Shown piece by piece: positions 1 through 64,000 of a stretch of 64,000 nucleotides of DNA (position 1 is the first letter of the stretch; the number at the start of each line of letters is the position of its first letter). This stretch comes from an uncultured Dehalococcoidales bacterium (GTDB taxonomy: Bacteria > Chloroflexota > Dehalococcoidia > Dehalococcoidales > UBA2162), in contig CAYVOV010000003.1 of assembly GCA_964453525.1 (NCBI GenBank), positions 2,099 to 66,098 on the forward strand. Direction: 5' to 3'. The position numbers and the translations under genes were made by a program. Under the pieces are notes generated by a model. The model was not told where the DNA came from. It ran no database searches and saw only the letters and a program-made list of their open reading frames with translations.

Positions 1-325
1 ACTAATAGAATCCACAAACGTTATGAATTTTGCGAAAGAAAAGTGTTCGTTAAGGAAGTATGGCCGGCTCCTTAGATAGCAGGAATGATGCAAGCACTAC
101 CCGGATTTAAAACGAATTGTAACTGTCGCATCGACTATCTCTGCCATCAGCTACCGGCTGCAACACCCTGGCAAAAACGGTGGTCTTACTTATCTGGACA
201 CTCCCCTAACGAAAGAATTTTGACTGATTCAATTGAAATGACCTGTATGGATAAAACACATACGGGCTCAAGAGAATTCTCACCTTGAAGGTTTGTCGAT
301 AGTATAGCCTGTTACCCGGTTATTA

Positions 326-1114
326 TTAAGACGAAGATGGTTGAGGCGGTGAGGTTGGCGACGCTTGGCTGTTACCTTTCAGCGGATGAATCATATCTTG
401 ATAGGCACGCATCATCCTCGCGCCTTTCAAATCACCTTTATCCAGCAGATCCTGATATATTTTTTTGCGGGCTTGCTCTATGGTAAGTCCGTCACTTGTC
501 AGCTCGGTTATACGAATCCAGTACGTTTTTTCGAGGTCTCTCATTTTAGACTCTAAACCAAACCTCAGGATTGCATTACGTTCTTCATCAGAAAGCCTCT
601 CTCTTTTGGGTCGTTTCCGTTGTTCAGCTTCAATAATTGCCTGAAGCACCTGCCGGAGCAAAACTATATCGTTGTTCTCTTCCTCGATATTGGCCTCTTC
701 TCTTTTGCGGTATTCCATTCTTTGATTCATCAGATACTCAAGCGCAAAGCGGACATGATCAATTGCTCCTCCATTCTTTATCAGATGATCATAAACAAGT
801 AATGCAACCTCAAGCACTGCCTGGCGTTTGCGGTCAGCATCCTCATGCCCCGGAAAATACAGCTTACCTGTCATCAGTCGCCTTAACCCATGGGGCTTTG
901 CCAATACTGTCTCGAACTCTTCTTTGGTAGTACCACATGTTCTAGCAAAGAGTTCCAGGTTGTGGTCCCGGTCTGGATTACCCCTTTTGAAAAAACTTCT
1001 AACGAAAGCGTAACGCTTTTCAAAATCAGGGCCAAGCTGTTTCCATTGCCGATAATATTTGTAAACAGTAGACACCTTCATCCCTAGTTTTTTGGCGACC
1101 TCGACCGGTCTCAT
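326..1114 (-). CDS. hypothetical HTH-containing protein of an integrated element
   Basis: 262-aa ORF. The N-terminus VAKKLGMKVSTVYKYYRQWK reads as a helix-turn-helix. The frame stays open about 40 codons upstream (to ~1237) without ATG/GTG/TTG. Confidence 0.45.
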   Translation of the reverse strand: MRPVEVAKKLGMKVSTVYKYYRQWKQLGPDFEKRYAFVRSFFKRGNPDRDHNLELFARTCGTTKEEFETVLAKPHGLRRLMTGKLYFPGHEDADRKRQAVLEVALLVYDHLIKNGGAIDHVRFALEYLMNQRMEYRKREEANIEEENNDIVLLRQVLQAIIEAEQRKRPKRERLSDEERNAILRFGLESKMRDLEKTYWIRITELTSDGLTIEQARKKIYQDLLDKGDLKGARMMRAYQDMIHPLKGNSQASPTSPPQPSSS

Positions 1115-1770
1115 TCCCTGATCAAAGAGTTCAAAGCACCTTTCTCTTAAGGATCGCCCTCTTTCGTCACGCTTTATAGGGTATTTGCGAGAATTCCTAA
1201 AACCAAATATCTTCTTAAGTTTCGTAACTATCTCCTTTTAAAACAATGATTAACGTTATCTCATCGGTGAGTCAGGCAATAATAGTGATGGCGAGTGATA
1301 TTAGGGCAAGATGTCTATACCTTTAATGGTGGAAGACTGTGGTAGCAAGCATAAATTCCAGTTAAACTACACAAGGACGTCTATACTTCTTAACCTTGAA
1401 CCTAGACTTGGAGGCAACCACATTGCCCTTTCGAGAGACTCAATTACTTGCTAGAAGTAGGCAACGTTCCATACATTGAAGCCTACTCCATCCTATATAT
1501 CGTCCAGTTACAGACTGGGGTCAGAGTAAGGATTGCCATTTTCGAAATGCGTCCTTTCTTATCTGACTACCGGATCTTGCATGATTATGCGCGATTATCG
1601 GTCACTGTTTGTATTATTGGAGTTGAGAGGATGTATTCGGGATTGATATAATCGCATTACCAAAGTGCCGCATCTTCGCACGATGCTTGTGTGCTGAAAG
1701 TGATACTTCGGGATTTTTGGGGAGCCACCAAGATTTTGCGGGGCCGACCGCATATCCTCCTGTTTTATTC

Positions 1771-1998
1771 CTATGGCGGCTCCCCAATTTTTGGGCTTTT
1801 CGGACGCCCACCGAGCTGACCCCACGATGCCAGCATTTCCTTATATTTTTTGCTCGTGGTCTTACCTCCTTTCCTTCCGATCCTTTTAGAGTGCTCAGAG
1901 CCGTACCGTCGGAGAGTCTCATTCCCCCCGCGATGACCAGCCGACCGAACATCGATTATTTTTTCCTTTGAATCGCCGTTGACATCTTTTCTCGGCAT
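1771..1998 (-). CDS. small KGG-repeat (stress-induced acidophilic repeat-like) protein
   Basis: 75-aa ORF with GHRGGNETLRRYGSEHSKRIGRKGGKTT, matching the GG..T....G.E....IG.KGG pattern. The other ORFs overlapping 1595-1998 look spurious. Confidence 0.45.
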   Translation of the reverse strand: MPRKDVNGDSKEKIIDVRSAGHRGGNETLRRYGSEHSKRIGRKGGKTTSKKYKEMLASWGQLGGRPKSPKIGEPP

Positions 1999-2082
1999 AT
2001 ATCACTCCCGATATTTGTTGGCCCAGCTTGTGCTGTTTCATGCACTCCTCCAGATATACAATTACACCCGTATGCTAATAAG

Positions 2083-2787
2083 TTGGAAAGTTCGTGTAAA
2101 AAGGATAGACTATGCGCAAAAGCCCGGCGTTTTGTAACTTTAATGTGGAATGAGAAACAGGTAGAAAGAAGTCTGTTTAATTGGAAAGATTGGCGTAAGT
2201 CTATTATCCGTCAATGGGTTTATGGCCCTGATCTCTGTAAACTTAGCCTGAGTGAGCTCGAATCTATTATTGATCCAATCTTTCGTGGACTAGGGTTAAG
2301 ACTCAAACCCTCATATATATACTGGATTTCATGCTGCTGTTCGGACTTCAACATGGATAGCCCGGAAACGTGGCATAATATCCTGATACCGTATTGGTAC
2401 GAGGAACTACAAAAGGCTTCTAGCGGCAATCCGATATTATATCGGGGCGGTACACGTGCGTATCCTCCAATTGTTTTCGACTATAGAATTAGAGAAGGAT
2501 ATCCGCTAACCGTAAATGTGAACCATCCACTTATCGATATATTGCATAGAACAACTGGCAGACCCAGAAGAAGTTCATCAAAACCGGGTCCTGTTCCAAG
2601 GTACTCAGATCGTTTGGCAATCAATTGTGCAGTCATGAAAAATAAGGGCGCTTCCTACGTCGAAATTGCTCGGGAATACGAACTAAAAACTACGAAACCC
2701 TATGATAGCGAGCAGAGTGATATTACAAGGTACCTAGTTAAGAAGGGGAATAGACTTCTAATAACAATAAACAAAGAATCCCGATAA
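2083..2787 (+). CDS. hypothetical protein with C-terminal HTH-like segment
   Basis: 234-aa ORF. The C-terminal GASYVEIAREYELKTT looks like an HTH. No family recognised. Confidence 0.35.
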   Translation: MESSCKKDRLCAKARRFVTLMWNEKQVERSLFNWKDWRKSIIRQWVYGPDLCKLSLSELESIIDPIFRGLGLRLKPSYIYWISCCCSDFNMDSPETWHNILIPYWYEELQKASSGNPILYRGGTRAYPPIVFDYRIREGYPLTVNVNHPLIDILHRTTGRPRRSSSKPGPVPRYSDRLAINCAVMKNKGASYVEIAREYELKTTKPYDSEQSDITRYLVKKGNRLLITINKESR

Positions 2788-2890
2788 AACAAATAATATA
2801 TTTGGAGGACACCAATACCACTCTTTGCCCAGAGACTTCATTTTATCGTTTTCAGAAAACTCCCAAACTTTGCTTCCATTCTTCAGGGGA

Positions 2891-2920
2891 AAAAAGCTAG
2901 CCTATCAGGCTAGCTTTTTT
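2891..2920. terminator. bidirectional intrinsic terminator hairpin
   Basis: Stem agctagcct (2895-2903), loop atc, stem aggctagct (2907-2915). An A-run lies 5' and a T-run 3'. It sits between convergent genes. Confidence 0.5.
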
Positions 2921-2958
2921 AATGATTGATACACACAAGGACTAATTCAACAAAATAC

Positions 2959-3939
2959 TCAACCCAATCCCAACCCCTCGACGGGACTTGCTCCATTTCG
3001 GTGGGCCTGAATAGCCTCCTCTCGCTTTAAGCCTTGAGTATAACGCCGACTCATTGTCAGGTCCTCGTGTCTTAGAAACAACTGAAGCAAGAATGAGTCT
3101 TTGGCACCTCGGAGATATTGTAAGGCACTAGTGTGCCGAAGGCGATGAACTCTCCCTCGCCCGCTCACTCCAGCTCTTTTCTTTAGGGAAACAAATGACG
3201 AAGCTAATCCGCTGACTGTGAACTGCTTGCCTTCTTCAGTTACCCAAAGAGCGTCGCTTTTCGCACGACGCCTCCTTTCCAACAGATAGAGCCAGATAGC
3301 TTTGGCTGTCTTGGAGGAAAACGGACATATGCCTACCTTGTTACCTTTACCAATGACTCGAACCCACTTTTGCTCCAGATTGAGGTCTGCGAGGTTCAAA
3401 TTCACCTGCTCACTCAAGCGCAAACCCGAGTCGATAAAGAGCAGAAGCATAGCTTTATTGCGCAGTCCGATAAACCGCGAACCAGTCTTGATGTCAAGTT
3501 CACAAACGGCAAGAAACCGCTTCAGTTCGTCTTTCTCATAAGGCTGGACGGGTGGAGGCAGTGGAGCCTTAAAATGAATATCCTTGACAGGGCTTTCCTC
3601 AACGAGCCCTTCCTCAATTCCCCAGTTAAATAAGCGCCTTAGCGCTTTGTAGTAAGGCCATGCTGTGGACGGTTTAGACCTAGAAAACCTATGGCTGCCA
3701 TTACCTGCGATATACTCAATGTTTCTTGAACCAACCCAAGATAAAAACTCTCTGATTCGCCTAGCGTCTAAAAAGTTAACGCTATCAGGCCAGCTCTGGG
3801 ATTTTGCGTAGGATAAGAAATGTTTCAGTAACTTATAATAATATTCGTGCGTGCGGAGCGCACGTCCTTCAGCTTGGAGGGAAAAGAGAAATCCCTCCAC
3901 AAAATCTACTAGGCCGATTGCTTTGTCACTCTTTTTCAC
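2959..3939 (-). CDS. tyrosine recombinase/integrase (integrase C, left element)
   Basis: 326 aa. Catalytic signature LRLSE ... HRLRHTSA ... LFLRHEDLTMSRRYT (R..H..R..Y). The start lies 110 bp from the 45-bp tRNA-derived repeat. Confidence 0.85.
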   Translation of the reverse strand: MKKSDKAIGLVDFVEGFLFSLQAEGRALRTHEYYYKLLKHFLSYAKSQSWPDSVNFLDARRIREFLSWVGSRNIEYIAGNGSHRFSRSKPSTAWPYYKALRRLFNWGIEEGLVEESPVKDIHFKAPLPPPVQPYEKDELKRFLAVCELDIKTGSRFIGLRNKAMLLLFIDSGLRLSEQVNLNLADLNLEQKWVRVIGKGNKVGICPFSSKTAKAIWLYLLERRRRAKSDALWVTEEGKQFTVSGLASSFVSLKKRAGVSGRGRVHRLRHTSALQYLRGAKDSFLLQLFLRHEDLTMSRRYTQGLKREEAIQAHRNGASPVEGLGLG

Positions 3940-3977
3940 CTTTCATTTGCGGTCGGCCCTATTTATTTATTTTTTCT

Positions 3978-4039
3978 TAGTCAACTGGTTGTCCTTAGTC
4001 TCAACCTACCTTTGGGGTATTAACATAGTCAACCGGTTG
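3978..4039. promoter_or_regulatory. repeated TAGTCAACnGGTTG motifs (candidate integrase C binding sites)
   Basis: tagtcaactggttg at 3978-3991 and tagtcaaccggttg at 4026-4039 (contains the palindrome caaccggttg). A degenerate ttagtctcaacc lies at 3996-4007. All sit between int C and the att repeat. Confidence 0.35.
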
Positions 4040-4044
4040 CCTAG

Positions 4045-5058
4045 CTTCGTGGTGAGCCGCGGAGGACTCGAACCTCCAACCGGCTGATTAAGAGGCGGGC
4101 ACACACGCTCAAACAGCTTAACAAACTGAGTGTCTCTCAGCTAGCGGAGTTAAGCAGTTTAAGCAAGGCTTACATCTCACAGGTTAAGCATGGAAAACGC
4201 TCGCCATCCCCGAAACTGCTCGAGATACTGGACGAGTTAGAAAGGCCAAAGAAGCCAGACAAAGACTACCTTGAGATATTCCTGCAATCCCGCCAAGCAA
4301 GGGGAGTAAGCCCAAAAACACTCCGGTATTACCAGGAAAGATTGTCTAAATTTGTCGATAGGGTCGAGTATACTCGCGCCACAAGGCAGGACATCGAGGA
4401 ATTTTTGAATTCAATCCCTCCGAACCAGTATGGCCTTGGTAATCGACACGCAACTTACCGTGCACTGAGAGCATTCTATAGGTGGCTGAGTAGCGAGTAT
4501 GAGTTACCCAATCCAGTAGCTGGAGTAGCCGCACCAATACTGGGTAAACCCATACTGCCCAGTCTCACCAGAGATCAGGTCGAGCTACTGATTCAGCATG
4601 CTGAGACTACACGTGACAGAGCCATAGTGGCACTATTTACTGAGAGTGGCTTGAGACTATCTGAGCTGGTCAGTATTACTCCAGATAAAATAGACTGGGA
4701 GTCACACACAGTGCAGATACTGGGTAAAGGCCGGAAAGAAGCTTTAGCGCCTTTCGGTGAGTTAACTGAAAAATATCTCAAGTCTTGGCTTCAGCAACAC
4801 CAGCCCAACGGTAACATCTGGGGACTCAACGAGTGGGGAATCGCCTCTATGCTCAGGAGACTGGAGTCAGCTACTGGAATACGATGTAATGCGCACGCCT
4901 TCAGAAGAACCTTCGCCTGCCTTCTTCGCAAGGCCGGTGTGGACGTAATGACTATCAAAGACTTGGGCCGGTGGGAAAGCCTAGAAATGGTGCAGAGGTA
5001 TACTAGATCGGTGAGATTCCAAGATAGCATGAGATTCTACAAAGCGCCACTTTCTTAA
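4045..5058 (+). CDS. tyrosine recombinase (integrase A) lacking its start codon in the integrated state
   Basis: Frame 1 is open from 4045 to the stop at 5056-5058. It encodes an XRE-like HTH (SVSQLAELSSLSKAYISQVKHGKR), a core-binding region and a catalytic domain (RLSE, HAFRRTFA, LGRWESLEMVQRYT). The first ATG/GTG/TTG is TTG at 4342. It is about two-thirds identical by eye to the integrase at 22840-23745. Confidence 0.8.
   Translation, partial: LRGEPRRTRTSNRLIKRRAHTLKQLNKLSVSQLAELSSLSKAYISQVKHGKRSPSPKLLEILDELERPKKPDKDYLEIFLQSRQARGVSPKTLRYYQERLSKFVDRVEYTRATRQDIEEFLNSIPPNQYGLGNRHATYRALRAFYRWLSSEYELPNPVAGVAAPILGKPILPSLTRDQVELLIQHAETTRDRAIVALFTESGLRLSELVSITPDKIDWESHTVQILGKGRKEALAPFGELTEKYLKSWLQQHQPNGNIWGLNEWGIASMLRRLESATGIRCNAHAFRRTFACLLRKAGVDVMTIKDLGRWESLEMVQRYTRSVRFQDSMRFYKAPLS
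4050..4094. repeat. distal att direct repeat (copy of tRNA-Lys nt 32-76)
   Basis: tggtgagccgcggaggactcgaacctccaaccggctgattaagag is identical 45/45 to 27311-27355. Confidence 0.9.
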
Positions 5059-5238
5059 AATGAGGGACTTAAAAGGATAGTGTTCATTGGACGGAGGAGG
5101 CAAGTAGTTCCTGTAAGAGGGCTTAGGCTAGGGGAATATAAAGTGCAGGTTTAATAATCAAGTGCATTAGAAGTTCTGTATGTCTTATTTTAGCCGTTAA
5201 CCTGCATAGTAATTCCAACGTAGAAGAATATATTCATT

Positions 5239-5934
5239 CTATAGATTGTTTGCGATTATAGGTAATTTATCCGCTAGCACTTTCTTATAATGTGGATTGC
5301 GATCACCAGTTGGCTCATGTGGTAGTGCGAGCCATACAAGTATATTATTGCCTACTACTAATTTAAAGGTTCCTTCACAGCAAAACTCTGCTAAGTTTTC
5401 TGGCATAGTGACATCTTGTGGTATAGCATAGGCGTGTCGAAGAACACGAAAGACAGGTTCACCAAGTGATATTAAAATGCAAGGTTGATATTTATTTACT
5501 ACACACTCCAGTTCTTGTTTACCGAATTCGACAAAGTAATAGTAAAGGAAACGCACCGTTTTCCAATCGTTCCTACTGCCATCTAGTTGAAAAAACTTAT
5601 TATGTAAGTAAAATTCAACCAAGGGATTATGAGCTAAATCCCGTGGTTTTTTAATAAAATAACGGTTTACTAAGTTCCAGGCTAGAATGCGCCTCCTGCT
5701 GAAGCCCAACGTTCTACAAATCTTACCGAATATGTATTTACTCAGTTGGCCAGACGTGTTATTTAAGTCCAGTACAGCAGGTATATACCTGGAACTTACT
5801 ATAGTGGGATCCTGACCTAAGAAAAGTACGTCAGCTGTTTTGCTTCCGCGGAACAACTCAGGGCTCCCCCGTTCAACAAGTAAATATTCTTGCATATTAA
5901 TTTCCGGTAGAAAGCTCATATAGTTTCTCCACAA
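5239..5934 (-). CDS. uracil-DNA glycosylase superfamily-like protein
   Basis: VLFLGQDPT (family-1-like GQDP motif), AWNLVNRYF, C-terminal LPHEPTG (HPS-like). An alternative ATG at 5895 lies 1 nt after the upstream stop. Confidence 0.5.
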   Translation of the reverse strand: MWRNYMSFLPEINMQEYLLVERGSPELFRGSKTADVLFLGQDPTIVSSRYIPAVLDLNNTSGQLSKYIFGKICRTLGFSRRRILAWNLVNRYFIKKPRDLAHNPLVEFYLHNKFFQLDGSRNDWKTVRFLYYYFVEFGKQELECVVNKYQPCILISLGEPVFRVLRHAYAIPQDVTMPENLAEFCCEGTFKLVVGNNILVWLALPHEPTGDRNPHYKKVLADKLPIIANNL

Positions 5935-7366
5935 TCCATATCATACCTTCGGTATCCCGACCGCAATACTTTTCCAGATCAATCATCACCTTTGCTCTGT
6001 CTTCCTCTGGTATTTCACCATAGTTGGCTGTAAGAAAGGATAAGCTAGCTACCTGGCCATCGGAAATATTCAAACCCTCGTATCCTTTGCCTGTTATTGC
6101 TGGAAGTACAGCCTTGAGTGATGCACTACCTTTCTGAGCGGGGTGATAATAATCAAATTTACTAAAAGGCTTTAGTAGGTCAACTAGCCGGTTGCATATC
6201 CGTTCAATCCAATCGTTATATTCAGGGAAAGCAGCTGCCATTTCCCGCAAACACCCCTCTTCAAATCCTTTGTTGTAGGCAATGATGCTCCCAGAATCCC
6301 CCAGTACCTTTCTAATCTCAGCAAGTAGACCAGGCCGTGGATCACCAGTATCATTTGTCAGGTACGAGTAGTGCACTGGCTCTGACTTTTCATCCCGGAC
6401 AACGTGTAAAGAATACTGGAATGGAACGTCTTGGTAAGGTTTTACTCCGTCAAACAGAGGTATTGCCGGCCCGATGGTCTCGAAATCGAGGTAATAAAGA
6501 GGGTATTCGAGTGAAGAGAGGAACTCTTTGATTCTTTCCTTGTCTACATGGGGCTCACTGCTTACAACAGCTGCCTTTTGAATAAGCTGCTTGCCGTTTA
6601 ATTTGTAGCTAACCGGTATTTCGCTAATGGTTGCTACACCATCGTTATACATTTCATACGCTTTCTTTCCACCCCAATATAGCGAGAAAATACTGTGTTC
6701 AGGTAGGTTTCCCCAGCAGTCTGTTAAAGGACACTCGTATGGATCTCGGCAGTACGGCCCGATTATCATTTCGGGACATACATCTTGGTTAATAATTTTT
6801 ATAATGCTATCTATTTTATCCTGTATATCTATGCTTGATTCATTTACTTTATCGGTAATGTCGTGGATATTAAAAAGGCCTTCTGGGTCTAACTCTCCTT
6901 CCCTGACGTACTGGTTATTGATTAGAGCCAAGTAACAATTCCTGATACTCAATCCGTACTGTACACAGCAATGGCGTTGAAAAGCCACGTCGTCGATATG
7001 GACTTTCTTGATATTGGTTGAACTCTTAACTTCGCATATGTTCCACTCATCTTCGCCGGCAGGAAAGAGGATATCCACCCTACAATAAAGCCCATCCGAC
7101 AAGATACCTGCTTCGAACAAAGGTTTTCTTTTACTCAGCATTTCCTTTGTCTTCTCTATGTTCTTTATAAAATCATCTTGAGGTATATAAATACCTCCAG
7201 GAAACAGTCTGTTTGCCAGATACCCGACTTCATGCCCTTGGTCGAATGTATACTGGGTAACTGCATCTGTTTCTGGTATTCGCTCCGGTTCATGGAACTG
7301 CATCCAGACGTACCTAGGGCACTGGAGACCGTTTAGATATTTCGATTTTGATAACAATAGAGACAT
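5897..7366 (-). CDS. DUF2779-like protein: N-terminal PD-(D/E)xK/Cas4-like nuclease with Cys cluster plus C-terminal DnaQ-like exonuclease
   Basis: LSKSKYLNGLQCPRYVW start. RVDILF..(14)..CEVKSS. Cys cluster CPEMIIGPYCRDPYECPLTDC. YYLDFETIGPAIP...PYQDVPFQYSLH. Confidence 0.7.
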   Translation of the reverse strand: MSLLLSKSKYLNGLQCPRYVWMQFHEPERIPETDAVTQYTFDQGHEVGYLANRLFPGGIYIPQDDFIKNIEKTKEMLSKRKPLFEAGILSDGLYCRVDILFPAGEDEWNICEVKSSTNIKKVHIDDVAFQRHCCVQYGLSIRNCYLALINNQYVREGELDPEGLFNIHDITDKVNESSIDIQDKIDSIIKIINQDVCPEMIIGPYCRDPYECPLTDCWGNLPEHSIFSLYWGGKKAYEMYNDGVATISEIPVSYKLNGKQLIQKAAVVSSEPHVDKERIKEFLSSLEYPLYYLDFETIGPAIPLFDGVKPYQDVPFQYSLHVVRDEKSEPVHYSYLTNDTGDPRPGLLAEIRKVLGDSGSIIAYNKGFEEGCLREMAAAFPEYNDWIERICNRLVDLLKPFSKFDYYHPAQKGSASLKAVLPAITGKGYEGLNISDGQVASLSFLTANYGEIPEEDRAKVMIDLEKYCGRDTEGMIWIVEKLYELSTGN

Positions 7367-7385
7367 TTTTCGCTTAGGAAAGAGG

Positions 7386-9581
7386 CTATTTAGTTAGTTT
7401 CCCTTTCCTTAACTTTCTACGTTTCTTTGTAGCTTTTGTCTTCTTGGTCTTGGGCATAAGGCTTGGATCCTCAAGAACAGCAGCTATTGTCCCAAACCAA
7501 TGAATATGCAGATAGTGAGCTCCACGTGTAGTCGCCAGATACAGTAATTTGTTATGAAGATCGGAACCAGTAAAATTGTTCTTACGGGCATTAGCTAATA
7601 TTACAGCATCATACTCTAGACCTTTAGAAAGATATATAGGGGAAACTGCCGTCTTGGTTCGTTCATAACCTGGCTTATCAAGCAGCATAGCGTCATCTAT
7701 GCCTTCCTTGCGAAGCTTCACTGCTAGTTGAGAAGCTTCACGTGATGTCTTACATAGTACAGCAATAGACTGAATTTCTTTGGTTTTCAAAGACCTGATA
7801 TCTTCTGCTATAGCTTTTACCATTTCTTTAGCGGATTTAGAACGTATCAGGAGAGGTTTCTCCCCATGGCGTTCGTAAGCAATGGCTTTAGGCAACCTGG
7901 GCGCCGTTAGCTTCAAAATTCGGTTTGCATATTTTGTTATCTCAGATGTTGTGCGATAGCTGATGCGGATATCTGTTCTGTGAGGACGCTCTTTAGAGAA
8001 TAATCCTTTTACTTCGCTCCAGTCCTTCATACCTCGATGGGGTAATAGACTCTGTCCAATATCACCAAGTATTGTAAATGATTTGTTAGCGGAATAAACG
8101 TACAAAAGCAATAGTTCAAGGGGTGAAACATCTTGAGCTTCATCTACAACTACGTGTTCAAATGAAGGATTACTCCGTCCCTTTCTGCTTCTTTCGTTAA
8201 TGCCGTTCAATAGATAATTCAAATAGCAAATTGCAGCTAGGTCTTCTAGTTTTAAACGTTTGGTCTTCCCTGATAATGCTTTGACGAAATAATCAGTTTC
8301 TTCTTCTGTAATGACACCTTTTGACATATTAAGCAGATAATCTCGATTTGATAAAAGTTTTAGGTAGGCATTTCTAAAGTCGAGTTCAGGCCAAAATTCA
8401 TCAAATTGACTTGTAATGGCTTTACGCCGTGAGTCATCTAACTTTGTTAATAATCCTCTTCTGAATTCTCGCTCAATATTCGATATAGCCATTCTACGTT
8501 GTTCATTAAGAGGTTGATTGCCCAATTCCTTGATTATCCTCCTGACTCTAGACCTACTAATGGTTACTACTCCGCTGACAATACTTGTAGAGTTGTTTAT
8601 GAATTCATTTCGCAGAGTCTGGACATACCTATCAAGAATATGCGCCATTTGGAGTGAAACCTTTTGTTTTGCTACCTTCACTTCCATGCCTAAGTCTTTT
8701 CTGGATCCCCTCAGCAATTTCTCAAGCAACTTGTCCTCAAATTGTCTTATGCGGCGAGGTAAAGTGCTGCGAAGCCACTCAGGAATAGTCATTTGCCTTA
8801 CTCTTTCAACGCCTAGACCTGGAAGCAAGTTAGAAACATATTTGAGAAATGCTCTACTGGGGCCAAAGAAGACAACCCTATTTGGTGAAATATCTAGGTC
8901 AAGTTCATTGAACGGTGATAGCAAATAAGCTATTCTATGAATACCTACTTCGCTTTTGCCGCTGCCTGCTACGCCTTGAATGATTAGAACTCGATATGGT
9001 GTTGATGCTATGAGTTCGTACTGCTCAGGCTGGATTGTAGCAACGATCTTCTTTAATTCAGTACCCTTTGACTCAGACAACTGCCGAGAAATTCGTGTTT
9101 GTTTAACAGGTGTTACCTTCTCTCCAGGTGGTAGTAAGGGGACTTCTACAACGTCTAGCAATGTAGATTGTTCAATCAATAATTCGCGTTTTAGATTAAC
9201 AACTACTTTAATTTTTCCAGATGGGCAGGTATACTCCCCGGCTAAAGGATTATAAAAAAGCTTACCTATAGGTGCCTGCCAATTAAAAACATAGTCCAGC
9301 GGAATGTGATACTCACCCAAATAGTAAGATTCAATATTGTCCTGAGTTGCCCCCTTTACAAAATCTATACGACCGAAATATGGACTTTGCCGGGCTTCTG
9401 ATAGATTCCGGATGTTCTCCTCTTTTTTCTGGCGCATGTCACGAGCAGCTTCACCAAACACAGGTGCTTCTTCTTTAGACATGCCTAGAAAGCGTTTATC
9501 TTCTTCTATAACCTCGTCAATACGTGATATACACCGCTCTAGGTTATTCTCTTCTTCAGTATATATATTTTCCTCTGTCAT
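7386..9581 (-). CDS. UvrD-like SF1 helicase with HelD-like N-terminal domain
   Basis: Walker A GVAGSGKSE, motif II VVVDEAQD, N-terminal SPYFGRIDF and NWQAPIGKLFY. The preferred start is ATG 9581, preceded by aggagga. The track ORF extends to 9728. Confidence 0.8.
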   Translation of the reverse strand: MTEENIYTEEENNLERCISRIDEVIEEDKRFLGMSKEEAPVFGEAARDMRQKKEENIRNLSEARQSPYFGRIDFVKGATQDNIESYYLGEYHIPLDYVFNWQAPIGKLFYNPLAGEYTCPSGKIKVVVNLKRELLIEQSTLLDVVEVPLLPPGEKVTPVKQTRISRQLSESKGTELKKIVATIQPEQYELIASTPYRVLIIQGVAGSGKSEVGIHRIAYLLSPFNELDLDISPNRVVFFGPSRAFLKYVSNLLPGLGVERVRQMTIPEWLRSTLPRRIRQFEDKLLEKLLRGSRKDLGMEVKVAKQKVSLQMAHILDRYVQTLRNEFINNSTSIVSGVVTISRSRVRRIIKELGNQPLNEQRRMAISNIEREFRRGLLTKLDDSRRKAITSQFDEFWPELDFRNAYLKLLSNRDYLLNMSKGVITEEETDYFVKALSGKTKRLKLEDLAAICYLNYLLNGINERSRKGRSNPSFEHVVVDEAQDVSPLELLLLYVYSANKSFTILGDIGQSLLPHRGMKDWSEVKGLFSKERPHRTDIRISYRTTSEITKYANRILKLTAPRLPKAIAYERHGEKPLLIRSKSAKEMVKAIAEDIRSLKTKEIQSIAVLCKTSREASQLAVKLRKEGIDDAMLLDKPGYERTKTAVSPIYLSKGLEYDAVILANARKNNFTGSDLHNKLLYLATTRGAHYLHIHWFGTIAAVLEDPSLMPKTKKTKATKKRRKLRKGKLTK

Positions 9582-9660
9582 AAATCCTTCCTCCTTTGTA
9601 CCACCCTTTAAACAGCATATGATATAAATAAGTCGAATTATCCTGGATAAAGTAAGTTTC

Positions 9661-10470
9661 TTACCATCCTCCGACTTCTTGCCACATTTCTTCGGCTGCT
9701 TCATCAATCCAATCTGGGAACATTTCATCTAAGTAGTCCAATATATCAGCACCAATCTGTTCCTGAAGATCAGTTGCCGATTTAGCAGCCCTTAAGGCAT
9801 CTGGTCCACAATAGAGTCGCTGATTATTAGTGCCTTTGCACCAATTTTCAATTTCATCCAAGACTGTTTGGAGAGACCTGCATGACCATGCTGCTAAATT
9901 TTGAACCGCGCGACAATCTATCTCGCTTAGGCATTTAGCAGCTCCTCTAGCTGTTGCTTCGTATATTAATGGCAATGGGAGCCTTTGAGGCTCGATCACT
10001 GTGATTCCCCAGAGTGCTGCGTAATGACGGCAATCATCACGTATGTTATGACCAGATAGAAGGAATCTATTCATCGGAATCTTTGCGTAGAATTGACTAC
10101 TACCCTGGAGAAAATCAAGACTTTTACTATTGAAAATTAGAAGTTCATTTTTTTCTAATTTGGTTGTTAGGTGTTTCAGTTCCCAGTGGGTCACGCAAGT
10201 AACGTCTCTTGTACCGCCATCTACCTCATGTCTAAGTCCCGAAGCACTACGCTGCTCTGCGAGGGAAGTAGAGCCTGCTTTCTCGCTAAGACGGATGCCG
10301 CGTCGCTCACAAAGGTCGTAAAAGAGGTCCTCGAAATTACGACCTCTCTCATATCCATGACCAGATATTCCCCCAACCTCTACAATTGCATAAACTCTAA
10401 CTATTAGGTCAAGGATATTCTCTGGAAATAGGTTGGAATAGTCCTTTACAATTGGCTTCTTCCACCACAT
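9661..10470 (-). CDS. predicted PD-(D/E)xK fold nuclease, family unknown
   Basis: 269 aa. FEDLFYDLCERRG ... HEVDGG-(13)-WELKH fits the E...D...ExK restriction-endonuclease-like core. Confidence 0.45.
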   Translation of the reverse strand: MWWKKPIVKDYSNLFPENILDLIVRVYAIVEVGGISGHGYERGRNFEDLFYDLCERRGIRLSEKAGSTSLAEQRSASGLRHEVDGGTRDVTCVTHWELKHLTTKLEKNELLIFNSKSLDFLQGSSQFYAKIPMNRFLLSGHNIRDDCRHYAALWGITVIEPQRLPLPLIYEATARGAAKCLSEIDCRAVQNLAAWSCRSLQTVLDEIENWCKGTNNQRLYCGPDALRAAKSATDLQEQIGADILDYLDEMFPDWIDEAAEEMWQEVGGW

Positions 10471-10481
10471 CCCTGAACCCT

Positions 10482-11792
10482 CTAAATAATGCGCTCGTCA
10501 GTAGCAATTTCCTCGGTTTCTTCATCTTCGGAAGTCGTTGGAAGCAAACGCTCAAGCTTTGGTAGAACGAACACTTCGTCTAATCGTGGTGCTTTATTAG
10601 TGTTACCAAGCTCTAATAGCCTATTTAGTATGCGCAAAAACTCCCTTGGATTAGGTCTTGTAGCTTCCCATGCTATTTTTAGAGACGCTTCCGTAAAGGG
10701 CGAAATACTATCTGTACGAGTGGGAAGCGCTACGGTTGAGTCATTGAGCATTCGTTCTGCAAGAAGATGCGCCGAACTAAACTCCTCGAGACCTTTAAGC
10801 ACAACTACAACAGGCTCATTAAGAGGATTGTCATAGTCTAGAGAAGGAAGGTCTTCGTGTTGCCACGCGTTTCTAAGGCGGTAATATGCACTGGGATGTA
10901 GCTGGAACACAAAGGATGCCCGGGAGGAAAATGGTTCAGCCTCAATTAACGCATCTCTAATGAATTTCACATTTCGCTCTATTTTGGAGGTTCCAGACAT
11001 TGATGTAAAATCCTCTACTTGGTCAATAAAGAAAGTAAAATGCTCCATTCCTGCTAATTCAGAGAACACAACAAGAATCTGCAGATATTTGAGTCCATTA
11101 CGATCATGATGCCAAGTGCCAACATCAGAAGCAAGGAATCTTTCTAATGCCTCTGTATCTGGTGTAGCAAGATGGTACATGAAATCTTCAAGCAAATTCC
11201 TGATGTCGAGAGTTACTGCCAGCTTCCGGAACCTATCCCTAATGGCTTCGACGATGGCAGTATCTTCACTACCTTCGACTGCCTTCCCAGCACTCACGAG
11301 CTTTGCTGCAGCTCGTTCTCTCAGTTTTGTGTGCGTACTTATGCCAGCATTATCCCGCGTCCGGAGAATAAATCGTGCCAAATTGAAAGCAGCGGCATCA
11401 ATACTCAAAATACCACCATAAGCCTTAGCAACAAATGTTACATATCCAGCAAGCACAGGATTAGCATTAGCGTCCTCATCTGAAATACCCAACGATGTTA
11501 AAGTCGATTTTCCGAAGTCTTGATTTATCTTTTTTGCTTCTTCGGCCATAAGCGTAGATTTTCCAAACCCGCGGGCCGACGGATCACCACTGGACACAGA
11601 CCAAACAGCACCAATAAGAGGCTGCCCATTCTCAAGTGGTGCTAATATGAACTTACGTAAAAATTCATTTCGCTGAAGCCCAAACATTTCGGGCACATAT
11701 ATGATTTCCGTGTCCTCTCCATAAGTGGCTTGACTAGGGAAAGGATTTTTCTTTAAACCGTATTGGATTTCATAATAAGATTTAATTGCCAT
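10482..11792 (-). CDS. AAA/ORC-ExeA-like P-loop ATPase with deviant Walker A
   Basis: 436 aa. N-terminal YGLKKNPF, SARGFGKST (Walker A-like), FTFFIDQVEDF (Walker B-like). Confidence 0.5.
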   Translation of the reverse strand: MAIKSYYEIQYGLKKNPFPSQATYGEDTEIIYVPEMFGLQRNEFLRKFILAPLENGQPLIGAVWSVSSGDPSARGFGKSTLMAEEAKKINQDFGKSTLTSLGISDEDANANPVLAGYVTFVAKAYGGILSIDAAAFNLARFILRTRDNAGISTHTKLRERAAAKLVSAGKAVEGSEDTAIVEAIRDRFRKLAVTLDIRNLLEDFMYHLATPDTEALERFLASDVGTWHHDRNGLKYLQILVVFSELAGMEHFTFFIDQVEDFTSMSGTSKIERNVKFIRDALIEAEPFSSRASFVFQLHPSAYYRLRNAWQHEDLPSLDYDNPLNEPVVVVLKGLEEFSSAHLLAERMLNDSTVALPTRTDSISPFTEASLKIAWEATRPNPREFLRILNRLLELGNTNKAPRLDEVFVLPKLERLLPTTSEDEETEEIATDERII

Positions 11793-11794
11793 TT

Positions 11795-13009
11795 TTAACC
11801 TCCATCAGAAATTGATAGTTTTATTAATCCAATTCGATGACCTCTTACTAGAACATAGCTTTCTCCTTGCGGTGGTGGGGTAAACGGCAACTCGGTATAA
11901 ATAGTCACCCCTGATTCTTCACGGTGTTCAATTATCCGTTCTAAACAAAGTGAGAATATTAAAGGTTGTATCCTCAAGTCCGTGCAAACGAGTGCCCGAA
12001 GAGGATAGATATCGATATATGTTTGTAATGAGCCGGACAATTTTTTATATGCAGATATTAATGACATCGTAAAATCATTTGAAACGTAAGACTGTCCATG
12101 ATGGGTAACTCCGGAAACAGAAGCCTCAGCGTTAAAAGACGGATCAGGCATGAAATCGCACGTCGAAAATATAACTCGTCCTGTAAAATCAGGATGAGAA
12201 GATGTTATAGCCACGCTGTAGAAATCTTGCGAACAACTAAATATATGCTGAAAAGTAACTGTATCAAAAAATAAGCCTTCTGATTTCAGGATGGCAGGCA
12301 CTACAATATTATCCTCTACTGTATCTACAATTTTCTTTACGTCAATATTTCGCATAGATGAAACACGATTCAGATACTCAACTTGTTCATCTACCTTTTC
12401 GTTGAATATGACAATTTTCTCCGCAGGGAAATCGATGGTTTTAAGCCTTGTAGTGCAGCTTTCGATTATTCTATTAGCCAACAGATCAGGATCAATAGGG
12501 AATTTCAGGCTTTGCCCAAGCTGTTTAATACTTGTTATATCAGGAATATACATTGGCGACTTGAGTAAACGTATAGTGAACGCTCTAAAGTAGGGATGAT
12601 TGTTCATCCATAAAAGTAATATAGAATCAAACGCTTTTCCACGACTATCCTTATATAAGCGTGCTATCTCCATACCTTTCTCTGTGACTTTGCAGGGCGT
12701 TTCTTTTAATCTTTCTACCTCGGACCTTTTACGAGGTAAAGGTCCCACTGTTATTAATCTAAGTTTATTTAGGTCTGTAAGAGCATCACGTGCTACTGTC
12801 CACATAACTTCACGTGATGGAGGAGCATGTCGTTTCGATGAGCTGTGAAGAGAACGGCGTACTTCATCAAATGTACAAGTGGATTTGGATAAGGAAATAA
12901 AACGGAGAGAATCAAGAAGCTGATCTATCCGTATCCTGGGGATAGAGTCTTTAATAATATCTTTATCCTGCATACAAATATTATATAATAATATGGGAGC
13001 GTTTGTCAA
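11795..13009 (-). CDS. hypothetical protein with N-terminal winged-helix-like segments
   Basis: 404-aa ORF (alternative start at 12973, MQDKDII). LNKLRLITVGPLPRKRSEVERLKETPCKVTEKGMEIA resembles a wHTH. First gene of the six-gene operon. Confidence 0.4.
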   Translation of the reverse strand: MTNAPILLYNICMQDKDIIKDSIPRIRIDQLLDSLRFISLSKSTCTFDEVRRSLHSSSKRHAPPSREVMWTVARDALTDLNKLRLITVGPLPRKRSEVERLKETPCKVTEKGMEIARLYKDSRGKAFDSILLLWMNNHPYFRAFTIRLLKSPMYIPDITSIKQLGQSLKFPIDPDLLANRIIESCTTRLKTIDFPAEKIVIFNEKVDEQVEYLNRVSSMRNIDVKKIVDTVEDNIVVPAILKSEGLFFDTVTFQHIFSCSQDFYSVAITSSHPDFTGRVIFSTCDFMPDPSFNAEASVSGVTHHGQSYVSNDFTMSLISAYKKLSGSLQTYIDIYPLRALVCTDLRIQPLIFSLCLERIIEHREESGVTIYTELPFTPPPQGESYVLVRGHRIGLIKLSISDGG

Positions 13010-13052
13010 TACCGTTTCATTAATTTTTGTGAATTTCTATTAATCTGGAAGG

Positions 13053-13081
13053 TTGACTTTTATCCGACAACTGAATATTAT
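13053..13081 (+). promoter_or_regulatory. sigma70-like promoter for the HTH/Hma-type operon
   Basis: TTGACT (13053-13058), 17-bp spacer, TATTAT (13076-13081). GGAGAG RBS lies before ATG 13115. Confidence 0.4.
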
Positions 13082-13114
13082 TACGACAACGGAACTTTTT
13101 GGAGAGAAGTTAGT

Positions 13115-13336
13115 ATGCCAGTTCTAGAAGATTATATAAGCGTTAATGAAGCTGCTGAGTTTCTCAAAGTTCATCCGGGCACTGTCAAGAGGCTTTGTCG
13201 TGAACGCAGGTTATCAGCCCACAAAGTCCATAATGGATGGCTAATCCACATTAACGATGTGCAGTCCTTTGCTAAGGAATATAACGGCCGGAGGGGAAGG
13301 CCAAGCAACATGGATATTAATAAAAGGGTAATTTGA
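13115..13336 (+). CDS. excisionase-family/MerR-like HTH DNA-binding protein
   Basis: ISVNEAAEFLKVHPGTVKRLCRERRLSAHKVHNGWLI matches the HTH_17/excisionase pattern. Its stop overlaps the helicase start (TGATG). Confidence 0.7.
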   Translation: MPVLEDYISVNEAAEFLKVHPGTVKRLCRERRLSAHKVHNGWLIHINDVQSFAKEYNGRRGRPSNMDINKRVI

Positions 13337-16300
13337 TGGCCAAACTTGAAGAACTGGTAGAAGGAGCCCTAGTCGAGGGAATAATTGCTGATAGCCCCGC
13401 TACTGTAATACATACGAAGTGGTTTGGTGAACAGGCTATAGAGCTAACGTACAAAAATGAACAAACGGGGACTGTCAGTAACCGTTTGTTATATCGATCA
13501 GATGAGGATGCACTCCGTCTCATAGAGACAACTTCTGCTTTGGTGTTTGATGGTGACGGCGAGACATTCCGATTAGCATCTGAAGCAAACCGCATTCGTC
13601 TCGCATACTTATTCGATCCAAGACTAGCTGTTCACGTTTCGCAAGTAGACCCATTGCCGCATCAAATAGCCGCCGTATACGAGGAAATGTTAATTAGACA
13701 ACCACTACGGTATCTCTTAGCTGACGATCCAGGTGCCGGTAAAACAATTATGGCTGGCCTATTTATAAAGGAGCTAATTCTTAGAGGAGACCTTGAAAGG
13801 TGCTTAGTCGTATGTCCTGCAAATCTCGCAGAGCAATGGCAAGATGAACTTAGCGAAAAATTCAAATTACACTTCGAGATTGTAGGGCGCGAACAAATAG
13901 AGAGTAGCCTCACCATTAATCCCTTTCTTGAAAAACCTTTCGTTATCAGCCGTATCGACCTTCTTAAACCGAGGAGAGATAAAAACGGTGAACTCGATGA
14001 ATCTAACCTTGATAGGTTAAAACAAGTGGAGTGGGACTTACTAGTTGTCGATGAAGCTCACAAAATGAGCGCCTCATTTGTTGGAGGAGATGTTAAATTA
14101 ACCGCGAGGTATAGGCTTGGTCAAATTCTGTGCGATCCACAGCATAGCCGTCATATCGTATTTCTCACTGCGACGCCTCATCATGGTAAAGAGGAAGATT
14201 TCCAGCTCTTCTTAGCTCTGCTAGACAAAGACCGCTTTGAAGGGCGCTTCAGAACAGGAGTTCATCGCGTAGATACCTCCGACATTATGCGACGGATGCT
14301 AAAGGAAGAACTTGTTGATTTCGAGGGGAAACCTTTATTTCCAGAGAGACGGGCGTATACAGTGAACTATGACCTGAGTCCATTAGAAGCACGGTTGTAT
14401 GCTGATGTAACTGAGTATGTACGTACTGAGATGAATAGAGCTGACGAGTTGGCAGAAGTAGGTTCACATCGTCGGACAGTGATTGGCTTTGCACTTACGG
14501 TTCTACAGAGACGCTTAGCCTCCTCACCGGAAGCTATATACCAATCCTTACGACGGCGTCGGGAGCGGCTGGAAAAAAGGATTGAGGAGGAAAGACATAA
14601 GAAGCAAGCAGCGGAGCTCGACCTTACTTCCGGACTTAGAGCAATTGACGAAGAGGAGATGGATGACCTTCCAGACAGAGAGACGGAAGAACTTGAAGAC
14701 CAAGTAGTTGATCTGGCATCAAATGCCCGTACTATCGCTGAACTTGAACTTGAGATTATCCGTTTAAAGGAACTAGAGAAGCTAGCTAAGGAGGTCAGAC
14801 AAAGTGACACCGACCGTAAGTGGGAGGAGCTTCGTGATCTGCTCTTGAATCGTGCTGAGATGTTTGACCAGAAGGGACGAAGAAGAAAGCTCATTATATT
14901 CTCTGAGCATCGGGACACCCTTAGGTATTTGGCTAGCAAAGTACGGAATCTGTTGGGTGATCCTACTGCAATAATTGAGATACATGGTGGGATGGGACGT
15001 GTAGAGAGAAGGAAAGCACAAAATACTTTTATTAACGACCCTACTGCTGAAATATTAATTGCCACTGATGCAGCAGGCGAGGGTATAAACCTACAACGCG
15101 CCCATCTTATGGTTAATTATGACCTTCCCTGGAATCCAAATCGTATCGAACAGAGATTTGGACGTATCCATCGTCTAGGACAGCGTGAAGTCTGTCATCT
15201 ATGGAATCTTGTTGCATATCAGACGCGTGAAGGTGCAGTCTTCCGTCGCCTTTTTGAGAAACTGGAGTCACAACGTCAAGCATTAAAGGATAAGGTATTT
15301 GATGTTCTAGGGAGAGTCTTTGACGAAATCCCACTGCGTAATCTTCTTATGGATGCAATTCGCTATGGAGACCAACCTGAAGTAAGAGCAAGGTTGGAAG
15401 AGCGAATCGATGAACTTATGAGTCCTGAACACTATAGAGAGCTTATTGAGCGATTTGCTTTGGCAACTGACACGATTGATACTACTCGTTTACAATCTCT
15501 GATGGAAGATATGGAGAGAGCTGAAGCGCTACGGCTCCAGCCCCACTTTATTGCATCCTTCTTTACAGATGCGTTTCAGCGACTAGGTGGCTCAATTAGA
15601 GAGCGGGAATCTCAGCGTTATGAAATCAGGCGGGTTCCACAAGAGATAATCAGGAGGGCCCGTCAAATCAGACGGGGGATCCCGCTGGTACACCGCTATG
15701 AACGAATAGTGTTTGAGAAAGAACGTATAAACGTAGATGAAAAACCCCCGGCTGAATTTGTAGCTCCAGGACATCCTCTGCTGGATGCCACAATTGACCT
15801 TACTTTGGAACGGCATAGTCAGCTTCTGCGTCGAGGCGCTCTTCTTGTTGATCCTAGGGAAGACGGGCCTAATACTTCAAGAGCCTTGTTATTTATTCAA
15901 CATGAGATTCACGATGGCAGAGTTGACAAGCAAGGACGAAACCGTACTGCCTCCAGGAAGCTGCATTTTGTAGAGATTTCTCAAAATGGGGAATCTCAGG
16001 ATGCTGGTGCTGCTCCCTATCTTGATTACCGATCATTAAATGATGATGAGGGAAAAGCGGTTAACCAACTTCTTCAACAGGCCTGGCTTCAAAAAGACAT
16101 TGAAGAGCAAGCTAAGGCTTATGCTATTGAATTCCTTGTGCCAAGACACTTTGAAGAAGTAAAAGCCTATCGGGAGTCGTTGGTATTGAAGACCATGGCA
16201 GCGGTGAAAGAACGCTTAACTAAGGAAATCCAATACTGGGATAAAAGGGCGGAGGAGTTGAAAGCTCAAGAACTAGCCGGTAAGAAGCCACGAATAAACT

Positions 16301-16881
16301 CTGCATTAGCACGCCGTCGTGCTGATGACCTCACTGACCGACTCCAGGCACGCATGAAAGAGCTCGAATTAGAAAGGCAACTGTCACCCCGGCCACCAGT
16401 GGTTGTCGGTGGTGCTCTTGTAGTTCCAGAGAAAGTGTTAGCACACATGCTAAATCGTCCTGTGCCAGACCGTGGGGGCGTAGAAAAAGATGTGGTAGAA
16501 GAGCTTGCTATGAAGGCGGTAGAAGAAGCCGAGAGAAAGACTGGGCGAATTCCTACTCGTATGCCGGTCAATAACCCTGGTTACGATATCGAATCAAGAG
16601 ATCCTGAGACTGGGCATCTACATTTTATTGAGGTAAAAGGACGCCAGGCTGATGCCGACATCGTACATATTACGAAGAACGAATGGCTTGTCGCCTTGAA
16701 CAAGAGGGGCATGTTTATTCTAGCTATTGGACGTGTTCGTGATAACCAAGTGGAGTCATTGCATTATATCCGTGACCCGATGGCCCGCGCTGTAGCCGGT
16801 GATCTGACTTTTGGTGTAACGGGTATTGATCTGAATATTAATGAACTACTGAAGTTGGAGACTGTGGAGGCTATACGATGA
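13333..16881 (+). CDS. SNF2-family helicase with C-terminal DUF3883 (PD-(D/E)xK-like) domain; Hma-type helicase
   Basis: DDPGAGKT, VVDEAHKM, LTATPHHG, ATDAAGEGINLQ, QRFGRIHRLGQ. C-terminal GYDIESRD...FIEVKGR...ITKNEW. Confidence 0.85.
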   Translation: MMAKLEELVEGALVEGIIADSPATVIHTKWFGEQAIELTYKNEQTGTVSNRLLYRSDEDALRLIETTSALVFDGDGETFRLASEANRIRLAYLFDPRLAVHVSQVDPLPHQIAAVYEEMLIRQPLRYLLADDPGAGKTIMAGLFIKELILRGDLERCLVVCPANLAEQWQDELSEKFKLHFEIVGREQIESSLTINPFLEKPFVISRIDLLKPRRDKNGELDESNLDRLKQVEWDLLVVDEAHKMSASFVGGDVKLTARYRLGQILCDPQHSRHIVFLTATPHHGKEEDFQLFLALLDKDRFEGRFRTGVHRVDTSDIMRRMLKEELVDFEGKPLFPERRAYTVNYDLSPLEARLYADVTEYVRTEMNRADELAEVGSHRRTVIGFALTVLQRRLASSPEAIYQSLRRRRERLEKRIEEERHKKQAAELDLTSGLRAIDEEEMDDLPDRETEELEDQVVDLASNARTIAELELEIIRLKELEKLAKEVRQSDTDRKWEELRDLLLNRAEMFDQKGRRRKLIIFSEHRDTLRYLASKVRNLLGDPTAIIEIHGGMGRVERRKAQNTFINDPTAEILIATDAAGEGINLQRAHLMVNYDLPWNPNRIEQRFGRIHRLGQREVCHLWNLVAYQTREGAVFRRLFEKLESQRQALKDKVFDVLGRVFDEIPLRNLLMDAIRYGDQPEVRARLEERIDELMSPEHYRELIERFALATDTIDTTRLQSLMEDMERAEALRLQPHFIASFFTDAFQRLGGSIRERESQRYEIRRVPQEIIRRARQIRRGIPLVHRYERIVFEKERINVDEKPPAEFVAPGHPLLDATIDLTLERHSQLLRRGALLVDPREDGPNTSRALLFIQHEIHDGRVDKQGRNRTASRKLHFVEISQNGESQDAGAAPYLDYRSLNDDEGKAVNQLLQQAWLQKDIEEQAKAYAIEFLVPRHFEEVKAYRESLVLKTMAAVKERLTKEIQYWDKRAEELKAQELAGKKPRINSALARRRADDLTDRLQARMKELELERQLSPRPPVVVGGALVVPEKVLAHMLNRPVPDRGGVEKDVVEELAMKAVEEAERKTGRIPTRMPVNNPGYDIESRDPETGHLHFIEVKGRQADADIVHITKNEWLVALNKRGMFILAIGRVRDNQVESLHYIRDPMARAVAGDLTFGVTGIDLNINELLKLETVEAIR

Positions 16882-19610
16882 CCTACCGCAAGAAGTTAAT
16901 AGAGGTAGCCATGCCTCTTGATGCTATTAACAACGCATCTGCTCACGAAAAAGCAGTGCGGCGTGGTCATCCATCCGCGCTCCATTTGTGGTGGGCGCGA
17001 AGACCTCTCGCTGCTTGTAGAGCAATACTCTTTGCCTCATTGGTTGATGATCCCAGTAATGACTTGCCCGAAAATGAGGCAAATAAGGAGCGAGAACGCT
17101 TGTTCCGTATACTTGAAGACCTTGTGAGATGGGAAAACATTAATAACGAAACGGTAATCGGTATGGCGAGGGAAGAGATAATTAGGAGTACGAGAGATAA
17201 TCCTCCTTCACTCATAGACCCCTTTTGTGGTGGAGGTGCTATACCGCTGGAAGCTCAACGCCTGGGATTAGAAGCCTATGCCTCTGACTTGAATCCAGTG
17301 GCTGTTCTGATTACCAAGGCACTTATTGAAATACCAGCTAAGTTTGTCGGAAAACCTCCGGTGAATCCGGATTCAAAGAAAGGTACCGGTAGTACTGCTG
17401 GCTGGAGAGGTGCTTCAGGTTTGGCAGCTGACGTGCGTTTCTACGGCCAATGGATGCACAATGAGGCGTGGAAGCGTATTGGTCATCTGTATCCCAAAGG
17501 ACCAAATGGGGAGACAGTCATCACTTGGCTATGGACAAGAACAGTAAAATGCCCCAATCCTGCATGTGGTACTCAAATGCCTTTAGTGCGGTCCTTCTGG
17601 CTATCCACGCAGAAAGGCAAAAGGGCTTGGGTAAAACCTATCTTGGATTTAGATAACAAGACAGTGCGGTTCGAAACGAGTATAAGTGACAGTGATGCAC
17701 CACAAGGAACAGTCAACCGTTTGGGAGCTCGCTGTATCCTATGTGGTACGGCAGTATCCTTTGACTACATTAGAGCAGAGGGTAAAGCAGGATGCATAAA
17801 TAGGCGGTTAATGGCAATGGTTGGTGAGAACCAACACGGACGTATCTATTTGTCTCCAGACAATAATCACGAAAGTATCGCGGTTTCTGCTGATCCTGAC
17901 TGGATTCCCGATACAGAGTTACCAGAACAAGCGCTCGGATTTCGTGTTCAATTATATGGTATTTCGAGGCATGCAGAACTTTTCACAAGCCGTCAGCTTG
18001 TATTCCTCTCTGTGCTATGTGATCTAGTAGAGGAGGCCCATCTTCAGGTTATTGAACACTCTGGGAGAGATGAAGAATATGCTAATGCGGTTACCACTTA
18101 CTTAGGTCTAACAGCAAGTAAAATAGTTGATTCATGTAATGCATTCTGTCGCTGGCGGTCCGATCATGCTACAGCAACCAACCTGTTCGCTCGTCCCACA
18201 TTGTCCATGCTATGGGACTTTGCCGAGGTAAACCCATTTCAATTTGTCAACTACGCAGATCTTGCATCTAAGAGTGCAGCCGTATTGGAAACACTCAGCT
18301 TAGGGAAGTTGCATAGTGTACCAGCTGGAGCAGTCAGTCAACTGGACGCCACACAAGCGCTTCCAGTTTCTATACCAGCTCTCATTGCCACTGACCCTCC
18401 ATATTACGATAATATCGGTTATGCAGACCTCTCTGATTTCTTTTATATATGGCTCCGTCGCATGTTGAAGAGCATTTATCCTGAATTGTTTTCAACCTTG
18501 CTAACACCAAAGAATCAAGAGCTTATAGCATCACCATACCGATTTGACGGAAGCAAACAGAAAGCAAAGGAGCATTTCGAAAATGGACTCGAGAAAAACT
18601 TTGTGCTTATGCGAACAAAGGCTGCCTCGGAGTATCCAGTTACACTCTATTATGCTTTCAAGCAAGCTGAGAATGACAATGGTAGCGACGCAAATAGTAA
18701 ATCAGAAGTTCCTACTCTTGCACAGGCATCCACAGGCTGGGAGACCATGCTTCAGGGCCTGTTAAGTGCTGGCTTTCAGATTACGGCTACTTGGCCAATG
18801 AGGACAGAGCTAGGTACGAGGATGCGTGGGATTTCGTCTAATGCCCTTGCTTCATCAGTCGTACTTGCTTTTAGACTCAAGCAGAAAGATGCGCCAATTG
18901 CTACACGAAGGGAATTTTTGGCTGCCTTGCGAAAGGATTTACCTCAAGAATTGAGAGTACTCATGAATGGTCGGGTAGCCCCGGTTGATCTAGCGCAGGC
19001 ATCCATTGGCCCAGGAATGGCCATCTTTTCTCGCTACAGCAAGGTACTAGAGGCGAATGGTTCAGCCATGACGGTGAGAACCGCTCTTCAGGAGATTAAT
19101 TATTTCCTAGAAGACTACCTAGCACAGCAGGAGGGAGACCTAGACGTAGAGAGCCAGTTCTGCGTTGTTTGGTTTCAACAATATGGCTCTAGAGAAGGCC
19201 CCTTTGGAGAGGCGGATGTGCTGTCAAGAGCTAAGGATGTCAGTGTTGATGGTCTGGCTCGTCTTGGTCTGGTCGATGCTGAAAGAGGTAAAGTACATCT
19301 AACCCTGCGAGAGAGTTATGAAGATGATTGGGATCCCAGAAATCAGTCGCGGATCACTGCTTGGGAAGCTTGCCAACGCCTAGTGTGGAGCCTGAATGAG
19401 AACGGGGAGCAGGAAACAGGTCGCTTGGCAAGACGATTGGGTGGTGTAGCTGAGCAAGCAAGACAACTGGCATATCGTCTCTACGGTATTGCTGACCGTA
19501 AGGGATGGGCTGAAGAGGCTTCCGGCTATAACGCTTTAGTATCTTCTTGGTCTGAAATACAAAAGGCAGCCGCTGCTGCCGCTGAGGAAGCTCAAGGGAG
19601 GATGATGTGA
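16878..19610 (+). CDS. DUF1156-family DNA methyltransferase (N6A/N4C type) with Zn ribbon
   Basis: N-terminal EKAVRRGHPSALHLWWARRPLAACRA. DPFCGGGAIPLEA (SAM site). CPNPACG...CILCG. IATDPPYYD motif IV. ATGA overlap with the helicase stop. Confidence 0.85.
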   Translation: MTYRKKLIEVAMPLDAINNASAHEKAVRRGHPSALHLWWARRPLAACRAILFASLVDDPSNDLPENEANKERERLFRILEDLVRWENINNETVIGMAREEIIRSTRDNPPSLIDPFCGGGAIPLEAQRLGLEAYASDLNPVAVLITKALIEIPAKFVGKPPVNPDSKKGTGSTAGWRGASGLAADVRFYGQWMHNEAWKRIGHLYPKGPNGETVITWLWTRTVKCPNPACGTQMPLVRSFWLSTQKGKRAWVKPILDLDNKTVRFETSISDSDAPQGTVNRLGARCILCGTAVSFDYIRAEGKAGCINRRLMAMVGENQHGRIYLSPDNNHESIAVSADPDWIPDTELPEQALGFRVQLYGISRHAELFTSRQLVFLSVLCDLVEEAHLQVIEHSGRDEEYANAVTTYLGLTASKIVDSCNAFCRWRSDHATATNLFARPTLSMLWDFAEVNPFQFVNYADLASKSAAVLETLSLGKLHSVPAGAVSQLDATQALPVSIPALIATDPPYYDNIGYADLSDFFYIWLRRMLKSIYPELFSTLLTPKNQELIASPYRFDGSKQKAKEHFENGLEKNFVLMRTKAASEYPVTLYYAFKQAENDNGSDANSKSEVPTLAQASTGWETMLQGLLSAGFQITATWPMRTELGTRMRGISSNALASSVVLAFRLKQKDAPIATRREFLAALRKDLPQELRVLMNGRVAPVDLAQASIGPGMAIFSRYSKVLEANGSAMTVRTALQEINYFLEDYLAQQEGDLDVESQFCVVWFQQYGSREGPFGEADVLSRAKDVSVDGLARLGLVDAERGKVHLTLRESYEDDWDPRNQSRITAWEACQRLVWSLNENGEQETGRLARRLGGVAEQARQLAYRLYGIADRKGWAEEASGYNALVSSWSEIQKAAAAAAEEAQGRMM

Positions 19611-19611
19611 C

Positions 19612-22413
19612 ATGGTTACTAAACTAACACCTTGGAAAGATGCTATAACACCACACCCAGATGTAGCTTCTGGTAGATATCTGCAGGCAGAATTTGCTGC
19701 TGACTTAGCTCAGGTACTTGAGGGTCGTGCTGATCCTGAGTACCAAGCTCCTGTCGAGTTCTATAATCGCACCTACATAACCTCCGGAATCAGGGGTCTG
19801 TTACGCTCAGCACTGGAGCGTCTTACTGGAAGTTGTGGCGAACCAGTAATCCAACTCAAAACCTCCTTCGGCGGCGGCAAGACACACAGTATGCTGGCGC
19901 TTTATCACCTGCTATCTGGTAATAAGCAACTGCTGAAGCTCAATCCGATTAAAGACTTATTAAAAGAAGTTGAGCTGGAAACTATCCCTAAGGCGGCATG
20001 TGCAGTGTTGGTTGGAACATACCTGGATCCGACAAGAGGGCAGCCTAAGGAGGAACTCGGGGGAGGTGAACTACGTACTTTATGGGGCGAGATGGCTTTT
20101 CAGCTCGCCGGGGTGAAGGGCTATCGTCTAGTCGATGAAGCAGACGCTAGTGGGAATGCTCCAGGTGGTAGGACTCTTGACCAACTGTTCAGTATGGTCG
20201 GCCCGTGTGTAATCTTAATAGATGAGCTAGTAGCATATATACGCAATATTGGACGAAGCCGTGGTCTACCTGGAGGAACCTTTGATTCTAACATGACATT
20301 CATACAGAATCTAACTGAATCCCTAAAAAGGGCTCCGAATGCTGTACTGGTTGCTGCCATACCGGAATCAAACATCGAGGTTGGTGGCCCAGAGGGTCTG
20401 CAGGTTCTACAACGTGTTGAGAAGACCTTTGAGCGTATATCAATTACCTGGACACCAGCAGAGGCTTACGAATCTTTTGAAATTGTTAGACGTAGGCTTT
20501 TTAGCGAGATACAAGATGAAGGCGCTAGGGAATCAACATGTGCTGCTTTTAGTCGCCTTTATCGCAGCAATTCAAATGATTTTCCAATCGAGTGCCGAGA
20601 GGTTGAATATGAAAGGCGGATGCAGGCCAGTTACCCAATTCATCCTGAAGTCTTTGATCGCCTATACGATGATTGGTCAACCTTGGAACGATTCCAGCGG
20701 ACAAGAGGTGTCCTAAGGCTGATGGCAGCTGTTATCCATCAACTATGGCAAGCAGGTGATGCCTACCCAATGATTATGGCAGGCTCCCTTCCCCTGTATG
20801 CTCCTCCGGTAAGAGATGAATTACTGAGATACCTTAATGACCAATGGACTCCTGTATTAAACGAAGTGGATGGCCTAGAATCTGAAGCTGCCCGAATTGA
20901 TAGTGAAAACCAAAGATTTGGCCAAATTCAGGCTGCCCGACGCCTTGCACGTACGGCATTTTTAGGAAGTGTGCCATTCAAGGCTACACGAGGTATTGAA
21001 GACGTGCGTGTTCGGCTTGGTGTTGTACAACCGGATGAATCAATATCTACCTATAATGATGCACTTGGACGCTTGCAGCAACGGCTTCAGTTTCTATACA
21101 CATCTGGTCAAGGTAGATATTGGTTTGATGTACAGCCTAATTTAACTCGTACTGTGGCCGATCGCTCATCACGTGTTTCAGAAAAAGAAATATATCACCA
21201 TCTTGAAGATGAACTGATTGGAATTATACGTAGTAAAGGTGATTTTGCTGGCATACATGTATGTCCTGAGAATACAGCGGACGTTCCGGATGAACCAGCG
21301 GCTCGCTTAGTAGTTCTCTCTCCTAGTTATCCCCACAAGCGTGCTAATGGTGAAAGTGCTGCTTTAACCCAGGCAAAACAAATTTTGGAGAATCGAGGTA
21401 ACTCACCAAGACGCTATAGGAACATGTTGGTCTTTGTTGCTGTTGATGAAGATGCCATCCAGATTCTAACGGACGAAACCAGACGCTATTTAGCCTGGCT
21501 TTCGATTCAGAAGGATTCCTTGGCATTGAACCTTGACAGAGCGCAGGAAAGACAAGTTAAAGAGGCTGTCGACAAGGGAGATAGGACTATTGCTGCTCAG
21601 CTTGACTCTGCTTATCAATGGGCCCTATCACCTAAACAAGAAGGAACCGGCCCACTTGAATGGGAAACTATCTTGTTGAAGGGTAATGACCTTGGGTCGA
21701 CGGGAGGATTAGTACAACGTGCATCGTATAGATTACAGAGCCAAGAGCTTCTCATTACAAGCTGGTCTCCAATTCATTTGTGTCGAGAATTAGACCAGTA
21801 TTTATGGAAAGAAGGGCAATCTCATATTAGTGTCAAACAGCTCTGGGAATACTTTGCCACATATCCATATCTCTCAAGACTTAGAGACCACGATGTTCTT
21901 TTAATGACTATTAAAGCAGGTGTTGTAACACGCGATTTCTTCGGATACGCAACTGGAGTTAAAGAAAAGAAAGGGTCAGAAGCCCCAGATTACATAGGAC
22001 TTACATTTGGGGGAATACCCCCTGGTGTTTACTATGATGAGAGCAGCGTATTAGTGAGGCCAAAAGTCGCTGAAAAAAGCATAAGAAAGGCTGAGATGAC
22101 CAGTGAAGAAGGTACTCAAGTTAAAACTGGTGAGACTGGAACGAAAGAGGAAGTAGAAGATAGGGTCGTTGTAAAAGCACCAAAGCGATTTTATGCTACC
22201 GTTCGCCTGAACCCAATGAGAATGTCAAGTGAAGCTGGAACCATTGGTCAGGAAGTTATACAACACTTACAAGCACTGCTTGGTGCAGATGTCCAAATTA
22301 CCCTAGATATTGAGGCGAATGTACCAGAAGGTGTTCCGGACCAAATCATTCGAATTGTGTCTGAAAACGCTCGGACTCTAAAATTTGAGAGCTTCGGATT
22401 TGAGGAAGAATAA
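19612..22413 (+). CDS. DUF499-family ATPase
   Basis: N-terminal LTPWKDAITPHPDVASGRYLQAEFAADLAQV. Walker A SFGGGKTHS. Walker B VILIDELVAY. Starts 1 nt after the methylase stop. Confidence 0.8.
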   Translation: MVTKLTPWKDAITPHPDVASGRYLQAEFAADLAQVLEGRADPEYQAPVEFYNRTYITSGIRGLLRSALERLTGSCGEPVIQLKTSFGGGKTHSMLALYHLLSGNKQLLKLNPIKDLLKEVELETIPKAACAVLVGTYLDPTRGQPKEELGGGELRTLWGEMAFQLAGVKGYRLVDEADASGNAPGGRTLDQLFSMVGPCVILIDELVAYIRNIGRSRGLPGGTFDSNMTFIQNLTESLKRAPNAVLVAAIPESNIEVGGPEGLQVLQRVEKTFERISITWTPAEAYESFEIVRRRLFSEIQDEGARESTCAAFSRLYRSNSNDFPIECREVEYERRMQASYPIHPEVFDRLYDDWSTLERFQRTRGVLRLMAAVIHQLWQAGDAYPMIMAGSLPLYAPPVRDELLRYLNDQWTPVLNEVDGLESEAARIDSENQRFGQIQAARRLARTAFLGSVPFKATRGIEDVRVRLGVVQPDESISTYNDALGRLQQRLQFLYTSGQGRYWFDVQPNLTRTVADRSSRVSEKEIYHHLEDELIGIIRSKGDFAGIHVCPENTADVPDEPAARLVVLSPSYPHKRANGESAALTQAKQILENRGNSPRRYRNMLVFVAVDEDAIQILTDETRRYLAWLSIQKDSLALNLDRAQERQVKEAVDKGDRTIAAQLDSAYQWALSPKQEGTGPLEWETILLKGNDLGSTGGLVQRASYRLQSQELLITSWSPIHLCRELDQYLWKEGQSHISVKQLWEYFATYPYLSRLRDHDVLLMTIKAGVVTRDFFGYATGVKEKKGSEAPDYIGLTFGGIPPGVYYDESSVLVRPKVAEKSIRKAEMTSEEGTQVKTGETGTKEEVEDRVVVKAPKRFYATVRLNPMRMSSEAGTIGQEVIQHLQALLGADVQITLDIEANVPEGVPDQIIRIVSENARTLKFESFGFEEE

Positions 22414-22446
22414 TCATTGCATTCGGACACTGCAGTTTGCCGTAAC

Positions 22447-22821
22447 TTAGCTTCCGATATGCCGCGCGCCCAATTCTTCTATTTCTTTTCGAGACCGAAC
22501 CACATTTTGGGGTAAACCAACAACCTTTGACTCTGAATAGGCATTACTACTAACTATCGTCCTTACTTGCTTTCCAATACTGCGACTATACTGGGTAAGG
22601 TCTTCCATTATTCTTAGTTGCTTAGCGTATAGGTCTACTATTGGCTTGAGCAAAGTTACCACCTGCTTGACTGCGTCTTCCACTTCACTCAGTCTCTGCT
22701 CAGTGGCTAGTCGAGCAGGTGTGTCTTGGGTAGTAGTCATCTGGTGGACAAACGTTTTGTGTCCCCTCAAACCTTGGGTATTCTTAAATTCTCTTCCGCA
22801 AATTTCACACTTAACACTCAT
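22447..22821 (-). CDS. classical C2H2 zinc-finger protein
   Basis: KCEICGREFKNTQGLRGHKTFVH fits Cx2Cx3Fx5Lx2Hx4H exactly. Starts 18 nt after the integrase B stop, on the same strand. Confidence 0.6.
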   Translation of the reverse strand: MSVKCEICGREFKNTQGLRGHKTFVHQMTTTQDTPARLATEQRLSEVEDAVKQVVTLLKPIVDLYAKQLRIMEDLTQYSRSIGKQVRTIVSSNAYSESKVVGLPQNVVRSRKEIEELGARHIGS

Positions 22822-22839
22822 TAGATTCCTCCTTAATAA

Positions 22840-23745
22840 TTATGTTTTCTCGTTTAAGAGAGAAGCCGGATAAAACTTCAGGCTATCATCAAAATCTACT
22901 GAACGGGTATACCGCTGCACCATTTCCAGGGATTCCCATCGTCCTAGATCTTTAATGGTCATGGTGTCTACTCCGGCTTTCCGAAGCAGACAGGCAAAGG
23001 TTCTCCTTAATGAATGAGCGTTACAGGTTATGCCTGTCTCTTTCTCAAGCCTGCGGAGCATCGAAGCGATTCCCCATCCAGTCAGCCCCCAAATGTTGCT
23101 ATCGCCAGGTTGGTACTCCTGTAGCCAGGCTCTCAGGTATTTTTCTGTCAGGTCACCGAATGCTGCATAAGCTTCCTTCCTCCCTTTTCCCAGTATTCGA
23201 ATAGTCCTGTTTGACCAGTTGATATGTCCAAGTAGAATATTCGCAAGCTCCGATAACCTTAATCCGCTCTCAACGAACAGGGCAACAATGGCTTTATCCC
23301 TTACGGAAGCCGCTTTTTCGATAAGGATAAGCACCTGCTCTTTTACTAACGCAGGAAATATAGGTTTACCCAGGATTGGAGCTGGCATACCCTCCATTGG
23401 ATTCGGAATGCCGTACTCACGGTTCAACCATTTATAGAGAGCTTTGATTGCCCGGTATGAAGCATGACGATTTCCCAATCCGTATTTATTAGGAGGAATA
23501 GTATTCAAGTACCGTTGTATATCTTGGCGGGTGGCATGCAGGATATCGACAGCACGGACTAACTTTGATAAGCGCTCACGATAATACCTGAAGGTCTTCG
23601 GGCTTACCCCCATTGATTCCCGCGATTGCAGGAATAACTCTAGGTAGTCCTTGTCCTCCACTTTGTGGCGCTTTAAATAGTCTCTTAGCGACATATAACG
23701 CTCTTGCAATAATGTTTGTGCCAACCGTGAGCTTACATAACGCAC
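22840..23745 (-). CDS. tyrosine recombinase (integrase B), intact
   Basis: 301 aa with its own ATG. RLSE, HSLRRTFA, LGRWESLEMVQRYT. Paralog of integrase A. Confidence 0.9.
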   Translation of the reverse strand: MRYVSSRLAQTLLQERYMSLRDYLKRHKVEDKDYLELFLQSRESMGVSPKTFRYYRERLSKLVRAVDILHATRQDIQRYLNTIPPNKYGLGNRHASYRAIKALYKWLNREYGIPNPMEGMPAPILGKPIFPALVKEQVLILIEKAASVRDKAIVALFVESGLRLSELANILLGHINWSNRTIRILGKGRKEAYAAFGDLTEKYLRAWLQEYQPGDSNIWGLTGWGIASMLRRLEKETGITCNAHSLRRTFACLLRKAGVDTMTIKDLGRWESLEMVQRYTRSVDFDDSLKFYPASLLNEKT

Positions 23746-23840
23746 GCTCCAGCTATAAATATGATATACTAGATTTAGAATATGAGGGGACGAATAATGT
23801 CTGTTAAATGGTTAAACTCTGGCTAATTTAGGGATAAAAA

Positions 23841-24467
23841 ATGAAACCACGGAAACCTAGTTGGTTTATAACGAATGTGCCTTGGGAGACCAAAAAGACA
23901 ATCTGGAAACTCTGGGAATCCGGAGTTACTATTATCGATACACTTGCCTATCTTGATGAGGATTCGCAAGTACACCCTGTGTTTAGTCGGCATACAATCA
24001 CCAGAGTGAGAAAGGAGTTAACAAAACTTCCTCTCGGTAAAATCACACAGCTACTATCTGAACTACCAGAAATAAAAGAATTTGTTGTAGAACTCAGACC
24101 TGACTACGCAGAGTATGAGTTGCATGAAGAGGAACAACGAGTTCAAGATTCTAACGAGCTTACGACTACAGCCTTAGTAATTGCTTCCAATCTTGGGAAA
24201 TATCGCAATGAGAACGCTGCTTATCGAGGTACTGCTATGGATACGGTGGGAGAACTAGTATATGGAGGCCAGTGGATAGGTGAACAACTGGCTAAGTTGG
24301 GAGACGTAGATAGGGCTTCAGCCGCCGAACTGCTGAAGCAACTGAAAGAGGAAGGGGAATTTCTTGAATTGGTAGCTATTGAGGATTGGGCTGAATTGAC
24401 AGACGATAAAATTACCGAGAACTTTATTCAGCGACTTATCGCTAGAGCACACAGAGGTAATTTCTAG
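23841..24467 (+). CDS. hypothetical acidic protein
   Basis: 208-aa ORF, no family recognised. Confidence 0.35.
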   Translation: MKPRKPSWFITNVPWETKKTIWKLWESGVTIIDTLAYLDEDSQVHPVFSRHTITRVRKELTKLPLGKITQLLSELPEIKEFVVELRPDYAEYELHEEEQRVQDSNELTTTALVIASNLGKYRNENAAYRGTAMDTVGELVYGGQWIGEQLAKLGDVDRASAAELLKQLKEEGEFLELVAIEDWAELTDDKITENFIQRLIARAHRGNF

Positions 24468-24552
24468 AGTGTATATCTTACAATTATTAATGAAAGTGAC
24501 AGCTAATTTTGAAGCTAGTATATTTATAGCTGTAGATAATATACGCTAACTG

Positions 24553-24581
24553 TTGACATACCTCCTTGAATGGTGTATTAT
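24553..24581 (+). promoter_or_regulatory. sigma70-like promoter
   Basis: TTGACA (24553-24558), 17-bp spacer, TATTAT (24576-24581). Confidence 0.45.
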
Positions 24582-24650
24582 TTTAGATGAGGAGTCAATT
24601 CTTGACTGCGCAGCAAGTTTGATACCTCAATGAATTGGAAAGGAGGTATC

Positions 24651-24812
24651 ATGGGTAAAGGAAAAGGTGGTAGCAGCTCGGCCAACCGTAATAACCAGAG
24701 AGCGAATGTCCATAATCCCAACAGCCCTGCCCACAAAGCGGCGAGAGACAACCGTAGCACGCAGCTTAACCCTAATAGTGCTGCCTATCGTAGCTCTCGG
24801 CAGGGTAAGTAA
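24651..24812 (+). CDS. small Asn/Pro-rich basic protein
   Basis: MGKGKGGSSSANRNNQRANVHNPNSPAHKAARDNRSTQLNPNSAAY. ATG 24651 follows aaggagg. The track start at 24630 is less likely. Confidence 0.4.
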   Translation: MGKGKGGSSSANRNNQRANVHNPNSPAHKAARDNRSTQLNPNSAAYRSSRQGK

Positions 24813-24862
24813 AGGATTAGGATAGGGGATATGGCTCCAGGTCTCTAACAGGAGGAAGTCTA

Positions 24863-25585
24863 GTGACACCGAAGAAAAGCGGGAAAAAAGGAATATACGA
24901 ATTTATGCCGTCCAGTATAGTGGAAATCCGCAAGCGCCTGAAATTATCTCAGGCTGCTATGGCGGATCTTTTGGATGTTCCTCCTAATACCCTTTCGCGG
25001 TGGGAGACCGGAGCCACTGTCCCCGACGCCAATTATCTTGCGCTAGTATACTCAGTAGCAAAAGAACACAATATTACACCGGTTTTCTTCGGCATACGTC
25101 GGGAATCGCAGCAGACTCAAAAATCTCGCTATAGATTAATCGTAATGTGGGATTTTCAGACCCTAGGAGTACCTGCAGACCAGGTTACTCAAGCTGACAC
25201 CTGGATTAGAACAGAAGTGCAAAGGAGATTCAGTGGGGTAAGCTTTCAGTTATTAAAAGCGTTTACGTACCCATATCAATCAAACGCGGCAGATATACTG
25301 GAAGACCTTGGTTGGCGTGTGTGGGAAGATGACACCGGCATAAGAGATGAAATCATTGACCAGTCACGTAGCGATAGCGGGCAGGAACCCACTGGTACTA
25401 TACTGGTGTTAATTACGCGGGACAATGGTTTTACTGACCTAATAGATGACCTGAAAGCACAGGGTGTACGGGTTTACCTGGTAGCTCCAGAATACTCGAG
25501 CCAAGAACTTATTGAGAAGGTAGGCCGCAGGCGCTGGATTCAATGGGAAAGAAGTGACTTTCCACTTTTGCCTTTACTATATTGA
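24863..25585 (+). CDS. XRE-family HTH fused to NYN/LabA-like (PIN-related) domain
   Basis: LKLSQAAMADLLDVPPNTLSRWETG (HTH_3). RLIVMWDFQT ... ILVLITRDNGFTDLIDDLKAQGVRVYLV (NYN pattern). Confidence 0.6.
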   Translation: MTPKKSGKKGIYEFMPSSIVEIRKRLKLSQAAMADLLDVPPNTLSRWETGATVPDANYLALVYSVAKEHNITPVFFGIRRESQQTQKSRYRLIVMWDFQTLGVPADQVTQADTWIRTEVQRRFSGVSFQLLKAFTYPYQSNAADILEDLGWRVWEDDTGIRDEIIDQSRSDSGQEPTGTILVLITRDNGFTDLIDDLKAQGVRVYLVAPEYSSQELIEKVGRRRWIQWERSDFPLLPLLY

Positions 25586-25635
25586 GCTATAGGAATAACG
25601 TATAATGATTCATTAAATAGTGAGGGAGGGCCACG

Positions 25636-26250
25636 ATGAGTGTCATAGATAACTTAGACTATAAGTCACCACTTATGCCGATTAAAGGATTATCTGAGTT
25701 AATCCCGGGCCCTTTAAGCAATTCTATAAGCAATTTTCGTAAGTATATCGCTTTAGCTAAGAGTAACATCATAGTAGGATCCTCTAAGATAGTACCGGGA
25801 GAACTAGGTTATCTTGCTAATAGAGATCTCCACAAAGGTGAAGAGGTATTTACAGTATTTGGTACGATAATTGGCCATCAAACAGAACAGCACTCTATTC
25901 AAATAGGATACGGAGTCCACATTGACCCACATACATATGGCGGACGTTACGTAAACCATCACTGCGAAGGAAATCTTATTATTAGATGGGATAATAGAGG
26001 GCTGCACCATTTCATAGCTTCGAAAGATATAAAGGTGGGCCAGGAAATATCCTATTCATATTGGAGAACCGAGCTTGAATGGAGTGAACCCGCTTCGGAG
26101 AATAAAGTTCGGTGTTCGTGTGGTTCACCAAATTGTACTGGTAATATATTATCCTTCCGTCAACTCTCACGTATGGAGAAAAAAAAGGCTTTTACGGAAG
26201 GTGGTATTGCGTGGTACCTATTTCAAGAGCTTGGAAGACCTGCAACATAA
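25636..26250 (+). CDS. SET-domain protein (lysine methyltransferase fold)
   Basis: GRYVNHHCEGN (NHSCxPN-like), EISYSY, post-SET CSCGSPNCTG. Confidence 0.7.
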   Translation: MSVIDNLDYKSPLMPIKGLSELIPGPLSNSISNFRKYIALAKSNIIVGSSKIVPGELGYLANRDLHKGEEVFTVFGTIIGHQTEQHSIQIGYGVHIDPHTYGGRYVNHHCEGNLIIRWDNRGLHHFIASKDIKVGQEISYSYWRTELEWSEPASENKVRCSCGSPNCTGNILSFRQLSRMEKKKAFTEGGIAWYLFQELGRPAT

Positions 26251-26355
26251 AATACATAAAGATTTGTGTAATTAAAGGTAATAAGTCCCATTTCCTTGTA
26301 AAGCTGAATGAAAATCCCTTATCTTCCACTCACTGAATAAAGAAGAGGAGGGAAA

Positions 26356-27174
26356 ATGAAACACAAAATGGAGCAACTTTGGATTTGGTTGGTCAGCAGA
26401 CCACTTGAACAAAGAATTCGAGCAGGAATTCTAACAGGTGGGTTTATATTCATCCTAATATATGTCCTATTATTTCTCCGTCAAAAGGAAGTATTTCTAG
26501 GTATAATCGCCTACTTTGGCTTTTGGCTTACTACTGAGACCTACTTGTGGAGTAAAAAAATTGAGAGATCACGCTTTGGCAATGAGAAAAGGCATGAATT
26601 CATTACTAACAAGATATTTACGGATATTCAACGTAGAATAGAACACGACGATCCCGAATTACAGATAGTATTGGCCACTTTGAATATCGAAGATCCAAGT
26701 CCCTATGAAGTTGAGTTTTTCTCCCGCAGTTATAAGGACAATATTAAAGATAACCCAGATGTATGTATGCAACGTCTGCATGAGGATTTCGACAATTACC
26801 TCAACTGGATGGAAGGTCTAGCAGTTTTGTGGAAAAAGGGGCTAATAGATGATGATGAACTCAAAGGACTTTGGAGCTACTACATGAAAAGACTAAGGGA
26901 GGCCGAAATAAATGAGGACACCTTGAAACAATATCTTAAAGATGTTTGGAAGTATGATGAGGTAAATGTTAAGCAGTTTTGTGGTTTACGTAGAGAGCAA
27001 ATCCAAAACAAACCTGCAACATGTCCCATAGAGAATAAGTTTATAGATCCGATTACAAGACCCATTTGGTTTTATATAAACAATCCGCTTTATGATTTTG
27101 AATTGACGCTAGTGGAATTAGCTAAGCACTGTCACGAACTTACGAGAAAAACTCAAGTTAAAAAACTTGATTAG
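26356..27174 (+). CDS. membrane-anchored hypothetical protein
   Basis: 272 aa. Two N-terminal hydrophobic helices (GILTGGFIFILIYVLLFL, LGIIAYFGFWL). Confidence 0.35.
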   Translation: MKHKMEQLWIWLVSRPLEQRIRAGILTGGFIFILIYVLLFLRQKEVFLGIIAYFGFWLTTETYLWSKKIERSRFGNEKRHEFITNKIFTDIQRRIEHDDPELQIVLATLNIEDPSPYEVEFFSRSYKDNIKDNPDVCMQRLHEDFDNYLNWMEGLAVLWKKGLIDDDELKGLWSYYMKRLREAEINEDTLKQYLKDVWKYDEVNVKQFCGLRREQIQNKPATCPIENKFIDPITRPIWFYINNPLYDFELTLVELAKHCHELTRKTQVKKLD

Positions 27175-27270
27175 AGAAATTAGACTAAAAGTTAAGCAGT
27201 TTGTTAAGCAAAATTGAGGCTAAAATCGCGAATTTTGTTAAGCAAACTGCTGAGTATACTGAGTAGCTGA

Positions 27271-27380
27271 AAGGAGAACCGTTAAAAATGAGGAAAATTA
27301 GCCTCAAAAATGGTGAGCCGCGGAGGACTCGAACCTCCAACCGGCTGATTAAGAGTCAGCTGCTCTGCCAGTTGAGCTAG
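27271..27380 (+). other. detached 5' module of integrase A (RBS, ATG, 8 codons) reading antisense through tRNA-Lys
   Basis: AGGAG at 27272-27276, ATG at 27288. MRKISLKN then enters the 45-bp repeat in frame. In the integrated state the frame stops at TAG 27378-27380 (30 codons). Confidence 0.7.
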
Positions 27381-27386
27381 CGGCCC
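27311..27386 (-). tRNA. tRNA-Lys: tRNA-Lys (anticodon CUU), CCA encoded
   Basis: Manual cloverleaf: acceptor GGGCCGC/GCGGCTC, D arm GCTC-AACTGGCA-GAGC, anticodon arm GCTGA-CTCTTAA-TCAGC, T arm GGAGG-TTCGAGT-CCTCC, ACCA tail. 76 nt. Confidence 0.9.
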
Positions 27387-27611
27387 ATGCTTAACAAGTC
27401 TATCATTTATACTAAAATCAGGCAAGAATTGCTACTTTTGATACTTGACATATATACAAATGGCTGAAATAATTTTTAATAAAGGGAATAATCAGACAGA
27501 ATAAATACGGAAGAGATAAGAACTCTTCCGTAACCTTTACGTCTGTATTCTGAATATTATGCTATTAAGGCCAGTATACCTTAAAGAAATGTACCCGTAA
27601 TGGAGTTATAA

Positions 27612-29585
27612 ATGGGAGCCGATGAAAAGAGAACTCTGCGCCAGCAGAAATTTCTTCAGGAGACCGGAGACCTTACCGAAAGCTTGAAGCAGTCAAATAG
27701 GTTGCTAGCTAAAACCAGTGAAAGGCTTAAAAAAGAGGTCGCCAGGCGTAAACAGGCGGAGGAACTGTATAGAATCCTGGCTGAAAGCTCGCCGGTTGGT
27801 ATCTACATTGTTCAGGACAACAAGTTTCAGTTTGTTAATCGCCAGTTCCAGGAATACAACGGTTACACTGAGAAAGAACTACTTAAGATGGACCCTTTAG
27901 ACCTTGTCTATCCTGAAGACCGAGATGGTGTCAGACAAAACGCAATTCAGATGCTGAAAGGAGATACGACCACTCCCTACGAGCTCCGGGTAATTAATAA
28001 GGATGGTACGATAAAGTGGGCTATGGAGACGGTCAGCTCGGTTGTCTATGAGGGGAAACGAGCTACTCTCGGTAACTTCATGGATATCACCAATCGAAAG
28101 CGTGTTGCGGCAGAGCTGGAGTTAAGGGCCCTGCTTCTGGACAGCGCCAGTGACTCAATCGTTTTGCACACTCCTGCTCCTGATGCGGTCATAGTCTATG
28201 CAAATGAGCAGTATTGTAAATCACACGGCTACAGCCGCGAAGAAATAATAGGAATGAATATTCGCCAGGTGGACCGTCCACTATCTGATGAACGCATTGA
28301 GTTTATAATAACAGAGATGGAGCAAAAAGGTGCGGCTGCATTTGAAGCCACTCATACCCGTAAAGACGGGTCGATAATCGAAGTGGAAGTACATGCCCGG
28401 CCTATTATTTCAGGTGGAACCAATTATGTTCTGAGTGTAGAGAGGGACATTACAGAACGCAAGAAGGCACAAGCAGCCCTCGCCGAAGAAGCAACCCGCC
28501 GTCGTATCCTTATCGATGGGTCCAGAGATGGGATTGTTGTCCTTGACCAGGACGGAAATGTATATGAGTCTAACAAGCGATTTGCCGAGATGCTCGGATA
28601 TACCCCGGAGGAAGTCAGTCAGCTCCAGGTGTTCGATTGGGAGTTTCTCTTTCCAAAAGAGCAAGTGATTGAAATGATCCGGACTGTTGATGAGGCTGGC
28701 GACCACTTTGAAACGCAACACCGCCGCAAGGATGGTACTATTTATGATGTTGAAATCAGCACCAACGCTGCTTATTTCGGGAAGCAGAAGCTGATTTTTT
28801 GCGTGTGCCGCGATATTACCGAACGCAAGCAGGCTGAGCAAAAGATAGCCGAACTTTATGAAAATGAGAAAGAATTACGCCAGAATCTGGAAGAAGAGAT
28901 AGCATGGCGTGTGGAATTCTCCAGAGCGCTGGTCCATGAACTGAAAACACCTCTCACCCCGATTTTAGCCGCCGGTGAGTTACTTTTTGACGAAATTCAC
29001 GAGGAATCTTTGCTCAAGCTGATTGAAAATATTCGCAGAAGTGCCAATAGGATGAGTACCAGAATTGATACACTGCTTGACCTGGCAAAGGGCGAGATGG
29101 ATATGCTCGAACTCGATTGCAGTACTGTGGACCTGTTAAATCTGATTAACCAGGTATACGATGAGATGTCCCCGCTTGCTTCCCGACAACAACTGTCTCT
29201 TTCTCTTGATATACCCCATTCATTACCTTCCATCTGGGCTGATGAGAGCCGCCTGGAGCAGGTTTTTACCAATCTTCTGACCAATGCCTTTAAATGGAGT
29301 CCGGAAGGAAGCAAGGTAACCTTAAAAGCTCAAAAACAGGATTCTGCTGTTAGAGTAGAGGTCAGTGACTCCGGTCCTGGGGTAGCCAGGGAAAACCGGA
29401 AGAAGATTTTCGAAGCATACTACCGCGTGAAGAGCGACACACCGCGCCGTGGCGGACTCGGACTTGGACTGGCCCTGTGCAAGACAATTGTAGAAACGCA
29501 CGGTGGGAAGATAGGGGTGAGTAGTGAAAAAGGCAAAGGCAGCACCTTCTATTTCACTTTACCTCTCGGTACCGCCGATGCCTAG
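27612..29585 (+). CDS. multi-PAS sensor histidine kinase
   Basis: 657 aa. Repeated PAS/PAC units (..RDITERK.. three times). HisKA HELKTPLT. HATPase GGLGLGLALCK. Confidence 0.85.
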   Translation: MGADEKRTLRQQKFLQETGDLTESLKQSNRLLAKTSERLKKEVARRKQAEELYRILAESSPVGIYIVQDNKFQFVNRQFQEYNGYTEKELLKMDPLDLVYPEDRDGVRQNAIQMLKGDTTTPYELRVINKDGTIKWAMETVSSVVYEGKRATLGNFMDITNRKRVAAELELRALLLDSASDSIVLHTPAPDAVIVYANEQYCKSHGYSREEIIGMNIRQVDRPLSDERIEFIITEMEQKGAAAFEATHTRKDGSIIEVEVHARPIISGGTNYVLSVERDITERKKAQAALAEEATRRRILIDGSRDGIVVLDQDGNVYESNKRFAEMLGYTPEEVSQLQVFDWEFLFPKEQVIEMIRTVDEAGDHFETQHRRKDGTIYDVEISTNAAYFGKQKLIFCVCRDITERKQAEQKIAELYENEKELRQNLEEEIAWRVEFSRALVHELKTPLTPILAAGELLFDEIHEESLLKLIENIRRSANRMSTRIDTLLDLAKGEMDMLELDCSTVDLLNLINQVYDEMSPLASRQQLSLSLDIPHSLPSIWADESRLEQVFTNLLTNAFKWSPEGSKVTLKAQKQDSAVRVEVSDSGPGVARENRKKIFEAYYRVKSDTPRRGGLGLGLALCKTIVETHGGKIGVSSEKGKGSTFYFTLPLGTADA

Positions 29586-29680
29586 AAATCTCTGGACTTT
29601 ATCTTCCGGCTCCCAACAAGACTCCATAAGTCACCGGCACGATTATCTACTGTGCTTGTACGTCTGCTCTTACTACAGCG

Positions 29681-30889
29681 TTATTTGATGCTGGCCTTCA
29701 AGTCCTGACGGCCTGTCATTGCCGCGGCGGTATCAAGGAAATCCTTTACTGAGTCACTCCGGTCTCTCAATTCCCGCAACTCGAGCCCGATTGGACTTAT
29801 AAAAGCCGGCCTATCCGCATATGTGCCGTGAAAGGCAAAGTAAGCTTGGTTAAGCTTCCTGATATAGTAGCCTTCTGAAGCAAGGTACTGCCGTTTCTGG
29901 TCCATGTATTCCTCGGCAAGCTCGATTTCTCCCCGGGCAAGGTATTCATCAACCGTTTTCCTTATTCCCCTCATCTCCAGGTTAAAATCAAATCCCTGTT
30001 CTGTAGTCTGATTGGCACCTGGTTCACCATATTCAGAATAGTATTTCTCATATACAATCGAGCCAATCTCATCACTAACCATACCGACCAGAGTCTCATT
30101 CATAGTAGCGATTTCATAATTCCGGGAGATACCGGAAGTATCAAGCACATAGCGAAAACCGAGCGGTTTAAAAGCAAGGTATAGATGCAGCCACTCCTCG
30201 ATAATGGTATTTATGGCATGCCGCAGGTTTGACTGGCTATCGACAAGGGAAGGATAGGTAGCGATGCCGCCAATCTCCGTTACCAGTGAGGAGACTCCTA
30301 GCTCATCAGCCTTTTCTTCAATTGCCTCTTTTTCATCGGTGACAAGACCGGACTTCAGGGTGAATTCTCTTATCGACTCTATTCTGTCTCTCGGCGAAAT
30401 AACAAGCAAGGAGGGTAGCTGCTCAAGCCTGAAATTCACCGGCGGAAAAGTGGACTCCGAATCCGTAAACGGATTAAAGATACCCTGCTCAGCCAGAGTG
30501 TCTCTTACCTGCCCTTCCATTATTTCCTCTACCACTTCAATCAAAGCCGTTTTCCGTTCCTGGAGCCTGTCCAGTTCGTCTTCCATTATCGCCGGGTCTA
30601 TCTTTTCATTTCCGGTTACAGCCATTCCTATCTCCGATTTCAGAGCTTTTATCCTTTTAACACAGTCGAAATACTCGATAACGAGTTGAATTTCATCATC
30701 GGTTTCCTCCTGCTTGCCGGAAAACCACCTGCCGATTTCCTGTGTCAGGGCTTCTGACTCCCATCCGGCAATACTGAAGCGGTACGGATTAACTATTGAA
30801 TTCAGGCGGGCATCAAAACTCCGGCTGGAAGCACAGCCGGTACTGAGAAGGGGAATTATTAATAAACCTGCAAGGATAATCGGTTTCAT
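29681..30889 (-). CDS. putative lipoprotein, function unknown
   Basis: The preferred start MKPIILAGLLIIPLLSTGCASS (lipobox) at 30889 avoids overlap with the MFS gene. The track ORF extends to 31003. Confidence 0.45.
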   Translation of the reverse strand: MKPIILAGLLIIPLLSTGCASSRSFDARLNSIVNPYRFSIAGWESEALTQEIGRWFSGKQEETDDEIQLVIEYFDCVKRIKALKSEIGMAVTGNEKIDPAIMEDELDRLQERKTALIEVVEEIMEGQVRDTLAEQGIFNPFTDSESTFPPVNFRLEQLPSLLVISPRDRIESIREFTLKSGLVTDEKEAIEEKADELGVSSLVTEIGGIATYPSLVDSQSNLRHAINTIIEEWLHLYLAFKPLGFRYVLDTSGISRNYEIATMNETLVGMVSDEIGSIVYEKYYSEYGEPGANQTTEQGFDFNLEMRGIRKTVDEYLARGEIELAEEYMDQKRQYLASEGYYIRKLNQAYFAFHGTYADRPAFISPIGLELRELRDRSDSVKDFLDTAAAMTGRQDLKASIK

Positions 30890-30923
30890 TTCTCTATAAT
30901 AGCAGTATATCAACCTCTGGCTG

Positions 30924-32219
30924 TCAAAGAGAAGCGCTCCCATCAATATTTGCCCCGGTTTTGGGAGGTTTATCAAGGAGAGCGCATATAAAACCGGCTC
31001 CAAGCAGGATAAGGGCGATTATAAAAACAGGGATATAGCTGCCATAATTATCAAAGATAAAAGCGGCAAGCAGAGGGCTGCCGGCACTGAAAATTGTTGT
31101 TACCGGAGTGGTAAAGCCCAGAATCCGGGCATAATGAGTTCGACCAAAGTAAGCCCCAAACAGGATTGGTAGCGCCACTATTATTCCCCCGCAGCTAATT
31201 CCGGTGATGACGGTATGCAGGTAAATGAGGGGGAGAATCCTGGCATTCATCAGGATGGCGATACCGACTGCAATCCCGATAAGACAGACGGCGGCAATAT
31301 GCCTGATTTCATACCTCGTGCCGAGAGCACCACTGGCAAGCTGCCCGATGATTGACATCCCGGCAAGTAAGCCGGCAACCGTAGCCGCCGTTATTGGAGC
31401 ATACCCCAGGTCCTGTAGATATGCCACCTGGTGGATAGTCAGGAAATTCAGGGTAAACATTGTTGTTGAGGCGAAGGCTAATGTCAGCCAGAAAGCCCGG
31501 GTCCGCAGGGCATCACCGGTCTTCCAGTCCACTGGTGTCTGATAAACCCGGCTGTGAGCCGGATTCTCTGATTCAGATTCTATGGTCGGGTCTTCCGCCC
31601 TTCCATCAGGCGTCTGTCCCATATCTTCAGGATTGTTCCTGACAAGTAATCCACCGGCAACAACAGCCAGCAACAGGTGGATCCCTGAGACGTACATCCA
31701 GGCAGGACGCCAGCCCTGGATGGAAATAATCCAGCCCAGTAACGGGGAAAAGATAAGACCGCCTACACCCCCTGAAGCAGAAATCAGGCTAATAGCCAGC
31801 GCCCTTCTCCTGACGAACCAGTTTGTTATAATCGAGTTAGCAGCGATGAATGAACCAAAGGACTGACCGGCGCCCATCAAGACGCTGTAAAAGAGATAGA
31901 CCTGCCAGATTTCACTGACCCGGGACATCCCCAGGGCACCGAGGACAATAACGATATTACCGAAAATCATGTTTCTCCTCGGGCCGAATTTAACGACACT
32001 AATCCCGACAAGCGGACCCAGCAGACCCATAACTATCCAGAAAGCAGTATAAGGTGCCGAAAGGAATGACCGGCTCCAGCCAAGGTCATCAGACATGTTA
32101 GGCAGGAATACGCCGTAGGCAATTACAACGTTACCCAGTGTGCTGCATATAGCCAGCATTGCTCCGGCAAGTGCCAGCCACCCGTAGAATCTCTGCTGCT
32201 TCAATGGTGTGGGAACCAT
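30924..32219 (-). CDS. MFS transporter
   Basis: 431 aa with about 12 hydrophobic segments and an MFS-like two-halves architecture. Confidence 0.75.
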   Translation of the reverse strand: MVPTPLKQQRFYGWLALAGAMLAICSTLGNVVIAYGVFLPNMSDDLGWSRSFLSAPYTAFWIVMGLLGPLVGISVVKFGPRRNMIFGNIVIVLGALGMSRVSEIWQVYLFYSVLMGAGQSFGSFIAANSIITNWFVRRRALAISLISASGGVGGLIFSPLLGWIISIQGWRPAWMYVSGIHLLLAVVAGGLLVRNNPEDMGQTPDGRAEDPTIESESENPAHSRVYQTPVDWKTGDALRTRAFWLTLAFASTTMFTLNFLTIHQVAYLQDLGYAPITAATVAGLLAGMSIIGQLASGALGTRYEIRHIAAVCLIGIAVGIAILMNARILPLIYLHTVITGISCGGIIVALPILFGAYFGRTHYARILGFTTPVTTIFSAGSPLLAAFIFDNYGSYIPVFIIALILLGAGFICALLDKPPKTGANIDGSASL

Positions 32220-32511
32220 GCCAACTCTTTCTAGGAAGAGGGGAAACTTCTAAGGAGAGCCTGCAAGAGAGGACTCTGGTTATTCTAGCACAAAGGCGTA
32301 GCAGTTAAAAAGACGCAGGTATATCAGACTCTATTATATCCTGCTTGTTGATGTCATTGAAAGCCAGGGATACAGACCGGATAAAATCGTATGGTACTAT
32401 TCGGTTTTGGTTGGTATAAATTTGTCACCCCCTTTATCCTCCTCAAACAGTACCCGTTTATTGTCGATATTATATTATTGTTTGAGGGGCAAGGGGTGAG
32501 GTAAAGAAAAA

Positions 32512-32735
32512 CAACCAGATACAAACAGAACCCAACCGTGGTTCTTCTCAATCTTAGTTGGAGACCCTTCGACAAGCTCAGGGTGAGTGGGAATGTGTGC
32601 CGCTCAGGGTGCGTGGGAATGTGTGCCGCTCATGGTGAGCCGTTAGCCTGTCCTGAGCGAAGCCGAAGGAAACCACAGCGGCGAAAGAAATATTGATCTT
32701 TATTGTTGCCTGTGCAACCATGATTAAGTAAAAGG
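32512..32735. repeat. left copy of ~200-bp inverted repeat (REP/MITE-like intergenic element)
   Basis: The reverse complement of 55545-55743 matches with only a few mismatches over the core, apart from a 26-bp internal duplication. Confidence 0.8.
32579..32630. repeat. 26-bp tandem duplication inside the repeat element
   Basis: cagggtgagtgggaatgtgtgccgct (32579-32604) and cagggtgcgtgggaatgtgtgccgct (32605-32630). The copy at 55.6 kb has a single unit. Confidence 0.85.
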
Positions 32736-32809
32736 AAATCGTAGGTAGTGTATCATTTTGAAATGCTTGAGCGTTGACAATGCTTGAGCGACAATGATAC
32801 GCTTAAAGT

Positions 32810-33028
32810 ATGGCAAAGCGTAAGAAGAAAGAACACGATTTCGCAATAACGGCTTTCCGTGTCGTTCAAGAGGCTACTGGACAAAATGAACCTGACTATT
32901 CTGCGTTAGGTCGCAAAGGTGGTTTAAAAGGCGGTAAGGCTAGAGCAGAAAAATTAACCCCTGAAAGACGAAGTGAGATAGCTAGAAAAGCTGCTCAAGC
33001 TAGGTGGAAGAAGGGGGAAGCTTCTTAG
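32810..33028 (+). CDS. small basic protein with GRKGG...ARW motif
   Basis: 72 aa. LGRKGGLKGGKARAEKLTPERRSEIARKAAQARWKK. Confidence 0.45.
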   Translation: MAKRKKKEHDFAITAFRVVQEATGQNEPDYSALGRKGGLKGGKARAEKLTPERRSEIARKAAQARWKKGEAS

Positions 33029-33836
33029 TATCTTTAGCCCTTTTAAGTTGTTTAATTGGTGGTTCGGGCGGCAAATCTTCGGGCATTGTGCCGCTTAGTT
33101 TTTCTATTGTTTGCCTTACTTCTTTCCCCACGAAATTATGTACTTGTTCTGCTTGTTTCTGACCATTAGCTCGCTCGCTTTTTAATCTTAACTCAGTTTG
33201 TGTAATTCTAAATTCGTTTGCTGCCAGTTCTGCCCGCCCTATACGGTCTAATAAGTCTTCTTTAGGCTCTATTCCTTTTACCTCTTTTATCTCTGATAAC
33301 CTTAGACCACCATACAAGCCCTGATAACCAGCATCATGGAAAAAGGCGTAATTTTCTATTCCGACACTTTTAGCTGCACTGTTTAGGTCTTTATTCGCAT
33401 CTCTCACCCTATCCCTAAGCATAAGGCGGTCTTCGGTTTCATTAAGTTGTTCTGTCAATTCTTGTTTACGAGTTTGAATGGCAAAATAGGCTTGTGCTAC
33501 TGCTATTTCAGGCTTTGATGGGTCGCCATTCATGGCAATCAAATAACAAGCGTACCGTGTTAGAACTACATCATCTATTTTTCTTTTTGCCGTACTTCCT
33601 AGAGCCACCATTTTGGCGATGTCGCCAAAATGGTGGCGGGATATGCCACCCGAGCTTTCACATGCCATCTTAGCTCGTTCAATCGCATCTTTAAATTTGC
33701 GCCACTCAACATACCCTAGTAATTTTTGCAAATCTCTTGCATGCCAATAATCAAAACCCTTGGAATCTCTGTGCTTAATTTCGTCTAGAAATCTTACGGT
33801 ATTTTCCCTGACGTATATGAGTTCATTATCTTCCAT
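33000..33836 (-). CDS. dinD: DNA-damage-inducible protein D homolog
   Basis: WHARDLQKLLGYVEWRKF...AKMACESSG...LTRYACYLIAMNGDPSKPEIAVAQAYFAIQTRKQE parallels E. coli DinD as I recall it. Confidence 0.75.
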   Translation of the reverse strand: MEDNELIYVRENTVRFLDEIKHRDSKGFDYWHARDLQKLLGYVEWRKFKDAIERAKMACESSGGISRHHFGDIAKMVALGSTAKRKIDDVVLTRYACYLIAMNGDPSKPEIAVAQAYFAIQTRKQELTEQLNETEDRLMLRDRVRDANKDLNSAAKSVGIENYAFFHDAGYQGLYGGLRLSEIKEVKGIEPKEDLLDRIGRAELAANEFRITQTELRLKSERANGQKQAEQVHNFVGKEVRQTIEKLSGTMPEDLPPEPPIKQLKRAKDTKKLPPSST

Positions 33837-33957
33837 ATACTCCTGCCTCTTTAGTTTTATTTATTAATTATAGCACAAATTGGCAAATATACAAAGTGCC
33901 ATACTTGAAAAATATGCAATGCCATATTATACTTGGTTTATAGCTAGGAGGTGCTAT

Positions 33958-34398
33958 ATGACTTACAGAAGAAGTATTGAAAGGCGCATAGAAAAAGAAC
34001 AGAACAAAATAAAAGAATTACAAGACGAGATTAATCGTTCTGAACTATTTATCCAAGGTTTGCAAGAGGCACTTAGAATATTACCTAAGGATAACAGCCG
34101 AACTCCTAGAAAGGGGAGGGGAGAGATACGTGAAGGCAGTGACATGGCAAAAGTACGAGACCTCATAAAGCAGACAGGGAGACCCATGAGAATTGAAGAA
34201 ATTGCGATTGGTCTTGGAAGACCCAATACAAAAGCTAATAAAATGTCTCTTGCTGGCTCTCTCGGCAGGTTAGTAAGAAAAGGAATAGTATTTAATCGCC
34301 CTCAAGCTAATACCTTCTCTCTTATTGGAGTGAAAGTAGATGAACTTCCTCCAGATTTCGGTGCTGAAGAAATACCAAATGATGATATTCAATTTTAA
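33958..34398 (+). CDS. hypothetical coiled-coil protein with C-terminal wHTH-like region
   Basis: ATG 33958 is preceded by aggagg. The track start at 33880 (TTG) is less likely. Confidence 0.35.
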   Translation: MTYRRSIERRIEKEQNKIKELQDEINRSELFIQGLQEALRILPKDNSRTPRKGRGEIREGSDMAKVRDLIKQTGRPMRIEEIAIGLGRPNTKANKMSLAGSLGRLVRKGIVFNRPQANTFSLIGVKVDELPPDFGAEEIPNDDIQF

Positions 34399-34430
34399 TT
34401 GAAACTGAACAAAAAATATGTGTATAATGC

Positions 34431-34459
34431 TTGACAAATGCTTGAGCGTATGCTATAAT
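34431..34459 (+). promoter_or_regulatory. consensus sigma70 promoter upstream of IS1-family transposase
   Basis: TTGACA (34431-34436), 17-bp spacer, TATAAT (34454-34459). Confidence 0.6.
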
Positions 34460-34487
34460 TTAATCAGTTAGAATAAAGGAATGAGAA

Positions 34488-35339
34488 ATGAATAAGCTGA
34501 ATTTAGAACGCCAAGCACAAATCATAAAAGTCCTCTGCGAAGGTAACTCAATACGCAGCACTGCTCGTATAACCAATTCTGCTGTCAACACAGTGGTCAA
34601 GCTACTTAGAGAAGTAGGTGCTGCCTGCCTGAATTATCAGGATGAAGTTATGCACAATCTACCGTGCAAGAAACTCCAATGTGACGAAATCTGGAGCTTT
34701 GTTTATGCCAAAGCCAAGAATGTGCCAGAAGAATACAATGGCAAGTTTGGCTACGGTGATGTTTGGACTTTCACAGCTATTGATGCTGATTCAAAACTAA
34801 TCCCTGGCTGGTTTGTGGGGCTTCGGAATGTGGATTGTGCTTATGCTTTCATTAATGACTTGAAAAGCAGGTTAGCTTATAGAGTCCAGCTAACTACCGA
34901 TGGACACGGAATGTATCTTGAAGCTATTGAACGCTCTTTCGGGGCTGACATAGATTACGCTATGTTAGTCAAAATTTATGGGCAAGACCCCGAACCTGAA
35001 AGGCGTTATAGTCCAGCTAAGTGCATTGGGGCTGATAAGAGGATTGTGCAGGGTAAACCAGATACTAAGGCAATTTCAACAAGCTATGTAGAACGGCAAA
35101 ACCTTACAATGAGAATGAGTATGCGTAGATTTACTAGATTAACTAATGCGTTCTCAAAGAAATTGGAAAATCATATCCTTGCTCTGGCTCTCTACTTCAT
35201 GTATTACAATTTCGCAAGACCACATAAGAGTCTCGCTAATCCATATCCAAGAACACCAGCTATGGCATCAGGATTAACGAATCATATTTGGACTATTGAA
35301 GAAATAGTGGGGATATTGGATAAGAGAGTTACTATTTAA
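34488..35339 (+). CDS. IS1-family transposase (single-ORF type)
   Basis: QCDEIWSFV, TTDGHGMY, STSYVERQNLTMRMSMRRFTRLTNAFSKK parallel IS1 InsB motifs. N-terminal HTH. No terminal inverted repeats found. Confidence 0.7.
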   Translation: MNKLNLERQAQIIKVLCEGNSIRSTARITNSAVNTVVKLLREVGAACLNYQDEVMHNLPCKKLQCDEIWSFVYAKAKNVPEEYNGKFGYGDVWTFTAIDADSKLIPGWFVGLRNVDCAYAFINDLKSRLAYRVQLTTDGHGMYLEAIERSFGADIDYAMLVKIYGQDPEPERRYSPAKCIGADKRIVQGKPDTKAISTSYVERQNLTMRMSMRRFTRLTNAFSKKLENHILALALYFMYYNFARPHKSLANPYPRTPAMASGLTNHIWTIEEIVGILDKRVTI

Positions 35340-35550
35340 TGGGTGTGTGTCTTACTGTACCATCTGCAAATGCGTGAATAATATCCAGTTTCTCCGTGCG
35401 ACCGAAAGAACGTTCACGTGTTATCATCGCTGGGTGACATACTTCAAGGTCTCTAGTATTAATCTTAAATAAATAGGTAATATTTTGCTTTGAAGTTTTT
35501 GCTTCTATATCGACATTTATTGGGAACTTAGATATAAATTTATCCAGCAA
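35332..35550 (-). CDS. hypothetical small protein
   Basis: 72-aa ORF, last gene of an AT-rich three-gene operon. Its 3' end overlaps the IS1 transposase end by 8 nt. Confidence 0.3.
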   Translation of the reverse strand: MLDKFISKFPINVDIEAKTSKQNITYLFKINTRDLEVCHPAMITRERSFGRTEKLDIIHAFADGTVRHTPIK

Positions 35551-35788
35551 ATCCGTAGACCTCTATCTCATTATCATCTATTTTGCGATATAAATATGGC
35601 TTATTATCTATCACAGAAAGGTAAAACTTATCTAGCTCCATCAACTTAGGATTCAAGACCACTGAATCATGTTCCGTAATGATTTCTTTTTCAGGTATAT
35701 CTCTTACCCTGTATAGATTTTCCGTAAAACGCCACTCCCCTTTGTTATATAATTGTTTTGGTTCAAGTAATGTTGATGTTCCACTCAT
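35540..35788 (-). CDS. hypothetical small protein
   Basis: 82-aa ORF. Overlaps both neighbouring genes (4 and 11 nt). Confidence 0.35.
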   Translation of the reverse strand: MSGTSTLLEPKQLYNKGEWRFTENLYRVRDIPEKEIITEHDSVVLNPKLMELDKFYLSVIDNKPYLYRKIDDNEIEVYGFAG

Positions 35789-36480
35789 AACACTGCCTCC
35801 ATCATCTTTCCAAATTCTTCTGCCTGATTCTTACATAAATTGAAAGAATACAATATGAATTCTTTCATATTGTCCACTGAATAATTAATTATTCGTGACT
35901 CACTAGCCTCTGTGTTAAGAAAAAGAAATAATGTAGGATGTCCCTTTTTAATTGTAAATACTTTAAACATGTTTTGCAATTGAGATATATCCATAGTACC
36001 ACTTTGATGATGTAGCTTTATATGTTCATAACTCATGTCCATTACCACACTGGAATCATAACATTTCTTAAATATTTCATTATCTTTAATGAATATATGC
36101 CTGTACTTCAATTCAAGTGTTTTGAAGTCATATTTTTCATTAACAGGAAAAATCCAATCCACTCTTAATTTCCTAGTAGAAAACTTGCCAAATGGCGCCA
36201 CTTTATTAATAGATTCAAGAGTGGATATGAATTTATTAATACAATCGTTTTCATTTTCAACATTTTCTGTAATTATTCCGCATGTCTCATAATCCCAGCG
36301 TATGCCAAACTTATTTTTTTCATCACGAACGATGATAGGTTGGTATTCCTCGTCTGATAGTTCTTCACCTAAGGTTTTACTAACATTATAAGAGTGTGTA
36401 TGAAGCTTCGCTTCTTCAGCGATATCCAATACTAATTCTAATCTACTTATTTCCATTTTAATTCGTTGTAATCGTATCAT
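35785..36480 (-). CDS. hypothetical protein
   Basis: 231-aa ORF, very AT-rich, no family recognised. Confidence 0.4.
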   Translation of the reverse strand: MIRLQRIKMEISRLELVLDIAEEAKLHTHSYNVSKTLGEELSDEEYQPIIVRDEKNKFGIRWDYETCGIITENVENENDCINKFISTLESINKVAPFGKFSTRKLRVDWIFPVNEKYDFKTLELKYRHIFIKDNEIFKKCYDSSVVMDMSYEHIKLHHQSGTMDISQLQNMFKVFTIKKGHPTLFLFLNTEASESRIINYSVDNMKEFILYSFNLCKNQAEEFGKMMEAVL

Positions 36481-36606
36481 TGCACTAATACTATGTCAAT
36501 ACAATAATACTAAAGGTTGATTACAATAATACTATCGATAATTCCAAAATGATACACTGCCAAATCGTAGGTAAAGTACAATCGTTTAGGCACTCTCCTA
36601 GTCAGG

Positions 36607-36900
36607 TTAAGGCAATTTATAATGCCCATCTTCAATTTTAACAAGGGAACCATCCTTTGACATACGACCCGCTATTCCCCTTACTGTATGGTGGAATCTG
36701 TGTCTCCCGTAACTTTTGGATAGTTCATGCTGTGTGAGTTGGATATGAGTTTGAATCCATTCGTAAATGTCGGCATTATAGGCATCACCCCCAAGAGCCA
36801 ATATTGCCGCAGGTATTCTTTTTCGCCAGAAACCATTGCATCGCCGCATCAATTCGCCCCCCTGCAATAATATTAATTTACCCTTCCACCTCAACCTCAA
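36607..36900 (-). CDS. small winged-helix-like protein (IS passenger)
   Basis: 97-aa ORF. ADIYEWIQTHIQLTQHELSKSYGRHRFHHTVRGIAGRMSKDGSLVKIEDGHYKL resembles an Mrr_N-type wHTH. Confidence 0.35.
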   Translation of the reverse strand: MRLRWKGKLILLQGGELMRRCNGFWRKRIPAAILALGGDAYNADIYEWIQTHIQLTQHELSKSYGRHRFHHTVRGIAGRMSKDGSLVKIEDGHYKLP

Positions 36901-37900
36901 AGGGTGTCAGGGTAGCATCATAAACAGGCTTTCCCCGCCTAACTGATGGTCTACGATATAGGCTGACTTTGTAGTCCTTATCAGGTATCATTTCAGGTCT
37001 GACTATATCATTCCAGTCTTTGAATGGCACTACCTTGCTCATAGCCTGAGCGGGTGGGACATTCCCGCAACCCTCATTCTGCTTGAAGTAATTATAATTA
37101 ATCAGCCAGCCATTAGTTAAAAGCCTGATAGTATCAATATCATCATACTTCTGGAATACCCTTGTTCTTTGCTCTAGTGTCTTGTGAAACCGCTCTATAA
37201 GGCTGGTGCTATGTTCTAAATCAAATGGTCCACCTGTCTTATGCTCTGACCACGCTCCAAAAGCCTCTTCCACTCCGACCAGATAAGACTTAAGCTTGTC
37301 TGTTACTACCACTTTTGGAGTTTTATTAGCACGCTTTGCCGCTTTAAGCATCAGGATTTTAGCGTCTCTCCCACTTCTTGTATATGAAACGTGTGAGGCT
37401 AAAAGGTATCTTGAATCAGCGTCTATTATGTCCCAAAAGTAAATATTGCGTCCTTTCAGCTTCATATAAGTCTCATCGGCAACCCACTTATTGCCAACAA
37501 TAGGGTGAAAATTTTTAGCCTGCCTGATAGCCTCTTTGGTAAATCTCTCTACCCAATTCCAATAGTTACTTTCACTCATATCAAGATTATGGTCTTGCCT
37601 GAATTGCTGCTGAATTCCATCGAGTGTCATACCGTTATAATACATACTTAAAGCAGAAGCTATCCGGCGGGCGGGTGTTTTCATTTTCTTAATTCTGGCA
37701 ACCATCTTTGCACTAGGCATTCTTTGAGTCTGATTAAAATTTAATCCACCACTACTTGAACCCATATTACCTCTAAATGATTTGCCGACATACCGGATAT
37801 GCCTTTGTATGACTTTATCGCCTTTGTGAATTGTCTCTACTTCATAATCATACCAATTGCCACTTCCAGGTGGAATTTCTTTTGCTCGAATAAAACTCAT
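36878..37900 (-). CDS. DDE transposase, IS6/IS240-like
   Basis: WVADETYMKLKG, YFWDIIDADSRY, VVTDKLKSY, LIERFHKTLEQR correspond to DDE_Tnp_IS240 motifs. Confidence 0.7.
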   Translation of the reverse strand: MSFIRAKEIPPGSGNWYDYEVETIHKGDKVIQRHIRYVGKSFRGNMGSSSGGLNFNQTQRMPSAKMVARIKKMKTPARRIASALSMYYNGMTLDGIQQQFRQDHNLDMSESNYWNWVERFTKEAIRQAKNFHPIVGNKWVADETYMKLKGRNIYFWDIIDADSRYLLASHVSYTRSGRDAKILMLKAAKRANKTPKVVVTDKLKSYLVGVEEAFGAWSEHKTGGPFDLEHSTSLIERFHKTLEQRTRVFQKYDDIDTIRLLTNGWLINYNYFKQNEGCGNVPPAQAMSKVVPFKDWNDIVRPEMIPDKDYKVSLYRRPSVRRGKPVYDATLTPFEVEVEG

Positions 37901-37940
37901 TATTGCCTTTCAATTATAACTATTTTATAATTAAGCACTC

Positions 37941-38129
37941 ATGACAGATAAAGATTGGAATACTTTTCTCAAATTTTTTCTTATTATAGTTATCATTGCC
38001 TTTGTGCTTTGGGCTTTAAGTGCTACTATTCAATTCCTCACAAATCATGTATTTTTATTCGGTATGCTTGTGGGATTAGTTGTCGGGGCGGGTATCACCT
38101 TCTTCGTCATGCGGTTTGTTAAACATTAA
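37941..38129 (+). CDS. small two-helix membrane protein (IS passenger)
   Basis: 62 aa, two hydrophobic helices. Its 3' end overlaps the convergent ORF at 38076-38474. Confidence 0.3.
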   Translation: MTDKDWNTFLKFFLIIVIIAFVLWALSATIQFLTNHVFLFGMLVGLVVGAGITFFVMRFVKH

Positions 38130-38474
38130 CTGCATTTTCTTTAATTCATTGGTATTTTCTTTTATTGCGAGAGTAATATTATCCAATTTAGACATTATCT
38201 CATTCGTTATTTCGCCTGATTTTGCACTTTGTTTCCGTTCAGTAACATAAAATAAACCAAATAGAGAAATAAATAAAAATGCCACAGGCACAAGCCATGG
38301 ATATTGCCGACTTTGGAGAGCTGCAAGCCATCCTTTCTCTATAAGTATCTTATAGAAACTTACATATAAAGGTGAGACCCAAGTAATGAAGGCACCTAAT
38401 AGAACGCTCCAAAATGTAAGTGATTTAGCCAACCCTATCACTCCTGAAAGGATTTGCCTAAAGAGTGATTTCAT
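38076..38474 (-). CDS. membrane protein (IS passenger)
   Basis: 132 aa, three hydrophobic segments. Confidence 0.35.
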   Translation of the reverse strand: MKSLFRQILSGVIGLAKSLTFWSVLLGAFITWVSPLYVSFYKILIEKGWLAALQSRQYPWLVPVAFLFISLFGLFYVTERKQSAKSGEITNEIMSKLDNITLAIKENTNELKKMQLMFNKPHDEEGDTRPDN

Positions 38475-38562
38475 AAGTCCCCCCCTTTAGGCTTATGGAT
38501 ATTATAACCTCCCTATTAGGCACTCTGCAAGAAGGTTGTACTTTACCAAATCGTATTCTATA

Positions 38563-38591
38563 TTGACAGGAGAGAATTTACATATTATAAT
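38563..38591 (+). promoter_or_regulatory. consensus sigma70 promoter
   Basis: TTGACA (38563-38568), 17-bp spacer, TATAAT (38586-38591). Confidence 0.6.
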
Positions 38592-38762
38592 TCAGCTGCT
38601 TCTACCAGTCAGCGTAATTAAAAGAAAATGACAAATTATTACTGGAACACACAGGTAATTATCCTTCACGTCATTCCGGCTACGGTCGTTGGAAGGGCCT
38701 GGTGTGTTTCCAGTTCTATTACATGAAGAAGTGACACGATAAATCTACAGGAAACAGCCAGG

Positions 38763-38794
38763 CCCGGGAAGCAAAAGTCCCGGGCTTTCTTATT
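38763..38794 (+). terminator. intrinsic terminator-like hairpin in the methyltransferase leader
   Basis: cccggga (38763-38769), 8-nt loop, tcccggg (38778-38784), then ctttcttatt. A 15-bp hairpin (38696-38711 with 38750-38764) precedes it. Confidence 0.4.
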
Positions 38795-38847
38795 ATACAG
38801 ATATATACGCAGGCTCCAGAGTAAAACAAATAAAAAGGAGGTGCACT

Positions 38848-39600
38848 GTGGTTGTGGACGAAACAGGAAGGTTTGAAGGATATGATCCCGTGTACTATGA
38901 CCTTACCTTCGGGGCACAGAAGACAGATGTCCGGTTCTATACCCGGCTTGTTAAGGAGGTTACCGGTAAAGTGCTGGAAATAGCCTGCGGCAGCGGCAGG
39001 GTCTACCTTGATTTACTGAAAGAAGGCGCTGATATTTACGGCATAGACCTTTCCGAAAAGATGCTGAGTGCGTTAAAGGAAAAAGCCGGAAAAACGGGAC
39101 TGGAACCGAAGGTCTATCTCGCCGATATGAGAGAATTCGAGCTGGATAATACATTCGACCTGATTATCATCCCGGCAAGGTCGTTTTTACATAATATAAC
39201 GATTGATGACCAGCTCAATACACTTAAAAGCTGCCGGAAGCATCTGGCAGTAAACGGCAGGCTGGTCCTCAACTTCTTTTATCCCAGCCGCGATGTTATG
39301 GCGAACAACTACGGGAAAGAAATGAAGCAGCTCTTCGACACGCCAGACGGTCAGGTAGAACTGGTACAGAAATCAGATTTTGCTGATGAGCCGGACCAGG
39401 TTATAGATATAATTTTCACCTGGAAAAAAGATGAACGCGAACTCTCCCGGTTCAGGTCAAAACTGTCATTCATTTACAAGCGTGAATTCGAGCTGCTGCT
39501 CAGGCTGGCAGGATTCACCAAATGGCAGGTGTACGGAGGATTTGAGTATCAGCCGCTGGAATCACACGACCAGGAAATGGTCTGGATAGTCGAAAAATAA
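38848..39600 (+). CDS. class I SAM-dependent methyltransferase
   Basis: VLEIACGSGR motif I. GTG start preceded by aggagg. Confidence 0.75.
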   Translation: MVVDETGRFEGYDPVYYDLTFGAQKTDVRFYTRLVKEVTGKVLEIACGSGRVYLDLLKEGADIYGIDLSEKMLSALKEKAGKTGLEPKVYLADMREFELDNTFDLIIIPARSFLHNITIDDQLNTLKSCRKHLAVNGRLVLNFFYPSRDVMANNYGKEMKQLFDTPDGQVELVQKSDFADEPDQVIDIIFTWKKDERELSRFRSKLSFIYKREFELLLRLAGFTKWQVYGGFEYQPLESHDQEMVWIVEK

Positions 39601-39606
39601 TTCGGA

Positions 39607-40380
39607 ATGAATATTACCGGAGGTAATGAAATGAAGGAAGCAAGACCGTGGCATGAAGACGATTCCTTCTGGGAAACCTGGGGACCTATTATGTTCTCAC
39701 CCGGCAGGATAGAAAACGCGAAAGATGAAGTGGATAAAGTTATCGACCTTTTGGAAATCAAACCGGGGGCACGGGTTCTTGACCTCTGCTGCGGAGTCGG
39801 GCGTCATTCCCTGGAACTGGCACGCCGCGGCTTTCAGGTAACCGGTGTCGACCGCACCCGCAGCTACCTGGACAAAGCTATAGCTCAGGCTACCGAAGAA
39901 AGCCTGAAGGTGGAGTTTATCCAGGAGGATATGCGGGACTTTTTACGAGCAGAGTCGTTCGACTGTGCAATAAGTATGTTTACATCGTTCAGTTATTTTG
40001 AGGACCCTGAAGAGGATAAAAAAGTTGTGGAAAATGTGTATAAGTCGTTGAATCCGGGAGGAGTTTTTATCCTGGATACTCAAGGTAAAGAAACGCTGGC
40101 ACGCAAATATCAGGAAAGGAACTGGAATGAGCGTGGCGGTGTAATATGGCTGGAGGAGAGGAAAGTAAGCCAGAACTGGAGCTGGATGTGGAACCGCTGG
40201 ATAATGTTCAGAGGCAATGAGCGAATCGAGAACGAGATTTCCCACCGTCTTTATGCCGCAACCGAGCTGATGGCTCTGCTGACCGGATGCGGGTTCAGCC
40301 GGGCTGAGGCTTACGGCGGCCTGGATGGTAGTCCTTACGACCACAAGGCACAGCGACTAATTGTTTTGGGGCATAAGTAA
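39607..40380 (+). CDS. class I SAM-dependent methyltransferase
   Basis: VLDLCCGVGRHS motif I. Tandem paralog of the upstream gene. The start may be ATG 39631. Confidence 0.75.
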   Translation: MNITGGNEMKEARPWHEDDSFWETWGPIMFSPGRIENAKDEVDKVIDLLEIKPGARVLDLCCGVGRHSLELARRGFQVTGVDRTRSYLDKAIAQATEESLKVEFIQEDMRDFLRAESFDCAISMFTSFSYFEDPEEDKKVVENVYKSLNPGGVFILDTQGKETLARKYQERNWNERGGVIWLEERKVSQNWSWMWNRWIMFRGNERIENEISHRLYAATELMALLTGCGFSRAEAYGGLDGSPYDHKAQRLIVLGHK

Positions 40381-40429
40381 GTAAACTGGAAGTATTTCAG
40401 GACTATCCTTCTCTTTAATTATTATATCC

Positions 40430-41100
40430 CCACCCCCGGTTCCGAAGTCCCCTTCAGGGTTTCGTCGTGAGCTCAGACGAACGGAGAATCCTTCAGGGTG
40501 AACCCCTCTCCTTAACAAGGCCTTGCCTCAAGAGTCATTCTGGAGTCCGCCTCTGGCGGACGAAGAATCTCAGGGTGGGGAGTCAAGGTAATCCCCTCCT
40601 CCCTGAGACCCTTCGCGGGGTTTACACTGTGCGGAGCGAATGTGCTCCAGGGTGACATGGACACACGACTTTTAGGGCAAGACTCCTTAGCAAGGAAGGG
40701 GGGATTTCAAAAAAGGCTTGATATGCTTCAGTGATTATTATTCGGTGAAGATATTTATAAGTCCTGATAGCATATCAATGGGAGGTGATTGGGCTCTTTT
40801 TACCAGAAAGCAGGTTAGTTTTAATGTGGATATGCCATATGAAAATGTTAGACTATCATTCCAGACCTGAGCGAGAGCCCAGTATTCAGGAACGAATTTG
40901 AATATAGATTCCCGCCTACGCGGGAATGACAAACGAAAAAACGGGGTGTGAATAGGAGCAAAGCCTCCCTAAAATACCTCCGCTGGGAGTTTAAGAGGGT
41001 GGTGGCGCTTAAGCGCCAACCACCCTCTTCTATAAACTTCCCCCTTCCCATTCAGGGGAAGGGGGAACAGGGGGTAGGGTTATATAGACTTTATCAAGGG
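40430..41100. repeat. cluster of REP-like hairpin elements
   Basis: Repeated ..cagggtg.. units. Hairpins ttcgtcgtgagctcagacgaa, gtccgcctctggcggac and ttcccgcctacgcgggaa. The ORFs called here are spurious. Confidence 0.5.
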
Positions 41101-41193
41101 TGGCGGGTGGGAATAGATAAAGTGAAGAAGCGAAGTGTTTCATTCAAAAAACTGAACAGTGCCGGGACCAGTTTAAGAAAAGCTGTTGGCTGG

Positions 41194-41310
41194 TTATTCC
41201 ATCCGCAGGACGGCTTTAGCCAGGTCCCAGGAGTAATCGTAGAGGTGAAGTCCCTTGCTGACGGCAATCAGCTCGCCGTCCTCGACGCCGATTTCGCTGA
41301 AAAGTTCTAC
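41194..41310 (-). pseudogene. C-terminal stub of a thymidylate-synthase-family gene
   Basis: The minus strand reads ELFSEIGVEDGELIAVSKGLHLYDYSWDLAKAVLRME-stop. It aligns with EYMADEIGVRDGELIALSKGLHLYKYSWEQ of the intact gene 80 bp away. No N-terminal part is present. Confidence 0.7.
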
Positions 41311-41388
41311 TCGACCTATTAGATTCTATTAAGCGCTAACACAAACGTAAATGGAAATTAATCTGAGAATGCAGTGGGAAAATTGGTT

Positions 41389-42105
41389 TTATTTTTGTCC
41401 AAATTTTAATTGCTTCCCATCTACTTCAAATGGAAACGCAAGCTGTTCTGTCCGCAACCAATCCATTCTAGCAGCTATACAAGCTTGTTCCCAGGAGTAC
41501 TTGTATAGATGCAATCCTTTGCTTAACGCAATCAATTCGCCGTCACGCACGCCAATCTCATCTGCCATATATTCCTTCAACATCTGGATAGCTGCAAGAT
41601 TTGAAGGAAAACCAGCCCACAGATCCCAAGAACGGAAATATACAAAAAAGTGCAGTCTGCCATCCCGAATTTTAGTGTCTATCCCTCGGAGGCATGGTGG
41701 GTCATCGAGTAAAATAGATTTACTATCACCAACTACCATATAAGCTTGATTGTTATAAGGGCCCTCCTTTTTATACATCTTAATTACTTCATCAATTTGC
41801 GATTCCAAATATTGACCATACGTATATTGCTCTCCTTCGGCTTTATGTGAGGTCATTAGATAGGGAAGGTACGCTTCTATATATTCCATAGATGTTGGTG
41901 GTGGTACACCTTGGGGCAGGTCAGGTATTAGTGGTTTTGTTCCTGGATTAAGAATCTCAACTACTACAAAGTCAAGTTCAATTCGTGTATGCCCAGCGTA
42001 GCTTCCCCTTTCAATAGTATATTTGTATCCTTCCGTCAAAGTCTTTCTTAAACAAAGAAACCATGCTTCGGATAAATCTCTAGCCTCAATTTTAAAAATA
42101 TTCAT
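41389..42105 (-). CDS. thymidylate synthase superfamily protein (archaeal-like type)
   Basis: PPCLRGID (catalytic Cys region), YFRSWDLWAGFPSNL, KGLHLY parallel ThyA PCH..FQFY, QRSCDVFLGLPFN, GDTHLY. AT-rich gene and flanks. Confidence 0.7.
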   Translation of the reverse strand: MNIFKIEARDLSEAWFLCLRKTLTEGYKYTIERGSYAGHTRIELDFVVVEILNPGTKPLIPDLPQGVPPPTSMEYIEAYLPYLMTSHKAEGEQYTYGQYLESQIDEVIKMYKKEGPYNNQAYMVVGDSKSILLDDPPCLRGIDTKIRDGRLHFFVYFRSWDLWAGFPSNLAAIQMLKEYMADEIGVRDGELIALSKGLHLYKYSWEQACIAARMDWLRTEQLAFPFEVDGKQLKFGQK

Positions 42106-42361
42106 TAATTCTTTAATCTATTACCTTATTAATTATCCTTTTAAAGATAGCATATTATATGCCAACTACCTTCATTCTATCAACTATTACAAATAGTATT
42201 TTTGTAATAATTTTCGAGATTCTAATATCGCAGAGACGAATTCATTATCAATAGTATTGAGGACTTTAACTTCTTTTAAAGTGAAAATGCCATTTATATA
42301 TGAAATTATACATGGAAAATAGTAGCATAGATATAAACTCATGCAACTATTAAAACCATTC

Positions 42362-43240
42362 CTACAGAGCCCTGAGATATTCGGGGCGGAGGTCGGACAT
42401 ATCTTTTCTTGCCAGGACATCAGAAATCAGTTTAACCGCCTCTTCCTTTTGTTCGGGCAGCCGTACCTTTATCGGCAGGTAGTTGGAGGCGTGATTGGCA
42501 GTGAAAAAGCAGTTCGTAAAATCTGAGTTCTCTATCATTATCTTCAGTTCTTCCAGTGCCTGGAATGGTGATATCAGGGTGAACCTGCCTTCTTCCCAGT
42601 CTTTGTAAAGCGGTGTTCCGGGTGTAAGCATAATTGTCAGGGCACCGGCGAAATCGGGGTCGATATCGGAGAGTATTTTCGCTGTCTGGAGGGCATGTTT
42701 TTTACTGCCCTCGACGCCACCGAGCCCCAGAATCACCGTCACCGAAGTGGTGATTCCCGCCTGTTTCAGCTTTCTTCCCGCCTCGACTATCTCGTCGTAG
42801 GTAGCCCCTTTTTTAATCTTCTTCAGGAGTTCTTCATCTCCCGTCTCCACTCCTAGGTAGGCTATTTTGAGGTTGAGTTCCCTCAATTCTATAAGCTCGT
42901 CAATGCTCTTAATCAGAGCGGCGCGTGGAGTGGAATAAGTCCCGATTCTCTCCAGATGAGGGAAGCTCCGGTTCAGGTGCTTAAGCACTTCAACCAGGAT
43001 TCTCCGGGGAGCAATCAGGGCATCCCCGTTTTCTAGGAACACATGGCTGACGCTGCGACTGTAAATCCGAGCCACCTCATCGATATCGCGCTTTATATCC
43101 TCGATATTCCTTATCCTGAATTTTATACCGGTATAGGTACCGCAGAAAGTGCAGGTATTATTTGAACAGCCGAGTGTTACGGGCAGTAAAAAGCTGTTTG
43201 CTTCACTCGGCGGGCGCACCTGTACCATTCTCTCGTCCAT
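42362..43240 (-). CDS. radical SAM protein
   Basis: Cys motif CSNNTCTFCG near the N-terminus, TIM-barrel-like length (292 aa). Confidence 0.75.
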   Translation of the reverse strand: MDERMVQVRPPSEANSFLLPVTLGCSNNTCTFCGTYTGIKFRIRNIEDIKRDIDEVARIYSRSVSHVFLENGDALIAPRRILVEVLKHLNRSFPHLERIGTYSTPRAALIKSIDELIELRELNLKIAYLGVETGDEELLKKIKKGATYDEIVEAGRKLKQAGITTSVTVILGLGGVEGSKKHALQTAKILSDIDPDFAGALTIMLTPGTPLYKDWEEGRFTLISPFQALEELKIMIENSDFTNCFFTANHASNYLPIKVRLPEQKEEAVKLISDVLARKDMSDLRPEYLRAL

Positions 43241-43248
43241 AATCTACC

Positions 43249-44013
43249 TCATCTCTTCCCGAAAAGGCTGTAAAACCTGTCTTCATACTCTTCAAAGAGA
43301 CCCCAGCGGTCAAGCTCGTCTTTCAGTTCTCCGGGGGCAAGGTCACCCCTGATAACCTGCTCGAACAGTTCATCAATCCTTTTTCTCGTGGCTACCGCCG
43401 TACCGTGGGAGTCCATATTCAGTAAACCCTGTCTCCCCAGTTGCCTGAGATTATGCGGTACCGAACTTCTTGTCACCTCGTAAATAAACTTCATCAGCGA
43501 CACGTCCCAGAGTTCATCTTCACCTTTTATTATTGCCGACAGGGGGTCATTACGTTTATCGATGTCTTCATTCAGCTTGTCCACCACCGAGCGAAGGTTA
43601 TCGGAGACGATATTGAGTCCTCCCGGCTCATTCTTATAGGTGTAAAACAGGCCCTGGAGACCTACCTCGTGTTCTTCGGCAAGCGCTTCGAAATATCTCC
43701 TGGCTTCGGTGCTGAATCCCTCAAGCCGGGAAAGGTAATAAGGAGTGACAATCTGGGGTCTTTCGGCAATTACCCTGCCTTCCCTGATCACGGTCTCGGT
43801 GATATCCTGTATAAGCTCGGAGTAAGCCGGCTCGGTGACAAGATAGTAATATATATTGGTAGTGCCGAAGGTATAGAGGTTCTGTCTGGGAGCCCTCAGT
43901 ACCTGCGTCTGCCTTACCGCGTATTCAATTCTCTTGTCTATATCCATTTCAGGTTTCTCCGGATTTCCTCCTTGCGGGTGGCCCGGCTCCGGTATTCCAG
44001 CAATATTCTCCAC
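43249..44013 (-). CDS. conserved hypothetical protein
   Basis: 254-aa ORF. The likely start is MDIDKRI at 43947. Confidence 0.4.
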   Translation of the reverse strand: MENIAGIPEPGHPQGGNPEKPEMDIDKRIEYAVRQTQVLRAPRQNLYTFGTTNIYYYLVTEPAYSELIQDITETVIREGRVIAERPQIVTPYYLSRLEGFSTEARRYFEALAEEHEVGLQGLFYTYKNEPGGLNIVSDNLRSVVDKLNEDIDKRNDPLSAIIKGEDELWDVSLMKFIYEVTRSSVPHNLRQLGRQGLLNMDSHGTAVATRKRIDELFEQVIRGDLAPGELKDELDRWGLFEEYEDRFYSLFGKR

Positions 44014-44324
44014 AGCCGGGAGATGTTTACCGGTAAAATTATCTTTTTCTCACTATTTTTACAGTATACCGCTTCATGACCGGGGTCAAGCGATACGTCT
44101 ATTTTTCTTCCTTCCACCACCGTATACATGTGAGGATTAACGGTGGGCAGGTTATACCACTTCTTTATCGGCACTATCGATATACAACAAATCAGGTCTG
44201 CCTTTTTACCAAGTTCCTCAGCCTTTGCTTTTATTTTCAAAGACTTCCGAATACAGTTGTTACCGAAAAGGAAATAAGGTTCCCGGTATATTTTATCGAT
44301 AAAGGAAGATAGCTCATCCACCAC
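43938..44324 (-). CDS. hypothetical protein
   Basis: 128-aa ORF in the same operon direction. Confidence 0.35.
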   Translation of the reverse strand: MVDELSSFIDKIYREPYFLFGNNCIRKSLKIKAKAEELGKKADLICCISIVPIKKWYNLPTVNPHMYTVVEGRKIDVSLDPGHEAVYCKNSEKKIILPVNISRLWRILLEYRSRATRKEEIRRNLKWI

Positions 44325-44327
44325 AGT

Positions 44328-44939
44328 TCACTCTATAGCCAGTAGCTCTTGCTTGTATTCATTAAGGTGGGTAATGTATGCGGCATCAAGCTGAATCTGT
44401 ATCTTCCGCCATTCCTGCTGAAACTGCGGCTGTTTTTCCACATCTATCTTCGTTCCCATTAAAGGATTCATCTGCTGCTGCATTGCCTGCTGTATCTTGT
44501 TTTCCATATCAGCTTTTAACGACTGATAAGCCTGTTGTCTCTGCTTTTCACCTTCTTCGGCATAGTGGTTAAAGAGGTATCTTATCTTGCTGTAAACATT
44601 TTCCACGGTTACCTTATCGGTTTTCAGCAGCTTTACTCCATCCATCACTCTCCGGTTATTCTTCTTCTCAATGTCATTCTTTGGCAGGCTTAAGTTCCTG
44701 GTCAGTACATCCATTGCGCCTTTGACAACATACTTCCTGGTAGCTTCCTCATACTGCCTTAACTCAACGACGAGGTTGGAGTCTTCCCTGAGATACTTTG
44801 CCGCCAGTTTTTCTCCTTCAGGGACGTATTTCCATCCCAGACGCTCCTCATCGGTTGCCTCACCTATCTGTTTGGCTTTCTCTAGCGCTATCTCCCGGGC
44901 GCTTCTTATCTCATCATCCATAATTGTAATAGCCACCAT
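44328..44939 (-). CDS. hypothetical coiled-coil protein
   Basis: 203-aa ORF. Confidence 0.4.
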   Translation of the reverse strand: MVAITIMDDEIRSAREIALEKAKQIGEATDEERLGWKYVPEGEKLAAKYLREDSNLVVELRQYEEATRKYVVKGAMDVLTRNLSLPKNDIEKKNNRRVMDGVKLLKTDKVTVENVYSKIRYLFNHYAEEGEKQRQQAYQSLKADMENKIQQAMQQQMNPLMGTKIDVEKQPQFQQEWRKIQIQLDAAYITHLNEYKQELLAIE

Positions 44940-45300
44940 TTCATAATTCGGTGACTCTCAATATGATTATACTATATACACGGGAAAGCTCAAAGAACAA
45001 CAGGTTGCCATCCCAATCCCTGTCCATTCTACCTGGTTTTAATATGGTAACCCCTTACCCCGCCTGTCAAAGCCTTGTGCGGCGGGCAGGCCTTTATCCC
45101 TCGTTCGACTGAACTCAGTTCTGGTGACATCACTGGAACCATGTCGAAGTCTCCCTTTTGAAAAAGGGGAGAGGGAATAGTGTAGAGAAAGGGGCTTTCA
45201 CCCCTTTTAATAAAGTTCCTGACTTTCCCTGGAGAATAAACGGATGGGGGAAGCACAGTGGTACTCCCCCCTTATAAGTTGATGCAATCAGGTGAGAAGA

Positions 45301-45441
45301 TTATCCTTTGCCGATTCTGAACATCTTGGTGCCGCAGGTTGGGCACGTCCCCTGGGTAGCGGGTTTACCGTTCTTCATCGTGATGCTTTTTGCATCCTTC
45401 ATTTCCCTCTTTTTTCGGCATTTAACACAATACGCTTCCAA
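45301..45441 (-). CDS. small zinc-ribbon protein (DUF5679-like), absent from the ORF track
   Basis: TTG start after ggag. The ORF reads (M)EAYCVKCRKKREMKDAKSITMKNGKPATQGTCPTCGTKMFRIGKG, 46 codons with two CxxC pairs. Confidence 0.6.
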   Translation of the reverse strand: MEAYCVKCRKKREMKDAKSITMKNGKPATQGTCPTCGTKMFRIGKG

Positions 45442-45485
45442 GAGATTTTTCTCCTTTCTGCTGTTTTGTTACTACTATTTCAGGC

Positions 45486-47255
45486 TCAGTATCCCATCTT
45501 CTCCTTTAAATCCTGGTCAATCCATACATAGTAGCTCCAGAGCGTCTGGTCATCGATGCCCAGAGAGCCTTCACCATGGTAGTTCTGCAGCCACGGCCAC
45601 CATAAGGTATATGCCTTCGGTACCGGCAGCCAGACTGCCACACACTCTTCGAGAATAAACGGGACTGCTTCTTTCAGCAAAGCGGCATACTTCGTATCGT
45701 CTTTGGCAACGCAGAGGCGCTGCTCGTTATAAATACGTCTGGTGTATGGATGCTCAAAGTAGCTGAAGCAGTCGAAGCTTTCCTTGCGGGTATTGTGCAT
45801 ATCATAGGGGAATAAAGCAGTAGGAGAGGCGGTATAGACACCCTGCTCGTAAGACCTGTCCCTCTTCATGCTCCGGGCTACGCCTGATTCCACCTGCTCA
45901 ATCTCAAGCTCAACTCCAACCTTGGCGAAGTACTCTTTGATTATAGCCAGGAAATCAGTCTCGGCAGCCGAACCGGAAAGTATCGAGCACTTGAAGCCAT
46001 CGGGGTAGCCTGCCTCGGCTAAAAGCTGCTTTGCCTTATCAGGTTTGTAGGTAAACAGCTCCGGGACCGTGCACTCCGAACCCTCCTGGGTTGGTTCTTT
46101 CGGCATTTCGTCTAGCGGTGTATAGAAGGGCTCCCAAGCCTTGTAGGGCGGGTACGGAGTACCCAGCAGGTTGGCGTCACCATCGTAGTAGTCATCTATT
46201 ATTTCCTGCTGGTTTATTGCCAGAGTCAACGCCTGACGGACCTTGAGGTCCTTGAAAGGCAGTTCTTCTTTATCAACCCTGAAGTATAGCTGGTTGTCCC
46301 TGCCACTTATCTCCTTGGACTTCAAATCAGGAAATTGTTTCATCAGCAGCCGGGCATCGTCGAGAGAGAGTGTCATCCAGAAAGAGGTATCGACCTTGCC
46401 GCTACGCAGTGCTGCCACCTGGGTCGAAGCGTCAGTTATTATAAGTTGTTTGACAGTATCCACGTAAGGCAGCCTGTTCTTGGGGTGCAGTGGGTCGAAC
46501 TGCCAGTAATTGGGATTCTTCTGATAAGTTATGGAGCTGCCGGAAACATAGTCTGTCAGTATAAACGCCCCGGTCCCACAGACATTTTTCCAGTCCTTCA
46601 TATCCCCATACGTTTCTATTACTTCACGCGGGAGTATGTAAGCCCAGGCGGAACTGTAGATAACACCGGCCACACCCAGAGCATGTGGCTCGAATTCGAT
46701 TTCAAGCGTCCAATCATCAAGAGCCCTCGCCTCGACCAGTTTCTCATCCTCCGGGCCGATTACAGTATGGACACCTTTAGTCCAGAGACGGGTGATACCC
46801 CAGGCTACGTCTTCAGCGGTGAGCTCCCGGCCGTTCATCGGCGGTTTATCCCACCAGTGGACTCCTTTCCGTATCTGGAAACGCAGGGTCCTGTCATCCT
46901 TGTATTCCCAGCTTTCGCATAACTGACCTGTTAGCAGGTCCTTAAAACCAAGACAACCGGAGGCCCAGTCTGTTTCTCCGGTACCGGCCGGTCCCTTTGC
47001 CCAGTCTCCCATCAGCAGTTCTTCGTTACACGTGAAGAGGGTTTTGCATTCCATCATAAAATTGTAATACGGGTCGAAGCCGAAAGGCTCACTGAAGACG
47101 TAGGTGAGTGTTCCGCCGTACTTCGGCTCTTCGGGGAGCGATAAACCTCCTTCTCCTTCTTCCTCTTCTGTCTCCGCAGGACCGCACGACGCTATTATAA
47201 GAGATAGCACCATAAGGCAACTTATCAACAACAAAGTGATCTTTTTTAAACTCAC
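45486..47255 (-). CDS. ABC transporter substrate-binding lipoprotein (family 5, peptide/nickel type)
   Basis: 589 aa. Signal peptide with lipobox LIIASC. Length and composition are typical of SBP_bac_5. Confidence 0.75.
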   Translation of the reverse strand: MSLKKITLLLISCLMVLSLIIASCGPAETEEEEGEGGLSLPEEPKYGGTLTYVFSEPFGFDPYYNFMMECKTLFTCNEELLMGDWAKGPAGTGETDWASGCLGFKDLLTGQLCESWEYKDDRTLRFQIRKGVHWWDKPPMNGRELTAEDVAWGITRLWTKGVHTVIGPEDEKLVEARALDDWTLEIEFEPHALGVAGVIYSSAWAYILPREVIETYGDMKDWKNVCGTGAFILTDYVSGSSITYQKNPNYWQFDPLHPKNRLPYVDTVKQLIITDASTQVAALRSGKVDTSFWMTLSLDDARLLMKQFPDLKSKEISGRDNQLYFRVDKEELPFKDLKVRQALTLAINQQEIIDDYYDGDANLLGTPYPPYKAWEPFYTPLDEMPKEPTQEGSECTVPELFTYKPDKAKQLLAEAGYPDGFKCSILSGSAAETDFLAIIKEYFAKVGVELEIEQVESGVARSMKRDRSYEQGVYTASPTALFPYDMHNTRKESFDCFSYFEHPYTRRIYNEQRLCVAKDDTKYAALLKEAVPFILEECVAVWLPVPKAYTLWWPWLQNYHGEGSLGIDDQTLWSYYVWIDQDLKEKMGY

Positions 47256-47719
47256 AATTTATCCTCCTTCAAATACAAATATATATCAGAAATGAGGCAT
47301 CTTTGATTTTAAACTGAATCATATCAAAACCATACCTCCTTATTTGCCGACCCCGCTATAGGACTGCCCTGGTTAGTGAACCGTTACTTAACTGCCAGGC
47401 TGGGAAAGAAAACCCACAGTGTGCAGGACTGTATAGCAGGGCCAGCATCAGTTTATTATTCACCTGTGAATGTGATAAGAACATATCTGCTGACCAATAA
47501 TATTAACGATAGTTCTACAAAAAGTCAACATTTTTGCATAATAATGAATAACTTGTTTACCCCAATGAGCGTGCGAATACATTCTTGATTATATATTCAG
47601 TATGAAAAGAGAAACGGAATACAGAAGGAGTTTGGATTATAAAATAATACAAATATATGGGTTGATTATAAAAATGACAGAGGATAGCAGTCTATTCTTA
47701 CCGACTACCAGTAACCGGG

Positions 47720-49564
47720 TTATTCCGAGTCGGAGGCGCTCAGGGTCTCATACATCTGGGCGTAAAGACCCTTCTTGGCCAGCAGCTCTTTATGGTTGCC
47801 TATCTCGGCGATTTTCCCCTGCTCAAGTGCCACAATGCGGTCGGCACTGGTGATTGTTGACAGCCGGTGAGCAATAATGAGACAGGTGCGCCCCTTAGCC
47901 AGGTTGCGGAGCGACCTCTGCATGATACGCTCTGTATTTGTATCTACGTTGGAGGTAGCTTCATCGAGTATCATAATCGGCGGGTCAGCCAGGATTGCCC
48001 TGGCTAGGCAAACAAGCTGGCGCTGCCCGGCACTGAGGTTGCCGCCCCTTTCTCCTACCGGGGTATCGTAGCCACGGTCGAGGTGTGAAATAAAGTCATG
48101 AACTCCCGCCGCTCTGGCTGCCTCGATAACATCTTCATGGCTGGCGTCAAGGCGTCCGTAGCGGATATTATCCTCGATAGTACCGGAAAAGAGAAAGGCA
48201 TCCTGCGGAACAATGCCTATCTGTTTTCTCAACGATTCCTGGGTGATCGAGCCCACGCTGTAACCATCAACTGTAATCTCACCCTTTTCTATCTCATAGA
48301 AGCGGGAGGTCAGGTTCATCAGGCTGCTCTTTCCGGCACCCGTCCGGCCGACGAAGGCGACCGTCTCTCCCGGGTTGACGGTCAGGTTGATGTTGTGGAG
48401 TACCTCGACATCGGGCTCATAGGCAAAGCTTACATCATTAAACTTCAGTTCGCCTTTTATCGGCGGTAACTCAACCGCCCCGGGTTTATCGTTGATTTCA
48501 GGCTTGACATCGAGAAGCTCGAAGATTCGCGCCCCGGAAGCCATCGCTCGCTGGAGTTCCGTGTACTGCATTGTCAATTGCATCACCGGCTCAAAGAAAC
48601 GCTGGATATAGAGGATAAACATCAGCAAAACGCCCACTCCCATCGTCCCGGCCAGGACCTGATAGCCGCCGAAGATAATCAGCAGTGCGTAGGCAATGGC
48701 GGTCGTTATCTGTACGGTGGGCATCATCAGCGCCTGTAACCTGACGGCGCTGATATTGGCATTAAGGTGGTCTCTGTTGACGCTGTCGAACTGCCTGGCA
48801 TTCACCTGCTCCCGGGACAGACTCTGGACAACACGTACCCCGGAGATGCTTTCCTGAAGCTGGTCATTAACCACGGCAATAGCCTGGCGCACCCGGATGA
48901 AAGCGCGGCGGGCATATTTTTGCCAGATGAAAATAGCCAGACCCAGTAATGGCACCACGGAGAGAGTAATAAGGGCTAACCGGGGATTCATGACAATCAT
49001 GACGATGGTGATACCAACCAGGGTGAGAATGCTGGTGAATATGTTCAGAACACCGTTGGTAACGACTTCCTGCAACTGACCGACATCGTTTTGCACGCGG
49101 GACATAAGCTTGCCCACCTTGTTGTGGTCGAAGAAGCTGAGCGATAGCCGGTGCAGGTGATTAAACATCTCGGTACGCATTCTAAAGAGTATCGATTGAC
49201 CTGCATAGGCAAGAAAGAGAGTGGACATGTACTCCCCGCCCCACATCAGCAGCATCACCACCACCATAGCAATGACGATAATATTGAGCCCGGAAAGGTT
49301 GCCCTGCTCAATAAACCTGTCGGTGGCAATACCCACCATGGCGGGTATTGCAAGCTGGGCAAGGGTGCGAACCACCATGCCAATGGCACCCAGAGCCATC
49401 CATTTTTTAACCGGCGCCAGGTATCGGGGCAGTCTGGCTACGACCTTGCTATCGTATAGTTTACCCAGTTCCTCTTCTTCGTCAATATCGAGGGCACTGT
49501 GCAACCTGCCCCCGTGAGGCCCGCCGTGACCACCGCCACCGCCAAATCCGCCGCCGTGAAACAT
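47720..49564 (-). CDS. ABC exporter, fused permease/ATPase
   Basis: GRTGAGKSS, LSAGQRQ, ILDEATS. N-terminal Gly-rich tail and six TM segments. Confidence 0.85.
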   Translation of the reverse strand: MFHGGGFGGGGGHGGPHGGRLHSALDIDEEEELGKLYDSKVVARLPRYLAPVKKWMALGAIGMVVRTLAQLAIPAMVGIATDRFIEQGNLSGLNIIVIAMVVVMLLMWGGEYMSTLFLAYAGQSILFRMRTEMFNHLHRLSLSFFDHNKVGKLMSRVQNDVGQLQEVVTNGVLNIFTSILTLVGITIVMIVMNPRLALITLSVVPLLGLAIFIWQKYARRAFIRVRQAIAVVNDQLQESISGVRVVQSLSREQVNARQFDSVNRDHLNANISAVRLQALMMPTVQITTAIAYALLIIFGGYQVLAGTMGVGVLLMFILYIQRFFEPVMQLTMQYTELQRAMASGARIFELLDVKPEINDKPGAVELPPIKGELKFNDVSFAYEPDVEVLHNINLTVNPGETVAFVGRTGAGKSSLMNLTSRFYEIEKGEITVDGYSVGSITQESLRKQIGIVPQDAFLFSGTIEDNIRYGRLDASHEDVIEAARAAGVHDFISHLDRGYDTPVGERGGNLSAGQRQLVCLARAILADPPIMILDEATSNVDTNTERIMQRSLRNLAKGRTCLIIAHRLSTITSADRIVALEQGKIAEIGNHKELLAKKGLYAQMYETLSASDSE

Positions 49565-51363
49565 TATTCTTCTCCTCCGGATTCTTTATCGGAATCTTCA
49601 CCGGCTCCATTATCAACAAGAAGCTGCGATTGATATACCTGATGATAGAGTTCATTCTTAGCCATCAGTTCACTGTGTTTACCTTTTTCAATGAGCTGAC
49701 CATCCTTGAGCATCAGGATAAGGTCGGCGTTCTTTATTATCGGCAGACGGTGGGTGATAATGAAGGTAGTCCGCCCCTTAATCAGGCTATTCAAAGCCTG
49801 GCGGATGAGACGTTCGGTCTCAGCATCAACGCTGGACATCGAGTCATCCAGGATAAGGATGCTTGGATTTATCAGCAGCGTCCGGGCGATAGCCAGCCGT
49901 TGCTTCTCGCCGCCGGAGAGAGTTAGTCCCCGTTCACCCACCCAGGTATCATAGCCATCAGGAAGGCTCTCAATAAAATCATGAAGATGGGCTGCTTTTG
50001 ATACGGCTATTATCTGCTCCATATCAGCATTCACCGCTCCATAGGAAATATTGTCCTTTATAGTCCCGGAAAACAGGAATATATCCTGCTGGGCAATCCC
50101 CACGTTACGGCGTAATGAGGCTATTGTCATATCACGGATATCTGTATTATCTATCTTGATACTCCCCGCCGTGACATCATAAAACCTCGGCAGCAGGTTG
50201 GCTATGGTACTCTTGCCGCTGCCCGAACCACCGAGTAAAGCCACCAGGTTACCGGGTTTTACGCTGAAGCTTACATTATTGAGCGTCGGAGCCATCGAAT
50301 CATAGCTGAAGGTGACACCTTCAAAAGTTACCTCACCCTCAACCTTTCCTATATCAATGGCACCCGGGTTTTCCTTAACTGCGGATTCGGTATCAAGTAT
50401 CTCCAGGATGCGCTGCCCGGCCGAAACGGTACGGGAAAGCAGGTTACCCATCATTCCCAGGCGGCGGACCGGCATCACGAGCATGCTAATATAGAGTATG
50501 AATGCGGTAAGGTCCCCTGGAGTCATAAATCCGGCTGCAACCTGGCGTCCGCCATACCAGAGAATAAGCACTGTGGGCAGCCCCATGAAAAACAGCATAA
50601 GAGGCAGGTTGAAAGCCATCTGCCGGGCAACGTCGATGTGCTCGTTATAAAGCAATGTTGCCTGGCCAGAGAATTTCCTGTCCTCTTCCTTCTGGCGTGA
50701 GAAAGCCTTCACTATTCTGACCCCGGTGAGGCTCTCCTCGAGTATCGTCCCCAGGGTAGCCATAAGCTCCTGGATCTTGAGCCAGATAGGGCGGAGACGG
50801 TTGCTGAAGGTAATCGTCCGCCAGGCAATAAGGGGCATAAAGGCAAGAGTCAGCAAAGCAAGCTGCCAGTTCGTAATAAACAGGATACAAGAGACGGCAA
50901 CAAGCATGATAACCAGTTGAGCGATGCCGAGTATTCCCATTCCAAAGAACATCCGTATCGCTTCAACATCAACAGTAGCCCGTGACATCAATTGTCCCGT
51001 CTGTGCCTGGTCATGATAAGCGAAACTAAGGCGCTGTAACCGCTCGTAGATGGCGTTTCTAATATCATAGGATGTTTTCTGGGAAACAGTCTGGCTGAGG
51101 AAGGTCTGACCGTAGTCCGAAATCCCCCTCAGGGCGCTGGAAGCAATAACAGTCGCGGCAACCAGCCAGATAGCTGTCTCCCGCGGCATTTGCCACCACA
51201 GGAAACCACTTTCGGTTACCTTGAGAGCAGTATCGATGCCGTTCCCGAGCATCTTTGGTACAATCAGGCCAAAAGCGGTGCTGAGTGCCAGACAGATAAA
51301 GGCAAGGACCAACCAGCCCCAGCGACTCCTGACAAAAACTATTAAACGCAGTATCGTTTTCAT
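49564..51363 (-). CDS. ABC exporter, fused permease/ATPase (heterodimer partner)
   Basis: GGSGSGKST, LSGGEKQR, ILDDSMS. Its stop overlaps the start of the downstream partner. Confidence 0.85.
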   Translation of the reverse strand: MKTILRLIVFVRSRWGWLVLAFICLALSTAFGLIVPKMLGNGIDTALKVTESGFLWWQMPRETAIWLVAATVIASSALRGISDYGQTFLSQTVSQKTSYDIRNAIYERLQRLSFAYHDQAQTGQLMSRATVDVEAIRMFFGMGILGIAQLVIMLVAVSCILFITNWQLALLTLAFMPLIAWRTITFSNRLRPIWLKIQELMATLGTILEESLTGVRIVKAFSRQKEEDRKFSGQATLLYNEHIDVARQMAFNLPLMLFFMGLPTVLILWYGGRQVAAGFMTPGDLTAFILYISMLVMPVRRLGMMGNLLSRTVSAGQRILEILDTESAVKENPGAIDIGKVEGEVTFEGVTFSYDSMAPTLNNVSFSVKPGNLVALLGGSGSGKSTIANLLPRFYDVTAGSIKIDNTDIRDMTIASLRRNVGIAQQDIFLFSGTIKDNISYGAVNADMEQIIAVSKAAHLHDFIESLPDGYDTWVGERGLTLSGGEKQRLAIARTLLINPSILILDDSMSSVDAETERLIRQALNSLIKGRTTFIITHRLPIIKNADLILMLKDGQLIEKGKHSELMAKNELYHQVYQSQLLVDNGAGEDSDKESGGEE

Positions 51364-51425
51364 TTCACAATAACTTCTTTAAAGTCGGCCAATACAGGCC
51401 CCGACTAAAGCGAGTTATAAGTTGG

Positions 51426-51956
51426 TCAAACTTCCAGGATATCGTCATAAGCACGGGAAAGAACTTTCCGCATACGGTTCAGCTTTTTGGTGTCTGCCGT
51501 GCGCGCCTTATCTCTGAGCAGTCCGGCAAGTTTTCTAAGCTCGCTCATCGTCTTACTTACGTCATCAGTATTTTCCGGATTCCACCAGCTTTCTATCTGG
51601 TTTCTGATTCTCTCTGCGAACTCCTTTTGCTCATCCAGAAAGCCGAGTCCCTCATCGGTTACGGTGTATACTTTTTTACCTTCCTGCTCACCGGAGGTGA
51701 CATAGCCCATTTCCTCAAGCATCTGGAGAGTCGGATAGACGCTGCCCGGGCTGGGCGTATAGAAGTTGTGGAAGCGTTCCTGCAGCGCCCGGATAATCTC
51801 ATATCCATAGCTCGGCTTATCCTTAAGGTGCTCTAGCAGGATGTACTTAAAATCTCCCCGCTGGAACGGTCTTCCCCGTCCCGGCCCGTGGAATAGGTGT
51901 TTCTGGTGACGTCTCTCCATAAAGATTCTCAGCCTTGACCCGGGTGGAAGTAGCAT
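51426..51956 (-). CDS. PadR-family transcriptional regulator
   Basis: FKYILLEHLKDKPSYGYEIIRAL...SPGSVYPTLQMLEEMGYV. The likely true start is MERRHQK at 51920. Confidence 0.8.
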   Translation of the reverse strand: MLLPPGSRLRIFMERRHQKHLFHGPGRGRPFQRGDFKYILLEHLKDKPSYGYEIIRALQERFHNFYTPSPGSVYPTLQMLEEMGYVTSGEQEGKKVYTVTDEGLGFLDEQKEFAERIRNQIESWWNPENTDDVSKTMSELRKLAGLLRDKARTADTKKLNRMRKVLSRAYDDILEV

Positions 51957-51984
51957 ATAACGATATATCGTTATATGCTACTTC
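51947..51984. promoter_or_regulatory. 38-bp perfect palindrome, candidate PadR operator
   Basis: gaagtagcatataacgatatatcgttatatgctacttc equals its own reverse complement. It lies 27 bp upstream of ATG 51920. Confidence 0.6.
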
Positions 51985-52099
51985 AATTTTAAGACACTTT
52001 ATTATCATTGTCAAGTAGATAGGATTTGTCTGTCGTGTTATATTAACCATAATAATCCGGGCAGTACGGTATTACAAATTTGTTACTTGATGTGCGTTT

Positions 52100-53563
52100 A
52101 TGAGAATATCTAAAGGTGTGATGAAGTGGTCAGTTATACCGGTAGTTATTGCCCTTTACAGCCAGCTTGTCTTCCCGGGAACGGTAATTGCTGCCCCGGA
52201 TAACGGTACGCAGGTGAAAGAGCTCAACTTTGTTTTTCTTCACGGCGCCGGCGGTAATACCTGCTCTTTTCAACTTCTCGAGGACTATATATTCGATGAG
52301 GCATATAAATATATTTCCAGGTACAAACGGACCAACCCCGGCACCGAGGTCCGGATTAACACTCTAAAGCGATGTTACCCGGGCTATATGGATATCAAGA
52401 GCTGGGCAAGGAATATTGCCGATAGCATCAATGAGTATCTGCCGAAAAAGAAAAACCTGATTCTGGTGGGACACAGCATGGGAGGAAAGACGGCCCTCTA
52501 CGCTGTGGCTAACAACATTGGCGGTATTGCCGAAAGAGTGGCAATGGTTGTTACAATAAACAGTCCGGTTAAGGGGCTGAACAGGTATTTCGTAACCGGC
52601 GGCGGCTCGGTTTACGATTACCTGCAGGCTCTGTGGCATCTCCTTGACCAGGGAGTATCCACTTCCGTGGCTTTTCATGATAGCTCGGAAGACGGCGACT
52701 GGGTCGCAACAAATAAGCACTGGCTGGCGTTTATCTCCGGTGAATCGGCCCCGCTGAGCAAACAGTTCGATTTTACCGGAGTCGACCCCTGGCCGAGAGA
52801 CATGGACGACGGTCTGGTGCCTCTTTCCGCTCAATACGCGGAGGGAGCCGATGTTATTTACTACGGAAGCCTCGGGCACAGCGATTTCGCCGGGATGGAT
52901 TCTATTTCGGAATTTATTGGCGATACAATCCTGCGTTACATTTTCGGCGATTATATAGATTTCTCCGTTTTCTCCAGGAGCGGTATTTTAAACCATAAAG
53001 CTGACTGGCTGTTGGGAACTGACCACTGGTATGATACCGTCGGCGGAATGCCTTCAAGCAGCGATACCGTAGTGCATAGAAACGAGTCATATTTCAAATG
53101 GCAAGAGTGGGAGGATGTGGTCGGTGAATGTCCGGCCGGAGCAAAACGGGATAAATTTTATGTCAGCCGCGTTTCCTCCGCATTCCTGACCGGCCTTCAG
53201 GAAGCGCGCTGGAATTCTGATAATGTTGAAGACTGCCGGCTCTACCTGAGAACCAGGGCTGCGCCCCGCAACACTGTTGAAGTGAACTGGAGTATCCACG
53301 AGCAGGGACTGTTATCACCTCAGAAAGAGCGTGATTATTATGAAGTGAAAATAGTCGCTGGCACCCCGCTCACCAGCATCAAAGGTATTACCTGGGAAAC
53401 ATATGATCCACTCGACCCCAGAATTAAAATATCATCGGAGGCGCAGAGTCCTTTCCGCTGGTTTAAGGCTGAATGGAGGGTTTACTCTATAGAGACCCGG
53501 AAAAGAAAGGTCATTGATGAGATGTCCGGGGAGATTATACCGGGCACTGGTGGCAGCAGTTGA
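52100..53563 (+). CDS. secreted alpha/beta hydrolase (lipase/esterase-like) with C-terminal extension
   Basis: N-terminal signal-like segment. Nucleophile elbow GHSMGG. Confidence 0.6.
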   Translation: MRISKGVMKWSVIPVVIALYSQLVFPGTVIAAPDNGTQVKELNFVFLHGAGGNTCSFQLLEDYIFDEAYKYISRYKRTNPGTEVRINTLKRCYPGYMDIKSWARNIADSINEYLPKKKNLILVGHSMGGKTALYAVANNIGGIAERVAMVVTINSPVKGLNRYFVTGGGSVYDYLQALWHLLDQGVSTSVAFHDSSEDGDWVATNKHWLAFISGESAPLSKQFDFTGVDPWPRDMDDGLVPLSAQYAEGADVIYYGSLGHSDFAGMDSISEFIGDTILRYIFGDYIDFSVFSRSGILNHKADWLLGTDHWYDTVGGMPSSSDTVVHRNESYFKWQEWEDVVGECPAGAKRDKFYVSRVSSAFLTGLQEARWNSDNVEDCRLYLRTRAAPRNTVEVNWSIHEQGLLSPQKERDYYEVKIVAGTPLTSIKGITWETYDPLDPRIKISSEAQSPFRWFKAEWRVYSIETRKRKVIDEMSGEIIPGTGGSS

Positions 53564-53583
53564 CAGGCTCACTTCCCGGACTT

Positions 53584-54336
53584 TTAAGAATCACCCGGTG
53601 ATAAATCACGGCGGCTGTGTGTTGCCGCATTCTGTAAGATAAGGCCGGTAAATAATAAAAATACACCGGTGAACCATTCTTGTGTCCTGACAAGAAGCCA
53701 GACGCCGCCGGCAGCTACTATTACCCCGAATACCCACCCAATCCAGCCGGAGATACGTGTCACCTTTTCATAATTGCCGGTCAGTTTCCAGAGCAGTGCT
53801 CTTAGCACTCTACCCATATCCAGTGGAAAACCGGGAACAAGGTGAAAAAAGGTAAGCATCAGATAGATAAATGCCAGCCACTGGATTAGTACGTTAATAA
53901 CTATGTGTCCGGTGGCGGCAAACGCCGTATAAATGATAAAGAATACTCCGGCTATCATCACGTTTATCAGCATTCCGCTGACTGCCAGCAGCAGGTCAAG
54001 CGAGGGGCAGGAGGACTCTTTATTCACTTCATGGACCGCGCCAAAGGCAAAAAGTGTCACCCGCTTCACGGCAATGCCTCGGTTTACGGCAATGAAATTG
54101 AGAACAAACTCTCGGGTGGTTATTCCAAAGAAGAAAAGCACACTGGCGGCTATACCCAGTATTATCCGGTACCTGAGGGAATAGTCCGTAGAGAACTGTG
54201 TTATCACGGCGGCGGTAATAGATGCAAAGGCAAGCAGCCAAGTGTAATGCAGCCGCACCCGTACACCGAGAATCCGGCTGAGATACGGAACAACCAGTTC
54301 ACTTCTCCTGAAAAAAGATGGAATCCGTTCCTTCAT
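53584..54336 (-). CDS. M50 (site-2 protease)-like membrane protein lacking HExxH
   Basis: HLVPGFPLDMGRVL (NxxPxxxLDG-like) is present. The expected HExxH position reads REFVL. Confidence 0.45.
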   Translation of the reverse strand: MKERIPSFFRRSELVVPYLSRILGVRVRLHYTWLLAFASITAAVITQFSTDYSLRYRIILGIAASVLFFFGITTREFVLNFIAVNRGIAVKRVTLFAFGAVHEVNKESSCPSLDLLLAVSGMLINVMIAGVFFIIYTAFAATGHIVINVLIQWLAFIYLMLTFFHLVPGFPLDMGRVLRALLWKLTGNYEKVTRISGWIGWVFGVIVAAGGVWLLVRTQEWFTGVFLLFTGLILQNAATHSRRDLSPGDS

Positions 54337-54428
54337 AGCTACAGGATAGTATATCCAACGGCGGGTATTACGGCAAGAAAGGGTGAGGGAGGAATAAATT
54401 ATGAAGGCTGTATGTGTTTGTTCCCTTT

Positions 54429-55214
54429 TTACTGGCTTACCACAGCCAGGAACGCTTTGACGTACGGGACCACTAGGTCGCTCTGGACTATAGCCGTGAT
54501 GTGGTTAAAACCGGTCATAGAGATAAAAGCTGCCCGCGGCATGTGTTCAACACTTTCCCTGGCTCCGGCATGGAACGGGTCAAGGTCGCCGCAGTAGACG
54601 AGACATGGCACCGGTATTCCCGCCAGGTCCTGGTTGGTCAGTGGTAGAGTGTCAAGGAGGCCTGACTGCATCGTGATGGACGCCTCTGCATCCCTGGCTA
54701 GTAACTCACTCCTTTCCTCGGGTGACAGGGAACACCCGAGCAGATTTTCCATCCACTGTATATAAGCTTCAGGGTCGGTGCGGAGTAATTTATACCCTTC
54801 TATTGATATATTGATTGCCTTGACCATTTCATCAGGCCATTCGTATGGAGTCATACCCCCGAGGATGAAACTACAGAACCGTGCGGCGTGGCGGGTGGCA
54901 AGTGTAAATCCTACCGTAGCCCCCATAGAGTAACCGAAGTAATGCGCCCTGGTTGTTCCCAGCGCATCAAGTACAGCTACCACGTCATCTGACATCCCGG
55001 TCCTGTGGCTAGATACTTCATCAGGCTTATCACTCCGCCCGTGTCCCCGGAAATCAAGTAAAATCAGCTGAAATTCATCCTTAAGGCCATCCGTGTAACC
55101 CCATTCCCGCCACATATCCAGAGTGTAACTGCCTCCATGTCCCAGCACCAGAGGCGGGCCTTCTCCCTCAACCTCATAATAGATACGAACGCCTTGATTT
55201 TCTGCATATGGCAT
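54429..55214 (-). CDS. alpha/beta hydrolase
   Basis: HGGS oxyanion region, GYSMGA nucleophile elbow, 261 aa. Confidence 0.75.
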   Translation of the reverse strand: MPYAENQGVRIYYEVEGEGPPLVLGHGGSYTLDMWREWGYTDGLKDEFQLILLDFRGHGRSDKPDEVSSHRTGMSDDVVAVLDALGTTRAHYFGYSMGATVGFTLATRHAARFCSFILGGMTPYEWPDEMVKAINISIEGYKLLRTDPEAYIQWMENLLGCSLSPEERSELLARDAEASITMQSGLLDTLPLTNQDLAGIPVPCLVYCGDLDPFHAGARESVEHMPRAAFISMTGFNHITAIVQSDLVVPYVKAFLAVVSQ

Positions 55215-55238
55215 ATGCTACCTTCTTTTCCGGAGAGA

Positions 55239-55424
55239 CTACGCCTTTAAAATATCCTTGTGCCTTAACGCCCGCTCCAGTGACGGTTTCATCTTCATCT
55301 CGCGGAACTCCTTGATGGCGAAGTCGAGGTGCTCGAGGGCTTCTTTCTCTTCATCCGGGTAGTACTCTAGCAACAACTCGGCAAGCTGAAGCCGGGTAAG
55401 GGTGATTTCAGGGCGGAATATCAT
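55239..55424 (-). pseudogene. possible C-terminal TPR-type fragment of a larger regulator
   Basis: A 61-aa ORF resembling only the terminal helices (LAELLLEYYPDEEKEALEHLDFAIKEFREMKM). It lies next to the right inverted repeat. Confidence 0.3.
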
Positions 55425-55544
55425 TTGTACATACCCGGATTATCAGCCTGACACCTGGGACACTTCATATTTTGCGTTTCCGTACCTGATGAGTGCCTAT
55501 AGTCTATGACCGCCGATAATTATTGTCAAGCAATCGGAATTTCG

Positions 55545-55743
55545 CCTTTTACTTAATCATGGTTGCACAGGCAACAATGAATATCAATATTTCTTTTGCC
55601 GTTGTGGTTTCCTTCGGCTTCGCTCAGGACAGGCTAACGGCTCACCATGAGCGGCACACATTCCCACTCACCCTGAGCTTGTCGAAGGGTCTCCAACTAA
55701 GATTGAGAAGAACCGAATTTTGGGTTCTGTTCGGTTTTGGTTG
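55545..55743. repeat. right copy of ~200-bp inverted repeat
   Basis: Reverse complement of 32512-32735, minus the 26-bp duplication. I counted 4 mismatches in the last 60 bp and none in the central ~120 bp. Confidence 0.8.
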
Positions 55744-55897
55744 AATGAAGTGCTATCCATTTTTATTTTATCTATTCCCACTCACCGCTCTTGAAGAAGC
55801 TAAAGAGAGGAGAGGTAAAAGATACTAACCAGTGCAAGAAGAACCATACATAATCGGTGTTGTATATAAGTGCACTATCTGCTATAGTTGATGCGCA

Positions 55898-58800
55898 ATG
55901 TCACTTTTCTTCTCGGAGTGGCACCTCATTTTTAGAAGAACCCTGGCTAACTGGCGTCTCCTCTCGACGTTAATGGTCGGGGTTCTCGTTGCCGTCGCTC
56001 TGCTCTCGTCCACACCGCTCTACTCAAACGCCATAAATGACCTGGGATTGAAGCGTGCCCTGCGGGAAAGCCAGATTGAGCTGCTTGATATGCAGGTCTG
56101 GGTTCCGAGTGATTACGTCAACTATCAAAGTTATATTGAAGCGGGAGAATTCATTGACCGGCAGGTATCGCGTAATATCAGTCCGATAATTCGCCAGGAA
56201 GAGACATGGATAAAGAGCCAGAGCTACTACGCAGGCTGGGAAGGTCGCCCCATCCCTACCGGTGAAATGAGACCCACCGGATATTTTCAAGTTTTCAGCA
56301 ATCTTAAAGACCATATATCAATAGTAGAAGGTCGGTACGCTGAACCGGTCGTCGCCGGCTTTACCCGGGAAGAGCTTGAGGACCCTGATTTTGCCGTTGA
56401 AGGCATGATTGGCAGCGAGACGGCAGAAATTTTCGGAGTAGGTGTCGGCGACCGTCTGATTTTCATAACCGGCTATGGTGCGGATGAAAGACGGATAAAG
56501 ATTGAGCTTACGGCCATCATAAACCCCATTGACCTCGATGAGGAATATTGGCTGCTGAAAAAGGATGTCTTTACCGCACCACCGGATGAAGGCCAGGTAG
56601 CATCAATCTTCGTCCCCGAGCAAACGCTTTTTGAAGGTGTTGCCCGTGTTATTCCTGCTTCCAGAGCATCATGTTACTGGTTCTATTTTGTGGATATTAA
56701 CAAAATAGACTCCCAGAATGCCGGTAGAATCAATAATGCTGTTGAGCGTATGGAGCGTCAGCTACTGACGAATCTGCCGAAGAGTGGAATGCTCACCTCA
56801 CTGAATGCCGTTATCAGTCAGTACCAGGATAAGCTGATGTATACCCAGATACCGCTCTTCCTTATCGTTTCCCAGATTGTTGCCATCATTTTGTACTATC
56901 TTGTCACGGTAGCCAATATGCTCATCGAACGTCAGGCCGGTGAAATCGCTTTACTCAGGAGCCGGGGTGCCAGCACACGGCAAATCACAAGCATTTATTT
57001 CATGGAGGGCCTGCTCATAACCGCAATCGGTGGTGCCGTCGGTCCGTTTCTGGGTGCCCTTGTCTTCAGCGTGCTGGGTATGACAGACTCTTTTTACTCC
57101 CTGACCGGTGGCGGGCTTCTCCCCGTCAGGTTTTCAGGTACCGTGTTTATACTGGCGGTTGTGGCGGCAGTGCTCTGTTTACTTACTATTCTGGTGCCTG
57201 CAATCCAGGCGGCGCGCCGTAGTGTAGTGCACCAGAGACAGCAGGCTGCCCGTCCGCCCTCTAAGCCGTTCTGGCAGCGCTTTTACCTGGACCTGGTGAT
57301 ACTTGTCTTCGGCGGAATACTGTACTGGGAACTGAGAGAACGCGGTTCACTGATGACAATGGATATCTTCGGGGGGATGAATGTAGACCCGTTACTGCTG
57401 GTAGCACCGATGCTGATATTACTTGCCGTTGCCATTGTATTTCTCCGGCTTTTTCCGATTATTATCAACCTAGTAACGAAACTCGGCACATTTCTGGGAA
57501 ATGCTCCGGCGTTATTGAGTCTATGGCAAATGGCGCGAAACCCTGTCCACTACGGTCGGCTGATTCTCCTGCTGATTATGGCAGCCAGTGTGGGTATGTT
57601 TTCCGCTACCTTTCTCGGCACCCTGGAGCGCAGTTATAATGAACGGACTTTGTACATCGCCGGGGGCGATGTTCGCCTTCAGGGATTATATGACTGGACC
57701 AGTCCGAAGGAGGTGCTCAGGCAGCGTTATTCGGAACTGGAAGGAGTGGAGGAAGTCAGTTTCGTTTACCGGGTCGGCGGGAGGGTTGGTACCCTGTTTA
57801 CGGAAACGGAATTCGATATGCTGGCCGTTGATGCTGCGAGTATAAGTAAAATTGCCTGGTACCGTGATGACTTTGCCGCCAAATCTCTCCCGGAGCTGAT
57901 GAAACCCGTGGCAGAAGATGAACCGCTCAAGCAGGGAATAGACCTTCCCGAGGGTACTGAGAGACTCGGTGTCTGGGTATTCCCGGAGGAGGGGAGTCCG
58001 GAGTTAAGCGTTTTTGCCAGGATAAAGGATGGACTGGGACGCTATAAGGACCATGAACTCGGCTTAACTGATAAAGCTGGCTGGCAGTACCTGGAGGTGA
58101 AACTTACCGCGTTTGGTACCGATGACCCGCCGCCACCTCCTCTCAGTCTCACCTGTGTCCACGTAAGGTATGAAGGGAGAAGTAGATACTGGGGGAGTCC
58201 CGGAGGTGTTTATTTTGACGACCTCCAGGTTCGGGGTTCTTTCTCTCCGCAACCGGTGGTAATCGAGGATTTTGAGGATATTGCGGAATGGACTCTGATG
58301 ATGGATGAGTCCTCGGGAGCAATTTCTTCGATAGGCGTCGGGACTGACAAGTTGGTATTGAACGATGAAGTGGTTCACAGCGGGACTTCTTCCGCACAGT
58401 TAAGCTGGGCGCACCGTAGAGGTTATGCGAGAAAGGGCATTTTTGCCAATGCGGATATCAGACCTCTTGCTGCCGTAGCCAGCCGCTCTTTCCTGGACCG
58501 TGCCAAGGTTGAGATTGGCGACCCGGTAAATATTCGCATTCCAGGAGAGTTTATTCCGGTGGTAATCACGGATGTTGCCGACTATTTCCCAACTCTGGAC
58601 CCGGCAGCAAAAGGATTTATGATTGTTAATCTTGACCGCCTGCTCAGCCCGAGAAACACACTTGATAGTAACGCTAACAGTCCCAACGAAGCCTGGCTCA
58701 AGGTTACCGATGATGAAGAACTGAGGAAGGCAACAATCGATAAGCTTAACTTCGGGAATTATAAAGCCAGGGAATTGTATGATAAAGAGGAGATGCTGTC

Positions 58801-59257
58801 GGAGTTGAAATCTGACCCGCTGGCCGGCGCCGGCTGGGGAGGGATGCTCCTGATAGCTTTTCTAGGGGTTGTCCTCGTCAGCAGCCTTGGCTTTATAGTC
58901 TATAACTATCTTTCCGCCCAGAGCAGGCAGCTTGATTTTGCCATCCTGAGAACACTGGGATTTTCCTTACGCCAGATAATCGGAGTGGTCTGTTTCGAGC
59001 AACTCTTTATTATTATCGTCGGAATGGGAATAGGGACCCTTATCGGTGAAAGGCTCAGTTATGTCATGCTGCCATTCCTCCAGCTAACGGAAAAAGGTGA
59101 AAGGGTATTACCGCCTTTCTTGCTTACCATTAACTGGCAGACAATTGGAATTGCCTACGCTATTCTGGCTATTGCATTCATCATCACCATTTCTATGGTG
59201 GTTTTATTCTTCTACAGGGTGGCTATTCACCAGACGCTGAGGATGGGAGATGTGTAA
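55898..59257 (+). CDS. ABC transporter permease, FtsX/MacB type, large
   Basis: 1119 aa. Two FtsX-like four-helix modules separated by large extracytoplasmic regions. Confidence 0.75.
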   Translation: MSLFFSEWHLIFRRTLANWRLLSTLMVGVLVAVALLSSTPLYSNAINDLGLKRALRESQIELLDMQVWVPSDYVNYQSYIEAGEFIDRQVSRNISPIIRQEETWIKSQSYYAGWEGRPIPTGEMRPTGYFQVFSNLKDHISIVEGRYAEPVVAGFTREELEDPDFAVEGMIGSETAEIFGVGVGDRLIFITGYGADERRIKIELTAIINPIDLDEEYWLLKKDVFTAPPDEGQVASIFVPEQTLFEGVARVIPASRASCYWFYFVDINKIDSQNAGRINNAVERMERQLLTNLPKSGMLTSLNAVISQYQDKLMYTQIPLFLIVSQIVAIILYYLVTVANMLIERQAGEIALLRSRGASTRQITSIYFMEGLLITAIGGAVGPFLGALVFSVLGMTDSFYSLTGGGLLPVRFSGTVFILAVVAAVLCLLTILVPAIQAARRSVVHQRQQAARPPSKPFWQRFYLDLVILVFGGILYWELRERGSLMTMDIFGGMNVDPLLLVAPMLILLAVAIVFLRLFPIIINLVTKLGTFLGNAPALLSLWQMARNPVHYGRLILLLIMAASVGMFSATFLGTLERSYNERTLYIAGGDVRLQGLYDWTSPKEVLRQRYSELEGVEEVSFVYRVGGRVGTLFTETEFDMLAVDAASISKIAWYRDDFAAKSLPELMKPVAEDEPLKQGIDLPEGTERLGVWVFPEEGSPELSVFARIKDGLGRYKDHELGLTDKAGWQYLEVKLTAFGTDDPPPPPLSLTCVHVRYEGRSRYWGSPGGVYFDDLQVRGSFSPQPVVIEDFEDIAEWTLMMDESSGAISSIGVGTDKLVLNDEVVHSGTSSAQLSWAHRRGYARKGIFANADIRPLAAVASRSFLDRAKVEIGDPVNIRIPGEFIPVVITDVADYFPTLDPAAKGFMIVNLDRLLSPRNTLDSNANSPNEAWLKVTDDEELRKATIDKLNFGNYKARELYDKEEMLSELKSDPLAGAGWGGMLLIAFLGVVLVSSLGFIVYNYLSAQSRQLDFAILRTLGFSLRQIIGVVCFEQLFIIIVGMGIGTLIGERLSYVMLPFLQLTEKGERVLPPFLLTINWQTIGIAYAILAIAFIITISMVVLFFYRVAIHQTLRMGDV

Positions 59258-59290
59258 AAAGGTACTTATGCCAGATTACGGAGAGAGAAT

Positions 59291-60202
59291 ATGATGGCTG
59301 ATTATCACGATGATAGTAACTATATAGTCTGTGAAGACCTGTTTAAAATCTACAAGATAGCCGACCTCGAGGTCGTTGCCCTGCGGGGACTGGACCTTCT
59401 TGTGAAGCGGGGCGAGCTAATGGCTATTGTCGGCGCCAGCGGCAGTGGCAAGACTACCCTGCTGAATATCCTCGGCGGACTGGACAGTCCGACAGCCGGA
59501 AGAGTAATGGTTGGCAGGACCAACCTGCTCACCATAACCCCCCGCAGTCTGGTCAGATACCGGCGGGAAGACGTTGGCTTCGTCTGGCAGCAGACCGGGA
59601 GAAACCTCATTCCTTATCTCACGGCGTTTCAGAATGTGGAATTGCCTCTTTCCCTGCTGGGGTGGCCTCAAAGAAAGCGCAAGCAACGCGTCAGCGAAGT
59701 ACTTGAAGCAGTGGGGCTGGCTGACCGGATGCATCATAAGCCAGAGCGGTTATCAGGTGGTGAACAGCAGCGGGTGGCTATCGCCGTGGCGCTGGCTCAT
59801 AATCCGCCGCTTTTGCTGGCTGACGAACCGACCGGAGAGCTGGACAGCCATTCCGCCGCTAATATCCTTGACGTCTTTCGCTCCTTGAATGAGGCCTATA
59901 GGATTACAATCGTAATCGTGACCCATGATATGTCTGTCACCGGCAAAGTCCAGCGCGTCGTCACCATCCGTGACGGTAGAACCAGTCTGGAATCCGTCCG
60001 GGGAACAGGCTCTGTTTCAATAGATAAAGAAGCGCCGGAAACCTATGAGGAATTTATTGTCCTGGATGGCTTCGGACGTCTTCAAATCCCTCAGGAGTAC
60101 GTGGATAAATTGAAATTGAAAGGAAGAGTGAAGGTTCATCTTGAGAACGACCATATTACAGTCTGGCCGGAGGATAATGACAGGGGAGAAGACAGGCAAT
60201 GA
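59291..60202 (+). CDS. ABC transporter ATP-binding protein with C-terminal extension
   Basis: GASGSGKTT, LSGGEQQR, LLADEPTGELD. Confidence 0.85.
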   Translation: MMADYHDDSNYIVCEDLFKIYKIADLEVVALRGLDLLVKRGELMAIVGASGSGKTTLLNILGGLDSPTAGRVMVGRTNLLTITPRSLVRYRREDVGFVWQQTGRNLIPYLTAFQNVELPLSLLGWPQRKRKQRVSEVLEAVGLADRMHHKPERLSGGEQQRVAIAVALAHNPPLLLADEPTGELDSHSAANILDVFRSLNEAYRITIVIVTHDMSVTGKVQRVVTIRDGRTSLESVRGTGSVSIDKEAPETYEEFIVLDGFGRLQIPQEYVDKLKLKGRVKVHLENDHITVWPEDNDRGEDRQ

Positions 60203-60876
60203 CTGCACCGCTGGTTTTAGCAAGTAACCTTGAAAGAGTATTCAACCTGGGCAGTGAGCAGATAAGGGCCATCCATGGTGTTGACATGGAGGTTACTTCA
60301 GGTCGGCTAATGGTAATCACCGGGCGGTCAGGCTCGGGAAAAACGACCCTGCTTAATCTGCTCGGTGGGCTGGACACTCCCACATCCGGTGCCGTTTATT
60401 TTCAGGAGCAGGACCTGTCAGGACTCTCGGAATGGGAGTTGACGCAGCTACGCCGCCGTCATATCGGCTTTATCTTTCAGTCCTTCGGTCTGCTCTCCTT
60501 GCTTTCGGCCTATGAAAATGTAGAGCTTCCCCTGCGAATCAGCGAGTGGGACAGGGCGGAGCGGCAGAAAAGAGCGGCGGACTGTCTTGAGATGGTGGGC
60601 CTGAGCAGTCGTTCCCATCACCGACCATACGAACTATCAGGTGGCGAGTTACAGCGGGTGGCTGTGGCCCGGGCTATTGCTCACCGGCCTGCCCTTATAC
60701 TTGCCGATGAGCCGACCGGTGAGCTGGACCTGGCAAAGGGGGCGGAAATCATCAGATTGCTAAAAGAGATAGCTGCCGAAGAAAATGTGGGTATAGTGGT
60801 TGCCACCCATGATGAAGCAATGGCGGAGATTGCCGACGTGACAAGGCAATTAAGCGACGGTACTTTCATTACTTAA
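60199..60876 (+). CDS. ABC transporter ATP-binding protein
   Basis: GRSGSGKTT, LSGGELQR, ILADEPTGELD. ATGA overlap with the upstream gene. Confidence 0.85.
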   Translation: MTAPLVLASNLERVFNLGSEQIRAIHGVDMEVTSGRLMVITGRSGSGKTTLLNLLGGLDTPTSGAVYFQEQDLSGLSEWELTQLRRRHIGFIFQSFGLLSLLSAYENVELPLRISEWDRAERQKRAADCLEMVGLSSRSHHRPYELSGGELQRVAVARAIAHRPALILADEPTGELDLAKGAEIIRLLKEIAAEENVGIVVATHDEAMAEIADVTRQLSDGTFIT

Positions 60877-60991
60877 ATTATCATTAGCGTCCGGTCAAGA
60901 TGACTGCTTTACACGGTGAAATCTGCTTGACTCCGGGTGATTGGGGCCGTCCATGTCACCCTGAACGTATCAATTATAAAAGTGTAACAGC

Positions 60992-62572
60992 TTACGCCAC
61001 ATGACTAATCCTGGCGCCTCTGAGTTCAACTCTCTTTCTCGCTTCCGTGAGGTCAATTGCCTCTTTGTTGAGGTTGACTCCCTGGCTTTCCAGCGTCCTC
61101 CTGAGGGTCGGGATGTCCACCTGTCTGGGCGATATCCCCTGCTTCACGGCAATTGCGGCGGCCGTACCGGCCGCCTGTCCCCAGTGCATACAAGGCACCA
61201 TCCCGCGACACGGTCCCGGTTCATGTGCCATATAGGTCATTGAAATCGTCTGTCCGGCAACGAGGAGCCTGTTGATATCTTTAGGAATAAGACAGCGGTA
61301 CGGAACACCGAAAACTGTCTGGAAATATGAAACGTCACTTATCTGGCGGTGGTATTTCTCATTTCCCTGACTGCCATCCGAAGGATGCATAATCCATCCC
61401 CGGTCTTCCGATACTTCCGGGTCCGGCCAGGTAAGGGTAATCAGGCAGATATCATCATCAAAAGTACGGCCATCACGTATATCTTTTCTGGTCGGAACAT
61501 AGTCCCCTATTATTCGCCTGGAATCCTGCAACCCAATACTGTGAGCGGTATCGATAAGGAAGGATGCTTCGAATCCGGGGACGGTCTTCAGGAACTGAAC
61601 AAATTGCCGAATACGCTTTCTTCCATCAAGCTCTGCCTGACAGACGTCCTCGGCGTTCCAGGGGAAGCGTTTGAAGATATGAATAATGTCAAAGTATCCG
61701 ATTCCACGCTCTATGGCTGACGGAGAAACCCCGCAGATGCTGAAACCTTCCCGTCCCCAGCCGGTCTGCCAGTCAGGCGGAAGGTCACCTTTTTTCTTGG
61801 CTTCTTTAACATGTGAGAACCATCCACCCATACCCTGTATCGAAGCCATATTTGTCCCATCGAAATCTCCGGGGGGCACACCGGAGCCGGGCGTGAAGTC
61901 ATCCGGATGCTCCCTGGCGTAATCCGCTATCTTCTGGTAATTGATACCTCCCACCCGGAACAGCATTATCATAGCCATTAAATAGCCGCTCTGCGGAAGC
62001 TTATCGATTGGCGCTCCAGCCCTTGCCGCTATATCGGCATCACCGGTGGCATCTATTACCACATCGGCCAGTATCGCCTGCCGCCCGGACTTGTTTTCAA
62101 TGATAATACCCTTGATTTCCCGGTTTTCAACGATGGCATCGACAGTCCAGGTGTTTGTCAGCATTTTGGCGCCGGATTCCTCCACCATATCAGTGGCTAT
62201 ATATTTCCACTCTTCAGGGTCGATTGAAATATGGTAGGTAAGCGGAGCAATACCGGTTTCCGGAGTTTGTGTCCGATATCTTTCGAGTAATTTCGCCGCC
62301 CCGATATCATCCAGCCTTTCGGCAAATTCTTTTGAAAACCCGGTTAAGATATCGGTGGCGCCACCGAACCAGACCTGAAATGATGCGGTAGCCATCCCGC
62401 CGAGAAAAGAATTACGCTCAACGAGGAGCACGTTGGCGCCGTTTCTGGCAGCGCAAACGGCCGCTGCTAGTCCTGCTGGATCACTACCGGCAACCACAAC
62501 ATCTACTTTTTTATATACCGGTGTATTGCGAGCTGCCTCTTTTACGAATTTGATATCACCCTTTACCATCAC
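60992..62572 (-). CDS. FAD-dependent oxidoreductase
   Basis: N-terminal dinucleotide-binding DVVVAGSDPAGLAAAVCAARNGANVLLVERNSFLGG. Confidence 0.6.
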   Translation of the reverse strand: MMVKGDIKFVKEAARNTPVYKKVDVVVAGSDPAGLAAAVCAARNGANVLLVERNSFLGGMATASFQVWFGGATDILTGFSKEFAERLDDIGAAKLLERYRTQTPETGIAPLTYHISIDPEEWKYIATDMVEESGAKMLTNTWTVDAIVENREIKGIIIENKSGRQAILADVVIDATGDADIAARAGAPIDKLPQSGYLMAMIMLFRVGGINYQKIADYAREHPDDFTPGSGVPPGDFDGTNMASIQGMGGWFSHVKEAKKKGDLPPDWQTGWGREGFSICGVSPSAIERGIGYFDIIHIFKRFPWNAEDVCQAELDGRKRIRQFVQFLKTVPGFEASFLIDTAHSIGLQDSRRIIGDYVPTRKDIRDGRTFDDDICLITLTWPDPEVSEDRGWIMHPSDGSQGNEKYHRQISDVSYFQTVFGVPYRCLIPKDINRLLVAGQTISMTYMAHEPGPCRGMVPCMHWGQAAGTAAAIAVKQGISPRQVDIPTLRRTLESQGVNLNKEAIDLTEARKRVELRGARISHVA

Positions 62573-62726
62573 ATACCTCCTTACTTACGGCTCTGTGTAT
62601 TGAGCAGTGTAGATGGAGGCGGTGAAGTTGTCAATATCGCTCGGGCTGCTGGCAATCCGGTGAGCTGAATGATAAGACGGGTAATTTGTTTTTTGTATTT
62701 GCCTTACCTTTTATCCTGGTTATACC

Positions 62727-63434
62727 TTACGCCGAATCTTTAAACTGGTAGCCTACTCCGGGAACAGTGAGTATGTATCTGGGTTCCGTTGAGTCATCTT
62801 CGAGCTTGTTTCGCAGGCGGCGGATGAAGACATGAAGATACTCTCTTTCTTCCATGTATTCAGGACCCCATACCCTGTTGAGAAGATGAGTATGGGTGAG
62901 GACTTTCCCGGCATTTGTGACGAGTTCCTGTAAAAGGTTGTATTCTGTAGGTGTCAGTGTAACTTCTTTTTCAGCCACGTTTATTTGTCTTCGGGCGAAA
63001 TTAATGCTCAGGTCACCGCTGTGAAAGGAAGGTTCTGCCGGAGCGGCAGTGATTTCCTGGGTACGGCGTAATACTGCCTGAACTCTGGCTACGAGCTCAT
63101 CTTTACCGAATGGTTTGGTGATATAGTCGTCGGCACCGAGGTTCAGGCACTTCACTTTATCGTCCTGGTTACCCCGGGCACTGAGTATAATAATCGGAAC
63201 CTGAGACCACTGACGGGTCTGGCGGCAGACTTCCATACCATCGATAAAGGGCATCATGATATCGAGAATTACCAGGTCGGGTAGTTCAGATTCGATTGCC
63301 TTGAGAGCTTCGGCACCGTCCATTGCCACCAGTACTTCAAAACTATTATCTTTCAGGGTGGCACGGAGGAATTTTATTATGCTCAGTTCATCGTCCGCTA
63401 TCAGGATGCGTTTTTTCTTCATGCCGTATCTCAC
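62727..63434 (-). CDS. OmpR/PhoB-family response regulator
   Basis: Receiver domain (DLVILDIMMP, K in ITKPF) plus winged-helix output (LTPTEYNLL...VPGVGYQF). Confidence 0.85.
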   Translation of the reverse strand: MRYGMKKKRILIADDELSIIKFLRATLKDNSFEVLVAMDGAEALKAIESELPDLVILDIMMPFIDGMEVCRQTRQWSQVPIIILSARGNQDDKVKCLNLGADDYITKPFGKDELVARVQAVLRRTQEITAAPAEPSFHSGDLSINFARRQINVAEKEVTLTPTEYNLLQELVTNAGKVLTHTHLLNRVWGPEYMEEREYLHVFIRRLRNKLEDDSTEPRYILTVPGVGYQFKDSA

Positions 63435-63483
63435 ATGGGTGTATATCCTTTTTACTATTAAAGTAGTTCACAGAGTTTACAGG

Positions 63484-64000
63484 TTATCGGACCTCTCTTT
63501 TTTTCAAGACTCTGAGCAGGGCGTCTCTGAATTCCTCAACGGAGGAAATCGGCTCCTGTAGTTCTTTTGGTAGACTGGAAAGCGCCGTTTTGCCGCCATC
63601 GGACTTTTTAGCTGCTAATTCATGGAGTAGTTTGTGCTCTCTGGCCAGGCTGCTGACAAGCTCGTTAAATTGCTCCTGCATTCGTTCGGTTTGTTCTACA
63701 ACATTCCTCTGTAGAGTTTCGTAACGGTTCTTTTCAAGCAGCGACTGGTGAAATCTATCTATAGCGTTGTTCAATTTATCCTGTATCTCGTCATGGTCAA
63801 AGGGCTTGGTGATATAATCGGCAGCTCCTAGCTGCATAGCATTGATAGCAGTTTGCATATCGGCAACGGCAGTAACCATAATCACGCAGCAATCGGTGTG
63901 GTCATTAGCCAGTTTTTTAAGCACATCTATACCGGACATATTCGGCATCATTATATCCAGTAGCATAATCCTGGCTTCATCCAGTGACAGTTTATACAGG
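63484..64000 (-). CDS. response-regulator receiver protein, 5' end outside window
   Basis: LLDIMMPNMSGID...ADYITKPF. The frame stays open to the window edge. Confidence 0.7.
   Translation of the reverse strand, partial: LYKLSLDEARIMLLDIMMPNMSGIDVLKKLANDHTDCCVIMVTAVADMQTAINAMQLGAADYITKPFDHDEIQDKLNNAIDRFHQSLLEKNRYETLQRNVVEQTERMQEQFNELVSSLAREHKLLHELAAKKSDGGKTALSSLPKELQEPISSVEEFRDALLRVLKKREVR

What the first reader, a model, noticed from the sequence alone, without database searches (positions are those of the whole stretch)
13115..22413. Hma-type helicase/methylase/ATPase system preceded by a translationally coupled excisionase-family HTH
SNF2+DUF3883 helicase, DUF1156 methylase (DPPY) and DUF499 ATPase form the trio proposed as a putative defence system by comparative genomics (defence-island surveys and the PADLOC Hma class). 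To my knowledge it has little mechanistic characterisation. All junctions here are coupled: TGATG, ATGA, and a 1-nt gap. A 73-aa HTH_17 gene is fused into the operon. No dedicated nuclease is present other than the DUF3883 domain.
Basis: partly seen in the sequence, partly recalled or inferred. Interest (0 to 1): 0.6.

Follow-up and report, generated by a model that had tools for sequence, protein, structure and literature searches.

The report
Hma defence operon with portable regulator
This is an intact, already-named anti-phage system (Hma, now also called a type-1 BREX-related system); it sits on a tRNA-Lys genomic island, and its first gene is a small DNA-binding protein whose gene and conserved promoter recur in front of at least a dozen other kinds of restriction-type defence operons, so it is most likely a swappable on/off controller and not an excisionase.

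Summary
Four co-oriented genes lie at 13115-22413: a 73-aa HTH_17 protein, HmaA (SNF2 helicase with a C-terminal PD-(D/E)xK nuclease), HmaB (DUF1156 methylase, DPPY motif) and HmaC (DUF499 AAA+ ATPase). The junctions are TGATG, ATGA and a 1-nt gap. All three Hma proteins match the PADLOC Hma models over their full length (1509, 1050 and 1052 bits), and the catalytic motifs are intact.

The system itself is not new. Hma was named in 2021. A Halomonas HmaA was shown in 2024 to defend against T4 through a nickase domain. The family was reclassified in 2026 as the type-1 DUF499-centred BREX-related system.

The new part is the HTH gene. It belongs to a tight family (55-82% identity to the window protein, 241 members). 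In about 35 metagenomic loci it is the first gene of different restriction/modification-type operons: Hma, BREX types 3 and 4, type I RM, methylase plus PLD-helicase, Dpd-like, Dnd-like, Druantia-like and others. It always follows the same promoter, which carries a 14-bp element over the start site (TTACGnnAACGGAA). Variants of this element track HTH subfamilies. No integrase is linked to the gene.

I read it as a portable autoregulatory leader cassette, analogous to RptR, BrxR and C proteins. That function is inferred, not shown.

The parts
13053..13081 (+). Sigma-70-type promoter: -35 TTGACT (13053-13058), 17-nt spacer, -10 TATTAT (13076-13081).
   Evidence: Promoter scan, 10 of 12 matches. 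The -35 and -10 hexamers are conserved across 37 distinct homologous loci while the spacer is not.
13081..13095 (+). Candidate operator TTACGACAACGGAAC. It overlaps the end of the -10 hexamer and the expected transcription start. It reads as an imperfect palindrome TTACG-N4-CGGAA, or as tandem ACGnnA hexamers. A second CGACAAC lies at 13065-13071 in the spacer.
   Evidence: About 1.8-2 bits per position across 37 distinct loci, against 0-0.6 bits in the spacer. Variants track HTH subfamilies, including perfect palindromes ACGATATCGT in L134 and GCGATATCGC in L137. Binding has not been tested.
13115..13336 (+). 73-aa HTH_17 (MerR/Xis-like winged helix) leader gene with a basic C-terminal GRRGRP tail. 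Predicted autoregulator of the operon.
   Evidence: Pfam HTH_17, E 7e-12. TIGR01764, 38.6 bits. AF2 model b-a-a-b-b-a, pLDDT 76.8. Nearest folds are RacA, BldC, Pukovnik Xis and RdfS. Family alignment with 16 invariant residues. It is the first gene of about 35 defence operons.
13336..16881 (+). hmaA: SNF2-family translocase with a C-terminal PD-(D/E)xK (NOV_C/DUF3883) nuclease. Predicted restriction effector.
   Evidence: PADLOC HmaA, 1509 bits, full length. Pfam SNF2-rel_dom, Helicase_C and NOV_C. Motifs GAGKT133, DEAH239, D1084/E1099/K1101/E1116 correspond to the residues essential in Halomonas HmaA (PMC11232893).
16878..19610 (+). hmaB: DUF1156 N6-adenine-type DNA methyltransferase with a large insert between motif I and motif IV. 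Predicted self-marking enzyme and specificity determinant.
   Evidence: PADLOC HmaB, 1050 bits. Pfam DUF1156, E 7e-25. FCGGG at 116 and DPPY at 506.
19612..22413 (+). hmaC: DUF499 ORC/Cdc6-like AAA+ ATPase without an N-terminal HEPN fusion. Predicted loader and coordinator of methylation and restriction.
   Evidence: PADLOC HmaC, 1052 bits. Pfam DUF499. Walker A GGGKT at 86-90 and Walker B ILIDE near 200. Homologues in L130/L131 carry HEPN_Swt1; this one does not.
4050..4094 (+). Left copy of the 45-nt direct repeat (a copy of the tRNA-Lys 3' half). Distal att site of the island that carries the operon.
   Evidence: Exact 45-nt match to 27311-27355.
27311..27386 (-). tRNA-Lys(CTT) gene. Its 3' 45 nt (27311-27355) form the right copy of the direct repeat, so the island spans about 23.3 kb.
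   Evidence: ARAGORN; k-mer repeat search.

Best explanation
The locus is a complete, apparently functional Hma system (type-1 DUF499-centred BREX-related system). It is cargo on a 23-kb island integrated at tRNA-Lys.

Proposed working of the system:
- HmaB, a DPPY adenine methylase with an embedded target-recognition insert, marks short sites on host DNA.
- HmaC, an ORC/Cdc6-like AAA+ ATPase, loads and coordinates HmaB and couples site recognition to restriction.
- HmaA translocates on unmarked DNA with its SNF2 motor and nicks or cuts it with its C-terminal PD-(D/E)xK domain.

Proposed control of the operon:
- All four genes are transcribed from one near-consensus promoter (13053-13081).
- The first product, the 73-aa winged-helix HTH_17 protein, binds the 14-bp element that overlaps the -10 hexamer and the start site (13081-13095). 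This represses its own operon and holds a potentially self-toxic system at a low, homeostatic level.
- The promoter-operator-HTH unit is a portable cassette. The same unit heads many other restriction/modification-type defence operons in sediment Desulfobacterales and Chloroflexota.

What is shown and what is inferred:
- Shown here: gene content, motifs, cassette conservation, and the association with defence cargo.
- Shown elsewhere for homologues: HmaA nickase activity and T4 defence; ATPase-loaded hemimethylation in the type-2 sister system.
- Inferred: methylation-dependent discrimination in this system, HTH binding to the element, and the sign of the regulation.
For: Identity of the system:
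- Full-length PADLOC HmaA/B/C matches, Pfam domains and intact catalytic motifs.
- There is no PglZ, DUF3780, PLD or HsdS gene.
- NCBIfam Gao_RL-type equivalog models score far below their cut-offs: 119 against 1000, and 166 against 1200.

Literature:
- HmaA alone defends against T4 and needs D1084, E1104, K1106 and E1121 (PMC11232893).
- BR type-1 definition and RM-like model (PMC12839542).
- MANTIS mechanism.

Regulator:
- The family has 47 close hits (58-82% identical to the window protein) with the single sequence and 241 with a profile.
- It is the first gene, on the same strand and 0-170 nt ahead, of Hma in at least 13 contigs (window, L001, L013, L017, L022-24, L026, L033, L035, L037, L048, L130/131).
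- It is also the first gene of BREX-3-like (L004, L032), BREX-4 (L134), type I RM (L005, L040, L132), large methylase plus PLD-SNF2 (L042, L044/45, L047, L137), SNF2 plus methylase (L014), NgoFVII-PLD (L030, L034, L039), Dpd-like (L043), Dnd-like (L009), Druantia-like (L006, L041), Vsr (L031) and GHKL ATPase (L027, L029) operons.
- Every cargo that could be classified is of the restriction/modification type.
- The promoter and the TTACGnnAACGGAA element are conserved while the spacer and upstream DNA are not.
- Four operator variants track four HTH subfamilies.
- The HTH tree interleaves cargo types, so the cassette and the cargo recombine.
- No integrase sits beside the HTH in loci with long flanks.
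- Other Hma loci carry other leaders in the same position: a CopG-family gene 18 nt upstream in Methylomonas and a WYL-domain gene about 830 nt upstream, with an opposite-strand ORF between, in Rhodobacter. The position therefore looks like a regulator slot.
- Functional precedents are RptR (PMC12255303) and MADS mad1, an accessory gene grouped with 'widespread regulators' in that paper's detection model, whose deletion had limited effect on defence.
Against: - No binding, transcription or methylation data exist for this locus or for any member of this HTH family.
- The Halomonas result shows that HmaA works without HmaB or HmaC against T4 in E. coli. That does not fit a simple methylation-gated model.
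- The element over the start site could instead act in the mRNA leader. A weak U-tract/SD hairpin exists in some loci, but it is inconsistent.
- Operator-protein covariation is confounded by phylogeny: each variant is essentially one clade.
- The sign of regulation (repressor or C-protein-like activator) cannot be read from sequence.
- The HTH/hmaA overlap (TGATG) is specific to this window; relatives have gaps of 2-66 nt.
Confidence: 0.7

Rival explanations
1. The HTH_17 protein is a genuine excisionase (recombination directionality factor) for the tRNA-Lys island. Its position ahead of hmaA is incidental or couples defence expression to excision.
For: The protein matches the excisionase-family domain TIGR01764. 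Its fold matches Pukovnik Xis, RdfS and Tn916 Xis. The operon sits on an island bounded by 45-nt att repeats with two tyrosine recombinases inside.
Against: The gene lies about 8 kb from the left recombinase (4213-5052) and about 9.5 kb from the right one (22843-23745). Close homologues (55-82% identical to the window protein) sit ahead of defence operons with no integrase within up to 10 kb (L033, L035, L047, L048, L130, L132, L134), some of them among housekeeping genes (L132). The conserved partner is a promoter and operator, not an att site. The nearest folds also include the non-recombination regulators BldC and RacA.
Confidence: 0.07
2. The HTH is a C-protein-like controller: an activator or biphasic switch. 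It would delay or gate expression of the nuclease when the operon enters a new host, rather than act as a simple repressor.
For: It has the same genomic logic as RM controller proteins: a small DNA-binding protein as first gene, with a toxic nuclease encoded before the methylase. The cassette accompanies horizontally moving systems across phyla.
Against: The promoter hexamers are near consensus and strongly conserved, which argues against dependence on an activator. The conserved element overlaps the -10 hexamer and +1, a typical repressor position. All genes share one transcript, so the leader cannot order nuclease and methylase expression in time.
Confidence: 0.15
3. The system does not discriminate by methylation. 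HmaA alone would be an infection-triggered nickase of the abortive or dormancy type, and HmaB and HmaC would be accessory or serve other roles.
For: Halomonas HmaA alone protects E. coli from T4 with an Abi-like growth phenotype (PMC11232893).
Against: The three genes are tightly conserved and translationally coupled. HmaB keeps an intact DPPY site and HmaC keeps its Walker motifs. [quoted passage not shown] The HTH cassette is otherwise found only with modification-based systems.
Confidence: 0.15
4. The conserved 14-nt element acts in RNA, as a 5' leader signal for translation or stability, and the HTH has another target.
For: The element lies at the predicted 5' end of the transcript. Some loci can form a small hairpin around the Shine-Dalgarno sequence.
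Against: Predicted hairpins are weak (0 to -8.6 kcal/mol), and about a fifth of the loci folded have none at all (0.0 kcal/mol). The element is conserved in sequence, is (near-)palindromic, and varies with HTH subfamily. This is the pattern expected of a protein-binding DNA site.
Confidence: 0.08

Closest known systems
Hma system (PADLOC; Payne et al. 2021), also called type-1 DUF499-centred BREX-related (BR) system (NAR 2026, PMC12839542)
   Same: It has the same three genes in the same order and on the same strand. HMM matches are full length. The helicase-PD-(D/E)xK fusion, the DUF1156 DPPY methylase and the DUF499 AAA+ ATPase are all present. There are no embedded genes (37% of Hma loci have none).
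   Different: It has a dedicated HTH_17 leader gene and a conserved promoter/operator, which the Hma/BR papers I read do not describe. HmaC lacks the HEPN fusion present in about 56% of type-1 BR taxa.
Halomonas meridiana HmaA (PMC11232893)
   Same: It has the same SNF2 plus NOV_C architecture and the same four catalytic residues (D1084, E, K, E).
   Different: In Halomonas the hma genes are interrupted by Septu and other genes, and HmaA was tested alone. Here the operon is compact and coupled. No experiment exists for this locus.
MANTIS / Gao_RL (BR type-2; bioRxiv 10.64898/2026.09.23.753747)
   Same: It has a homologous DUF499 ATPase and DUF1156-type methylase, and probably the same logic of ATPase-loaded site methylation plus a motor-nuclease.
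   Different: There is no MtsB (DUF3780/3870). The nuclease is PD-(D/E)xK, not PLD. NCBIfam equivalog scores are far below the cut-offs.
RptR, first-ORF repressor of type I RM defence islands (PMC12255303, PDB 9R2Z)
   Same: It is a small (about 75 aa) DNA-binding protein encoded as the first gene of restriction-type defence operons. Its binding site in its own promoter is conserved along with the protein.
   Different: The sequence and fold are unrelated: RptR is a four-helix dimer, and a profile search of the PDB gave no match. The operator differs (TAGCTA repeats), as does the taxonomic range (Gammaproteobacteria). The cargo range here is much wider.
MADS MAD1 (NCBIfam NF047737) and BldC/RacA/Xis-type MerR-like winged helices
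   Same: It has an HTH_17-type winged helix, is a small single-domain protein, and is the first gene of a methylation-associated defence operon (MAD1). BldC shows that this fold can act as a transcription regulator on repeated sites.
   Different: It scores only 24 bits against the MAD1 model, whose cut-off is 80. It is about 20% identical to BldC and RacA. It has an invariant KRLCRE helix, a HNGWLI wing and a GRRGRP tail of its own.
BrxR/CapW (WYL) and RM controller (C) proteins
   Same: They are transcription factors dedicated to defence operons and found with several system types.
   Different: They have different folds (WYL-wHTH with a sensor domain; XRE-type HTH_3). The protein here has no sensor domain.

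Membership tests
Hma (PADLOC definition) | HmaA, HmaB and HmaC each present once, matched by the family HMMs | tested here: met
   PDLC00659, 1509 bits (1-1168 of 1176). PDLC00661/00660, 1050/1046 bits. PDLC00662, 1052 bits.
Hma (PADLOC definition) | All hma genes on one strand, adjacent (three or fewer embedded genes), none a pseudogene | tested here: met
   Contiguous intact ORFs on the + strand with ATGA overlap and a 1-nt gap.
Type-1 BREX-related (BR) system | Swi2/Snf2 helicase carrying an active C-terminal PD-(D/E)xK nuclease | tested here: met
   SNF2-rel_dom, Helicase_C and NOV_C. D1084, E1099, K1101 and E1116 conserved.
Type-1 BREX-related (BR) system | DUF1156-headed N6-methyltransferase with the target-recognition insert inside the catalytic core | tested here: met
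   DUF1156 at residues 11-78. Motif I FCGGG at 116 and motif IV DPPY at 506, about 385 residues apart.
Type-1 BREX-related (BR) system | DUF499 ORC/Cdc6-type AAA+ ATPase with Walker motifs | tested here: met
   DUF499, E 1e-27. GGGKT at 86-90. ILIDE near 200.
Type-1 BREX-related (BR) system | N-terminal TUDOR domain, internal inactive REase and alpha+beta domain in the helicase; C-terminal RRM in the ATPase | not tested
   No structure model was made for the large proteins. This is implied only by the full-length HMM match.
Type-2 BR / MANTIS (Gao_RL) | DUF3780/3870 co-regulator gene, PLD-helicase effector, equivalog-level match of ATPase and methylase | tested here: not met
   No such ORF. 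No PLD domain in HmaA. NF042963 scores 119 against a cut-off of 1000, NF042962 scores 166 against 1200, and NF042964 scores 162 against 1100.
Type-3 BR / BREX | PglZ and iSTAND (BrxB/BrxF) genes; helicase without nuclease | tested here: not met
   No PglZ or BrxB-like ORF in 13115-22413. BrxC model only E 1e-6.
Type I / type III restriction-modification | HsdS specificity subunit with HsdM/HsdR, or a Mod/Res pair | tested here: not met
   No Methylase_S, HsdM_N or HSDR_N hits. Only generic ResIII/DEAD motor hits in HmaA. No free ORF that could encode an S subunit.
DISARM | DrmA (helicase) and DrmB (DUF1998) with DrmD or DrmMI | tested here: not met
   HmaA matches DrmD models only over the motor: 360 bits against a cut-off of 610. 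No DUF1998 gene.
Excisionase / recombination directionality factor | Excisionase-family winged-helix DNA-binding domain | tested here: met
   TIGR01764, 38.6 bits against a cut-off of 28.8. Fold matches to Xis and RdfS.
Excisionase / recombination directionality factor | Genetic linkage to its integrase and att sites; stimulates excision | tested here: not met
   The gene is about 8 kb and about 9.5 kb from the two island recombinases in the window. No integrase near homologues with flanks of up to 10 kb. Excision activity is not testable here.
RptR family | Sequence or structure homology to RptR (PDB 9R2Z) | tested here: not met
   A profile search of all PDB sequences gave no significant hit; the best E was 0.08, to an unrelated tRNA ligase. 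The predicted fold has a beta wing, unlike the all-helical RptR.
MADS MAD1 | Equivalog-level match to NF047737 | tested here: not met
   24.3 bits against a cut-off of 80. PADLOC mad1 E 3e-4. It shares the domain type only.
Defence-operon autoregulator (functional class) | Binds an operator in its own promoter and changes transcription | not testable with these tools
   Supported indirectly by the conserved element at -10/+1 and its covariation with HTH subfamilies.

The most novel reading that the evidence does not exclude
The promoter-operator-HTH_17 unit is a mobile 'ignition' cassette for DNA-modification-based immunity. It would be exchanged by recombination between at least a dozen system types and across phyla (Desulfobacterota, Chloroflexota). 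Because the operator is shared, one small protein could co-regulate every such system in a cell, forming a defence regulon. Such a regulon could respond to a common cue or be hijacked by phages.
Probability: 0.25. Interest if true: 0.7.

Novelty: new variant of a known kind. Interest (0 to 1): 0.45.

Why it matters
The Hma/BR-1 system is a routine member of a family that is already named and partly characterised, so that part adds little.

The leader cassette is more useful. Regulation of restriction-like defence systems is poorly understood, and only a few dedicated regulators are known (C proteins, BrxR/CapW, RptR). Here one small regulator family and its operator are found in front of Hma, BREX, type I RM, Dnd/Dpd-like, Druantia-like and PLD-helicase systems.

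This gives three practical things:
- a simple marker for finding defence operons in uncultured anaerobes, a form of guilt by leader;
- a compact, testable protein-operator pair;
- evidence that regulatory and effector modules of immunity recombine independently.

Tried and rejected
- Megablast of 11000-24000 against all complete E. coli genomes found no match. The source is not enterobacterial.
- tblastn of the HTH against 72,556 plasmids found only three distant hits at about 40% identity. The tight family is absent from cultured plasmids.
- Viral contigs contain no HTH relative. The 70 hits to the bare DNA motif are, by my own rough estimate for a collection of this size (no shuffle control was run), about what chance would give, so there is no evidence that phages carry or mimic the cassette.
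- A second exact motif copy in the window (57798-57811) lies inside a 1119-aa ORF with no promoter or HTH, and I judged it chance.
- The 5'-UTR hairpin idea failed: structures are weak and inconsistent across loci.
- I searched for att-like direct repeats immediately flanking the HTH-Hma block (12700-24600) and found nothing meaningful. The real att repeats lie at 4050 and 27311.
- I searched for a conserved element downstream of the cargo that could mark a cassette 3' end and found none.
- The integrase and zinc-finger genes next to hmaC are not found next to other family loci.
- RptR and MAD1 membership were tested and not met.


Full report
**1. Observation**

The region 13115-22413 holds four co-oriented ORFs.
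- The first ends in TGA at 13334-13336 and overlaps the ATG of the second at 13336 (TGATG).
- The second and third overlap by ATGA at 16878-16881.
- The third and fourth are separated by one base (TGA-c-ATG).

Pfam gives the following:
- HTH_17 for the 73-aa protein (E 7e-12);
- SNF2-rel_dom, Helicase_C and NOV_C (the former DUF3883) for the 1181-aa protein;
- DUF1156 plus weak adenine-methylase hits for the 910-aa protein;
- DUF499 for the 933-aa protein.

The PADLOC models HmaA, HmaB and HmaC match end to end with 1509, 1050 and 1052 bits.

Catalytic motifs are intact:
- HmaA has GAGKT (133), DEAH (239), and the PD-(D/E)xK residues D1084, E1099, K1101 and E1116.
- HmaB has FCGGG (116) and DPPY (506).
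- HmaC has GGGKT (86) and ILIDE (near 200).

No free ORF that could encode a specificity subunit or a second nuclease lies inside the block.

**2. What the three large genes are**

The literature held in the library shows that this trio is no longer obscure.
- Hma was named from association statistics in 2021 (PMC8565338).
- In 2024 a Halomonas HmaA alone was shown to protect E. coli from T4. Its NOV_C domain was shown to be a Mn2+-dependent nickase needing D1084, E1104, K1106 and E1121 (PMC11232893). The window protein conserves all four.
- A 2024 preprint showed that 63% of Hma loci carry other defence genes embedded between the hma genes. This locus has none.

The window fits type 1: three genes and a helicase fused to an active PD-(D/E)xK domain. 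It lacks the DUF3780 gene and PLD nuclease of type 2, and the PglZ and iSTAND genes of type 3. Its ATPase is the variant without the N-terminal HEPN domain. By contrast, the related loci L130/L131 and plasmid loci from Meiothermus and Chlorohelix carry HEPN_Swt1.

NCBIfam's equivalog models for the type-2 (Gao_RL) proteins score far below their cut-offs. A September 2026 preprint reconstituted that type-2 system (MANTIS). It reports hemimethylation of asymmetric 6-bp sites by the methylase. This needs the DUF499 ATPase to load the methylase, and a helicase-nuclease then carries out restriction. I use this as the best available model for the roles of HmaB and HmaC. It is an inference by homology, not a result for this locus.

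**3. Genomic setting**

- The 45 nt at the 3' end of the tRNA-Lys gene (27311-27355) are repeated exactly at 4050-4094. The operon therefore rides on a 23.3-kb island integrated at tRNA-Lys.
- Inside the island are two inverted paralogous tyrosine recombinase genes, at 4213-5052 (+) and 22843-23745 (-), 67% identical.
- A third recombinase gene (2959-3939) lies just outside the left repeat.
- Divergent from the Hma promoter is a six-gene operon (5239-12973, minus strand). It encodes a HelD-like UvrD-family helicase, a DUF2779/Cas4-like nuclease and four proteins with no family match.

**4. The HTH gene is the informative part**

A database search with the 73-aa protein returned 47 close homologues of 54-126 aa, 58-82% identical to it. 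A profile search returned 241. Some are named by NCBI as coming from Chloroflexota or Dehalococcoidales. The closest Hma locus found is in a Desulfobacterales MAG.

I looked at the genomic context of as many members as the tools allowed. In every locus with enough downstream sequence, the HTH is the first gene, on the same strand and 0-170 nt ahead, of a restriction/modification-type operon:
- Hma in at least 13 contigs, two of them with an embedded gene between hmaA and hmaB;
- BREX type-3-like (L004, L032);
- type-4 BREX with PAPS reductase, BrxC, PglZ and BrxL (L134);
- type I RM (L005, L040, L132);
- a 1090-1490-aa Eco57I/MmeI-like methylase with a PLD-SNF2 helicase (L042, L044/45, L047, L137);
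- SNF2 plus methylase (L014);
- NgoFVII-like PLD nucleases (L030, L034, L039);
- a 7-deazaguanine (Dpd-like) cluster (L043);
- a Dnd-like cluster (L009);
- Druantia-like genes (L006, L041);
- Vsr (L031);
- GHKL ATPases (L027, L029).

Upstream genes are unrelated from locus to locus and include housekeeping genes (L132, L130). No integrase is adjacent. Clustering the HTH sequences interleaves the cargo types: Hma appears in three separate HTH clades and BREX-3-like in two. The leader and the cargo have therefore recombined repeatedly.

**5. A conserved promoter and operator travel with the gene**

Aligning the 75 nt upstream of 37 distinct loci shows three blocks conserved at about 1.8-2 bits per position. 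They are separated by unconserved spacer:
- TTGACT(T);
- TAATAT, 16-18 nt downstream of the first block;
- a 14-nt element, TTACGnnAACGGAA, immediately abutting the second block.

In the window these are 13053-13058, 13076-13081 and 13081-13094. The element covers the end of the -10 hexamer and the expected start site, which is the classic place for a repressor.

The element can be read as an imperfect palindrome (TTACG-N4-CGGAA) or as tandem ACGnnA hexamers. Its variants follow HTH subfamilies:

| HTH subfamily | Element variant |
|---|---|
| HNGWLIH wing | TTACGnnAACGGAA |
| HN(A/T)WLIR | ACGnCATCGGAA |
| HNMWLI(H/N) | ACGATA(C/T)CGTAA (perfect palindrome ACGATATCGT in L134) |
| HWET...HN(G/K)WLIH | TTGCGATAnCG(A/C)TA (GCGATATCGC in L137) |

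This is what a co-evolving protein-operator pair looks like. However, each variant is essentially one clade, so the covariation is suggestive only.

DNA similarity between cassettes that lead different cargos starts 10-20 nt upstream of the -35 hexamer and stops near the GRRGRP codons at the 3' end of the HTH gene.

**6. The protein**

- An AlphaFold model built on 28 family members (pLDDT 76.8) gives beta-alpha-alpha-beta-beta-alpha followed by a disordered basic tail.
- The best structural neighbours are RacA, the developmental regulator BldC, Pukovnik Xis, RdfS and Tn916 Xis. These are the MerR-like winged helices that include both excisionases and pure transcription or architectural factors.
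- Sixteen residues are invariant, concentrated in the second helix (T23, K25-R29) and the wing (K37, N40, W42-I44). A GRRGRP motif resembling an AT-hook follows.
- The profile finds no solved structure by sequence, including RptR.
- The MAD1 equivalog model scores 24 bits against a cut-off of 80.

**7. Is the leader a core Hma gene?**

It is not. A Planctomycetota Hma locus has a transposase upstream. Among plasmid-borne Hma loci (184 records) the upstream position varies:
- a CopG-family regulator 18 nt upstream in Methylomonas;
- a WYL-domain protein nearby in Rhodobacter;
- an unannotated 77-aa ORF 565 nt away in Chlorohelix;
- nothing in Meiothermus.

The slot ahead of hmaA therefore looks like an interchangeable regulator position. 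The HTH_17 cassette is one lineage-restricted occupant.

**8. Mechanism and confidence**

- I am nearly certain of the identity: Hma, type-1 BR, intact, on a tRNA-Lys island.
- I think an RM-like mode is likely, with HmaB marking self, HmaC loading and coordinating, and HmaA restricting. It is not proven, and the Halomonas result that HmaA suffices against T4 is a real caveat.
- I think the HTH is a transcriptional autoregulator of the operon with probability of about 0.75, and a repressor rather than an activator with about 0.6.
- The excisionase reading is unlikely (about 0.07).

**9. Novelty and score**

The system itself is a new member of a known kind. The HTH_17 promoter-operator leader was not mentioned in the Hma, BR or RptR papers I read, and it did not turn up in my full-text searches. 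It is, however, a variant of a known theme: dedicated regulators of defence operons such as C proteins, BrxR/CapW, RptR and mad1. A specialist would find its breadth of cargo and its portability interesting but not startling. Interest 0.45.

Noticed in passing
window 4050-4094 and 27311-27355: There is an exact 45-nt direct repeat of the 3' half of tRNA-Lys(CTT). It delimits a 23.3-kb genomic island that carries the Hma operon and its neighbours.
   Followed up: yes
window 4213-5052 (+), 22843-23745 (-), 2959-3939 (-): Two tyrosine recombinase genes, 67% identical at protein level, lie in inverted orientation inside the island and bracket about 17.8 kb. A third, more distant recombinase lies just outside the left att repeat, which suggests tandem islands at the same tRNA.
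   Followed up: partly
window 5239-12973 (- strand): A six-gene operon runs divergent from the Hma promoter. It encodes a HelD-like UvrD-family helicase (780 aa; 313 bits to HelD_BACSU, below cut-off), a DUF2779/Cas4-like nuclease (489 aa), and proteins of 231, 269, 436 and 392-404 aa with no Pfam, PADLOC or NCBIfam match (the 231-aa ORF was not run against NCBIfam). It is a possible uncharacterised defence system. A DUF2779 gene also sits next to the HTH-Hma locus L035.
   Followed up: partly
window 22447-22821 (-) and 24863-26250 (+): Other island cargo includes a 124-aa protein with a weak C2H2 zinc-finger hit next to the integrase, an HTH_3+NYN protein (240 aa) and a SET-domain protein (204 aa).
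   Followed up: no
L046 777-1554 and L055 2429-3411: The HTH gene is truncated after about 45-50 codons and joined directly to an internal fragment of hmaC. These are deletion remnants of HTH-Hma loci that retain the promoter.
   Followed up: partly
L023 4140-5777; L048 7650-8027: Genes with no family match (545 aa and 125 aa) are embedded between hmaA and hmaB. This matches the published 'embedding' habit of Hma, and the genes are candidate defence genes.
   Followed up: no
L001, L013, L016-L021, L026, L035-L037, L042, L044, L049: about 20-45 nt upstream of the -35 hexamer: A second conserved upstream element, GCTA(A/G)ATTGTGCAATGCC (near-palindromic ATTGnnCAAT), is present. In the P0033-type loci, sequence identity begins abruptly at this element and the DNA further upstream is unrelated. 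This looks like the left edge of the transferred cassette or a second binding site. The window has only a degenerate version.
   Followed up: partly
window 57798-57811: A second exact copy of TTACGGAAACGGAA lies inside a 1119-aa ORF, with no promoter or HTH gene nearby. It is probably chance (3 of 100 shuffles give two or more hits).
   Followed up: yes
L058 (Methylomonas sp. DH-1 plasmid) 6741-6938; L059 (Rhodobacter sp. CZR27 plasmid) 5125-6123: Hma operons in cultured bacteria carry different small regulators in or near the leader position: a CopG-family protein 18 nt upstream of hmaA, and a WYL-domain protein about 830 nt upstream.
   Followed up: partly
L132 10001-20228: An HTH-led type I RM operon has ORF6N, Mrr_cat, DUF3800 and GmrSD genes embedded between hsdM/hsdS and hsdR. 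It lies among housekeeping genes (dnaB, rplI, holB) with no mobile-element genes in 10 kb.
   Followed up: no
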